Origin: Promethearchaeota archaeon | GTDB taxonomy: Archaea > Asgardarchaeota > Hermodarchaeia > Hermodarchaeales > Hermodarchaeaceae | Assembly (NCBI GenBank): GCA_048938295.1 | Contig: JBHLMI010000015.1 | Location: forward strand, 27,025-59,024 | Direction of reading: 5' to 3' | Length of the DNA stretch: 32,000 nucleotides | In this document: piece by piece, positions 1-32,000 of the stretch | How positions within the stretch are numbered: the first letter of the stretch is position 1 | How the letters are laid out: each line of letters opens with the position of its first letter | Notes under the pieces: model-generated | Seen by the model: only the letters and a program-made list of their open reading frames with translations | What the model was told of the DNA's origin: nothing | Database searches by the model: none | Translations under genes and position numbers: made by a program

Positions 1-1312
1 GTATAGTTATATTCGGTGTTAGAATCGCGCTACCATCTAAGGGAAAAAGAAATTCCATGAAGGCTCGAATAATAGAAACATTGTACGAAGCTCCAACGGC
101 ATTTTCTATAACCATTGTAAACTGACCGCTGGATGAAACATAAGAATCAACATCTCCCAATCCGATATCAAACGCCCCATCATCTACCCCCGCGACCGTT
201 CCAGGATGTGCATCGATTACCTTTACGATTCCTTGACCTGAGGAAAGCGTTTCATCAATCTCAGTAATCAGAACTCCTTCACCCCCGGGGCCTATAATGG
301 GAAGCGAAGTGTCATAACCAATCTTTTTCCGAACTTCGATTAGGAAATAATGTGTTGAAGTTACATTGATTCGAATCAGATGTATGCCCGTTGGAGGGAG
401 TTCAAGAGGATCAATCACTGCAGTGAGATCGGAGCTTACCTCAACTGTGTTGCTGGCATTAACCCAACCCAATTGCGATTTACTCCACCCCATCATATGT
501 GAGGGTTGATCGCCTAGACCCATGGGGCCATTCCAAGATCCTGCCCCCATCAATCCCCAATGGCCGACAAACTGTTCTCCTTGGTAATCGACATCATATA
601 AGTCAGGTAATCCTAAGTCGTGTCCAAACTCATGGGCTAGAACACCTACGAATGACGGTTCACCAGGAAGGCTTTCCTCAGGGCTTACCGATGCACGTTG
701 GATTGAAATCCCATCAGCCCAAATGGTAAAACCCCACCATTCACTGGACCAATAATCCTGCCAATCATGGCTTAGTTCTTGGCCTTGACCTGCATGAATA
801 ATGGTCACGCCATCGTAATTTGAAAAATCAACATCCGGATCTGCGAGAGCAATCGCTTCAGAAACTATATCAAACTTGGGATCGCTTGGAAACGATGTAC
901 CATCTACATAGTAGGCTCGATTATGTGAAAGTGTGTACCATTGGGTCGCATCACCCCCAACTGAAACTAGCCCATATGAAACCTCATCGATATAATCATT
1001 GAGTTCGGCTAAAGCATTTGTCTCCACTTCAGCTGAAGTAAACGTATTGCCTTTATCGGGAAATTCAACCAAGATGGCAACCAAGTTCTTAGTACCCGTA
1101 ACCTGGCGAGAGGAACGGTAGACTTCCAGTGGAGGAGGTCCATCAAGACCAATGCGTGAAGACATCGGCATCGAGGTAGCCGAGGAAGCTTGGGTTGTCA
1201 AAGGAGCAGAAAATATACTCATTGCAAGTGGTGCAATCAGAGAAAAGAGGAGAATTGTCATTAGAGTAACTGCGGGAATAATGGCCAGCTTGCGACTTAC
1301 ATGATAACTCAT
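1..1312 (-). CDS. Secreted M6-family (immune inhibitor A-like) zinc metalloprotease, 3'-partial (runs off window start)
   Basis: Hand-translated, stop-free frame from ATG at 1312 (GAGGT RBS upstream) to position 1; absent from ORF track. Hydrophobic N-terminal signal (LAIIPAVTLMTILLFSLIAPLA), LVAILVEFPD, IIHAGQGQE, zinc motif HEFGHDLGLPDLYD, Met-turn WGLMGAGSWNG, YFLIEVR, GVLITEIDE. Confidence 0.9.
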   Translation of the reverse strand, partial: MSYHVSRKLAIIPAVTLMTILLFSLIAPLAMSIFSAPLTTQASSATSMPMSSRIGLDGPPPLEVYRSSRQVTGTKNLVAILVEFPDKGNTFTSAEVETNALAELNDYIDEVSYGLVSVGGDATQWYTLSHNRAYYVDGTSFPSDPKFDIVSEAIALADPDVDFSNYDGVTIIHAGQGQELSHDWQDYWSSEWWGFTIWADGISIQRASVSPEESLPGEPSFVGVLAHEFGHDLGLPDLYDVDYQGEQFVGHWGLMGAGSWNGPMGLGDQPSHMMGWSKSQLGWVNASNTVEVSSDLTAVIDPLELPPTGIHLIRINVTSTHYFLIEVRKKIGYDTSLPIIGPGGEGVLITEIDETLSSGQGIVKVIDAHPGTVAGVDDGAFDIGLGDVDSYVSSSGQFTMVIENAVGASYNVSIIRAFMEFLFPLDGSAILTPNITI

Positions 1313-1531
1313 CTGGTATACCTCAATAGTCCGTCTGCTCCACGTTCTGTGAACTTCCTTGGTCTTACGCCCAATGTCGTTCACGCTGGTCTATGAAATC
1401 TGTTGAAAGCCCAGAGATAAACTTTCGGTTCTGTCTACTCATAAGATAGTGAAGTTGGTCTCATCGCAATCTCGGAGTTGTCTCTGCTAGTGGTAAGGCA
1501 GGTTGGTCTCGTCTTCCCATCGCTAGCATCC

Positions 1532-2095
1532 TTATGGAGGACCGCTTCGACTTTCATGTGATGCTTTGATCTTTATGGCTAAGGTGGAAAATGCTTCTTT
1601 AACCTCTTGTCCTGTCTTTGCTGACGTTTCCTTGTATTGAAACAGACCAAGATCCCTCGCGATTTTCTCCCCTTGTTCCGGAGTAATTTTGCGGTTCTTA
1701 TCGAGGTCAGCTTTGTTTCCCAGGAGAATCAACAGGGGTTCAGGGCCCACAGCATCACGAAATGCCTGAACCCATCGTGGAATTGTTTCCAAGGTTTGGG
1801 GGCGAGTTAAATCAAAAACCACAATCCCTCCAGAAGCACCTTGGCAATATCGGGTGCGAAGATCTCGAAATATGTCCTGTCCCGCTAGATCCCAGATAAG
1901 GAGCTTAAACAGATACTTGTCGATCTTAGCATCATAGGTGCTGATATCAATCCCAAGAGTTCGGTGATAATCACGTTGAAACTTGCCTGTCACATACTTA
2001 TTGACAAGGCTAGTCTTCCCAACAGCTGCTTCACCGAGGGTTACTAGCTTGTAGACAGAATCAAACCGTTTTTCTTCATCATAAGTTCTGCTCAC
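1532..2095 (-). CDS. Rab-like small GTPase (Ras superfamily)
   Basis: G1 GEAAVGKTS, G2 Thr in HRTLGID, G3 WDLAGQ, G4 NKAD, G5 ETSAK. GTG start with GGAGG RBS. No C-terminal Cys. Confidence 0.95.
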   Translation of the reverse strand: MSRTYDEEKRFDSVYKLVTLGEAAVGKTSLVNKYVTGKFQRDYHRTLGIDISTYDAKIDKYLFKLLIWDLAGQDIFRDLRTRYCQGASGGIVVFDLTRPQTLETIPRWVQAFRDAVGPEPLLILLGNKADLDKNRKITPEQGEKIARDLGLFQYKETSAKTGQEVKEAFSTLAIKIKASHESRSGPP

Positions 2096-2175
2096 TTCTC
2101 AACCTCCATATCGATGACCGGAAATCCAGCCTAATAATGGACAAGTTCCTCTTTAACTGTTGTCGAATCCCTCTC

Positions 2176-2183
2176 TTATATAA
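2176..2183 (-). promoter_or_regulatory. Putative TATA box for the Rab-like gene
   Basis: TTTATATA-like element on the minus strand about 80 nt upstream of the GTG start; by eye only. Confidence 0.35.
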
Positions 2184-2196
2184 ATTCTGACATAAT

Positions 2197-2580
2197 CTAC
2201 AATTCCAGAATTTGCTTCAGCTTTTGTTCATAGGTCTCGAACAAGTCTAATAGCTGAATGCCTAGCTCAGTTAGGGCAGTGCCACCTTTTCCATCGCTGT
2301 GTCCACGCTGTTTTTTCACAATCGGTGCACCAATCCGTTCTTCCACTTTTTGAAGGTACCCCCACGCAAACCGATAGGAAGGTGATTCCATCTCTCCCAA
2401 GGCATCCTTGGGCAGTTTCTTCAAGGCTTGACTGATGGAACCTTTCTCAGCAATCCCTCTCAACAGCAAAGCCCCACCTCTGCCAAGAATCAGCTCTCCA
2501 TTCAGTTCAAACCACAGTTTCACCTTCACCTCTAATGAATCAAGGATTGGATCTTTTTCACTCGACATTACAGCCACCAT
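2197..2580 (-). CDS. Stand-alone ModE-type winged-helix transcriptional regulator
   Basis: LGRGGALLLRGIAEKGSISQA...SYRFAWGYLQKVEERIGAPIV...GG..GGTALTELG matches the ModE N-terminal wHTH pattern; no molybdate-binding domains. Confidence 0.8.
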   Translation of the reverse strand: MVAVMSSEKDPILDSLEVKVKLWFELNGELILGRGGALLLRGIAEKGSISQALKKLPKDALGEMESPSYRFAWGYLQKVEERIGAPIVKKQRGHSDGKGGTALTELGIQLLDLFETYEQKLKQILEL

Positions 2581-2734
2581 CTAGTATGTAAGGAATGCAG
2601 TTAGTTACCTCTTGTGTTTTAGTACTACCAGGTGTTTGATGCAATACTTCAAATACCCACTGGCTTGTAATATGCTCTTGCCCAGAACCTATTCTAAGTG
2701 ACTTTAAACAAAGGCAGTAATTCATAGGGTTATC

Positions 2735-3490
2735 ATGGTGTCGTCACCGCAGCTTGCTCGAATAGTCGTCAATTCCCTTAAAGCCATTCTCGGCGAAGAG
2801 TACACCATCCAGCATTTCGAACGACTTCCCAGTCGCCGTAATGAAGTCTATAAAATCCTTGGTTCCCTCCCTTCTCAACTCACACCAATACCCCTAATTG
2901 CGAAATACTATAAACAGACTGGCATCGCACATGAAGCCTCCATACTCCAAGAAGCCCATCAAAATAATCTCCACGTTCCTACTGTCATTGGCACAACTGC
3001 CAATGTCCTTGTCCTTGAATATATCAATGCTCCCAACCTTTGCGACCTCATCACAATCAACCCAGACAGGCTTCTGGGTCAGCTGCTCGCTAAATGGCTT
3101 GCAAGTTTCCACACCGTTTTTAGTCGCGGTGCTGGCCAGGTTCTTGCCAAAGGTGACACACGAATACGCAACTTCCTTGTTTTCTACGACCATCTTGTGG
3201 GCGTTGACTTTGAAGAAAGCCATATTGGATCCTACTACGAAGATCTAGCTATCGCCTGCGCGTCAATCCTTGACACTGCTCCCCTTTTCACTGAACCCAA
3301 ATTTCAGTTGTGTACAGTGTTGCTAGATGATTACTCTGCAATCCGCCAAATCACTAATCCGGAGGAATTCAAGGCAACAATACGTGTCCAGATGATTCAG
3401 GTTCTCAAAGAGACCGCCCTTCGTCGGGGAAATCCTCCTGAGTTACTTTACCATATCTCGCGATTTGAAAGAGGTGCCATTTTATTTTAG
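2735..3490 (+). CDS. Protein-kinase-like phosphotransferase (APH/choline kinase/RIO-like fold)
   Basis: beta3 Lys (LIAKYY), alphaC Glu (HEASIL), VLVLEYI, catalytic loop KGDTRIRN, Mg-binding VDFE. Confidence 0.75.
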   Translation: MVSSPQLARIVVNSLKAILGEEYTIQHFERLPSRRNEVYKILGSLPSQLTPIPLIAKYYKQTGIAHEASILQEAHQNNLHVPTVIGTTANVLVLEYINAPNLCDLITINPDRLLGQLLAKWLASFHTVFSRGAGQVLAKGDTRIRNFLVFYDHLVGVDFEESHIGSYYEDLAIACASILDTAPLFTEPKFQLCTVLLDDYSAIRQITNPEEFKATIRVQMIQVLKETALRRGNPPELLYHISRFERGAILF

Positions 3491-3677
3491 CTTTTTACCT
3501 AGATTGAAGTGTGGTTTACTCGTTTTTTAGACAATTTCCGAGTATTATAAAAAAATGTGGAAGCTGTCGATTATTTATTTCCTAAGAAGCCAAAAGCCTT
3601 TAAGTCGGCTTCAAGATGACGGAGACAACTCCACATTGGAGTTGTAACAATAAAAACTTTAGGAGGCATTGTGAGTT

Positions 3678-4025
3678 ATGGCAGATGAAGGAACAGCTCG
3701 GACTCTTGTCACGATTGGCGCCTGGCTACAGCTTATCTTCTGGTTTATCGGTATCGGTGGAATTGCCTTTACGGCATTTCTATTCTTACCCGTCTTAATG
3801 GACCCGTTGTTCTTGATGGTTTTCCTACTGGCTGCAGCGTTTTACATTTTGATAACGATCTTCGCGATCATCTTCTTCATATTATGGTTCCGTTGGCGTC
3901 ATGACCCTGGTGCACACAAGACTGGTCTCATCGTCACCGGTGTCCTTGGGCTCTTTTTGGCTGGATTCCTCCCAGCTCTTCTCGTCCTCATTGGTGGCAT
4001 AATCGCCCCCTCTGAGTCCGCCTAA
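3678..4025 (+). CDS. Small multi-pass membrane protein, unknown function
   Basis: 115 aa with about 3-4 hydrophobic segments; GGAGG upstream; followed by a terminator-like hairpin. Confidence 0.75.
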   Translation: MADEGTARTLVTIGAWLQLIFWFIGIGGIAFTAFLFLPVLMDPLFLMVFLLAAAFYILITIFAIIFFILWFRWRHDPGAHKTGLIVTGVLGLFLAGFLPALLVLIGGIIAPSESA

Positions 4026-4074
4026 AACGACCGAGCCTCTTGGCTTGTAGGTCGTTCCTCTTTTTCTTTTTTTT
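4026..4074 (+). terminator. Hairpin plus oligo(T) terminator
   Basis: AACGACC (4026-4032) pairs with GGTCGTT (4050-4056), with an inner GAGCC/GGCTT stem, followed by a T-rich tract directly after the stop codon. Confidence 0.6.
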
Positions 4075-4220
4075 ACCTCCGTGAGCGGAGCTAAGAAAAG
4101 GGCTCAATCAACTTTACACACTATAGCGAATCGGATTCAGTAGTATGCCACAACCTTTATGGTCTATGAGTCGTGGAGTGATGGCAGACAACGATACCTC
4201 AGCCAAGTAGGAGGCCCTTT

Positions 4221-5255
4221 TTGTTGGGAGTTAAATTAGCGCCGCTCATCATCCCAGAGGTTTTAGCATTAGAAGATTTACGTGGTCGATCATTTGCGGT
4301 AGATGCTGCTAATCAATTGCATCAGTTCCTTGCCCTCATTCGTACTCCTGACGGGGTTCCACTAAAGGATCGTAAAGGGCGAGTCACCTCCCATCTGGTG
4401 GGGCTCCTTTATCGCACAACGCGACTGATTACTGAATATAACCTGAAACTCATATTTGTCTTCGATGGAAAACCCCCTGATCTCAAATCTAATGAAATTA
4501 CAAAACGGCGTCAACAACGCAAACGAGCTGAACAGGAATACAAGGAAGCGGTTGCAAAAGGTGATATGAAAACAGCTTGGTCAAAGGCTGTAGGAACAGG
4601 TCGCCTTACGCAGGAGATGGCTCAAGAGGCGCAGCAAGTATTGACTTACCTTGGAATCCCCTTTGTACAAGCTCCCGGCGAAGGTGAAGCGCAAGCCGCT
4701 TATATGGTTCAACGTGGTGAAGTGTGGGCTACAGCCAGCCGGGATTTCGATACCCTACTTTTTGGGTCGCCACGATTACTCCGCTACTTAACACTCACAG
4801 GTCGGAAACGCCTACCCAGTAAAGGTACAAGCGTTCCGCTCCAACCCGAGCTCATTGACCTCCACAAGGTACTTGCTGAAAATGGCATCAACCGTGAGCA
4901 GCTCGTTGATATCGCGCTACTCATTGGTACCGATTTCAACAAAGGTGTTCCTCAGGTTGGTCCGAAAACAGCATTAAAACTAATCAAGGAAAACAAAAGT
5001 CTTGAAAACCTGCCTAGTATGATCCTTGAACAACTCCCCCCCAATTATCATAAAATCCGTCGCCTCTTTTTAGACCACCCAATTACGGATGAATATGATA
5101 TAACTCCCAAACCTGTTAATCGCGAAGGTCTCATTGCCTATCTCTCCAATGAACGGGGGTTCTCTGAAACAAGACTGAATAATGTGATAGATCGGCTCCT
5201 AAAAGCCAAGGACGGGCAACGACAACAGAGCCTGAATAGCTGGTCTAAAAGATAG
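4221..5255 (+). CDS. fen: Flap endonuclease 1 (FEN-1)
   Basis: MGV-type N-terminus (start may be TTG at 4224), AVDA..LHQFL, VFDGKPP, APGEGEAQAA, SRDFDTLLFG, GTDFN and C-terminal PCNA-interacting PIP box QQSLNSW. Confidence 0.97.
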   Translation: MLGVKLAPLIIPEVLALEDLRGRSFAVDAANQLHQFLALIRTPDGVPLKDRKGRVTSHLVGLLYRTTRLITEYNLKLIFVFDGKPPDLKSNEITKRRQQRKRAEQEYKEAVAKGDMKTAWSKAVGTGRLTQEMAQEAQQVLTYLGIPFVQAPGEGEAQAAYMVQRGEVWATASRDFDTLLFGSPRLLRYLTLTGRKRLPSKGTSVPLQPELIDLHKVLAENGINREQLVDIALLIGTDFNKGVPQVGPKTALKLIKENKSLENLPSMILEQLPPNYHKIRRLFLDHPITDEYDITPKPVNREGLIAYLSNERGFSETRLNNVIDRLLKAKDGQRQQSLNSWSKR

Positions 5256-5261
5256 CAATTC

Positions 5262-6962
5262 TTACGTAAGCAGAATGCTGGACCAAAATGAGGCAACATC
5301 TGCGCGAGTTTCATAATTCATAAGGCCATAATTTGCTAGCTGTCGTGTTCCTCGTTGCACATTCTCCGCACTGAAAGGGCGCCGAATCCAATTAACTCGT
5401 TCAGCAGTCTCATCCAGTTGTTGCCGAAAATGAGGATTCGATCGAATTTCGGTTCGCATAAGTTGAATCAATTGCTCGCCAAAGACCTCATCAGAATAAC
5501 TCAATTGTAGATGAGCACCTATTTCCTTTCGGAGCGATAAGGGAGGAATTACCCCATACTGTCCTTCGCCTTGCCCAATCTTCACTGTGAAAACAGGAAC
5601 AACAATTTGCATTAAGGGAAGATATCCTTGGAGCTTGTCAGCTGGTGCACTAATCGCTTCGAATCGCCGGTGCTCTTGTTCCACTTTATTTTTCAATTGT
5701 TTAATCGTTTCTTTTAATTCCGCGTGGAGCTTTATAATCGCTTCACGAATCATATCGAGCTCTGAGAGCTTGGGTCCCTTATTTGGCTCCGCTGGTGGTG
5801 GTTGGGAATATACAAGAGAACCAGTGGGAAAAGGCGGGGGGACCTGATCAGATGAATCGCCGTTCCTGACTTGGTCACGGCTCCATGTAAAACGAGTACG
5901 GGCATCACGCAGCTCTTCTGTTTTTTCATCCAGGTCTGTTAGTGCCTGCTGAATCGATATCTGGAAGACATTTGCGGTGTTCTCTAATTCTAATAACCGC
6001 GTCTTCACATTGGCAATATGCCATTCCACTTCTGTTGGTTTTGCCTTGATGGAACTCACAAGGCGACGGCACTGTTCCGTGGATAACCCAAGGGTGTTGG
6101 CTAGACGGCTAACAATTTGTGCTAATTCAGTTGAGATGCGCTGTTTTTCTTTTTCCAGTTCTGCTATAGGTTCATCAGCAAAAAAGGAGGTCTGAGGTTC
6201 ACTTTCAATCGGAGTAGCCTCCCAGCGTAAGGAAGCCCCACGGGATAGTCGATCACGCCGGGCATCTAACAAACGGATATTCTCTTCCACAAATTCATCA
6301 ACCAAACTCTCAGCCTGGCTTAACTGAGCAAGATTCGCGTCGAGTTGGGCTCGTTCATTCCTAAACAGAATCCCAACATCATGAATTTCTTTTGTAGATA
6401 ATCGAGATGGTAAAACCTCTTCTTCACCCGGTGGAGGAATAGCGGAATCAACCAGTACACGGAGAGTATCTACCATCGTTGGTAACATAGCATTCCGAAT
6501 GACAACCAGTTCCGACGGTGGCTTTTCGAAACCTTCAATGAATTCACCCAATAATTTGGGAACTAGCTCGATTTTCTCAATATTACGTAGTTCGGCACGC
6601 ATTTGAACCAGCGAAGGAATCGAGGAATGACGCACCGAAATTGTTGGTTCGCCAACACCGCTGATAATCAGACTCCGACCCGGTAAAGCATGAACAAGAT
6701 AGAAGGGCAAATAGACTTTCGAAAAATAGGAGAACGACACGGGTTCACGGATCTGTTTTTGCAAAAACAAAAGAGCCGTGGCTAGGTCAGCCTCAGGGGT
6801 TGATGAAAAACCGTCTTTCATAGAGTCAGGAGGACCTTGGATGAATGCTGCCACCTTTGTTATTGCCACGTAACCACCTAACCCGCGAAAATGATGTTCA
6901 CGCCGCTCACTTGAACCAATGAAGGGGCAAAGTATAATCTTTTTGGCTAAGGTCTTCCCCAT
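5262..6962 (-). CDS. Uncharacterised coiled-coil protein with globular N- and C-terminal regions
   Basis: 566-aa ORF with long heptad-rich middle and a Pro-rich linker. Start uncertain (6962 or ATG at 6821). No catalytic motif recognised. Confidence 0.7.
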   Translation of the reverse strand: MGKTLAKKIILCPFIGSSERREHHFRGLGGYVAITKVAAFIQGPPDSMKDGFSSTPEADLATALLFLQKQIREPVSFSYFSKVYLPFYLVHALPGRSLIISGVGEPTISVRHSSIPSLVQMRAELRNIEKIELVPKLLGEFIEGFEKPPSELVVIRNAMLPTMVDTLRVLVDSAIPPPGEEEVLPSRLSTKEIHDVGILFRNERAQLDANLAQLSQAESLVDEFVEENIRLLDARRDRLSRGASLRWEATPIESEPQTSFFADEPIAELEKEKQRISTELAQIVSRLANTLGLSTEQCRRLVSSIKAKPTEVEWHIANVKTRLLELENTANVFQISIQQALTDLDEKTEELRDARTRFTWSRDQVRNGDSSDQVPPPFPTGSLVYSQPPPAEPNKGPKLSELDMIREAIIKLHAELKETIKQLKNKVEQEHRRFEAISAPADKLQGYLPLMQIVVPVFTVKIGQGEGQYGVIPPLSLRKEIGAHLQLSYSDEVFGEQLIQLMRTEIRSNPHFRQQLDETAERVNWIRRPFSAENVQRGTRQLANYGLMNYETRADVASFWSSILLT

Positions 6963-6997
6963 GGGTAGATTAACAAGTCTTTCGGAAATGAACCTCC

Positions 6998-8377
6998 ATG
7001 ACCCAACACATCATCGTAATCGGATGTGGCACCGCAGGTGCCGCTGCAACCCTCCAAGCCCGCAAAACCAGTCGCGATGCCACCATCACCATCATACAGG
7101 ATGAATCTCTTCCTGAATACAGTCGCTGTGGACTACCCTATACAGTCAATCGTGTAATCCCTCAAATCGAGGATATTATCATTCATCCTGAATCTTTCTA
7201 TACAGGTAATTTGGTACAGGCTGACTTGCGGCTAAACACCGAGGTCTTAGCAGTTAACCCAAAGAAGAAAACTGTGACTATCAAAACTTCTGAAGGGGAT
7301 ACCGACTCGCTTTCATATGATTCCTTAATCCTTGCAACAGGTGCACGACCCAGCACACCCCCTGTTGATGGTTTGGATGCATCACACGTTTACCGTCTTC
7401 ACACCTTCGAGGATGCAAAGCGACTCCAATCTGCGACTAAGAAAGGGAAAACAGCAGCGATCATCGGTGCAGGGCTCGTGGGGCTCGAAACAGCAGAAGC
7501 CCTTGACACCCTAGGCCTTAAGATCACAGTAATCGAATTCTTACCCCAAGTACTACCCGCCATGATTGATGACGACATGGGGGTCCTCATCCAACAACAA
7601 ATGGAAGCCAAAGGACTCACGGTCAAAATAAGCACTGCAGCAAAACAAGTCACTAAAACCCATGTAGTTGTGGCTGATCGTGAAACGAGCACTGAAGAAA
7701 AAATCCCTGCAGATATTGTTGTGGTAGCCACAGGCGTGCGTGCAAACACAGACTTAGTGAAAGATGCAGGGATTACACTTGGTGAACGGGGAGGGATTCG
7801 CATTGATAAACGGATGGCAACCAATTACCCGGATATCTATGCAGCTGGGGATTGCGCAGAACATGACGATTTGGTGACTGGCCAGAGTATTGTCTCAGGA
7901 CTTGGAAGCATTGCCCTGCGACAAGGCGAAGTTGCTGGTATCAACGCGGCAGGGGGATCTGCAGAATTACCAGGAGTAGTATTAGCTCGAACGACACACC
8001 TTTTTGGCCTCGAAATCGCAGGAGTAGGACCTACGCGTGTCGCAGCAGAAAAAGCCAATCTTCCAGTTCTTGCCGGGAAATTTAAGGGAAGTCGCACAGC
8101 CGAATATTATCCCAGCAAAGGGGATGTTACAGTAAAGCTGCTGGCAAATAAGGACACAGGAGTCTTACTTGGCGGACAAGTCATTGGTCCGTGTGCCCAC
8201 CAACGAGTAAATGTGCTAAGTGCTGCTATATCAGCAAAAATGACAGTCCGTGAGGTGGCTGACCTGGAAACCTGTTATGCTCCTCCCGTAGCCCCAATCC
8301 GTGAACCATTTACCCTAGCAGCTCAAATCCTCGCGTTGCGCTATGAACGCATGAAACAAAAGGAGCGAAAAGGTTAG
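6998..8377 (+). CDS. FAD-dependent pyridine nucleotide-disulfide oxidoreductase (CoA-disulfide reductase / NADH oxidase family)
   Basis: GCGTAG FAD loop, single redox Cys in YSRCGLPY, LILATGA, NAD-binding GAGLVGLE, IYAAGDC, C-terminal dimerisation domain with CYAPP. Confidence 0.9.
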   Translation: MTQHIIVIGCGTAGAAATLQARKTSRDATITIIQDESLPEYSRCGLPYTVNRVIPQIEDIIIHPESFYTGNLVQADLRLNTEVLAVNPKKKTVTIKTSEGDTDSLSYDSLILATGARPSTPPVDGLDASHVYRLHTFEDAKRLQSATKKGKTAAIIGAGLVGLETAEALDTLGLKITVIEFLPQVLPAMIDDDMGVLIQQQMEAKGLTVKISTAAKQVTKTHVVVADRETSTEEKIPADIVVVATGVRANTDLVKDAGITLGERGGIRIDKRMATNYPDIYAAGDCAEHDDLVTGQSIVSGLGSIALRQGEVAGINAAGGSAELPGVVLARTTHLFGLEIAGVGPTRVAAEKANLPVLAGKFKGSRTAEYYPSKGDVTVKLLANKDTGVLLGGQVIGPCAHQRVNVLSAAISAKMTVREVADLETCYAPPVAPIREPFTLAAQILALRYERMKQKERKG

Positions 8378-8389
8378 CAGGACCTTTGC

Positions 8390-8839
8390 CTAGTCGGCCT
8401 GTTTGAGCTTCTCAATAGCCAAGGCTACTCCTTGGATGATGGCCTCCGGTTTTGGCGGACAGCCTGGAACATACACATCAACTGGAATCGCAGTATCAAC
8501 CCCACCAATGATCGTATGGGTTGCTTTAATCTCTGCTCCTTTCCCGTCAACATAGATGCCACCAGTACAGGCACAAGTCCCCAATGCCACAACGGTCTTT
8601 GGAGCGAGCATTTGGTCGTATATCCTTTTGATAAATACCTTCGAATGTTTTGACACACAGCCATTCGTGATGAGAATATCTGCATGGCGAGGATTCTGCT
8701 TCCACAGGACCCCTAATCGTTCCACGTCGAATCGAGGTGTCAGCACATCCAACACCTCAATATCACAATTGTTACACCCACCAGCATGGAGTACTGCAAT
8801 CCAAGGGGATTTCCCACGAGCCCAACGCATCACACCCAC
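8390..8839 (-). CDS. Group 4 [NiFe]-hydrogenase small subunit (NuoB/HycG/MbhJ/EchC-like)
   Basis: SPW...GGCNNCDIE, TPRFDVER, PRHADIL, ALGTCACTGG, VDVYVPGCPPKPEAI. Confidence 0.93.
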   Translation of the reverse strand: MGVMRWARGKSPWIAVLHAGGCNNCDIEVLDVLTPRFDVERLGVLWKQNPRHADILITNGCVSKHSKVFIKRIYDQMLAPKTVVALGTCACTGGIYVDGKGAEIKATHTIIGGVDTAIPVDVYVPGCPPKPEAIIQGVALAIEKLKQAD

Positions 8840-8851
8840 TTCTATCCCACC

Positions 8852-9436
8852 TTACAACCTCAATTCCATAAGTTCCCGTGTTGACATTGATCCCTTTAAC
8901 ATAAAGAACCGGTACCCAAGAATCAGGAGAACCAGAACGAGTATTCCTGTTATCAGCATCAACACAGCCTCGATGACGATGTCGAATCCTGGTGTAAGTA
9001 AATGCGCAGAGTAGACTAGTATTGATAGACTGACAGCAGTTTTACGTAAATCTGTCTTTACAACTAGTCCAAAGATGCCGATGAGTATCAGAGGCCTTGC
9101 AATCCCGGACGCTGCTAAAACGTATACTGAGGTAACATAGCTAATGATGATTAGGATGACGAGTACACCAATTGAAGGGATGACCTGAAGTAATGGGGGT
9201 TCTTCTGTGTACTTGGTATACACAGTTGTAATGAATAGAGCCATAGGTAGGAGAACAATGGAGTATACAGCCAGGGGAAGTATTTCGATGAAAGCTCCAT
9301 CAAGAAAAGCACCAACGGTGAGAAGTCCGCCGAGGATTCCAAGAAGTACTGAAACGAGGCGAAACTCATTAATCTCGATAATCGCGGCGGCAATGATAAG
9401 GATAAGGAGACCAATAATCAGGTTCACGTCTCCCAC
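8852..9436 (-). CDS. HyfE-like membrane subunit (NuoJ/NuoK-like segments)
   Basis: About 6 TM segments; LILIGIFGLVVKTDLRKTAVSL resembles NuoK/HyfE; C-terminus KGSMSTRELMELRL resembles the HyfE tail; operon context. Confidence 0.65.
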   Translation of the reverse strand: MGDVNLIIGLLILIIAAAIIEINEFRLVSVLLGILGGLLTVGAFLDGAFIEILPLAVYSIVLLPMALFITTVYTKYTEEPPLLQVIPSIGVLVILIIISYVTSVYVLAASGIARPLILIGIFGLVVKTDLRKTAVSLSILVYSAHLLTPGFDIVIEAVLMLITGILVLVLLILGYRFFMLKGSMSTRELMELRL

Positions 9437-9990
9437 CTCCGCGTGTAAAATTTCTGCGTATGAGTATTCAGTTCATAACTCCGCTTTTTACGGCACTCGC
9501 CACAAAGGGTCTTATATTTGGGAAGATCTCTAGCCACTTCTTCCTTAACTGATGCATCAACGTTTGCCAGAATTCGTTCTTCAATTTTGTCTAAGTGTTT
9601 ACGTGTGGAGATTGCATCTCCACATTGGGAACATCGAACCAATTTAAATTCAATCTTGACTTCTGCATCTTTCTTGTCCGTTGTCGCAAGTTCAAACTGC
9701 TCAGTTAAGCTGACACCATCTTCGGGACAAATATCCTCACAACGACCACAAAACACACAACGTGGGTAGAAAATCCTAAGTGTCCGTGAATCCTCCTCAT
9801 CTTTCATCGAAATCGCGTTTGCTGAACAACAGGCCACACACGCTCCGCATCCGATGCAGTTTTCATCATTGAATTGGGGCAGTCCTCGAAGCCCTGGAGG
9901 CATGTGGCTGGGGGGGCCATGGGGGTACTTGGTGGTGGCTGGTTTGAAAAATGCCTTCAATGCTTCTTTTATCGCTGTGATTTTAACCAT
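9424..9990 (-). CDS. 2x[4Fe-4S] subunit (NuoI/HycF/EchF-like)
   Basis: PATTKYP, RGLP, CIGCGACVACC, CVFCGRCEDICP, plus C-terminal CSQC...CGEC. Confidence 0.92.
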   Translation of the reverse strand: MVKITAIKEALKAFFKPATTKYPHGPPSHMPPGLRGLPQFNDENCIGCGACVACCSANAISMKDEEDSRTLRIFYPRCVFCGRCEDICPEDGVSLTEQFELATTDKKDAEVKIEFKLVRCSQCGDAISTRKHLDKIEERILANVDASVKEEVARDLPKYKTLCGECRKKRSYELNTHTQKFYTRRWET

Positions 9991-9991
9991 T

Positions 9992-10981
9992 TTAAAATCC
10001 CACCAACACGCGAATTAAGGAGAAGAGGGCAAAGGCCAGGCATACAGTTAGGAACCATCTGAACACGTGATCTATCCGGTACCTTGCGCTAGCGACATGG
10101 ACAATCGTCATAAGAATAACGATGAGAAAGCACTTAGCTAGAAAGATGAGAAGGTCAAAGGGGAAGATGAAGCCTAAACCTCCACCTAGATACAGGTCGA
10201 CAAACAGAGCAGTAAAGACATAGAACCGAAACAGCCGTGCAAGTTCAAAGATGCCAAGGAGGGGTCCACCATACTCCGTTAATGGTCCTGCAAAGATTTC
10301 TTGCTCGGCTTCAGGTATGTCCCCAAAAGGACGCATCCATGATTTCGTTAATAATGCCAAGAAAAGGGCTATAGCTGCTAGTGGATAATGGAATAGGAAC
10401 CAGTTGGGTAGGATCCAAATGAAGGTGCCCTGTTGGGCTGCAACGACATCAGTGATGGATAATGAGAAACCAAAACCTCCACGTGTAAGGGCTAGCGATG
10501 GAATGAGGAGGGCAATGGCCAGTGGAAGCTCCACACTCAGAATCATCGCCACTTCGCGACTTGCCCCAATCTTCCCCCAAGTGGAGCCTGAGGCCCATCC
10601 AGCAATGACGAAGGCTAGTGAAAACATGACTGAAAAGTACAGAATGACGATAAGGTCAAAGGTTATAGGGGGAAGAATGGGAGGCCAGAATGGAGTTCCG
10701 GGCGGAATCATAAAACTCAGGATAAGAATGGCACTTAGTGCTAGCATTGGTGAGAAGATATATAGGAATTTGTTAGCTAGAGCTGGTATAAACCGTTCCT
10801 TACCGAATAATTTGATGATATCTGCAATGGGTTGATACGCGGGGGGTCCCCTTCGAGCTTGCAACCGGGCTGACAGCTTCCTGAATACCCATGCTGCTCC
10901 CCAACTGAAAAAAAACGCTAGCCCAATCGCCGCGAAATATAGGGTAATAATGAACAGATAAACAAACACAGTTTGCATCAT
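9992..10981 (-). CDS. Membrane subunit NuoH/HycD/MbhM-like
   Basis: RKLSARLQARRGPP..QPIADIIKLFGKE, GASRE, RPFGDIPEAEQE..GPLTEYGG, ARYRID. Start reassigned to ATG 10981 (ATGA overlap with upstream stop). Confidence 0.92.
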   Translation of the reverse strand: MMQTVFVYLFIITLYFAAIGLAFFFSWGAAWVFRKLSARLQARRGPPAYQPIADIIKLFGKERFIPALANKFLYIFSPMLALSAILILSFMIPPGTPFWPPILPPITFDLIVILYFSVMFSLAFVIAGWASGSTWGKIGASREVAMILSVELPLAIALLIPSLALTRGGFGFSLSITDVVAAQQGTFIWILPNWFLFHYPLAAIALFLALLTKSWMRPFGDIPEAEQEIFAGPLTEYGGPLLGIFELARLFRFYVFTALFVDLYLGGGLGFIFPFDLLIFLAKCFLIVILMTIVHVASARYRIDHVFRWFLTVCLAFALFSLIRVLVGF

Positions 10982-12819
10982 ATCCACCCCACGAAGAGCA
11001 ACGAAAGGAGTAGTAAAGCAAAGATGGCGAACCATATAACATACAAGTTCACTAAGCCTGTGTGCGTACGTCTAATCCCATTCAATAATGGTTTGAATGG
11101 ATGTGAAAACACCGTTGATGCAGGTCGCGCCTCATGCACCTTCAAATAGGGATCTTTGAGGGCACCTCCCGTAAAGGGCATGGTCTTCTCATCTGCTTCT
11201 GAGGGCTGAGTGCCACCTTTGATTCGGTAAAGAATGTAACCAACAATTAGACCAATGAAAAGTAAGGTGGCTATCAGGAATAGAAAATCTAAAAACACCC
11301 AGGCGACAGGACTTACTGGTGGGGCGGGTAAAAGGACATTGGTGGCAGGAAAAATTAGCCATACGAGGGCAAGTTGTGGAAGAATCCCGAAGAGAATGCA
11401 ACCGGCTGCCAAAATTATGGACGGGGCAACCATGCTTCTTGGAGCCGGATGAACGTCAGCATAGGCGCCAGGTGCCTGTCCAAGAAACACGGAGCATAAT
11501 AACCGAAGAAAGACAGCGAAGGTAAATGCAGACGTGAAAATGGCGATTAACGCAAAGACTGGCTGGCCAGCGGCGATACAGGCATTGTAAACCATCCATT
11601 TGCTGATAAATCCATTGAGTAGTGGAACACCGGCAATCGACAGCGATCCAATAAGCATCACGTAACCCGTAGTAGGCATCGCTCTGAGTAACCCACCTAG
11701 CTTGTTGATGTCTCGGGTCCCAGTTTCGTGCTCAATCGCCCCAGCACTAAAGAAGAGCACTGACTTGAAGAGACTATGGTTCAACAAATGGAAGATTCCT
11801 GCCGTGATACCACCAGCAGCCACAGCCAGCCATAAGGGATCTGCAAGCAGGTTATAGTAGGTAATGGCCAATCCACCAATGCCAAGTCCAAGGATCACAT
11901 AACCCATCTGGCTCACACTGTCGAAGGCGAGGAGCCGCTTCAAATCATCTTGGGCAAAGGCGATGATGACACATACAAGCATAGTGAGAACGCCCAAAGT
12001 GCAAATTAGCACCCAGAAAGTAACACTAACGAAAAACGAGTAGAACAAGAGCAGCATCAAAAATGCGGGCATCCCCGCCACCTTTATCATCATCGTGTGG
12101 AGCAGTGTGCTGATGGATGCGGGGGCAACAGTGGATGCATCGGGAAGCCAGGTGTGGATTGGGAAGGACGGTACCTTCACCAGAAATCCGAGAAAGATCA
12201 AAAATAGTGACAATTTCCCGACGAATCCTGTCAGTATTCCAGAGGTGAGGAGGAACTCGATGCTAAAGACCCCGATTCCAACAAAACCAAATCCTAGCGT
12301 TTCCTGGTAGATAAATCCAAGTCCAACGACTACGAAGACGGAAGCAAATATCTGAATGATAAGGTACTTAACTCCCCCCTCAATAGACGTTGATTTCAAA
12401 TGATGTACGATTAGGAAAGTTGAGGTGATGGTTGCCAGCTCAGCAAATACAAAGACCCAAAACAGGTTCCAACTGTATGCCATGCCCACAAGACTCCCTA
12501 TAGTCCACAGCACAAACATACTATAGGAACTTCGACGGTGCTCGATGTAGCGAATTGAGTAGATGACAACGAGGAACCCAATGAAAGTGGCAATGAGCGC
12601 GATGAGATTTGTGTAACCATTGACCGTGAAATCTAATCTAAAAACATCGGATAAGGTAATCCATAAAGGAAACGGGAGAAAATTCAAGATGACTGAAAGG
12701 AGGGCAAATCCCGTCGCAAGAATGGCAATGGCATCGTTCGCCCTCTTGACCCTCAGACCGATAAGGCCGAGGGCGGCAGCAAGGTATAAGACGATGATGA
12801 TAATTGCAGGATCAATCAT
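10978..12819 (-). CDS. Proton-translocating antiporter-like subunit (HyfB/HycC/MrpD/NuoL-N family)
   Basis: 613 aa, many TMs; FVFAEL, GGVKYL, GFLVKVPSFPIHTWLPDA, KRLLAFDSVSQMGY, FHLLNHSLFKSVLF, LGGL, PLLNGFISKW. Confidence 0.92.
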   Translation of the reverse strand: MIDPAIIIIVLYLAAALGLIGLRVKRANDAIAILATGFALLSVILNFLPFPLWITLSDVFRLDFTVNGYTNLIALIATFIGFLVVIYSIRYIEHRRSSYSMFVLWTIGSLVGMAYSWNLFWVFVFAELATITSTFLIVHHLKSTSIEGGVKYLIIQIFASVFVVVGLGFIYQETLGFGFVGIGVFSIEFLLTSGILTGFVGKLSLFLIFLGFLVKVPSFPIHTWLPDASTVAPASISTLLHTMMIKVAGMPAFLMLLLFYSFFVSVTFWVLICTLGVLTMLVCVIIAFAQDDLKRLLAFDSVSQMGYVILGLGIGGLAITYYNLLADPLWLAVAAGGITAGIFHLLNHSLFKSVLFFSAGAIEHETGTRDINKLGGLLRAMPTTGYVMLIGSLSIAGVPLLNGFISKWMVYNACIAAGQPVFALIAIFTSAFTFAVFLRLLCSVFLGQAPGAYADVHPAPRSMVAPSIILAAGCILFGILPQLALVWLIFPATNVLLPAPPVSPVAWVFLDFLFLIATLLFIGLIVGYILYRIKGGTQPSEADEKTMPFTGGALKDPYLKVHEARPASTVFSHPFKPLLNGIRRTHTGLVNLYVIWFAIFALLLLSLLFVGWI

Positions 12820-12826
12820 TGTACAC

Positions 12827-14047
12827 TCATCTGAAGGGCTTAGATAGGTCTCGCATTGTTCCGGTTCTATGGATCTGGGTTCTGTAATCGGTTACGCTAC
12901 ATATCCGATCGGTGCAGGCCATGCACGGATCGACGGATGCTACTGTGATGGGAACATCGGCTAAGGATTCTCCTGGGAGCATGAAGAGTAACGCATAATC
13001 GTTAAGGTAAGAGGGAGTTCGGACCCTGGCTCGCTCAGGTATATTGGTCCCGTTTGAAACGAGGTAGTACATTAGTTCTCCACGAGGCGCCTCAACCCGA
13101 CCCACAGCCTCTCCAACTGGGAATTCCTTTACTTCTGCGCGAATAGGTCCACCGACGGTTTTTAATTTATCCAAACACGATTGGCTAATTTTCACGGATT
13201 CTACGAGTTCGCCTAATCGAACCAGGACCATTGAAAAGATGTCACCATCCTCTGCGGTAATGATGTCAAATGGAATCTCATCATAGGCGGCGTAGGGATC
13301 ATCCTTTCGGACATCAATAGCCATTCCCGTCGCTCGTGCTACTGGGCCCACAACGCTAATTTTTCTAGCAATTTCTTTGTCGAGAGTGCCAATTCCCTTT
13401 GTTCGTGCTCGAATTCCTCCATCTTCTAGAACTGCTTTAGTTGCCGTCTCTGTTGCCTTATGAAGTACCCTCAGCTTCTCTTCGATTTTTAGAATCATAT
13501 CTTTGTCGATGTCCCTTCGAACGCCCCCAATGGTATTCATTGCATAATGTTGACGGTTTCCTGAAATCGCTTCGAGCACGTCAAGGACATGTTCTCGGTC
13601 CCGCCAAATCAACATGAACAGGGTTTTGAAACCAATAAGCTCCATCCCAACGCCAGCCCATAATAGGTGGCTGTGGATTCTTTCTAGCTCAGCGATCAAG
13701 GTACGGATATACCGCGCGCGATCTGGAAGCTCAATTCCACCGAGCATTTCAGCAGTTTGAGTATAGGCGGTTGTGTGAGCAGCACTACAAATGCCACAGA
13801 CACGTTCAAAGAGGTAAATGTTCTGATAATAACTGCGAGATTCAGCCAGCTTCATGATACCCCGATAATTATAACCAAGCTTCAAGTCTACATCCAGAAC
13901 TTTTTCGCCTTCAACTTTCAACTTGAAGTATTCCCCTTCAAGGAGCGCCGGATGAAAGGGACCCACTGGCACAACGTATTCAGGCGCTGTGACTTTATCG
14001 ATTTGCATGGGAATGGTTTCCCTTTTTGGTTTCTTTGGTGTTCGCAT
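12827..14047 (-). CDS. Group 4 (membrane-bound) [NiFe]-hydrogenase large subunit
   Basis: All four Ni-binding Cys present: L1 ERVCGICSAAH, L2 DPCMACTDR followed by a ~25-aa extension; GPFHP, GRVEAPRGE, RVRTPS. Confidence 0.95.
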   Translation of the reverse strand: MRTPKKPKRETIPMQIDKVTAPEYVVPVGPFHPALLEGEYFKLKVEGEKVLDVDLKLGYNYRGIMKLAESRSYYQNIYLFERVCGICSAAHTTAYTQTAEMLGGIELPDRARYIRTLIAELERIHSHLLWAGVGMELIGFKTLFMLIWRDREHVLDVLEAISGNRQHYAMNTIGGVRRDIDKDMILKIEEKLRVLHKATETATKAVLEDGGIRARTKGIGTLDKEIARKISVVGPVARATGMAIDVRKDDPYAAYDEIPFDIITAEDGDIFSMVLVRLGELVESVKISQSCLDKLKTVGGPIRAEVKEFPVGEAVGRVEAPRGELMYYLVSNGTNIPERARVRTPSYLNDYALLFMLPGESLADVPITVASVDPCMACTDRICSVTDYRTQIHRTGTMRDLSKPFR

Positions 14048-14479
14048 CTACCCCACCTCCTCCGACGGCCAGGCGTAGGGGAGAAACAGTTTCCGGGGAT
14101 CAGGGTGACCTTCGAATATGATCCCTAGTAGGTCCATTAGCTCCCTTTCAGCCCAATTAGCTGACCAAGCAATCTCGGTGATTGAATCGATAATAGGTTT
14201 TTTTCGTGGTAGCCGGACCTTCATAGCGAGATGTAGACCTTTTTCTTGATGGGAAAAATCAAAGTGATAGACGAGATCGAAACCGTGTAGTCCTTCATCG
14301 TTCGCTGAAATTGCAACTAATCGTCCATCCAGTTTCTCAACTAATAATCGTGCAATTGAGCGAATATGCTGCGATTTAGATCGGACAAAGACTCGTGAAT
14401 ACTTGTCAGTTTTTTCATCCTTATAGTCGTCATTAACTAAGGCGATTAATTGCCCTCGAATCTCATCCATCCGACCCAT
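14048..14479 (-). CDS. NuoC/EchD/MbhK-like subunit
   Basis: RLVAISA, LVYHF, DSITEIAWSANWAERELMDLLGIIFEGHPDPRKLFLP. Confidence 0.9.
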   Translation of the reverse strand: MGRMDEIRGQLIALVNDDYKDEKTDKYSRVFVRSKSQHIRSIARLLVEKLDGRLVAISANDEGLHGFDLVYHFDFSHQEKGLHLAMKVRLPRKKPIIDSITEIAWSANWAERELMDLLGIIFEGHPDPRKLFLPYAWPSEEVG

Positions 14480-15355
14480 TTAGTTCTCCTCCATCATAAG
14501 TTTAGCAAGAAGGGCATCGGTTTTCACGCGATGCTTGTCCACACCAATTTCCTGAGGTCGGAACCCCAGACTTAGTGCCATTAGTTCCGTGAGAGTAAGC
14601 ATTGGGATATCATAGTGTAGTCCCTGTCGTTTCAGTAGCAACTGGGCCTTCTCTAACACATCAAAACAACCAGGACAGACTGTCACCATGCAATCCACCT
14701 TGGCTTCCTGCATCTTTGCTAATTTGAACTTGGCGCGTTCTTCCATCGCTTCATCCATGGAATATAATGACAATGGAAACCCACAACAGAGCTTCTCAGC
14801 TCCATACTCTATCACCTTAACCCCTAGAGTCTCAATAATATCATCAAAGTAGGAGATGAATTTACTCGCGGGGCTTTTGTACAGTTTACAACCATATTGA
14901 ATCCCGACCTTCAGTTTCGACAATGGCTTTTTAATTGAGGCTTTTAGGAGCTGTAGACCAACATCCTCAACAATTACTTCGAGAAAATGTTTGACCTTGA
15001 CTTTGCCCTCTACACTTTTATCAATTAGCGAAAGATGTGAGTTTACCTCCATCAACAATTCTGGGTCATTCGCAATGGCTTCCCGTACCTCGTACAAAGT
15101 TTCCCAGCATCCATTACATAGCGCTAGAATATCTTCACCTAAGCATTCTGCCAGAGCAAGGTTTCGTGCAGACACATATAACCAAGTATCGTGATCCGCT
15201 AGACGAACAATTTCGGGTACTGGACAGCACGTAGCCCCTTCCATGTCGATTAATTTTATTTTCAAGAGTGGAGCAATTCGTCGTAGGGACGCCTCTGCAA
15301 ATGGCTGCATTGAAGGAATATAACAACCTAAGAAGAGTGCGTAATTTCTGATCAT
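14480..15355 (-). CDS. hdrB: Heterodisulfide reductase subunit B-like protein (two CCG domains)
   Basis: Two complete CCG motifs: C-x31-CC-x35-C-x2-C (FLGC..ATCCP..LCNGC) and C-x33-CC-x35-C-x2-C (YGC..LCCG..VCPGC); SARNLALA. Confidence 0.93.
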   Translation of the reverse strand: MIRNYALFLGCYIPSMQPFAEASLRRIAPLLKIKLIDMEGATCCPVPEIVRLADHDTWLYVSARNLALAECLGEDILALCNGCWETLYEVREAIANDPELLMEVNSHLSLIDKSVEGKVKVKHFLEVIVEDVGLQLLKASIKKPLSKLKVGIQYGCKLYKSPASKFISYFDDIIETLGVKVIEYGAEKLCCGFPLSLYSMDEAMEERAKFKLAKMQEAKVDCMVTVCPGCFDVLEKAQLLLKRQGLHYDIPMLTLTELMALSLGFRPQEIGVDKHRVKTDALLAKLMMEEN

Positions 15356-15365
15356 TTACTGGTCC

Positions 15366-15632
15366 CTATTCGTCTCTTTCTTCCCACATAGCCTTGTCAT
15401 AAAGCTCGGTGCTTTTCACTAACTCTTTTAGTTCGCGCCGTGCTTTTTCATCCTGATAGGCTGTTGGAGGTTTCCGGTTGATCCCCAGGTCCTCTCGAAT
15501 CCTTTCCCGTGTGGATGCGAGTTTTGGGACATGACCCACTCTAATGATATTAACGATTGGATTTTTGAACGATTTTGGAAGTGTCTTTACTTTCTTTCTC
15601 CAAGGATAGAGGGTGAGTTCATCGTCACTCAT
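15366..15632 (-). CDS. 88-aa protein resembling only the C-terminal region of HdrC (no Fe-S motifs)
   Basis: True start likely ATG 15632 (8-nt overlap with ferredoxin stop, GGGAG upstream). VNIIRVGHVPK..RERIREDLGINRKPPT..EKARRELKELVKST resembles the HdrC tail pattern (GH.VP...R..LGL...PPT...A..E...); directly upstream of hdrB; no Cys. Similarity judged from memory. Confidence 0.65.
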   Translation of the reverse strand: MSDDELTLYPWRKKVKTLPKSFKNPIVNIIRVGHVPKLASTRERIREDLGINRKPPTAYQDEKARRELKELVKSTELYDKAMWEERDE

Positions 15633-16101
15633 TAAGTTTTGACTCCCAGATGTTTTTGGCCTCTCGTCTTGACATGACTTGTAAAGCTCCGGTACTACAA
15701 TATTCAGCGCATCGTGGCTCTCCATCGCAGAAGTTGCATTTATTGCTGATACCCAATGACTGCTCGAAAACAGGAACAGCGATTGGGCAGGCAAAATTAC
15801 ACGATCTGCAGCCAATACAGCGCATCTGATCTATTGTAACATATCCTTTATCTGGATCCTTCATAATCGCTTTCGGTTTAGTTGGACAGGCTAGTTCACA
15901 TAGTGGATGCTCACAATGCGTGCAGTGAGCGTTAACAAAACGATTCAACCCCTCATCTTGTGGAAGCACCCTGAGATAGGCTTTTTCCAAATTGGCTTCT
16001 TCATGATGGTAAAACGAACAGGCTATCATGCAATAGTAGCAGCCAGAACACTTCTCTGAGTCATACACCAATACTTTTTGCTTTAGAAATTCATCCGACA
16101 T
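15625..16101 (-). CDS. 4x[4Fe-4S] electron-transfer protein (HycB/HydN/DmsB/CooF-like)
   Basis: 16 Cys in four groups: CSGCYYCMIAC, CTHCEHPLCELAC, CIGCRSCNFAC, CNFCDGEPRCAEYC. Start reassigned to ATG 16101. Confidence 0.9.
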   Translation of the reverse strand: MSDEFLKQKVLVYDSEKCSGCYYCMIACSFYHHEEANLEKAYLRVLPQDEGLNRFVNAHCTHCEHPLCELACPTKPKAIMKDPDKGYVTIDQMRCIGCRSCNFACPIAVPVFEQSLGISNKCNFCDGEPRCAEYCSTGALQVMSRREAKNIWESKLNE

Positions 16102-16142
16102 TCGGGTCCTTCCACGGGTAAGTCTCCATGTCGGAGTAATAC

Positions 16143-16170
16143 GTATGGCATACACCTATAAATGTATAAA
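16143..16170 (-). promoter_or_regulatory. Possible internal promoter/operator between hydA and the ferredoxin gene
   Basis: Two TTTATA hexamers on the minus strand (16157-16162, 16165-16170) and inverted repeat GTATG-G-CATAC (16143-16153) in the only large gap of the cluster. Confidence 0.4.
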
Positions 16171-16184
16171 CAGCACACACGGTT

Positions 16185-17465
16185 CTAAATCGCATGTAAG
16201 TAATGTACGGAGCAAGAAATGCACGGGTCGTAGGCTCGAATGAGCATATTGAGCTTCAATTCAGCTTCTTCTTTTGATAAATCTTGGAATGTGGCAGCAA
16301 GTACTCGAATGTCTGCTTCAATGTTGGCATAATTCATGGCGGTGGGGGTGATTACATCTGCGGATGTCACCATCCCCCTTGCATCGAAGGTATATCGATG
16401 GATGAGTACACCTCGTGGAGCTTCAACTGCAGCAGCACTCGTTCCAGCCCGGATCTCGTGTTTCGCCACATGAGGTTCTAATTTTGCCATTCTAAGCTCA
16501 TCGATGATTTCAATGGCATGTTCAAGATAATGCAGGTACTCGATGGCCTGACCGATGTTCATTTGGAAAATATCATAGCTAGGCAGTTTTAAGCTGATTT
16601 TTTGTATCATCTGTTTTGCGTTATCAGAAAGTTGATCATGTGCCACGTTCAATCGGGCGAGTGAGCCAACCACAAAGGGTGTGCCTTTGATTTCACTAAA
16701 TTTTGCATGCGCGTAGGGCACGTTTCGTTCTTTTATGATAGTTTGATATTCAGGAACAGAAGTTTGGAGTCCCTTATCTGTGACCAGTGGTCCGTCATGA
16801 ATCGGGTATTCCTTGGGGTGCTTGACCGCTAGATATTGGCTTCGCCTTACAAGTTGTGGGTCGGTGAAATTTGCCATCAATTCAATCTGTGCCTGTGCAT
16901 CAGGGATTGCAGCTTGAAGCCGTTTCTTCATCGACTCTAATTGTAGGAGTGAGGGAACATGTGTAAATCCGCCCACAACTGCACAGAGGGGGTGTGTGTG
17001 CCTTCCTCCGGCAAGTACCATAAGATCGTTTCCAAGTTTTTTGAGCTGTAATGCTCGTTTTACTTCCGTTTGATATTTCGGGAGCATTTCCACTACATTT
17101 CGGGCTCCGACATAATCCGGGAGTGCAAGAAAGTTAATATGGAGCGCGTGGCTCTCAAGCATATCTCCTAGCAACATGAGTTTGCGAAGTTGAATAGTTT
17201 GGTGACTTGTTTCGATCCGTAATGCAGCTTCCACAGCCCGTAATGCAGCTACGGCATGGGAGTGGCTGCAAATACCACAGATGCGGGACATGATGTGGGA
17301 GACTTCAGCGAAGCACTGATTTCTTAGGAATGCTTCGAATAGGCGAGTTCCTTCGGTGACACGCATTTCGACAAGTGGCTCTTTGCCCTGTTGCACCTCT
17401 ACAAAGAGGTCACCATGCCCTTCGACTCGGGCTAAATGATGGATGTCGAATTTTGCTACAACCAT
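16185..17465 (-). CDS. hydA: Group 3b [NiFe]-hydrogenase (sulfhydrogenase) large subunit alpha
   Basis: ARVEGHG, RLFEAFL, L1 RICGICSHSH, EAPRGVLIHRY, ITPTAMN, L2 IRAYDPCISCSVH. Confidence 0.96.
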   Translation of the reverse strand: MVVAKFDIHHLARVEGHGDLFVEVQQGKEPLVEMRVTEGTRLFEAFLRNQCFAEVSHIMSRICGICSHSHAVAALRAVEAALRIETSHQTIQLRKLMLLGDMLESHALHINFLALPDYVGARNVVEMLPKYQTEVKRALQLKKLGNDLMVLAGGRHTHPLCAVVGGFTHVPSLLQLESMKKRLQAAIPDAQAQIELMANFTDPQLVRRSQYLAVKHPKEYPIHDGPLVTDKGLQTSVPEYQTIIKERNVPYAHAKFSEIKGTPFVVGSLARLNVAHDQLSDNAKQMIQKISLKLPSYDIFQMNIGQAIEYLHYLEHAIEIIDELRMAKLEPHVAKHEIRAGTSAAAVEAPRGVLIHRYTFDARGMVTSADVITPTAMNYANIEADIRVLAATFQDLSKEEAELKLNMLIRAYDPCISCSVHYLHAI

Positions 17466-18247
17466 TCGATGTCTAACCTCTTTTTCAGTTGCTTCATGAA
17501 GTCTTCCATTGAAGCATTAAACATACGGAATTTCCTAACGACAACATCAAAACTCGCTCCCTTCTGTGAGAACATGTTGATCTCCGATTCCACATTAGCT
17601 TGTGGGACAGGTCCCCAACAGCCTTCACAGGGGAAGCCAACACTGGGACAACGTGCTCCACATCCAGCACGTGTTATCGGGCCTAAACAGAGTTCTCCTT
17701 CCTTCATCAGGCAGATATTTTCTTTGAGACGACATTCCACACATACAGCGTAGTTTTTCTGTGGAGGCTCTCCTCCGGTCAGTAGGGCCGTGAGGAGCTC
17801 TATGAATTCATCACCGGCAATGGGGCAACCTTGCAACTCATAATCAACCTTGACATATTCCTTCAAAGGTTGTATCTCGGGGAGTGTTCGCACATGAGAG
17901 GCATCCCCATATACACTTTGTTTGAGCTCTTCGATATTTCGACCGTTTCGAAGAGCGTTAATACCGCCAGTGGTGGCACATGCACCCAAGGCAACTAACA
18001 CCTTTGATTTTTCTCGCAGCTCCTTAAGATGGGCTAGTTCTGCATCATTTGTGACTGATCCTTCGATAAAGCAGACATCATATGGTCCCGGGTGTTTCGC
18101 AGAGCTTCCCATTCGAAATTGCACGAGGTTAATTTGCCGAAGAATATCTAAGAGCTCTTCTTCCTGATTAAGGACCTCGAGCTGGCATCCTGCACAACAG
18201 GTTAATCCGTAAAAAGCAACGACGGGTTTTGATTTCTCTGTGGGCAT
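17456..18247 (-). CDS. hydD: Group 3b hydrogenase small subunit delta
   Basis: LTCCAGCQ, IEGSV, LGACATTGG, GCP, VCVEC..CLGPITRAGCGARCP..PCEGCWG. Confidence 0.95.
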   Translation of the reverse strand: MPTEKSKPVVAFYGLTCCAGCQLEVLNQEEELLDILRQINLVQFRMGSSAKHPGPYDVCFIEGSVTNDAELAHLKELREKSKVLVALGACATTGGINALRNGRNIEELKQSVYGDASHVRTLPEIQPLKEYVKVDYELQGCPIAGDEFIELLTALLTGGEPPQKNYAVCVECRLKENICLMKEGELCLGPITRAGCGARCPSVGFPCEGCWGPVPQANVESEINMFSQKGASFDVVVRKFRMFNASMEDFMKQLKKRLDIEWL

Positions 18248-18271
18248 TTCTTGAATTCCTCCTTTGGTTCC

Positions 18272-19129
18272 TTATACTGCCCCTCGTTGTGTCTTTACTT
18301 CGGCATAACTAAACACTGGACCGTCTTGACAGACGAATTTTGACCCCACAAGACAATGGCTACAATGCCCGACACCGCATTTCATGCGACGTTCAAGGGA
18401 TAAGAAGATACGATCATCCGGTAATCCAATCTTTTCTAGTTCGCGCATTACAAACTTGTACATGATAGGTGGTCCACACACAAGCGCGTAGGTGTCTTTA
18501 GGTGAAATGTTGATACGGTCAAAAAGAATCGTGACCACGCCAATGTTTCCCGCCCAACAATGTTCATCATCCCGGTCAACGGTTGCAACATATTCGATGT
18601 CCCGTCGGTTGTCCCAAAGATATAGTTCATCTTTGAAAAGGAGCTCCTCTGGGCACCGAGCACCATACATGATTTGCAGTTTCCCGTAATCGTCACGGTT
18701 TTCAATGATGTCGAGGATTACTGGTCGCAGGGGTACGACCCCAATTCCACCACCGATGATAACGATGTTTTTCCCTTTCACGTCATCCATGGGCCATCCA
18801 TGTCCAAAGGGTCCACGGAATCCCACGATGCTATCGGGGTTTAGGTTTTGAAGAACATTGGTTAACTTACCAACTGAGCGAATACAGAGATCGAACGAAT
18901 TGGTCTTATTTGGGGATGAGCAAATGCCAAACGGGGCCTCGCCATATCCAAAAATGGACAGGAGCATAAACTGACCTGGTGTAAAGGTGAACTGCTTCTG
19001 GATCTCTGGGTTAACATACTCAAAGGTATATAGATTAGTATCGGGGGTCTGTGGCGTTATTCTCACTAGACGGGCCTGATTGTACTGGTAAGCATTTTTT
19101 TCATGGCGAAGTGAAACGGAATGGGTCAT
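18272..19129 (-). CDS. hydG: Group 3b hydrogenase gamma subunit (FAD/NAD(P)-binding, [2Fe-2S])
   Basis: FTPGQF, GEAPFGICS, FRGPFGHGWP, GGGIGVVPLR, VCGPPIM, ERRMKCGVGHCSHC..VCQDGPVF. Confidence 0.95.
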   Translation of the reverse strand: MTHSVSLRHEKNAYQYNQARLVRITPQTPDTNLYTFEYVNPEIQKQFTFTPGQFMLLSIFGYGEAPFGICSSPNKTNSFDLCIRSVGKLTNVLQNLNPDSIVGFRGPFGHGWPMDDVKGKNIVIIGGGIGVVPLRPVILDIIENRDDYGKLQIMYGARCPEELLFKDELYLWDNRRDIEYVATVDRDDEHCWAGNIGVVTILFDRINISPKDTYALVCGPPIMYKFVMRELEKIGLPDDRIFLSLERRMKCGVGHCSHCLVGSKFVCQDGPVFSYAEVKTQRGAV

Positions 19130-19133
19130 CTTG

Positions 19134-20207
19134 TTAGTTCCCTCCCTCTTGGATATCAGTCAATAATTCAATCATATCAATATCTGCGGGACAAGTTCGG
19201 GTACAGCGTCCACAGCCTACACAACCAATTTGCTCGATCTGTTCGGGCTCAATCCAGAATTTATGATAGATACGGAATCGCACACGTGACGGAATGGTTG
19301 GCCGGAAATTATGCCCTCCTGCAACGAGGGCAAAATCTACAAGTTGACAAGAATCCCAATTGCGAACACGAGAACCTTTATTTAAATCCAGTTCTACTCG
19401 GTCCTTCACATCAAAACAGAAGCAAGTGGGGCAGACCATAGTACAAGCACCACATCCAAAACACCGATTTCCCAAACGGACCCAAATCTCCCCTTCATAA
19501 CCTGCCTCCAGTTGCTCAGGAAGCTTCTTGAATTCTGAAATCACATCAGGGAAGGTTTCTTCTCGACTAGTGAGGAGCTGATTGACGCTTTTGCTTTGTT
19601 CTTTTGATGCCGATGAGAAAAGTGATTTAGTGTAATCAATCACTAACTGTCCAGTTTCAGTGAGTACATCCACATAGTAGTTATCATGGAGTTCTGTGAG
19701 CATAAGATCTGCACCTTCGGTTGACGAAAGTGTCATTGCTGACTTACAGAAACTCTCTTCGCACGGAGTAAGGCAATTCAACCCGATGATAATTCCCCGT
19801 TCACGTCGGCGGGTTCGATAAGGATCAGGATAAACTTGGGTGAGAATCTTATCGTGAAACTGAATGGCTGCTAGATCACAGGAATGAATGCCAACTATCA
19901 CAAATCGCTTCCCGTTCCAGAGGGAGATTTCTTCATTTTCTTCTAGGGGGTTAGTTATGCTGAGTTGAGGACCTAAGGAAAAGCCAACCATTTCTTCTTT
20001 GGGTGGTATGAAGTACTTCTTTGGCGGAAGAATCGTTGTATCATAATCCAACCGCAGCTGAGATCCATCACTGATTTCATCAAAGACAAACTGGGTTTTC
20101 TTCGCTACTGGCCCATAGACAGTCAGAATTTGGGTGAGTTTTTCAATAAACGAAGCAATGTCTCCTTTCTTTAAGATTAGCGGACTTATTGTACTTTCAG
20201 GAGCCAT
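19134..20207 (-). CDS. hydB: Group 3b hydrogenase beta subunit (AsrA-like, 4Fe-4S)
   Basis: TILPPKKYF, GIHSCD, CFGCGACTMVCPTCFC, RNWDSC, CVGCGRCTRTCP. Start ATG 20207 (GGTGA RBS) or GTG 20216. Confidence 0.95.
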   Translation of the reverse strand: MAPESTISPLILKKGDIASFIEKLTQILTVYGPVAKKTQFVFDEISDGSQLRLDYDTTILPPKKYFIPPKEEMVGFSLGPQLSITNPLEENEEISLWNGKRFVIVGIHSCDLAAIQFHDKILTQVYPDPYRTRRRERGIIIGLNCLTPCEESFCKSAMTLSSTEGADLMLTELHDNYYVDVLTETGQLVIDYTKSLFSSASKEQSKSVNQLLTSREETFPDVISEFKKLPEQLEAGYEGEIWVRLGNRCFGCGACTMVCPTCFCFDVKDRVELDLNKGSRVRNWDSCQLVDFALVAGGHNFRPTIPSRVRFRIYHKFWIEPEQIEQIGCVGCGRCTRTCPADIDMIELLTDIQEGGN

Positions 20208-20442
20208 AATAATCACCCATTCGTCGAGACCATTTTCTGGTAGAGAACCAATCGCTAACCCTTGTTGCGAGGTTAAAATGTCTTAGGCTAGTTCAACTTG
20301 GTGCTTTTTTGATTTTCCACACATCCTGTCATGAACCCCCACGCCTTTATAAGCAACGCTACGAGCGATAAAGAATTAATTAGGAGTTCCCTTAGAGAGG
20401 ATGACTGTAAAGGATTGATTCACCTAATATCGGGGTTATCTT

Positions 20443-22335
20443 ATGGAGGCAAACCAACAAACGGAGTTTGGAGTAAAAAAGCAACCTTCGCTTGCTGACC
20501 TGTTACACGTATCGCAGTCTGCAATCAGTCTCTATTTTGAACTTGCCGCAGAACTGTCTCCTATTCCATTGACAGAAATTCAGGAACAGCATGGCTTATC
20601 CACAAAGAAAGCGGATCAGTATCTCACTGAGCTCCAAACCTGTGGATTGGTCCGGCGTAATCCAGACGAAACCTATGAGGCTGTCGCCCCAGTTGAAGCA
20701 GTTATGATTGCTCTCACCCGAGTACGTGATCTCTTACGCCAGCTTCGAACAGATTTCCCAGAACGAGTTGAAACTGGTATCCCTGGAATCGATGCTTCGA
20801 TGAAAAAAGAAGTTGAAACACTCCCCTACCAATTAGAAAAGCTTCGGACGAATATTGACCAGAGACTAGATACTGCATTTGATGGATTTCGAAATAGAGC
20901 CGAGACCATGCAAGCATCCCCCGTTTTCGAAGTGTTTACAGATGAGCTTCGGGCTGAGCTGCTCTCAGAAGTTGATGAACGAATGATGGAAACCCGAAAT
21001 CAACTCAATGATTTCGAATCGATTGACGCGTTCATCAACGTCCTCAACAAACTGAAGAACGACGTGTTTGATATCGTCAACATCTCACTGTCAGATATGC
21101 GTGAGCAATCCTTCCGGCTCCACGAACTAGAGAGCTTCAGTGAAACCCTAATCGAGCTCTGGAATGTCACCCCTTCGATTGTCGAGGAGCACTTGGCAGA
21201 TTTTGAACAGGAAATGAGTGTCTTAGAAGCATCACTCAGCGACCTCATGGAGACTAAATACCGGTTAGGGGCTTTTAAAGGGGTCATTGAGAACTTCGCT
21301 CGAGACCACATCATGACCGCTGTAAAACGGCTCAAAGCTAACTTCCAGGTTTCTCTCACTGAGGCTATCCAAGATCATCTGCAAGAGGCTCAGGAACGCT
21401 TCGAAGAGGTTGCCAAATCAGCCCAGCAAGAGTTTGATAAATTGCGAGAACAACTAGCTGAATGGGTTCGTAACGCGTTGGATCTAGCTTTTAGTGAAGT
21501 GATTCAGCGGAATCAGAAAGCTACAACAGAACTGGCTGATCGGTTAGCTGACTTAACACTTGCTTTTCAATCCCGTTTTGCTGAAGGACTTGAAAATTCC
21601 GTGAAGCAAGTCAAACTCCAAGCTCGCGAACTTGACACCCATATAGCCAAAATTCCTGATATCGTTGACAAGCTACGAACCCAAGAGTTTACTCCACAAC
21701 TCAATCAGATGGTAACCCAAAGTGAACAGCACTTAACGAAAATCACACATGATATCCCCAAAGCTTTCTCCGAGTGGCGAACTCAATACATCAAATCCAC
21801 AAATGCACAGCTTGCTAGCGTTTTAGAGGAAGCAGAAGGACAGGTTACCCTTGCTACTCAAAGTGTGAACCAATTCTGGCGCCGATCTAAGGAATCCGAA
21901 CCCTCAACTTTTGACCTGTACCAATTTGTGGTTGGAGAAAAGGAATTTCATTCCTATATGGCCAGCCAAATCGCTCGGGCTCGAAGTCAACTATTCATCA
22001 TTCTTCCGCGAGCAATTCGAATCAAAGTCAAACTCCTAAAAATGGTTCCAAGCGATGTTCGTGTGCGCATCGTTGTAGCTGACACACCTGCTACGAAAAC
22101 GGTCCAAAGCTTACAGCGTCTAGCGGCGAAAAACTATAACTATCAGCTCCGTCACGATCCTCGTGGAGACCTTTGGGGTGTCACTCACGACAATGAAGAA
22201 ATCATCTTAGGAAATACTTCCAAGGGTACAGCAAATGTTGTCGGAATTGCGTCAAGTCATGAAGACCATGTTGACATGCTCCGCTCTATCATGGAGACGC
22301 GTTGGCTCCATGCACGCAGCCTACCATCAAAGTAG
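20443..22335 (+). CDS. TrmB-family regulator with long central coiled-coil insertion
   Basis: N-terminal wHTH (YLTELQTCGLVRR..YEAVAPVEA), about 400 aa of amphipathic helical repeats, C-terminal TrmB effector/PLD-like domain (ARARSQLFIILP, VRVRIVV, VTHDNEEIILG). Confidence 0.75.
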   Translation: MEANQQTEFGVKKQPSLADLLHVSQSAISLYFELAAELSPIPLTEIQEQHGLSTKKADQYLTELQTCGLVRRNPDETYEAVAPVEAVMIALTRVRDLLRQLRTDFPERVETGIPGIDASMKKEVETLPYQLEKLRTNIDQRLDTAFDGFRNRAETMQASPVFEVFTDELRAELLSEVDERMMETRNQLNDFESIDAFINVLNKLKNDVFDIVNISLSDMREQSFRLHELESFSETLIELWNVTPSIVEEHLADFEQEMSVLEASLSDLMETKYRLGAFKGVIENFARDHIMTAVKRLKANFQVSLTEAIQDHLQEAQERFEEVAKSAQQEFDKLREQLAEWVRNALDLAFSEVIQRNQKATTELADRLADLTLAFQSRFAEGLENSVKQVKLQARELDTHIAKIPDIVDKLRTQEFTPQLNQMVTQSEQHLTKITHDIPKAFSEWRTQYIKSTNAQLASVLEEAEGQVTLATQSVNQFWRRSKESEPSTFDLYQFVVGEKEFHSYMASQIARARSQLFIILPRAIRIKVKLLKMVPSDVRVRIVVADTPATKTVQSLQRLAAKNYNYQLRHDPRGDLWGVTHDNEEIILGNTSKGTANVVGIASSHEDHVDMLRSIMETRWLHARSLPSK

Positions 22336-22427
22336 GGTTGCTTAACCGACGTGCTTTTAACAAGAGAATAACACGAGTTTCTTCAAGCGAAATCAAACTA
22401 GCTAAATGGGAGTTAGTGAGAAAACCC

Positions 22428-23846
22428 ATGAACGTTCGAAATATCCTAGAGGAAATTGATACCCAGTTTAGCACGACACTGAACCAGCTACAAAGTTTCC
22501 TCCGACAGCCCAGCATTAGTAGTACAGGAGCTGGAATTAACCGCACCGCCCACCAAGTGTTTACCAAACTAGAATCCCTTAACTTCGATACGACTATACT
22601 CCCAACTCCCAGCAACCCTATTATCTTTGGAAAAAACACCTCTGCAGGAAAGAAAGCACCCACGCTTCTCATTCATACTTCAATCGATGTAATGACAACC
22701 GAATCGGAGGCCTGGTGGTCAGTCCCCCCATTTGCGGCTGAAATCAAAGACCACACACGCTTCGGACCCAGCCTCATCGCTCGAGGTGCATATACCCAAA
22801 AAGCCGCACTAATGGCCCTCCTTGAAACCCTTACTATTATCCAAGAAGTAGAAGACGCCCTCCCCCTCAACTTATTCCTTGTTGTGGACAGTGAAGAAGA
22901 AAGCGGCAGCCCTAGTCTCCCAACTTTCGTCAAAGAAAATGAGCAAGAACTGAAGAAAGCTGATGCGGTGTATTATCCTTTCTTTGCTTCGGATCGAAGA
23001 GGTATAGCTCGATTATTCCTTGGCACCAAAGGCATCGTATTTCTCCGGCTTCATTGTCGCGGACCTTCAACCCGGGATCTTCACTCCGCCGAAGTCGGTT
23101 GGATCCGCAATCCTGCCCATATCCTTGCTAGGGCACTTTGCAGCTTAGTCGATATTCATGGGCACCCTCAAATTCCAGGACTATTAGACAATGTCCAACC
23201 TCCCACAGAAGAGGACGAACGCCTAATTGCGTTACTTGCGGAATCTTTTGATCCAGGCATTGCAGCCCTTCAATTAGATGCCAAGGACTTAACCATCAAA
23301 GCTGATTCTAAAGCTGATCTACTCCGTCGTTTCCTTTTTGAGCCTACTGTCAATATATCAGGAATCCAAACAGGTTATGTAGGCGACTCATACAAAACCA
23401 TTCTTCCCCGGCAAGCCTCTGCTCATATTGATATCCGGTTAACGCCTAACGAAACCCCTCACAACGTTCTACGAGTCATTAAAGATCACCTTACAAGCCT
23501 CGGGCTCAGCGGATTAATTGAGCCTGAATTAGGCTACACTATGAACTGGGCGAAAAGTTCAGATAACACCCAGGTTGCAAAGTCTCTATTGAAGTCTTAC
23601 TATGAAGCAGGAGTGGATAATGTGGAAATTTGGCCTATGTTTCCTTCAAGTGTACCCCTCTACGTCTATGCAGACCCGCCATTGAGGAAACCGTTTGTCA
23701 TTGGAGGACTCGGTCACGGTGGCCATGCACATGGTCGCGATGAGTATGTGGTCGTTGAAGGTATCCGACACTTCCAGAAAGGCTTCACGCACTTTCTCAA
23801 TTTCTTCAGCCAAACTGGCAGCAGAAGTAGTGGCGGTAAAGCATGA
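22428..23846 (+). CDS. M20/M25/M40 metallopeptidase homologue with degenerate metal site
   Basis: W..PPF, ARGA, EEESGS, LGTKG, DLHS, NPA, EPTVNISG, TILP, GHAHGRDE. Start reassigned to ATG 22428. Confidence 0.85.
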   Translation: MNVRNILEEIDTQFSTTLNQLQSFLRQPSISSTGAGINRTAHQVFTKLESLNFDTTILPTPSNPIIFGKNTSAGKKAPTLLIHTSIDVMTTESEAWWSVPPFAAEIKDHTRFGPSLIARGAYTQKAALMALLETLTIIQEVEDALPLNLFLVVDSEEESGSPSLPTFVKENEQELKKADAVYYPFFASDRRGIARLFLGTKGIVFLRLHCRGPSTRDLHSAEVGWIRNPAHILARALCSLVDIHGHPQIPGLLDNVQPPTEEDERLIALLAESFDPGIAALQLDAKDLTIKADSKADLLRRFLFEPTVNISGIQTGYVGDSYKTILPRQASAHIDIRLTPNETPHNVLRVIKDHLTSLGLSGLIEPELGYTMNWAKSSDNTQVAKSLLKSYYEAGVDNVEIWPMFPSSVPLYVYADPPLRKPFVIGGLGHGGHAHGRDEYVVVEGIRHFQKGFTHFLNFFSQTGSRSSGGKA

Positions 23847-24658
23847 CAGTTCGGGTGGAACTCCTCATCATCGGAAACGAACTACTGTCTGGACATACCC
23901 TTGATACGAATTCTCAATGGCTAGCCCAGCGGTTACTCGAAATCAATCTTCCCATCAGCCAGATACTGGTAATCGAAGACCACATTGAAGTCATTGCTAC
24001 AGCCATCAAAAGCAGTGTGACACGTCAAACACGTCTCCTGATCACAAGTGGAGGACTAGGCCCAACCTTTGATGACCTCACAGCAAAAGGTCTAGCCCTC
24101 GCCGCTGACACTTCCCTTGAAATGAATCCCTTAGCTCTGAAGATGGTATCCCAACGCTACAAAGAACTTAAGGCACAAGGATTGGTGGAAACCGCTGAAC
24201 TCATTCCAAGTCGAAAGAAGATGGCAAAGCTCCCACAGAAAGCTACTCCACTCCCCAACAGTGTGGGCTCAGCTCCAGGAATTCGGATGCAACTAGGGAA
24301 TACGATCGTGTTTTGTCTTCCAGGTGTTTCACAGGAGCTCTATGCAATGTTTATGGATACTGTTATTCCTAGGATTACACCATTATCCGGAAAAGTCATC
24401 GAACAGGATACTGTTTATGTTCCTATCCTTGATGAATCAGTGCTTGCTCCCTTGCTCGATCAGGTCATGTCGAATAAACAGGGCGTATACCTCAAATCCT
24501 TACCTCGCCCTTATCAATCCCATCAACCTCTCCGGGTTGCCCTCACGGTCACCGCATCATCCAAAGAAGAAGCTTCAACACTTCTTTCAACAACTCGGAA
24601 GCAGCTAGAGAAACTATCCTATGCTCATCGTCAATCTGAGCTACCGCTAGATAAGTGA
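23843..24658 (+). CDS. cinA: CinA N-terminal-like (MoCF-biosynthesis domain) protein, lacking the PncC domain
   Basis: IGNELLSGHTLDTNSQWLA, TSGGLGPTFDDLT, RKKMA, NSVGSAPG, LPGV; ATGA overlap with upstream gene. Confidence 0.85.
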   Translation: MTVRVELLIIGNELLSGHTLDTNSQWLAQRLLEINLPISQILVIEDHIEVIATAIKSSVTRQTRLLITSGGLGPTFDDLTAKGLALAADTSLEMNPLALKMVSQRYKELKAQGLVETAELIPSRKKMAKLPQKATPLPNSVGSAPGIRMQLGNTIVFCLPGVSQELYAMFMDTVIPRITPLSGKVIEQDTVYVPILDESVLAPLLDQVMSNKQGVYLKSLPRPYQSHQPLRVALTVTASSKEEASTLLSTTRKQLEKLSYAHRQSELPLDK

Positions 24659-24699
24659 AATTTGTTCACCTAATATTGCCAATGAGCACGCTGGTGAAT

Positions 24700-24912
24700 T
24701 TACTCGTCTCCCAATTCTATTCCAAGCACTTCATCTAGTTTGTGATGTGTTTTCTTATCCAACTGCTCTAAGCTCTGTTCAAGAAAATCCTTGACAGTAC
24801 GAGTGCTGTTCGGGTGTTCAGCCTTCCATGCGAGGAAAGACGCCACAAGCTCAAGAGCGTCAATCACGCCCCGCAGATACCGTGGGTCAAGATTGTTCGA
24901 TTGAATAGACAT
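24700..24912 (-). CDS. Small helical hypothetical protein (70 aa)
   Basis: ATG 24912 with GGTGA RBS; the longer TTG-initiated 120-aa version seems less likely. Confidence 0.55.
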   Translation of the reverse strand: MSIQSNNLDPRYLRGVIDALELVASFLAWKAEHPNSTRTVKDFLEQSLEQLDKKTHHKLDEVLGIELGDE

Positions 24913-25154
24913 CTCTACTTCACCAAGAAATAGCGGTACTAAGGTACAGGTCTCTGAATTCTTCAATTTAAAGCTTCTCCCACCAATCACCTCTACCTGA
25001 TAATCCAAAGAAGCTGCAGAACATATCTTTCGAATTCCTTGATGAGGTAAAATCCAGTGCAAGAGCCATCGGACTACTTAAAAGCGTCGGTATGAAAATC
25101 CCTAATTGAGGAGCTTACTCCGCCTGGAGCATGTTCGAAAGGGGAATTCAAGCC

Positions 25155-25634
25155 ATGCTCGATGAAAAAGATCAGAAGATTCTACGTGAACTTGAGCGTG
25201 ATTGTCGTCAACGCACAAATACGATCGCCAAAGCCACAGACATACCAGTCACCACCGTTCATAACCGAATCAAGAAACTATCAAGCTCAGGTCACATCCA
25301 CTCCTTTCGAGCTATCCTTGATCCAATCAAGTTGGAAAAGCCCTTGGTCTCTTTCGTGTTCGTCTCTCTCAACCGTAATGCCATTGAGGCAACTGAGTCG
25401 AAAACTGACCGTGAGCTTATCTCTCGGATTGCCTCTCATTCAGCAGTCCAAGAGGTGCATACAGTGACGGGAGATTGGGATTTGTTACTCAAAATTCGGG
25501 CTAAAGATATTGGAGAACTTGAAGGAATAATCACCACTGAACTGCGTGAACCCAAACTCATTGACCGCGCTCAAACAATCTGTGCAATGGCCACCTATAA
25601 AGAAACCACGAACCTCTTATACAATGGCTGCTAA
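25155..25634 (+). CDS. Lrp/AsnC-family transcriptional regulator
   Basis: LDEKDQKILREL, IAKATDIPVTTVHNRIKKL, VHTVTGDWDLLLKI. ATG 25155 has the better-spaced RBS. Confidence 0.92.
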   Translation: MLDEKDQKILRELERDCRQRTNTIAKATDIPVTTVHNRIKKLSSSGHIHSFRAILDPIKLEKPLVSFVFVSLNRNAIEATESKTDRELISRIASHSAVQEVHTVTGDWDLLLKIRAKDIGELEGIITTELREPKLIDRAQTICAMATYKETTNLLYNGC

Positions 25635-25643
25635 ACTCAGCTG

Positions 25644-26255
25644 ATGAAAGAGCCCCTTTTTCTTGCTTCCAATTCTCCTCGTCGAGCTAAATTGCTTACT
25701 CAACTTGGATTCGAATTTACTGTCTGCAGTCCTCAAAATCAGGAGATGTATCTCAAACAAGGTTCGGATGACGAAATAGTTAAGCTAGCAAATGAGAACG
25801 CCTTACAAAAAGCACTCAGTGTTCTGCCTACTATTGAACAGGGTATTATCCTAAGTGGTGATACACTTGTTGTCACAGATGACAACATGGTTCTAGGAAA
25901 ACCCAAAAGCCCTGAAGAGGCTCTCTCGATGCTTCAAAAGCTTGTTGGTAGAACCCATCGGGTCATCTCGGCTGTCGCCGTGGTGGAGGTAACCAAGAAA
26001 AAAACACGGCAGGGACATGTGTGGGCTAAAGTGACATTTCAACATGCATCTGAACAAGCCCTCAACGAATATGTGCTGACAAGGGAACCACTCGGTAAAG
26101 CAGGTGGATATGCAATTCAAGGTAAAGGTGCGTTTCTCGTTAAGGAAATTGAGGGAAGTTATACATCTGTCATCGGATTACCTGTTGAGCTAGTCCTTTC
26201 GCTCCTCAGCGAATTCGGAATTACGCCCCACTCGAACTCAAGCTCCAGGATCTAA
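25644..26255 (+). CDS. maf: Maf-family nucleoside triphosphate pyrophosphatase
   Basis: LASNSPRR, NALQKA, SGDTLV, LGKP, GRTHRV, KAGGYAIQG, GSYTSVIGLP. Confidence 0.95.
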   Translation: MKEPLFLASNSPRRAKLLTQLGFEFTVCSPQNQEMYLKQGSDDEIVKLANENALQKALSVLPTIEQGIILSGDTLVVTDDNMVLGKPKSPEEALSMLQKLVGRTHRVISAVAVVEVTKKKTRQGHVWAKVTFQHASEQALNEYVLTREPLGKAGGYAIQGKGAFLVKEIEGSYTSVIGLPVELVLSLLSEFGITPHSNSSSRI

Positions 26256-26840
26256 TACAAAACTCGAAGCAATGAGATGTGCAACCCGAACAGGCTCAGG
26301 GATGCGGCTTCGGGTTGCTGTTTTCTGGACTAACTCCACAGTCTGCTGAAAAGGCATCCCGTGCCACTGTATATAAACAGGAGCACGCCCGGGACGAGAT
26401 TCCACAACCTTAACTGGTCCTGCGTTCGTAAGTCGAGTATATTTTTGTTCCCACTCATCTGGATTGATTTTTTGAAGTGCCTTTTTGACCTGGCGCATAT
26501 CCGGTTTTGAATCCGACACCGATATGACAGGTAATTTAGTGTCCTCAAATAGCACTTGAAGATCCAACACATTGGTTCCACCAAAGATCGTGTCACGCGT
26601 CATTATTACTCGTAGCTGACCGTAATGTGGTGAGGTTTTTATCATTTGGGTCAGTCGCAGCGTTACATCATCACCATCCACGCGGATGGGCTCCTGAAGA
26701 CAGCCCTCCATCCATTGCCCTCCCCGAAAGATTACACCAACCAATCGTGTCCACTCATGACGCCCTCTTTCAAACCGCGCATCATCTACTCCAAGAATAC
26801 GAATCTCAGGTTTAATTTGGCGGATCTCCACTTCAAACAT
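26238..26840 (-). CDS. DUF99/UPF0215 (endonuclease V-like fold) protein
   Basis: IRILGVDD, VDGDDVT, FGGTNVLD, LPVISV, RIPEPVRVAHLIA. Start ATG 26840; 18-nt convergent overlap with maf. Confidence 0.85.
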   Translation of the reverse strand: MFEVEIRQIKPEIRILGVDDARFERGRHEWTRLVGVIFRGGQWMEGCLQEPIRVDGDDVTLRLTQMIKTSPHYGQLRVIMTRDTIFGGTNVLDLQVLFEDTKLPVISVSDSKPDMRQVKKALQKINPDEWEQKYTRLTNAGPVKVVESRPGRAPVYIQWHGMPFQQTVELVQKTATRSRIPEPVRVAHLIASSFVLDPGA

Positions 26841-26975
26841 CCCTAGTATACTGATAATATTCAAACTCCTATAATGGTGTCTAGAGTTTATTGAATTGGG
26901 TAGCTAGTTAAATTGACTATTTTTGCATCAAAGCGTTTCACGTCAAGAACGCCATTTGAAATTAGAAGTAAAAAG

Positions 26976-27038
26976 TTGTCAAAAACAGGTTAATTTTTAT
27001 ATCGCCGAATAATAATAGGATTGTCAAAAACAGGTTAA
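26976..27038 (+). repeat. Perfect 18-bp direct repeat TTGTCAAAAACAGGTTAA x2
   Basis: Copies at 26976-26993 and 27021-27038 (45-nt period) flanking TTTTTATAT. Confidence 0.9.
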
Positions 27039-27054
27039 CTTGGAGGGAATCTCG

Positions 27055-27531
27055 GTGTTCACCAGTTTTCGATATCCTACACCCAAGCAGGGTCTGATTT
27101 GGTTAAAACGTCGACAGCAAGTACGACCATCCGTCATTGCTAAAGAATTAGATGTCTCTCGGCCCTTTGTGAGTAAAACCCAACAAAGAGCCGAGGCACG
27201 GATCAAAAAGCTACTCGAACATGCCGCGGCGATTAACCGCGTAGAAGTGAAACATCTTAATCCACGCCATGGTATTGTTGTCGGTTATTGTCCCGCCACC
27301 CAAACAGACACCTATATCACATATTCCCCCACGTTAGGAATTCATACATGGTTCTCGCATACAGGTGATTGCGCCTCTTGCGCTCAAAATATGGAATGCG
27401 AAAAAACGTTACGCCAGCTTGCTGCAGAGTGGGAAATCAACCTACCTGACAATCAACCTCCAACAGAAATTGCCCTCCACTTATTCAACACGATACTCAA
27501 ACGATTGAATTTAAAGGAGGTGAAATCATAA
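27055..27531 (+). CDS. HTH protein with C-terminal His/Cys putative metal-binding domain (probable regulator)
   Basis: HTH-like PSVIAKELDVSRPFVSK; C-terminal H-x3-C-x2-C-x5-C. GTG 27055 with GGAGG 8 nt upstream. Confidence 0.7.
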   Translation: MFTSFRYPTPKQGLIWLKRRQQVRPSVIAKELDVSRPFVSKTQQRAEARIKKLLEHAAAINRVEVKHLNPRHGIVVGYCPATQTDTYITYSPTLGIHTWFSHTGDCASCAQNMECEKTLRQLAAEWEINLPDNQPPTEIALHLFNTILKRLNLKEVKS

Positions 27532-28535
27532 TGACACCACCGGACAATCGGAAATCGAGAATCTGTCCACTTCCACCAGAACCAAAAATCGTGCCATCTT
27601 CCTCAATGCAAGTATTAACACGTATTCGTTCGCAAATCAATCCCCTTTTCTTAAAAAAATTTGGTTCAATTCTCATCCTAATCGGCGGACTCCTCATCTT
27701 AGCCGCACAAGCATGGATCATTGTACTGGTTATCCAGTTTGAATCAGTATGGGGCTTTGATCCAACTCTTGTTATACATATTACATTCCCAATGCAAGTT
27801 GCTGTTATTTTTGGAGCCTTCTCAGGCACGATTGTATTAATTGGGGCGACTATTGCATATTTCAAGAATGTGAAAATAGGAACTTTCTTGGCTATCTTCT
27901 GGGCCTTGCTTGCCAACTTTTTTTTAGCGTTAATCTTACTTCTCCGAACAGAAATCCCTGAATATGTCTTCTTCATCCCCTTCTGGCAAACATTCTCACT
28001 GGGCATCATAGGATCTTTCATCTGCGTCTTTGGAGGTGGTATAGGAATGGCATCTCTCCGGCAACCCCAAACTGTTCCAATTGAAATAGTTTATGAAGGA
28101 TACCAACTCAAAACCGCTGGATGGGCATTCACCCTAATCGGAGCCGCTGTCATCCTCCTAGTCCAACTGTTCCTAATGTACTGGTATCTTGGCAGCACCA
28201 TCTTCAATCCCTCTTATCTAATAATGAGCCACCTTTTATCCGCATTACACAACACAGGAATCGGAATTTTTATCACCCTCTGCTGTGGGATTGGTCTTAT
28301 AATCGCAGCTGTAATCACAGCCAACTTCAACGCAAAACTTGGCAGCATCCTCACGTTCATCTTCGCTATTCCCGTCTGGCTGCCATTTTATTGGTCTATG
28401 TACGCGCCCATCTACCTAGTCCTTTTACAAGGCGGTGGAGCTGCTTTCGCAACCGCAGGTGGAATCCTTAGCCTTTCTTCTGCCCTCTTCTCATACCGAC
28501 AGCCAATTACAACAGAACCACTTATTAGTCAATGA
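27531..28535 (+). CDS. Multi-pass membrane protein with internal duplication
   Basis: About 8 TMs in two similar halves; TAATG coupling to the upstream regulator; AGGAGGTG RBS. Confidence 0.75.
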   Translation: MTPPDNRKSRICPLPPEPKIVPSSSMQVLTRIRSQINPLFLKKFGSILILIGGLLILAAQAWIIVLVIQFESVWGFDPTLVIHITFPMQVAVIFGAFSGTIVLIGATIAYFKNVKIGTFLAIFWALLANFFLALILLLRTEIPEYVFFIPFWQTFSLGIIGSFICVFGGGIGMASLRQPQTVPIEIVYEGYQLKTAGWAFTLIGAAVILLVQLFLMYWYLGSTIFNPSYLIMSHLLSALHNTGIGIFITLCCGIGLIIAAVITANFNAKLGSILTFIFAIPVWLPFYWSMYAPIYLVLLQGGGAAFATAGGILSLSSALFSYRQPITTEPLISQ

Positions 28536-28680
28536 TTTTCTAAATCCTCTGCGTTATTTCTAGTTCCTATTCTGGCTAGTTCCCCGTGAAACTAAGCGAC
28601 AGCTTTCGTGTATTCCCGGTGATCAAGGAGGAAAGATGAACACATTTCTCTGATGATTTTTAGACATTGGTACATTATAT

Positions 28681-28725
28681 TATCATGATATTTCAACTCA
28701 CCACTCTGGAGTGGTAAACTCCAGA
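28681..28725. promoter_or_regulatory. Palindrome and overlapping inverted repeats, putative operator region
   Basis: TATCATGATA (28681-28690); ACCACTC-tg-GAGTGGT (28700-28715); TCTGGAGT-ggtaa-ACTCCAGA (28705-28725); TTTATGTA at 28741. Confidence 0.5.
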
Positions 28726-28817
28726 CTAGAAGGCGAAGCGTTTATGTATTTCACCTCAAAAAAGCGAACACCTAAATAGCCCCTGATTCCTCAAGGCGGC
28801 TGAGCGTGCGAGCTACG

Positions 28818-29390
28818 ATGTCACCGGGTAAACACCCTGATATCATTGAGGACACCGAACAAGTGCCAGTTGAAAGAACCCGGGAACTATCGAACCGACT
28901 CGCCAGCTTACCGAAAACTGACCTTGTTTTACTGCGACGAATCTATGATGTGCCCAATGACGTTGAAGCCAAGAAAGTCATCTCTGCAGCTCTTCTCGAT
29001 GAATACTCCATTCAAGAACTCCGCCTAGCTCTGGCCGCCTTGGACGGCGTCCATGAACTCCCTTTAGCTGAAAAGCCCCTAGGTTTTGAAAACGCCAAAG
29101 CCTGGAAACCCCCCAAAAACGCCCCTCCTCTCCCTCCGAAACGGTTTCTCGCCCCCACAGATGAATCTCCGTCACTTCCTTCGGCAAAAACTGCCCAAGA
29201 AATCAGCGGCATCCTCACCAGCATCCCTATGGACGATTTTCAATGGCTTCTCAAACACTATAACGACATTCAGGACCTTCGATCACGCCTCATCATTATT
29301 AAAAACCGCCTCTACCGATACCAATGGGAAGATGTTGCTGCCACCATCGCAGCCCTGAAACGAACTATCCCCCAAGAAGAAACTGACTAA
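28818..29390 (+). CDS. Hypothetical protein, paralogue 1 (two ~56-aa helical repeats, Pro-rich linker)
   Basis: Clear similarity to the next ORF; start ATG 28818 (or GTG 28806). Confidence 0.75.
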   Translation: MSPGKHPDIIEDTEQVPVERTRELSNRLASLPKTDLVLLRRIYDVPNDVEAKKVISAALLDEYSIQELRLALAALDGVHELPLAEKPLGFENAKAWKPPKNAPPLPPKRFLAPTDESPSLPSAKTAQEISGILTSIPMDDFQWLLKHYNDIQDLRSRLIIIKNRLYRYQWEDVAATIAALKRTIPQEETD

Positions 29391-29484
29391 TCTTACACAA
29401 ACCGGTCTCTCCCATAGTAGACTGAAACGGGAACAGCTAAATTCAACCAATTCCTTTACTCTAATTCGAGGAGGGAATATACCC

Positions 29485-30099
29485 TTGTTTGACAGGAACC
29501 GGCCTCCATATGCTCTTGCTAAACGGGTCAAGGTACACAGGGCCAGAACTCTCTCAGATCAACTCTCCAGCCTCTCAACAGATGAACTTCGGCTTCTCCG
29601 TAAATACACTAAAGATCCCAAAGAGCCGGGCATCCAACAGATTCTTGCCAAACCCGTCCTGGCAGAATATACGATACAAGAGCTCCGCGTCGCCCTAGCC
29701 ATGCTAAGCGGTGCTGCCAGCGCTCCTGCACCCGACCTATTGTCTACTCCCGGAACTGTCCAAATGGGACATCCTTTCCACGACCACATCCGTTCAAGAA
29801 CAAACCTTAGTCTAATCGCAAACCAGAATATCCCTCTCCCCTCACGATACTCCCCAGAAATCGCCAACAAACTCCAAGCAATGTCCGACGAGGAACTCCT
29901 TCACCTTGCCCAACATGTCGGCAACCCCAGCGATCCCCGAAGCCGTTTTCTGATTATCCGCTACCATCTCTACAAATATCGTCCCGAAGACATTGCGTCT
30001 ACAATGGCAACCCTATTACGGTTACGACGGAAGGAACGTCGCCCCGAAAGGAAACGTCGCCCTGATTTTCAATCCGTTTCCACTCCCCGTTTCCACTAG
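29485..30099 (+). CDS. Hypothetical protein, paralogue 2 (two ~56-aa helical repeats, basic C-terminal tail)
   Basis: TTG start with GAGGAGG RBS; EYTIQELRVALAML vs EYSIQELRLALAAL in paralogue 1. Confidence 0.75.
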   Translation: MFDRNRPPYALAKRVKVHRARTLSDQLSSLSTDELRLLRKYTKDPKEPGIQQILAKPVLAEYTIQELRVALAMLSGAASAPAPDLLSTPGTVQMGHPFHDHIRSRTNLSLIANQNIPLPSRYSPEIANKLQAMSDEELLHLAQHVGNPSDPRSRFLIIRYHLYKYRPEDIASTMATLLRLRRKERRPERKRRPDFQSVSTPRFH

Positions 30100-30178
30100 C
30101 CTTCTAATTGGAACTAGGAAGCACTTTTAACTCTCTAGTTAATGAGAGCCATACACGACACCCTTGAGGTGACATACC

Positions 30179-31441
30179 GTGGAATCCAACGGATGTGATG
30201 AACCCAATCCCTATGATGTTGCTAAAAAGCAACTCGAAATCGTAGCCAAAAAAATGAAGCTTAATCCCGATATCCTTGAACTCCTCAAACATCCCAAACG
30301 CGCCCTTGTCGTTAGCCTCCCAGTCAGAATGGACGATGGAAGAATAAAGGTGTTCACTGGCATGCGTGTCCAACACTGGGATGCCTTCGGGCCTTTCAAA
30401 GGCGGCATCCGCTATCATCCCAAAGTCTGTTTAGACGAAGTAACAGCGTTATCGATATGGATGTCAATTAAGACAGCAGTTGTAGGCCTCCCCTATGGTG
30501 GAGCGAAAGGCGGTATTATTTGTAATCCCAAGGAAATGAGTGTAAACGAGTTAGAACATCTGACTCGACGATTCACTCACGAAATCATGGAAATTATCGG
30601 TCCATATCGCGATGTGCCAGCTCCTGATGTTTATACTGGCGAACGCGAGATGGCCTGGCTTTATGATACATACTCGGAAGCCCAAGGGTATGCGGTGCCT
30701 GAAGTTGTTACAGGGAAACCGATCTCAATTGGTGGGAGCTTAGGGCGTCGTGAAGCTACTAGCCGTGGAACTGTAATCACGGTTCGCGAGGCTGCTAAAC
30801 GGTTGAACTTTGACCTGAAAGGCGCTTCTGTTGCGATTCAAGGGTTTGGGAATGTAGGCTCTTATGCTGCGGTATTGATTGCTGAATATGGTTCCAAAGT
30901 CGTGGCAGTCAGCGACTCACGCGGAGGAATCTATAACGCCGATGGGTTTGATCCAAAGAAGGTAATGGAGCATAAGAAAAAGACAGGCTCTGTCGTTGGC
31001 TTTCCAGGGACAAAGCAGATCTCAAATTCAGAACTCCTTGAACTCGATGTAGATATTCTAATTCCTGCTGCATTGGAAAATCAGATTCTGGCTGAAAATG
31101 CTCCTCGCATTAAAGCCAAAATCATCGGTGAAGGCGCTAACGGCCCCACTACGCCGGCAGCTGATGAGATTCTCTATAAGAAAGGTGCCTTTGTGGTACC
31201 TGATATTCTTGCGAATGCTGGTGGCGTCACAGTTAGCTACATGGAGTGGGTTCAAAATCTGACCCGTGAATCTTGGACTGAAGACGAAGTGAATGGTAAA
31301 CTTGAACAACGAATGGTCCAAGCTTTCGATGAAGTATACCGGGTGCATCAGAAAGAAAAAGTTCACATGCGGACTGCAGCTTATATCGTAGCACTAACCA
31401 GAATCGCTGAAGCCGTGGAAGCCAGGGGTATTTTCCCTTAA
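30179..31441 (+). CDS. gdhA: Glutamate dehydrogenase (Glu/Leu/Phe/Val dehydrogenase family)
   Basis: GPFKGGIRYHP, PYGGAKGG, DVPAPDV, VTGKP, QGFGNVG, EGANGP, NAGGVTVSYMEW. GTG start with GAGGTGA. Confidence 0.96.
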   Translation: MESNGCDEPNPYDVAKKQLEIVAKKMKLNPDILELLKHPKRALVVSLPVRMDDGRIKVFTGMRVQHWDAFGPFKGGIRYHPKVCLDEVTALSIWMSIKTAVVGLPYGGAKGGIICNPKEMSVNELEHLTRRFTHEIMEIIGPYRDVPAPDVYTGEREMAWLYDTYSEAQGYAVPEVVTGKPISIGGSLGRREATSRGTVITVREAAKRLNFDLKGASVAIQGFGNVGSYAAVLIAEYGSKVVAVSDSRGGIYNADGFDPKKVMEHKKKTGSVVGFPGTKQISNSELLELDVDILIPAALENQILAENAPRIKAKIIGEGANGPTTPAADEILYKKGAFVVPDILANAGGVTVSYMEWVQNLTRESWTEDEVNGKLEQRMVQAFDEVYRVHQKEKVHMRTAAYIVALTRIAEAVEARGIFP

Positions 31442-31566
31442 TCGCTGGGTTATTACCCCCCTTCTCCATAATATAGAAAAGAACCAACAGGTATTTCCCT
31501 CCCCAAAAGGTCTAATTTGATAAATCTGAATTTCTAAGAGTACATGAAAGGCTGGTGGACTTCTAG

Positions 31567-32000
31567 GTGCAATACACAGCATTTTCCAATGTGATTTTTT
31601 GGCTGATTATGGTTCTTATCTTCACTGGCATCTGCGTTGGAATCGGTCGGGACTGTGAAAGAATCAGGCGTGATCGAAGCCGCGATCGAAGCCAAAGTCG
31701 CTCCCGTCCTAGCTATACTTATCGACCACCACATCGAATAAAAGATCAAACACCTCGCACTCAATATAGTGAAATCCAACTAGCAATGTGCCCCGAATGT
31801 GAAGCCACCATCCTGGCTGAAGCTACAGTTTGCCCCCACTGTGGTGCTCCCCAACCTGTTTGTATGGTATGTCAAAACTCCATCGTTCCCCTTGACTCCA
31901 CCCTCAGTTGCCCCCGGTGTCGAGGGCAGGCCCATCGCATCCACTTTCTAGAATACTTGAAAGTCAAAGGCAAATGTCCAGAATGCAACGCCGATCTCGA
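31567..32000 (+). CDS. Membrane-anchored zinc-ribbon + RING-like protein, 3'-partial
   Basis: Hand-translated, absent from ORF track: MQYTAFSNVIFWLIMVLIFTGICVGIG (TM) - RDCERIRRDRSRDRSQSRSRPSY - CPEC..CPHC - CMVC-x12-CPRC-x4-H-x2-H-x10-CPEC. GTG 31567 with GGTGG upstream. Confidence 0.85.
   Translation, partial: MQYTAFSNVIFWLIMVLIFTGICVGIGRDCERIRRDRSRDRSQSRSRPSYTYRPPHRIKDQTPRTQYSEIQLAMCPECEATILAEATVCPHCGAPQPVCMVCQNSIVPLDSTLSCPRCRGQAHRIHFLEYLKVKGKCPECNADL
31669..31692 (+). repeat. 12-nt tandem duplication encoding RDRS-RDRS
   Basis: CGTGATCGAAGC CGCGATCGAAGC, one mismatch. Confidence 0.8.

Follow-up and report, generated by a model that had tools for sequence, protein, structure and literature searches.

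HdrB-linked hydrogenases proposed previously

Group 4 hydrogenases linked to HdrB have been proposed from genomes of Methanomethylicia, Culexarchaeia and others, where they are called Ehd, Ehe, Ehd-like, Drh or Ehg (PMC9723716), and Ehd is attributed by that study to Borrel et al. (2019). Similarly, the available portion of a preprint describes Asgard MBH-like complexes "with a peripheral heterodisulfide reductase domain", labels them group 4l/4q and names Hermodarchaeia (bioRxiv 10.1101/2024.07.04.601786). An earlier note on the DNA studied here had announced its gene cluster as a candidate new system. That claim does not stand, since the same idea and architecture had been published (PMC9723716 and, as far as its available portion goes, 10.1101/2024.07.04.601786). 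The HdrB-linked group 4 class is already known, and the present cluster, judged by its sequence, is a further example of it, known from genes alone.

Gene content of the locus

The window, i.e. the whole stretch of 32,000 nucleotides that was analysed, comes from a Hermodarchaeota-like Asgard archaeon. ORF calls and profile searches of the window revealed 14 ORFs, all on the minus strand and within 8390-20216, which encode the group 3b hydrogenase HydBGDA, a polyferredoxin with 4x[4Fe-4S], an 88-aa HdrC tail, HdrB and a seven-subunit group 4 [NiFe] hydrogenase. The families assigned with Pfam and NCBIfam profiles agree with the 14-gene, same-strand content that the earlier note had given, and the spacing is also as it had stated, with small or overlapping gaps and one exception of 83 nt between hydA and the polyferredoxin gene. 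The features, with the two neighbouring genes, are:

6998..8377, plus strand: convergent neighbour, flavoprotein of the CoA-disulfide reductase/NADH oxidase family (TIGR03385, 315 bits; cut-off 579)
8390..8839, minus strand: NuoB-like small subunit of the group 4 hydrogenase (Oxidored_q6; nuoB_fam, 131 bits)
8852..9436, minus strand: 194-aa multi-helix membrane protein, the 'hyfE-like' protein of the earlier note (no family match)
9424..9990, minus strand: NuoI/HycF-like 2x[4Fe-4S] subunit with a CxxC...CxxC C-terminal extension (Hydrogenase-4 subunit H model, 134 bits)
9992..11035, minus strand: NuoH-like membrane subunit (PF00146, E 3.4e-62)
10978..12819, minus strand: single antiporter-like membrane subunit, NuoL/MrpA-D/HyfB type (Proton_antipo_M and Proton_antipo_N)
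12827..14047, minus strand: NuoD-like group 4 large subunit (Complex1_49kDa and NiFeSe_Hases)
14048..14479, minus strand: NuoC-like subunit (Complex1_30kDa, E 1.1e-24)
14480..15355, minus strand: HdrB-family subunit with two CCG domains, predicted sites of two non-cubane [4Fe-4S] clusters (PF02754 twice)
15366..15632, minus strand: mini-HdrC, an 88-aa Cys-free protein corresponding to the HdrC C-terminal tail (TIGR03290)
15625..16101, minus strand: HycB-type polyferredoxin (Fer4_11), whose 16 Cys make up four [4Fe-4S] motifs
16102..16184, minus strand: 83-nt spacer between hydA (ends 16185) and the ATG of the polyferredoxin gene (16101)
16185..17465, minus strand: hydA, large subunit of the group 3b hydrogenase (NiFeSe_Hases; sulfhyd_HydA, 294 bits)
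17456..18247, minus strand: hydD, small subunit of the group 3b hydrogenase (Oxidored_q6; sulfhyd_HydD, 210 bits)
18272..19129, minus strand: hydG, FAD/NAD(P)-binding [2Fe-2S] gamma subunit, AsrB-like (NAD_binding_1, FAD_binding_6, DHODB_Fe-S_bind; PRK08345, 295 bits)
19134..20216, minus strand: hydB, beta subunit of the group 3b hydrogenase, AsrA-like Fe-S protein (PF17179 Fer4_22, E 5.8e-34)
20443..22335, plus strand: divergent neighbour, 630-aa protein whose N-terminus weakly matches a TrmB-type HTH (PF01978, E 0.0035, below cut-off)

Profile searches found no HdrA, HdrD, formate dehydrogenase or CODH among the ORFs of the window, in line with what had been claimed, and no molybdopterin enzyme or FdhF module, so that the window does not encode a formate hydrogenlyase. 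We interpret the stretch as two adjacent H2-metabolising enzymes, namely an HdrB-linked group 4 hydrogenase and a separate group 3b enzyme, rather than as one new 14-subunit system, and we regard this explanation, taken as a whole, as moderately probable.

Both large subunits keep all four Ni-binding Cys, an earlier claim that is borne out by their L1 and L2 motifs. In the NuoD-like subunit these read RVCGICSAAH and DPCMACTDR, followed by a 25-residue tail, and its nearest solved chains are MbhL (6cfw_L) and HycE (7z0s_E). The retained Cys of this subunit and the co-encoded NuoB-, NuoC-, NuoI- and NuoH-like and antiporter-like subunits identify a group 4 hydrogenase. An MBS/MBX sulfane reductase was ruled out by the same four Cys. 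The NuoI-like subunit is a full-length HycF homologue that aligns with 7z0s_F over residues 5-170, and the true start of the NuoH-like subunit probably lies a few codons later than called, its orthologues being called at 324-330 aa. While the other subunit labels of the earlier note could be assigned to families, 'hyfE-like' was not confirmed, as the 194-aa protein has no match in Pfam, NCBIfam or solved PDB chains. AlphaFold models it with low confidence (pLDDT 52), and language-model neighbours place it near the NuoK or MbhD families, which we take as a lead only.

The HdrB-family subunit and its partners

The polyferredoxin has its best solved relatives in 8c0z_C, 7qv7_A (HycB3) and 7z0s_B (HycB). 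An alternative GTG start exists at 16155; orthologue alignments start near the ATG instead. Of the 144 positions of the HdrC model TIGR03290, mini-HdrC aligns with 79-142 alone (E 2.5e-6), and among solved structures it matches the HdrC chains 8rvv_C and 5odc_C at residues about 110-170. With zero Cys it lacks the two [4Fe-4S] motifs of a canonical HdrC.

HdrB scores 230 bits with TIGR03288, below the equivalog cut-off of 345 bits for a canonical HdrB, and its second-best model is the SdhE membrane anchor. It carries CCGFPLSLY, in agreement with the signature CCG[FY]P[LK] of the hydrogenase-linked HdrB clade, whereas a canonical HdrB of the same genome carries the methanogen-type motif CCGAGGG. 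The low score, the SdhE match and the altered motif after the second CCG would suit a subunit without a disulfide role, which, like the CCG-domain proteins LutA, GlpC, SdhE and TfrB-type, might link the hydrogenase to fumarate/succinate or sulfur species; the succinate dehydrogenase genes beside Ehe clusters point the same way. However, all ten motif Cys align with those of the solved HdrB 5odc_B (200 bits; full-length identity about 40%), the HdrC tail has been kept, and SdhA/SdhB genes were not found in or near clusters with the window's gene order (type A, see below), which makes a role outside disulfide chemistry very improbable to us.

Genes for the polyferredoxin, the HdrC tail and HdrB are embedded in group 4 clusters through four gene orders and in two phyla, Asgard and Thermoproteota. 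Type A occurs in Hermodarchaeota-like loci, one Heimdallarchaeota MAG, two metagenome contigs and one Methanomethylicia genome, and the 194-aa membrane protein is conserved across all of its clusters. Type B comprises Ehe/Ehd of Culexarchaeia and Methanomethylicia, type C is found in another Asgard family and type D in two Thermoproteota genomes. In every related cluster the mini-HdrC gene precedes hdrB. The adjacency of hdrB to group 4 genes that the earlier note had seen in this stretch is thus conserved in Asgard and Thermoproteota relatives. Because the three genes stay among group 4 genes in four gene orders, the assignment of HdrB to the group 4 hydrogenase unit is supported. As for the suggestion that HdrB is plugged into an ion-translocating hydrogenase via the ferredoxin, it is the membership that this linkage upholds; wiring through the polyferredoxin appears most plausible, given the HycF- and HycB-like subunits.

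As in the HdrB-interacting group 4 class, hdrB and an hdrC remnant of the window are co-located with group 4 genes and an antiporter-like gene, and HdrB and the large subunit are orthologous to proteins of the published HdrB-linked clusters. A tree of large subunits was built from HdrB-linked clusters and the group 4 paralogues of the host genome, with no HydDB reference subgroups, and in it the 21 sequences from HdrB-linked clusters, including that of the window, form one clade (support 92/91) apart from the paralogues. The group 3b enzyme was placed by profile scores.

Like Ehd-like, Ehd and Ehe, the window cluster combines a group 4 core with HdrB, an HdrC remnant, a polyferredoxin and an antiporter-like subunit; identities to their proteins are 48-56% for HdrB and 50-64% for the large subunit, the large subunits fall in one clade, and the order of the 10-gene core is identical to that of the Methanomethylicia locus L016. 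In contrast to them, the window comes from an Asgard host without Mcr, has no adjacent GcvH, SdhA, CdhA or HdrA2B2C2, and has a tandem upstream 3b hydrogenase. Also, NuoC and the large subunit are separate in the window and fused in several type B clusters. It belongs to the same phylum as the Asgard 4l/4q complexes, which are described as membrane-bound hydrogenases with a peripheral Hdr module, the arrangement proposed here too; the window also has a split HdrC, a HycB-type ferredoxin and a 3b neighbour, which are not mentioned in the available portion of that preprint (10.1101/2024.07.04.601786).

The group 3b hydrogenase genes

HydA carries the Ni-binding motifs RICGICSHSH (L1, residue 61) and DPCISCSVH (L2, residue 413), and its best NCBIfam models are HydA (294 bits) and ShyA (284 bits), compared with 160 bits for VhuA, all below equivalog cut-offs. 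Similarly, HydB scores 254 bits with ShyB and 246 bits with HydB, both below equivalog cut-offs. A large subunit with L1 (RxCGxCxxxH) and L2 (DPCxxCxxH) and an Oxidored_q6 small subunit, encoded in one operon with a beta subunit that resembles AsrA and an FAD/NAD(P)-binding gamma subunit that resembles AsrB, fit group 3b, and hydBGDA would encode a soluble, NAD(P)-linked, bidirectional hydrogenase.

The spacer that follows hydA contains a TATA-like element, ACATTTATAGG, at 16155-16165, which occurs only once in the window, and GTGGAAGGA directly before the ATG. In an alignment of spacers both are invariant in 7 of 7 related loci and the neighbouring bases vary. These elements are likely to serve the 10-gene unit as internal promoter and ribosome-binding site. 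Even then, transcripts that run on from hydA would lead to co-expression of both units.

Genes for the 3b enzyme adjoin the core in tandem only in the window's own genus, and they are divergent in one Methanomethylicia genome (L016). The 10-gene core stands without them in a sister-genus locus (L042) and in two metagenome contigs (L026 and L027). From this and the invariant TATA-like element we derive the reading as two units, in which the 3b hydrogenase appears to be a distinct enzyme whose position next to the core is lineage-specific. The earlier note had also considered a supercomplex or internal H2 cycling. In such a single functional system, the 3b enzyme would, in the cycling form, pass electrons from NAD(P)H to H2 and the membrane complex from H2 to a disulfide while pumping ions. 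The tandem same-strand layout is indeed kept in at least six related genomes or contigs, the 83-nt spacer shows no obvious oligo-T terminator, and in L016 a type A core lies, independently, beside a 3b operon that is only distantly related (33-42% identity). A supercomplex or obligate cycling is nevertheless unsupported and in our view rather improbable, since the 3b genes are absent beside the core in L042, L026, L027 and all type B, C and D clusters, the promoter-like element divides the units, and two adjacent hydrogenases are not improbable in a genome with three further group 3 loci and several group 4/Nuo-like loci. The presence of 3b genes beside the core in two lineages far apart speaks against two units and could reflect a real functional link.

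Proposed complex and candidate substrates

The 10 genes downstream of the spacer would form an operon-like block, probably with its own promoter, for a membrane-bound, ion-translocating group 4 [NiFe] hydrogenase of the proposed 'HdrB-interacting' (Ehd-like) class. We infer that the subunits assemble into one complex, with an FHL-like peripheral arm that would run from the NiFe large subunit through the NuoB-like small subunit, the HycF-like 2x[4Fe-4S] subunit and the HycB-like 4x[4Fe-4S] ferredoxin to HdrB, which would occupy the site of FdhF. HdrB is probably held on the ferredoxin by the Cys-free HdrC tail, and the membrane arm would be minimal, with one antiporter-like, one NuoH-like and one small membrane protein. 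E. coli FHL-1 (PDB 7z0s) likewise has the chain of HycE-, HycG-, HycF- and HycB-like subunits and a minimal membrane arm with one antiporter-like and one NuoH-like subunit. Unlike FHL-1, the window lacks FdhF and has HdrB with the HdrC tail in the position of the substrate module, it encodes the extra 194-aa membrane protein, and its NuoC and large subunit are two proteins instead of one fusion.

With the MvhADG-HdrABC complex of methanogens (PDB 5odc) the cluster shares an HdrB fold with ten conserved Cys, the HdrC C-terminal tail and H2 as redox partner. It differs in lacking HdrA, and thus flavin-based bifurcation, in an HdrC remnant without the Fe-S domain, and in a membrane-bound group 4 instead of a soluble group 3c hydrogenase. 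With the HdrA partner absent, the window does not encode a canonical HdrABC; elsewhere in the genome hdrA is present on contigs C51 and C23, each HdrA accompanied by its own canonical HdrB and HdrC.

In such a complex, electrons would pass between H2 and a disulfide/dithiol pair that reacts at the two non-cubane clusters of HdrB, and this exchange would be coupled to ion translocation. The potential of H2 is about -414 mV and those of disulfides are about -140 to -290 mV. From these textbook potentials, electron flow from H2 to the disulfide should be the energy-conserving direction, and at very low H2 the reverse reaction may become feasible. In a mainly H2-evolving 'dithiol hydrogenlyase', a reduced thiol carrier, either dihydrolipoyl-GcvH from glycine cleavage or a dithiol from HdrABC, would instead be reoxidised to H2 at the low H2 of syntrophic sediments, and the membrane arm would be neutral or consume the ion gradient. 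Such an enzyme would be consistent with the FHL-like architecture, where the attached module is the electron donor, with MbhL and HycE, which come from H2-evolving enzymes, with the GcvH association in relatives, and with the modelling of Asgard archaea as H2-producing fermenters in the available portion of the preprint (10.1101/2024.07.04.601786). Thiol oxidation to H2 is, however, endergonic under standard conditions and the sequence fixes no direction; we consider H2 evolution as the main mode unlikely.

McrA was not found in the 91.6% complete genome, and the substrate is probably other than CoM-S-S-CoB. Our leading candidate is the lipoyl group of GcvH, because Thermoproteota (TACK) relatives always co-encode GcvH; a CoA-type disulfide or persulfide would come second. 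All type B and type D clusters have a GcvH gene as immediate neighbour, and lipoate ligase and radical-SAM genes follow downstream. No GcvH was found near type A clusters, and the single GcvH of the host genome, on another contig, may serve only glycine cleavage, since GcvT and GcvP are also present.

Flanking genes

Pyrococcus possesses the soluble sulfhydrogenases SHI/SHII, the membrane-bound hydrogenase MBH and NSR, a CoA-dependent NAD(P)H sulfur reductase. In the window, similarly, a 3b sulfhydrogenase-type enzyme, an MBH-like complex and a CoADR/NSR-family flavoprotein are encoded side by side; unlike Pyrococcus MBH, the window complex carries HdrB and one antiporter-like subunit rather than an Mrp-type module. 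The gene of the CoA-disulfide reductase-family flavoprotein is syntenic only in Hermodarchaeota-like loci (L004, L005, L006, L018, L025 and L043), and its link to the cluster is uncertain. On the other side, a 631-aa protein occupies in L025 the same place as the 630-aa protein with the TrmB-type HTH, which might possibly act as a regulator.

Gene content of the cluster

Fourteen open reading frames are located on the minus strand of the window, running from 20216 down to 8390. In transcription order, these are:

hydB, gene 1, minus strand: AsrA-like Fe-S protein
hydG, gene 2, minus strand: protein with FAD/NAD binding and a [2Fe-2S] domain
hydD, gene 3, minus strand: small subunit
hydA, gene 4, minus strand: large subunit, best models sulfhydrogenase HydA and ShyA
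polyferredoxin, gene 5, minus strand: Fer4_11 protein
88-aa protein (HdrC tail), gene 6, minus strand: match to the tail part only of the HdrC model
hdrB, gene 7, minus strand: member of the HdrB family
NuoC-like, NuoD-like large subunit, one antiporter-like, NuoH-like and NuoI-like proteins, genes 8-12, minus strand
194-aa membrane protein, gene 13, minus strand
NuoB-like small subunit, gene 14, minus strand

Genes 1-4 form a group 3b, NAD(P)-linked unit, and genes 5-14 a group 4 unit, here called the core. Pfam and NCBIfam agree with the labels of the earlier note for 13 of the 14 genes. The remaining label, 'hyfE-like' for the 194-aa membrane protein, is unconfirmed: no family and no solved chain was matched in Pfam, NCBIfam or the PDB. 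An AlphaFold2 model of this protein, built from 8 orthologues, reached a pLDDT of 52, which is too poor for a fold search, and its protein-atlas neighbours are leads only.

Both large subunits retain their Ni-binding cysteines, as had been noticed, in the motifs RICGICSHSH and DPCISCSVH of HydA and in RVCGICSAAH and DPCMACTDR of the group 4 subunit. At the C-terminus of the latter (12827-12904, minus strand), 25 residues extend beyond DPCMACTDR, which suggests processing by a C-terminal endopeptidase during Ni insertion, as in HycE. The 16 cysteines of the polyferredoxin are arranged as four cluster motifs. The 88-aa protein lacks cysteine; its match to the HdrC model (144 positions) is confined to positions 79-142 (E = 2.5e-6), and in solved HdrC chains it matches residues of about 110-170, so that the designation 'mini-HdrC' is correct. 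HdrB of the window aligns over its full length with the solved HdrB 5odc_B (200 bits), with ten of ten cluster cysteines aligned. Family searches found no HdrA, HdrD, formate dehydrogenase or CODH among the genes of the window, in agreement with the earlier note. An MBS-type sulfane reductase is ruled out by the Ni-binding cysteine motifs, and a canonical HdrABC by family-model matches and motifs.

Conservation of HdrB-linked gene orders

A synteny scan by tblastn across related loci revealed all 14 genes, together with a convergent gene of the CoA-disulfide reductase (CoADR) family, in unchanged order at L004, L005, L006, L018, L025 and L043, and a truncated copy of the 14-gene locus at L007. 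The 10-gene core is also found without a 3b hydrogenase, namely at L026 (a contig from Guaymas Basin), at L027 (on a further metagenome contig) and at L042, which belongs to a sister genus of the same family and is free of hyd genes over the 6 kb upstream of the core. In a Heimdallarchaeota MAG (L008) the core is present and the contig stops just upstream of it. In one Methanomethylicia genome (L016) the core genes follow the identical order and the large subunit is 64% identical; a distant 3b operon (33-42% identity) is located upstream of the core in divergent orientation.

Besides this order (type A), three others were encountered. Type B (gcvH, polyferredoxin, tail, hdrB, small subunit and further genes) is that of the Ehe and Ehd clusters of Culexarchaeia and Methanomethylicia. 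Type C (nuoH, nuoI, small subunit, polyferredoxin, tail, hdrB, nuoC, large subunit) is found at L040 and L041 in a different Asgard family (f5; genomes G007 and G006, respectively), where no antiporter-like gene was detected within the fetched 11-20 kb; these clusters may represent a variant that does not pump ions, comparable to Drh of Methanocellales. Two Thermoproteota genomes carry type D (tail, hdrB, antiporter, nuoH, nuoC, large subunit, nuoI, small subunit, polyferredoxin), in which gcvH is divergent. The adjacency of hdrB is thus kept in relatives. Polyferredoxin, HdrC tail and HdrB remain in the group 4 cluster across four rearrangements, and no other available evidence argues as strongly for the three and the group 4 hydrogenase being parts of one complex. 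In a tree, the large subunits of all 21 HdrB-linked clusters, including that of the window, form one clade (support 92/91), and the other group 4 and Nuo-like paralogues of the same genome fall outside it.

The group 3b hydrogenase as a co-located neighbour

Between hydA and the polyferredoxin gene, a spacer of 83 nt (16102-16184) contains an invariant ACATTTATAGG (16155-16165) and, immediately 5' of the ATG, an invariant GTGGAAGGA. Both are unchanged in 7 of 7 related loci and the surrounding bases are variable; the two elements would look like a putative archaeal TATA box and ribosome-binding site. Due to these conserved spacer elements and to the stand-alone cores of other loci, the best reading of the 3b enzyme is that of a distinct hydrogenase located next to the core, as a lineage-specific upstream neighbour. 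A supercomplex of the 3b and HdrB-linked enzymes, or obligate H2 cycling between them, is improbable in view of the cores that lack 3b genes (L026, L027 and L042) and of the invariant TATA-like element ahead of the polyferredoxin gene, even though two independent juxtapositions, in tandem in the window and divergent in L016, lend a functional link some plausibility.

Relation to proposed HdrB-interacting hydrogenases

The earlier note had interpreted the 14 genes as one new system with HdrB plugged into the group 4 hydrogenase. The placement of HdrB in the group 4 unit is borne out by the four gene orders, but the union with the 3b enzyme is not, and the claim of novelty fails because HdrB-linked group 4 hydrogenases were proposed before. 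A section of Kohtz et al. (PMC9723716) on 'HdrB-interacting hydrogenases' covers Ehd, Ehe, Drh, Ehg and an 'Ehd-like' cluster, credits Borrel et al. (2019) with first putting forward Ehd for Methanomethylicia, and proposes coupling of H2 to a disulfide with ion translocation, stating that the disulfide in non-methanogens is unknown. Appler et al. give a further prior account bearing on this kind of complex. The original Hermodarchaeota paper (PMC8163825) reports group 3b, 3c and 4 hydrogenases and hdrABC-mvhADG and does not describe the cluster itself. No mention of the juxtaposition of a 3b hydrogenase with an HdrB-linked cluster was found in the literature.

The cluster belongs, as a Hermodarchaeota-like representative, to a class of HdrB-linked energy-converting hydrogenases that had been proposed before, and the literature already contains both the category and its occurrence in this lineage. 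To our knowledge, no HdrB-bearing energy-converting hydrogenase has been purified so far. Such enzymes have been proposed to connect thiol/disulfide chemistry of the methanogen type with respiration of the complex I type, and the class is relevant to how respiration evolved and to Asgard bioenergetics. The locus opens no new category; it shows the module intact and syntenic in an Asgard lineage without Mcr, and it is of value mainly because it offers a well-defined target for expression, or for structural studies on a relative in culture.

Predicted electron path

E. coli HycF, a subunit of formate hydrogenlyase (FHL), aligns with the entire NuoI-like subunit, the cysteine-bearing C-terminal extension included. 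The polyferredoxin is of the HycB type, and the large subunit is nearest to MbhL and HycE. In the simplest model, predicted from the genes, an FHL-like peripheral arm would carry HdrB at the position of FdhF, and electrons would travel between the NiFe site and the non-cubane clusters of HdrB via about seven cubane clusters. The HycB-type protein would substitute for the ferredoxin domain of HdrC, of which only the HdrB-embracing tail is left. A prediction for the complex of the HycF-like subunit with the polyferredoxin as partner, the HdrC tail and HdrB scored 0.82, and a control with HdrB replaced scored 0.83; the prediction counts neither for nor against this arrangement. For a membrane arm this minimal, a stoichiometry of about one ion per electron pair may reasonably be guessed. 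According to textbook potentials, the reduction of a disulfide with H2 is exergonic and the reverse is feasible only at very low H2; the direction from H2 to disulfide could drive ion pumping.

Candidate disulfide substrates

No McrA was found in the 91.6% complete MAG and, therefore, a methanogenic heterodisulfide cycle is unlikely in this organism. The hydrogenase-linked HdrB clade has CCG[FY]P[LK] after the second CCG, where the canonical HdrB of this genome and methanogen HdrB have CCGAGGG. What looked like an in-frame TGA in the HdrB match of the sister genus proved to be the terminal stop codon of the gene, and selenocysteine was discarded.

In every type B and type D cluster of Thermoproteota (L010-L014, L022, L028, L029, L044-L047, L060 and L061; for example, gcvH at L046:8842-9237), gcvH is the immediate neighbour, and genes for lipoate-protein ligase and radical-SAM proteins lie downstream of several of these clusters, L046 and L047 among them. 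This neighbourhood suggests that the thiol/disulfide partner of the hydrogenase-linked HdrB clade is protein-bound lipoate. Lipoate-binding proteins of the sulfur-oxidising Hdr-like system (PMC6067878) provide a parallel, and lipoyl-GcvH is therefore the leading substrate candidate, which the locus makes testable. The case is weakened because no gcvH adjoins type A clusters, because the single GcvH homologue of this genome is encoded on another contig (C51, L023:5807-6199, minus strand), and because GcvT and GcvP are present as well, on contigs other than that of GcvH. The GcvH gene is located beside an STT3 oligosaccharyl transferase gene and about 2 kb from a canonical HdrC-HdrB pair, with pyruvate:ferredoxin oxidoreductase and HdrA-MvhD-MvhG-MvhA downstream. 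It is conceivable, if unlikely, that this HdrB clade acts on lipoyl-GcvH, making the complex an ion-translocating H2:lipoyl-protein oxidoreductase that in this genus is co-expressed with the 3b enzyme, internal H2 turnover balancing NAD(P)H, H2 and the dithiol pool. If true, glycine cleavage or a reductive glycine route would be linked directly to chemiosmosis via the HdrB-hydrogenase.

The CoADR-family gene (6998-8377, plus strand), convergent to the cluster, was kept as a weak second candidate only, because its synteny is confined to the close Hermodarchaeota-like group; it is absent after the core in L026.

Genomic context and distribution

The window sits on contig C5 of a MAG of 2.52 Mb in 66 contigs. 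HdrA, for which the rest of the genome was checked, was found twice, each time in a canonical Hdr set with its own HdrBC: on C51, with HdrC-HdrB and, a few genes downstream, HdrA-MvhD-MvhG-MvhA, and on C23, as an HdrA/MvhD fusion with HdrC and HdrB. Contigs C41, C2, C22, C17, C36 and C66 carry at least four further group 4/Nuo-like (complex-I-like) loci, one of them with five antiporter-like genes, and three further group 3 loci; the hydrogenase complement of this 2.5-Mb genome is unusually large.

The closest named loci are from Candidatus Hermodarchaeota MAGs (HdrB 74-88% identical), and the DNA of the window occurs in sediment metagenomes (DNA runs only). Distribution is patchy: an HdrB orthologue (E <= 1e-75) was present in 11 of 400 Asgard genomes searched, 7 of them from the genus of the window (15 genomes), and a large subunit of at least 60% identity in 3 of 401 sampled Thermoproteota.

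At 5262-6962 (minus strand), a 566-aa ORF without a match in Pfam or NCBIfam is divergent from the CoADR-family gene, 35 nt apart, and L025 has a 530-aa gene without family at the equivalent position. Divergent from hydB, and syntenic in L025, a gene at 20443-22335 (plus strand) encodes a possible regulator of the hydrogenase genes, a protein of 630 aa that has a weak TrmB-type HTH at its N-terminus and, in the middle, a long helical part.

Follow-up and report, generated by a model that had tools for sequence, protein, structure and literature searches.

The window, by which we mean the whole 32,000-nucleotide stretch of the Promethearchaeota archaeon contig analyzed here, carries a reverse-strand cluster in which a small gene, mini-HdrC, lies between a four-cluster ferredoxin and an HdrB-like catalytic subunit and is followed by the genes of a group-4 [NiFe]-hydrogenase (Table 1). 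Translation of the small gene gives 88 residues without a single cysteine, encoded directly before hdrB, just as an earlier note on this DNA had described, and all three peptides quoted there are present. Its ATG overlaps the TGA of the upstream ferredoxin gene by 8 nt, in a start/stop arrangement (ATGAGTGA) that is kept in relatives, and a gap of 10 nt separates its end from the HdrB-like gene; the position immediately upstream of hdrB is shared by all relatives. The 149-aa form listed in the ORF track, which begins at a TTG (15815), was rejected as an ORF-calling artefact: the additional codons fall within the ferredoxin gene, read in a different frame, and the Met start of the 88-aa form (MSD/MSE/MND) is found in 15 of 16 close homologues, the remaining one being an N-terminally cut fragment, which bears out the earlier suspicion that the ORF track's N-terminus was spurious. 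For the ferredoxin, which the ORF track draws from 15625 to 16155 with a GTG at 16155, the true start is likely the ATG at 16101; this gives 158 aa, and relatives have 154-164 aa. Neither the 88-aa nor the 149-aa form of mini-HdrC has a match in Pfam. The expectation that annotation pipelines would call the gene hypothetical holds for NCBI throughout and for JGI in the case of the Asgard copies, but JGI names several others 'heterodisulfide reductase subunit C'.

Table 1. Genes of the hydrogenase-Hdr cluster and its flanks in the window, and fused counterparts of mini-HdrC at other loci (prefixed L).
Feature	Coordinates	Strand	Remarks
CoA-disulfide reductase / NADH oxidase family flavoprotein	6998-8377	+	TIGR03385, 315 bits (under cut-off)
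Rest of membrane module, group-4 hydrogenase	8390-12819	-	
NuoB-like small subunit	8390-8839	-	
194-aa protein	8852-9436	-	between NuoI-like and NuoB-like genes
NuoI-like subunit	9424-9990	-	
NuoH-like subunit	9992-11035	-	
Antiporter-like subunit	10978-12819	-	
Group-4 [NiFe]-hydrogenase large subunit, NuoD-like	12827-14047	-	both CxxC nickel-binding pairs (CGIC, CMAC)
NuoC-like (Complex1_30kDa) group-4 hydrogenase subunit	14048-14479	-	fused to mini domain in other genomes
HdrB-like catalytic subunit	14480-15355	-	two CCG domains, all ten cluster cysteines
Mini-HdrC	15366-15632	-	88 aa, Cys-free; residues 17-88 homologous to the HdrB-clasping C-terminal tail of HdrC
Four-cluster ferredoxin, DmsB/HybA/NrfC type (Fer4_11), EheI equivalent	15625-16101	-	four Cys motifs in translation
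Group-3b (sulfhydrogenase-like) hydrogenase, four genes	16185-20216	-	co-directional, directly upstream
630-aa protein	20443-22335	+	weak coiled-coil matches only
NuoC-like + mini-HdrC fusion	L019:6147-6833	-	directly upstream of HdrB
NuoC-like + mini-HdrC fusion	L109:3400-4071	-	directly upstream of HdrB
NuoC-like + mini-HdrC fusion	L110:3552-4217	-	directly upstream of HdrB

The ten cluster cysteines of the HdrB-like subunit (C11, C43, C44, C80, C83, C156, C190, C191, C227, and C230) are invariant in 49 relatives, and the protein scores 230 bits against TIGR03288, under the cut-off of 345. Both HdrB CCG cysteine sets and the CxxC pairs of the large subunit, the features that define an HdrB-interacting group-4 hydrogenase, are present, and HdrA is absent from the cluster. 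Neither Pfam nor NCBIfam gave a family for the 194-aa protein encoded in the membrane module; in two Hermodarchaeota-type relatives (loci L001 and L023), a 191-aa gene, likewise without a family, occupies the equivalent position. The same two loci share both flanking genes: the flavoprotein, which faces the end of the hydrogenase-Hdr operon in convergent orientation and might give a clue to the disulfide or persulfide that HdrB acts on, and the 630-aa protein, which is divergent from the hydrogenase operon and has a 630-631 aa counterpart in the equivalent place. On the upstream side, the complete group-3b operon sits 83 nt from the likely ferredoxin start, a junction that is kept only in Hermodarchaeota-type relatives (L001, L023, L029-L031, and L036) and that the loci of Culexmicrobium, Methanomethylicia, and Odinarchaeota lack. 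In TACK-type clusters, a GcvH-like lipoyl carrier is found beside the ferredoxin-mini-HdrB genes (L017:7127-7522, L019:14589-15026, and L021:5842-6237), and at L021 (including 14224-14864) the genes that follow encode a lipoate-ligase C-terminal domain and a radical-SAM protein; there is no GcvH in the window's cluster. The link of GcvH to such clusters is discussed in PMC9723716.

Mini-HdrC resembles one part of HdrC. The NCBIfam HdrC model TIGR03290 matches it with an E value of 2.5e-6 over profile positions 79-142 of 144 only, and the whole-protein score of 27.5 bits lies far below the cut-off of 160, a mark that the canonical HdrC of the same genome passes with 209 bits. The two proteins are 38% identical (BLASTP, E = 2e-7), and a profile-profile alignment of 34 minis with 22 full HdrCs (hhalign, probability 98.8%, E = 1.4e-16) pairs mini residues 17-88 with residues 110-185 of that canonical HdrC, so that the total lack of profile similarity named in the earlier note as fatal to a kinship with HdrC was not seen. 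Searched against the PDB, the family profile likewise found solved HdrC chains (residues 117-171 of 185, E = 1e-4). Among 80 HdrB loci of reference genomes, the gene upstream of HdrB is a Cys-free mini with a full-length profile match in 10; the alternative is a complete HdrC, which contains 8-11 Cys and a pair of CxxCxxCxxxC motifs. In nearly all of the ~65 full HdrCs encoded upstream of canonical HdrBs, the mini profile matches the final ~60 residues, with up to 53 bits. An 86-aa 'mini-like' ORF at L102, truncated by the end of its contig, is an incomplete HdrC and was left out of the count. The template-free AF2 model of mini-HdrC alone (pLDDT 67.8, pTM 0.37) has helices at 20-32, 40-49, 62-73, and 76-81 and an N terminus in coil, and when it was compared by Foldseek with 350,542 PDB chains, the best seven matches were all HdrC chains (TMq 0.54-0.65, rmsd 2.1-2.8 Å), with noise beyond them; the E values are modest (0.008-0.12) because the query is short. 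Residues 1-16, by contrast with the rest, include a conserved YPWRK motif without HdrC counterpart, nearly invariant in the family as YP[WL]RK. Mini-HdrC is therefore homologous to the post-ferredoxin tail of HdrC only: the C-terminal segment homologous to the HdrB-contacting tail is there, but the two CX2CX2CX3C motifs for two [4Fe-4S] clusters are missing, and since it has no Cys and scores far under the cut-off, it stands outside HdrC proper. The claim of a tail-only HdrC made in the earlier note is upheld by the sequence and profile matches as well as by the predicted fold.

The genome encodes three HdrB paralogues, one with the canonical HdrC, one with a divergent full-length HdrC, and the one in the window with mini-HdrC. 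The two further HdrC-HdrB pairs, whose HdrCs are full-length and bear clusters, lie on contigs C51 (L002:1408-2848) and C23 (L003:1441-2882), the latter after an HdrA-like gene; given these two other full pairs, the window HdrB is a third, specialised paralogue. In a two-chain model built with alignments, mini-HdrC residues 18-81 are placed on HdrB residues 9-64, 107-113, 197-199, and 269-274, a predicted surface on the N-terminal CCG domain that adjoins the CC motif (HdrB 40-43 contacted). The three runs gave ipSAE values of 0.80, 0.69, and 0.68 (median 0.69), compared with 0.24 for the best control, with a contact agreement of at least 64% and a partner pLDDT of at least 55; the mark used for complex models is reached by 58 of 80 solved complexes and by 2 of 110 mismatched pairs. 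Because HdrBC complexes have been solved, the score may reflect memory of those structures; it shows likeness to solved HdrBC and is no proof that the pair binds. The AlphaFold-type check with HdrB proposed earlier thus gave a placement on HdrB, at 0.69 against 0.24, that is subject to this same reservation. Seven of the nine nearly invariant residues of mini-HdrC (P19, G33, R46, G50, P55, A58, and A64) fall in the predicted HdrB interface; the other two, P10 and K13, lie outside it, which suggests a second partner for the N terminus.

The strongest independent argument for a tether comes from natural fusions. L019 contains a second cluster whose NuoC-like subunit has 228 aa; residues 144-226 of this subunit match mini profile positions 10-91 (49.7 bits), and HdrB follows directly. 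Such fusions occur in seven protein clusters (221-226 aa), for which Bathyarchaeota and Thermoprotei are the sole organism labels. Two Asgard genomes from other families carry them as well, with YPLRKP or HPLRKP exactly at the junction. Since the mini domain is here covalently joined to a structural hydrogenase subunit, the fusions argue for a role of mini-HdrC as a strap that would tether HdrB to the hydrogenase arm. The earlier proposal of an HdrB-binding adaptor therefore draws support from the complex model, with its possible memory, and independently from the NuoC fusions. In an HdrB tree of 93 rows, a quick and unrooted one with some long branches, the 19 HdrBs with a tail-only partner (16 free and 3 fused) form one clade (SH-aLRT 99); the tree requires a single change of state, and the free and fused types separate inside the clade. 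Since the tree has no root, it is parsimony, together with the much broader distribution of full-length HdrC, that favours a loss of the ferredoxin domain over its gain.

The fusions also bear on a different role, that of a transient maturation or assembly factor, in which mini-HdrC would hold the N-terminal CCG domain of HdrB while the noncubane clusters are inserted and would be neither a permanent subunit nor a tether. The modelled contacts next to the CC motif would suit such a factor, as would a protein that is small, partly disordered on its own, and translationally coupled in the operon. We nevertheless regard this role as unlikely, as its homologue is built permanently into HdrC in the solved canonical Hdr complexes, and covalent fusion to a structural NuoC-like subunit suits a stable subunit better than a released chaperone.

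The ferredoxin gene raises the question of whether it and mini-HdrC are the halves of one former HdrC gene, separated by a frameshift or by fission; the two genes overlap by those 8 nt and together amount to a ferredoxin plus a tail. The ferredoxin, however, is of the four-cluster DmsB/HybA type: it matches Fer4_11 with an E value of 3e-14, its best NCBIfam neighbours are DmsB/HybA/NrfC-type proteins, and the HdrC-type families Fer4_8 and Fer4_17 reach E values of only 0.003-0.005, under their cut-offs. TIGR03290 gave no match over it in the scan of the window's own genome. It is thus not the N-terminal domain of an HdrC, which argues against a split gene. Among 1.8 billion representatives searched with the Asgard mini profile, which also missed the NuoC fusions, neither a fusion of Fer4_11 with the tail nor one of the tail with HdrB was found, ordinary HdrC being the only ferredoxin-plus-tail protein, and the two-gene layout is conserved across phyla, so that we consider a split HdrC very improbable. 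The order of Fer4_11 ferredoxin, mini, HdrB, and a NuoB- or NuoC-like gene with other group-4 genes holds in all 15 free-form loci, some of them from near-identical genomes, and canonical HdrBC loci are without a Fer4_11-type ferredoxin. From this invariant gene order we infer, as the earlier note did, that the task of electron transfer has passed to the upstream ferredoxin.

Mini-HdrC is a real gene under purifying selection. Compared with five relatives, its dN/dS is 0.06-0.10 wherever dS could be measured, with dS ranging up to saturation. A word-indexed search found close relatives in 17 clusters (62-126 aa, 65-88% identity), and an exhaustive profile search of the 1.8 billion representatives added ~20 divergent ones, nearly all between 84 and 116 aa; the family comprises ~35 sequence clusters of 83-116 aa in total, from several Asgard and TACK-type lineages. 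Cys is absent from all close homologues, and the divergent clusters are Cys-free with the single exception of P0028, which has one terminal Cys. Source labels are Hermod-, Odin-, and Baldrarchaeota, 'Promethearchaeota', Methanomethylicia, Culexmicrobium, Bathyarchaeota, Thermoprotei, and 'Nitrososphaerota', with Hermodarchaeota as the label of the window's close relatives. In a sample of 301 Asgard genomes, where a free form was counted only when the match began at the start of the mini profile and scored at least 78 bits, 17 genomes from five families carry one, and the remaining profile matches are tails of ordinary HdrCs. P0187, in the mini-HdrC cluster of P0034, bears the RefSeq label [Eubacterium] cellulosolvens (WP_455369087.1, on a 21-kb contig); this bacterial label probably reflects contamination or a mislabelled contig, the family being otherwise archaeal. 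The 848-aa P0029, with four partial mini-profile matches, was disregarded as repetitive, with scattered domain-of-unknown-function matches. That mini-HdrC is a functionless decayed remnant or an assembly or annotation artefact, as its want of a Pfam family and its 'hypothetical' label in most pipelines might have suggested, can be practically dismissed given this dN/dS, a length and start that are constant in dozens of independent assemblies from several phyla, and the presence of the same stretch in contigs assembled from four sediment runs within a single study, of which one run may be the source of this DNA; no RNA run is listed for the stretch. The conservation of the short form elsewhere, at ~90 aa and free of Cys in many genomes, likewise speaks against the other refuting outcome named in the earlier note, a decayed copy with full-length homologues; the genome's own full-length HdrCs are separate genes.

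Known systems place the gene further. In soluble HdrABC, HdrC (TIGR03290/COG1150/K03390; 5ODC, 7BKB, and 8RVU) corresponds to mini residues 17-88 in the segment after its second [4Fe-4S] motif. The known function of HdrC is to relay electrons. Mini-HdrC shares with it the predicted fold, the position directly upstream of hdrB, and the predicted contact with HdrB, but it lacks the entire two-cluster ferredoxin domain and any Cys, carries the additional N-terminal YPWRK, and has no HdrA in its cluster; without ferredoxin domain and Cys, it cannot relay electrons. Fusions of the HdrD / TfrB / GlcF kind, which are among the NCBIfam matches of the window HdrB, also pair an HdrC-derived segment with CCG domains, but they keep the Fe-S ferredoxin domain in a single polypeptide, whereas the mini is the strap alone, free or fused to NuoC.

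Clusters of this type have been published as Drh (Methanocellales), Ehd (Methanomethylicia), Ehe (Culexarchaeia), and Ehg. In Supplementary File 5 of PMC9723716, the gene that precedes HdrB goes by 'EheH / HdrC?' in the Culexarchaeia Ehe cluster and by 'EhdD / hdrC' in the Methanomethylicia Ehd cluster; HdrB is EheG there, and the Fer4_11 protein, whose gene stands ahead of EheH, is EheI. The contig that carries our locus L033 is the same Culexmicrobium GB-1867-005 contig on which that table places EheH (gene 164), and the small protein of L033 shares 42% identity with the window mini-HdrC (E = 1.6e-22). Full-length mini-profile matches of 91-123 bits were obtained in Culexmicrobium (L032-L034) and Methanomethylicia (L035), and tblastn gave 37-46% identity between the window mini and the genes of these two groups. 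The designation Ehd reportedly goes back to Borrel et al. 2019. The hallmarks of EheH/EhdD, namely a ~90-aa product, a gene flanked by those of a Fer4_11 ferredoxin and HdrB next to group-4 genes, and kinship in sequence, are all found in the window; with L033 on the contig of the published table, the window gene is an Asgard member of this family. As in Ehe, the small gene lies between the EheI- and EheG-type genes next to a group-4 hydrogenase, but unlike in Ehe and Ehd, NuoC and NuoD are separate and NuoB comes last in the window, a group-3b hydrogenase lies upstream, and no GcvH, SdhA, or HdrA2B2C2 genes are neighbours. The novelty that the earlier note implied was therefore overstated, as the gene already had these two names; the window gene refines a known system and adds no new one, the tail-only, cluster-free reading and the NuoC fusions being useful refinements.

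Two other systems are close. Drh, the 'disulfide-reducing hydrogenase' of Methanocellales, has a re-called small ORF, drhH, beside hdrB, according to the account of Lyu and Lu 2015 cited in PMC6046458 and PMC9723716. Like the window, it combines a group-4-like hydrogenase, HdrB, and a small ORF between hdrB and drhB, but it has no antiporter-like subunit. A 2024 preprint (bioRxiv 10.1101/2024.07.04.601786) ascribes to Hermod-, Odin-, Baldr-, and Asgardarchaeia [NiFe]-hydrogenases of groups 4l/4q 'with a peripheral heterodisulfide reductase domain', and the text consulted makes no mention of a small Cys-free subunit. Three of those lineages (Hermod-, Odin-, and Baldr-) carry mini-HdrC in our data, the window large subunit being assigned at the group-4 level only. 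In the literature available to this search, we found no description of a truncated, tail-only or cluster-free 'HdrC' or of a NuoC fusion.

Taken together, mini-HdrC is in our judgment probably a genuine HdrC-derived subunit that has kept the C-terminal strap only, without any Fe-S cluster, and that fixes HdrB and the ferredoxin on the group-4 hydrogenase; its physical contact with HdrB, the route of the electrons, the place of docking, and the substrate are what we infer. Mini-HdrC most likely straps the disulfide-reducing HdrB onto the membrane-bound hydrogenase. It would wrap around the neighbouring HdrB paralogue at the N-terminal CCG domain, and HdrB and the four-cluster ferredoxin would thereby be fixed on the peripheral arm of the hydrogenase, near the NuoC-like subunit. 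The NuoB- and NuoI-like clusters of the hydrogenase would then exchange electrons with the four-cluster ferredoxin, which would feed the two noncubane clusters of HdrB, where a disulfide would be reduced or formed. Mini-HdrC itself, with no redox centre, would hold HdrB at a position analogous to that of the electron-input module of complex I.

A wider reading, which we offer tentatively and hold to be somewhat less probable than even, is that of a portable HdrB-docking strap found on three carriers: the two-cluster ferredoxin domain in classical HdrC, the NuoC-like subunit in the fusions, and none in the window gene. The YPWRK of the free form, which in the fusions stands at the NuoC junction, would plug into the NuoC/NuoD face, and HdrB with the four-cluster ferredoxin would replace the NADH-dehydrogenase module of a complex-I-like machine, which would give Asgard and TACK archaea an H2:disulfide oxidoreductase that translocates ions and needs no HdrA.

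Membrane hydrogenases linked to HdrB (Ehd, Ehe, Drh, and Asgard group-4) have been proposed as energy-conserving modules of disulfide respiration in methanogenic and non-methanogenic archaea, among them relatives of the eukaryotic ancestor, and in those parts of the literature covered here the 'HdrC' of these complexes is named like an ordinary Fe-S subunit. Because mini-HdrC falls under every HdrC cut-off and is 'hypothetical' at NCBI, automated metabolic reconstructions miss or mislabel it. If the subunit is cluster-free, models of these complexes change: the electron path must go via the four-cluster ferredoxin, and the small protein would be a structural strap, while the NuoC fusions indicate where on the hydrogenase arm HdrB may dock and so point to a concrete architecture.

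Follow-up and report, generated by a model that had tools for sequence, protein, structure and literature searches.

At the 3′ end of the 32,000-nucleotide stretch of DNA analysed here (the window) we find the first part of a gene for a membrane protein with a predicted zinc ribbon and RING modules. We lean towards the reading, drawn from sequence and structural models, that this protein is a membrane-tethered RING E3 ligase which works with the ubiquitin cascade of the same genome. We suggest the following mode of action. A single N-terminal helix would anchor the 222-residue protein in the cell membrane, and a flexible basic linker would present a compact unit of zinc ribbon and RING, as well as a second RING, on the cytoplasmic side. 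The protein could then recruit the ubiquitin-charged E2 of the genome to the membrane and promote the transfer of ubiquitin onto membrane or membrane-proximal proteins. The ubiquitylated proteins might finally be read by the UEV-Vps23/ESCRT machinery or be passed to proteolysis. It is possible that the tandem RINGs work as a built-in RING dimer. Recruitment of the E2, ligase activity, the substrates and the downstream fate are what we infer for this protein.

The open reading frame lies on the plus strand (31567..31998). It starts with GTG and codes for 144 amino acids with an open 3′ end, since no stop codon precedes the end of the window. The end of the window is also the end of its contig (C5), and the last 77 nucleotides are identical to the end of a second contig (C41), which also carries an internal copy of the overlap stretch with 79% identity. 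Joining the two contigs yields an open reading frame of 222 amino acids with a second tandem RING module followed by a stop codon. By ORF calling and with the contig join checked, the window holds the first 144 of 222 codons, and the remaining 78 codons are located outside the window on the minus strand of contig C41 (L003:1470-1703). The joined product differs at a single position, V181A, from a protein of likewise 222 residues (P0001) which is encoded on an independent 23-kb contig. The contig break was probably caused here by the internal repeat of the gene.

The first-pass annotation had already proposed an unannotated gene on the plus strand, of which the ORF track showed only an antisense shadow, and had advised to extend the contig. 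Both minus-strand frames in this region (31534..31779 and 31780..31944) are indeed short and unsupported shadows. For the plus-strand product, by contrast, 39 homologues were retrieved with E from 1e-116 to 1e-25, and in these 39 orthologues the 12 ligands of the zinc ribbon and of RING module 1 are all invariant. Judged by its sequence features, the coding signal of the frame is far beyond chance. The extension proved fruitful as the gene continues on contig C41; the truncation and the second RING had escaped the first reading. The named relatives of the protein belong to the Promethearchaeota (as NCBI calls the Asgard archaea) and to the Hodarchaeota, by which the organism is an Asgard archaeon. 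Full-length orthologues were found in its own genus only. Forms with one module (146–185 amino acids) also exist. Among the orthologues with two modules the copies of module 1 are 73% identical to each other and those of module 2 are 69% identical, and module 1 is 61.5% identical to module 2. The duplication is therefore older than the divergence of the two-module orthologues. In public records these proteins are listed as hypothetical or as "zinc-ribbon domain-containing". All nine public runs which hold the sequence are DNA metagenomes, mostly from sediment, and no RNA run is among them.

The N-terminal part of the protein agrees with the single transmembrane segment and basic linker noticed at first sight. 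Residues 9–27 (31591..31647, plus strand) form a hydrophobic segment with a Kyte-Doolittle mean of 2.63, and AF2 predicts a helix from residue 2 to 44. The following Arg/Ser-rich stretch (residues 28–71; 31648..31779, plus strand), which would be the cytoplasmic linker, is weakly conserved (alignment A1) and has a pLDDT below 50 at residues 45–62. No lysine or arginine is found before the transmembrane segment and nine are found in the 20 residues after it. Nearly all orthologues have the same bias, with 0–1 such residues before and 4–9 after the segment. According to the positive-inside rule positive residues mark the cytoplasmic flank of a transmembrane segment. The bias together with this rule therefore predicts an N-out/C-in topology (type III) in which the zinc domains face the cytoplasm.

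The zinc ribbon (residues 72–95; 31780..31851, plus strand) has the form CPEC-x10-CPHC. Its ligands C75, C78, C89 and C92 are invariant, and it scores 26.1 bits with the Pfam model Zn_Ribbon_1 (cut-off 25). RING module 1 (residues 99–140; 31861..31986, plus strand) follows with the ligands C99-x2-C102-x12-C115-x2-C118-x4-H123-x2-H126-x10-C137-x2-C140, that is, with a C4-H2-C2 cross-brace spacing, and it has a beta-beta-alpha core and aligns to the RING protein P0040 of the ubiquitin operon (see below) without gaps. Both patterns had been recognized at the outset. In the complete protein the spacing C-x2-C-x12-C-x2-C-x4-H-x2-H-x10-C-x2-C is present twice, and the ligands are invariant in 39 orthologues for module 1 and in 22 for module 2. 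From this we infer zinc binding by the ribbon and by the RING modules. Key residues of module 1 are Val101 in loop 1, Tyr130 at the Trp position, Pro138 in loop 2 and Asn141 at the linchpin position; in module 2 the counterparts of Val101 and Tyr130 are Val171 and Tyr200.

The AF2 model of the full-length protein, calculated with the family alignment, has a pLDDT of 85.8 and shows the transmembrane helix, then a linker that is disordered, and finally the two modules with their beta-beta-alpha core. In module 1 the elements are E112-114, E121-123 and H124-134, and module 2 has the same elements. The isolated unit of zinc ribbon and RING 1 (85 amino acids) is modelled with high confidence (pLDDT 92.9, pTM 0.76), and ribbon and RING 1 therefore appear to form one compact body. 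We compared the fold with 48,161 PDB representatives using VIA-align, which is independent of Foldseek. The best 50 matches are all RING or U-box domains, with the Prp19 U-box (Z = 9.1, rmsd 1.4, 53 residues aligned), RNF4 (Z = 8.3) and RING1B (Z = 8.0) among them, and no PHD or LIM domain is present among these 50. Further RING/U-box neighbours are CHIP, TRAF6, Pex, Hrd1, Slx1 and Nse1. In the Foldseek list a PHD-containing E3 (PHF7) appears only at rank 45. The sequence likewise deviates from the C4HC3 signature of PHD domains, as ligand 6 is a histidine in 39 of 39 orthologues and in 130 of 130 modules of the wider superfamily. We therefore regard a PHD or LIM fold, which the first-pass annotation had named as the finding that would speak against a ligase, as improbable, although a missing entry in a list of matches is no proof, and the models indicate that both modules have the RING/U-box fold. 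With the Pfam RING models the protein stays below the cut-offs, namely 15.3–17.5 bits with zf-RING_2 (27.3) and 17.5–20.7 bits with Prok-RING_1 (29.1).

The genome in which the gene resides has a ubiquitin system. Contig C53 carries an ESCRT-ubiquitin cluster with the C-terminal part of Vps4, EAP30/Vps22-36, Vps28, UEV-Vps23, the RING protein P0040 (C53:4797-5123), ubiquitin (C53:5127-5372), E2 (C53:5570-6031), E1 (C53:6007-7071) and Yip1. Snf7, in two copies, and a protease of the JAB type are encoded elsewhere in the genome. The E2 is of the UQ_con type and has an intact HPN...C catalytic motif. Ubiquitin, E1, E2 and ESCRT-I/II/III, for which a search of the genome had been proposed, are thus all present, as are Vps4 and JAB, and a lack of E2 enzymes, which would have argued against a ligase, does not apply.

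The operon RING P0040 is a protein of 108 amino acids which scores 27.6 bits with zf-RING_2 (cut-off 27.3). It aligns to both modules of our protein without gaps, with 35–37% identity (E = 3e-10 and 5e-9) and an identical spacing of the ligands. The first reading had described the module as a C4HC3 variant with histidine as ligand 6, and this is exactly the pattern of the operon RING. By sequence comparison the two RINGs are clear paralogues of the small operon E3. In vitro, a Helarchaeial orthologue of the operon RING, combined with its E1 and E2, is reported to ubiquitylate UEV-Vps23 (bioRxiv 10.1101/2023.07.25.550441). The related protein srfp of Caldiarchaeum subterraneum is also an active E3, and the isoleucine in loop 1, the tryptophan in the helix and the arginine after the last cysteine are needed for its activity (PMC5654768).

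We analysed these docking positions in the 39 orthologues. Loop 1 has valine or isoleucine in 39 of 39 sequences, the helix has tyrosine or phenylalanine in 38 of 39 and loop 2 has proline in 39 of 39. An aromatic residue at the RING Trp position had been noted before; it is Tyr130, where 112 of 130 superfamily modules (86%) have tryptophan. At the linchpin position after the last cysteine the protein has Asn141 and Asn211, whereas the operon RING has arginine. The orthogroup mostly has glutamine or asparagine here, with arginine or lysine in 11 of 39 sequences for RING 1 and in 1 of 22 for RING 2, and lysine or arginine is present in 68 of 130 superfamily modules (52%). Given the tyrosine instead of tryptophan and the mostly lost Arg/Lys linchpin, the orthogroup is therefore a derived and possibly attenuated RING variant.

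The protein is part of a large superfamily which we met in Asgard genomes. When 1.84 billion proteins are searched with a profile of the unit of zinc ribbon and RING, 1,507 representative clusters are retrieved, 287 of them with E ≤ 1e-10. The unit is almost always C-terminal, in proteins of 81–2,103 amino acids, and at least one transmembrane segment is present in 100 of 152 proteins according to a crude hydropathy scan of the 147 top representatives and five proteins from the own family or genome. Fusions with HEAT, LRR, TPR and solute-binding domains occur, which we liken to substrate-recognising E3s. At E ≤ 1e-4, Prok-RING_1 is matched by 33 of 76 relatives (best 2.8e-12) and zf-RING_2 by 27 of 76 (best 5.7e-12). 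A feature search of the ESM Atlas gave a best score of 0.86, which is below the 0.9 level and provides leads only. The own genome encodes five proteins of the superfamily, including our protein and the soluble operon RING. Further paralogues are two proteins of 168 and 174 amino acids with a transmembrane segment, ribbon and RING, and a receptor-like relative of 565 amino acids has a signal peptide, a repeat ectodomain, a transmembrane segment, ribbon and RING. Within the phylum the module is found in 286 of 400 genomes and a UQ_con E2 in 296 of 400. At the family level the module and the UQ_con E2 show a matching pattern of presence and absence, and among these 400 genomes there is no family with the module which lacks an E2. 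This co-occurrence is partly trivial because the operon RING itself belongs to the superfamily; moreover, genomes that share their ancestry do not count as independent observations.

The structural comparison of the whole unit allows a different explanation which we consider rather unlikely, but which survives best among the alternatives to a ligase. The protein might be a non-catalytic zinc scaffold whose units are protein-protein junctions that assemble membrane complexes, perhaps among the membrane RING paralogues. In the PDB, the best matches of the unit of 82–84 residues are the zinc tails at the C-termini of IFT144/WDR19 and of GATOR2/SEA subunits (Foldseek E = 8.7e-6 to 1e-3, TM 0.5–0.65, 22–26% identity). 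A shape search of the ESM Atlas agrees (TM 0.64–0.69), and a profile matches WDR19 across both fingers with a borderline E of 6e-4. The zinc/RING tails of GATOR2 and IFT-A act mainly as structural junctions. The loss of the tryptophan and the mostly absent Arg/Lys linchpin in the orthogroup would also be consistent with a scaffold. However, the eukaryotic tails are degenerate (WDR19 is without ligands 2, 5 and 6), whereas the Asgard orthogroup keeps all ligands as well as the docking positions. Against a scaffold further speaks that the module is confined to families with an E2 and that its paralogy with the operon E3 is clear. The Pfam model of the IFT121 finger (Zf_2nd_IFT121, PF23145) matches in the own genome only a paralogue on contig C25, with 22.9 bits (cut-off 25), and it also gives hits in six unrelated control genomes. 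We dropped this model as sequence support for a link to IFT as the match is sub-threshold and non-specific.

A membrane-tethered ligase, the reading which we prefer, would have to bind the E2. We docked the own E2 of the genome (alignment of 47 rows) to the unit of zinc ribbon and RING 1 (39 rows) and ran three controls, following the proposal to model the complex. The score was 0.70 and the best of the three controls reached 0.17; this pass may in part reflect likeness because RING–E2 complexes are already solved. Among 80 solved complexes 58 attain the mark applied, whereas only 2 of 110 mismatched pairs do so. At least 88% of the contacts are shared between the runs, and the partners have a pLDDT of at least 86. 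The docking model thus supports binding of the E2 by RING 1, although it is no demonstration of it. The RING makes contact through its customary docking face, namely loop 1 and the central helix. On the side of the E2, however, the confident contacts are residues 23–24, 38–42, 106, 110 and 147–153. Aligned to yeast Ubc4, these are located at the backside of the beta-sheet (S24 corresponds to Ubc4 S22) and in an Asgard-specific C-terminal tail, and they fall outside helix 1, loop 4 and loop 7, where canonical RINGs bind (PMC5654768). The docking passes its controls, but the predicted E2 surface is not the canonical one.

Such an interface would suit a protein that anchors or modulates the E2, an explanation which appears improbable to us. 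The RING would hold the E2 by this non-canonical surface of backside and C-terminal tail and concentrate or regulate it at the membrane, for instance to serve a different E3 (the operon RING, say) or to control the building of chains. The docking passes its controls with just these contacts, Trp147 in the tail is invariant in the Asgard E2s and the linchpin is absent. On the other hand, this is a single in-silico interface whose model geometry may be wrong, and the RING uses its normal canonical docking face.

The gene directly follows a glutamate dehydrogenase gene (GDH, 420 amino acids; 30179..31441, plus strand; ELFV_dehydrog Pfam labels). The same order on the same strand is found in six loci from other assemblies (L015–L020). 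Upstream extends a syntenic block with M20 peptidase, MoCF, AsnC, Maf, Endo_dU, two unknown genes and GDH. The convergent gene downstream varies; in many loci it is Glu_synthase-like and in L019 and L020 it is PALP. Between GDH and the gene a conserved AT-rich element (TCTAAnTTGATAAAnCTGAAT...; 31511..31537, plus strand) lies about 30–55 nucleotides before the start codon, as delineated by an alignment of five orthologous intergenic regions (alignment A4). By its sequence it is probably the own archaeal promoter of the gene, of the TATA/BRE type. A GGTG-type stretch downstream of it, at about 31554–31558, suggests a putative ribosome-binding site. As close relatives share the synteny of the whole upstream block and a conserved promoter-like element lies between the two genes, we set aside a functional coupling to GDH. 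That the protein is a zinc-finger membrane protein outside of the ubiquitin system, for example one that binds nucleic acids or a regulator and is tied to its glutamate metabolism neighbours, would fit the conserved adjacency to GDH, the convergent Glu_synthase-like gene, the Arg-rich linker and a public annotation that reads merely "zinc-ribbon domain-containing" or hypothetical, but it is very improbable since a whole block of 10 kb upstream is syntenic in close relatives so that the adjacency weighs little, the downstream gene varies, the intergenic element suggests an own promoter, and fold and homology indicate RING E3s.

In weighing the ligase reading we counted in its favour the fold, the homology to the operon E3, the conserved docking positions and the ubiquitin system of the genome, and in addition the co-occurrence of module and E2, the superfamily context and the docking score. 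Counted against it were that no ubiquitin gene is linked to the gene, which always follows GDH, as well as the asparagine at the linchpin, the tyrosine instead of tryptophan, the non-canonical E2 contacts and the Pfam RING scores below cut-off. The membrane-tethered E3-like protein proposed in the first-pass annotation thus stands as far as the RING fold and the presence of an E2 in the genome are concerned; the absent linchpin, the tyrosine and the non-canonical contact with the E2 weaken it.

The endomembranes of eukaryotes are characterized by ubiquitin-dependent ESCRT sorting of membrane proteins. Asgard archaea are already known to possess ubiquitin, E1, E2, a small soluble RING and a ubiquitin-binding ESCRT-I. 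The missing piece in the Asgard system is what brings ubiquitylation to the membrane. The conserved RING proteins with a membrane anchor, whose relatives in this genome include receptor-like and polytopic forms, could fill this gap, and as the presence of the module tracks the E2 across the phylum they are a direct and testable candidate. Our reading, if true, would point to an origin of membrane-tethered E3s before the eukaryotes. The tyrosine in place of tryptophan, the lack of an arginine linchpin, the tandem RINGs and the predicted non-canonical contact would also make the protein a test of the limits of the early RING–E2 partnership. Our literature search found no paper that describes membrane-anchored Asgard RING ligases, and publication elsewhere is possible. 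One paper (10.64898/2026.10.28.762692) includes the RING E3s of Asgard archaea in its list of eukaryotic signature proteins. Asgard RING E3s as such are already known, and the membrane-anchored form with ribbon and tandem RINGs is probably a variant of them.

Among the known systems the archaeal srfp proteins from the Ub-E2-E1 operons of Aigarchaeota and Asgard archaea have much in common with our protein. They share the C4-H2-C2 spacing, the KxKGxCPxC tail and 35–37% identity without gaps, and they occur in the same genome (as the copy P0040) and in the same set of lineages. The srfp proteins, however, are soluble, have about 80–110 amino acids, are encoded beside ubiquitin, E2 and E1 and carry the helix tryptophan and the arginine linchpin. 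In contrast, our protein has a membrane anchor, a zinc ribbon and two RINGs, with tyrosine and asparagine at the two positions, and is unlinked to ubiquitin genes. It is not a member of the srfp group, as its gene lies on a contig other than C53 and downstream of GDH in all loci and codes for a transmembrane anchor.

The Pfam families Prok-RING_1 (PF14446) and zf-RING_2 (PF13639, RING-H2) are matched by many relatives from the superfamily, and among PDB sequences the family profile finds its best match in the RING-H2 of RNF24 (E = 1e-4). Our protein differs from RING-H2 in that ligands 3 and 4 are spaced C-x2-C with x4 between ligands 4 and 5, whereas the RING-H2 pattern is C-x-H-x2-H.

The tails of IFT-A (IFT144/WDR19, IFT121/WDR35) and of GATOR2/SEA (MIOS, WDR24, WDR59) resemble our protein in that a zinc ribbon directly precedes a C-terminal RING-like finger. 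They are the best structural matches of the whole unit (TM 0.5–0.69, 22–26% identity), and the profile match to WDR19 is borderline. In the eukaryotic proteins the tails follow beta-propeller or solenoid bodies, and their ligands are degenerate. In the genomes scanned, the unit of zinc ribbon and RING closes hundreds of Asgard proteins, most of them membrane proteins. One could speculate that it is the prokaryotic ancestor of these tails of protocoatomer-type membrane machines, which would then have started out in the archaeal host as ubiquitin-ligase modules at the membrane; we regard this descent as a long shot.

Finally, the eukaryotic transmembrane RING E3s, that is, the PA-TM-RING proteins RNF13/GRAIL, Hrd1/synoviolin, the MARCH proteins with their RING-CH and Pex2/10/12, also combine a membrane anchor with a cytosolic RING, and the RINGs of Hrd1 and Pex are among the structural neighbours of our protein (Z = 6.4–7.6). 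The eukaryotic proteins are not orthologous to it and have another transmembrane architecture, and neither a zinc ribbon nor a tandem RING is typical of these families. The resemblance, as judged by this comparison, is an analogy in design and not a membership in one of these families.

The contig carrying the window breaks exactly within the RING1/RING2 repeat of the RING gene, so that the window holds just half of this gene. At the break the window (31924-32000) and L003, the locus on contig C41 (1705-1781), share an exact overlap of 77 nt, and the internal copy is 79% identical. In some genomes of the same genus the single two-module gene is replaced by two one-module copies about 2 kb apart (G098:C56:1040-1498 and 3656-4132; G099:C78:201-659 and 2804-3274). 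Read in six frames, several of the matches at these copies contain in-frame stops.

Upstream of the RING gene lies a long conserved synteny block, found in the window (29485-31441) and at the orthologous loci L015-L020. Toward the RING gene it comprises M20 peptidase, MoCF_biosynth, a 70-aa ORF, AsnC/Lrp, Maf, Endo_dU, a pair of unassigned proteins, roughly 190 and 205 aa long, and finally glutamate dehydrogenase. Often a convergent Glu_synthase-like gene follows the RING gene, which is thus flanked by genes of glutamate metabolism.

ESCRT and ubiquitin genes of the source genome (G000) are grouped as a supercluster on contig C53 (L014, G000:C53:1-14000, about 1-7822). On L014 we find the C-terminal part of Vps4 (1-804) and, on the minus strand, EAP30 (1563-2297), Vps28 (2624-3280), UEV-Vps23 (3296-4114) and a 178-aa ORF without assignment (4135-4671); a 97-aa ORF is listed between EAP30 and Vps28. 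RING (4797-5123), ubiquitin (5127-5372), E2 (5570-6031) and E1 (6007-7071) follow on the plus strand, and then, on the minus strand, Yip1 (7064-7822), whose N-terminus bears a zinc ribbon. In Asgard E2s the UBC core is followed by a short C-terminal extension, residues 146-153 in this E2, with Trp147 invariant among them. In the docking model of this E2 with the candidate's zinc ribbon and RING1, the tail is predicted to contact RING loop 1.

Paralogues are encoded elsewhere in the source genome. A TM-ribbon-RING paralogue of 174 aa (L025:1480-2004, contig C50, minus strand) keeps the helix Trp and has Glu, not His, as ligand 6 (H-x2-E); a change at the first zinc site is possible. A receptor-like paralogue of 565 aa (L027:1462-3159, contig C25, minus strand) consists of a signal peptide, a large repeat ectodomain, one TM and the zinc ribbon with RING, and is the only protein of the source genome matched by the eukaryotic model Zf_2nd_IFT121, at a sub-threshold 22.9 bits.
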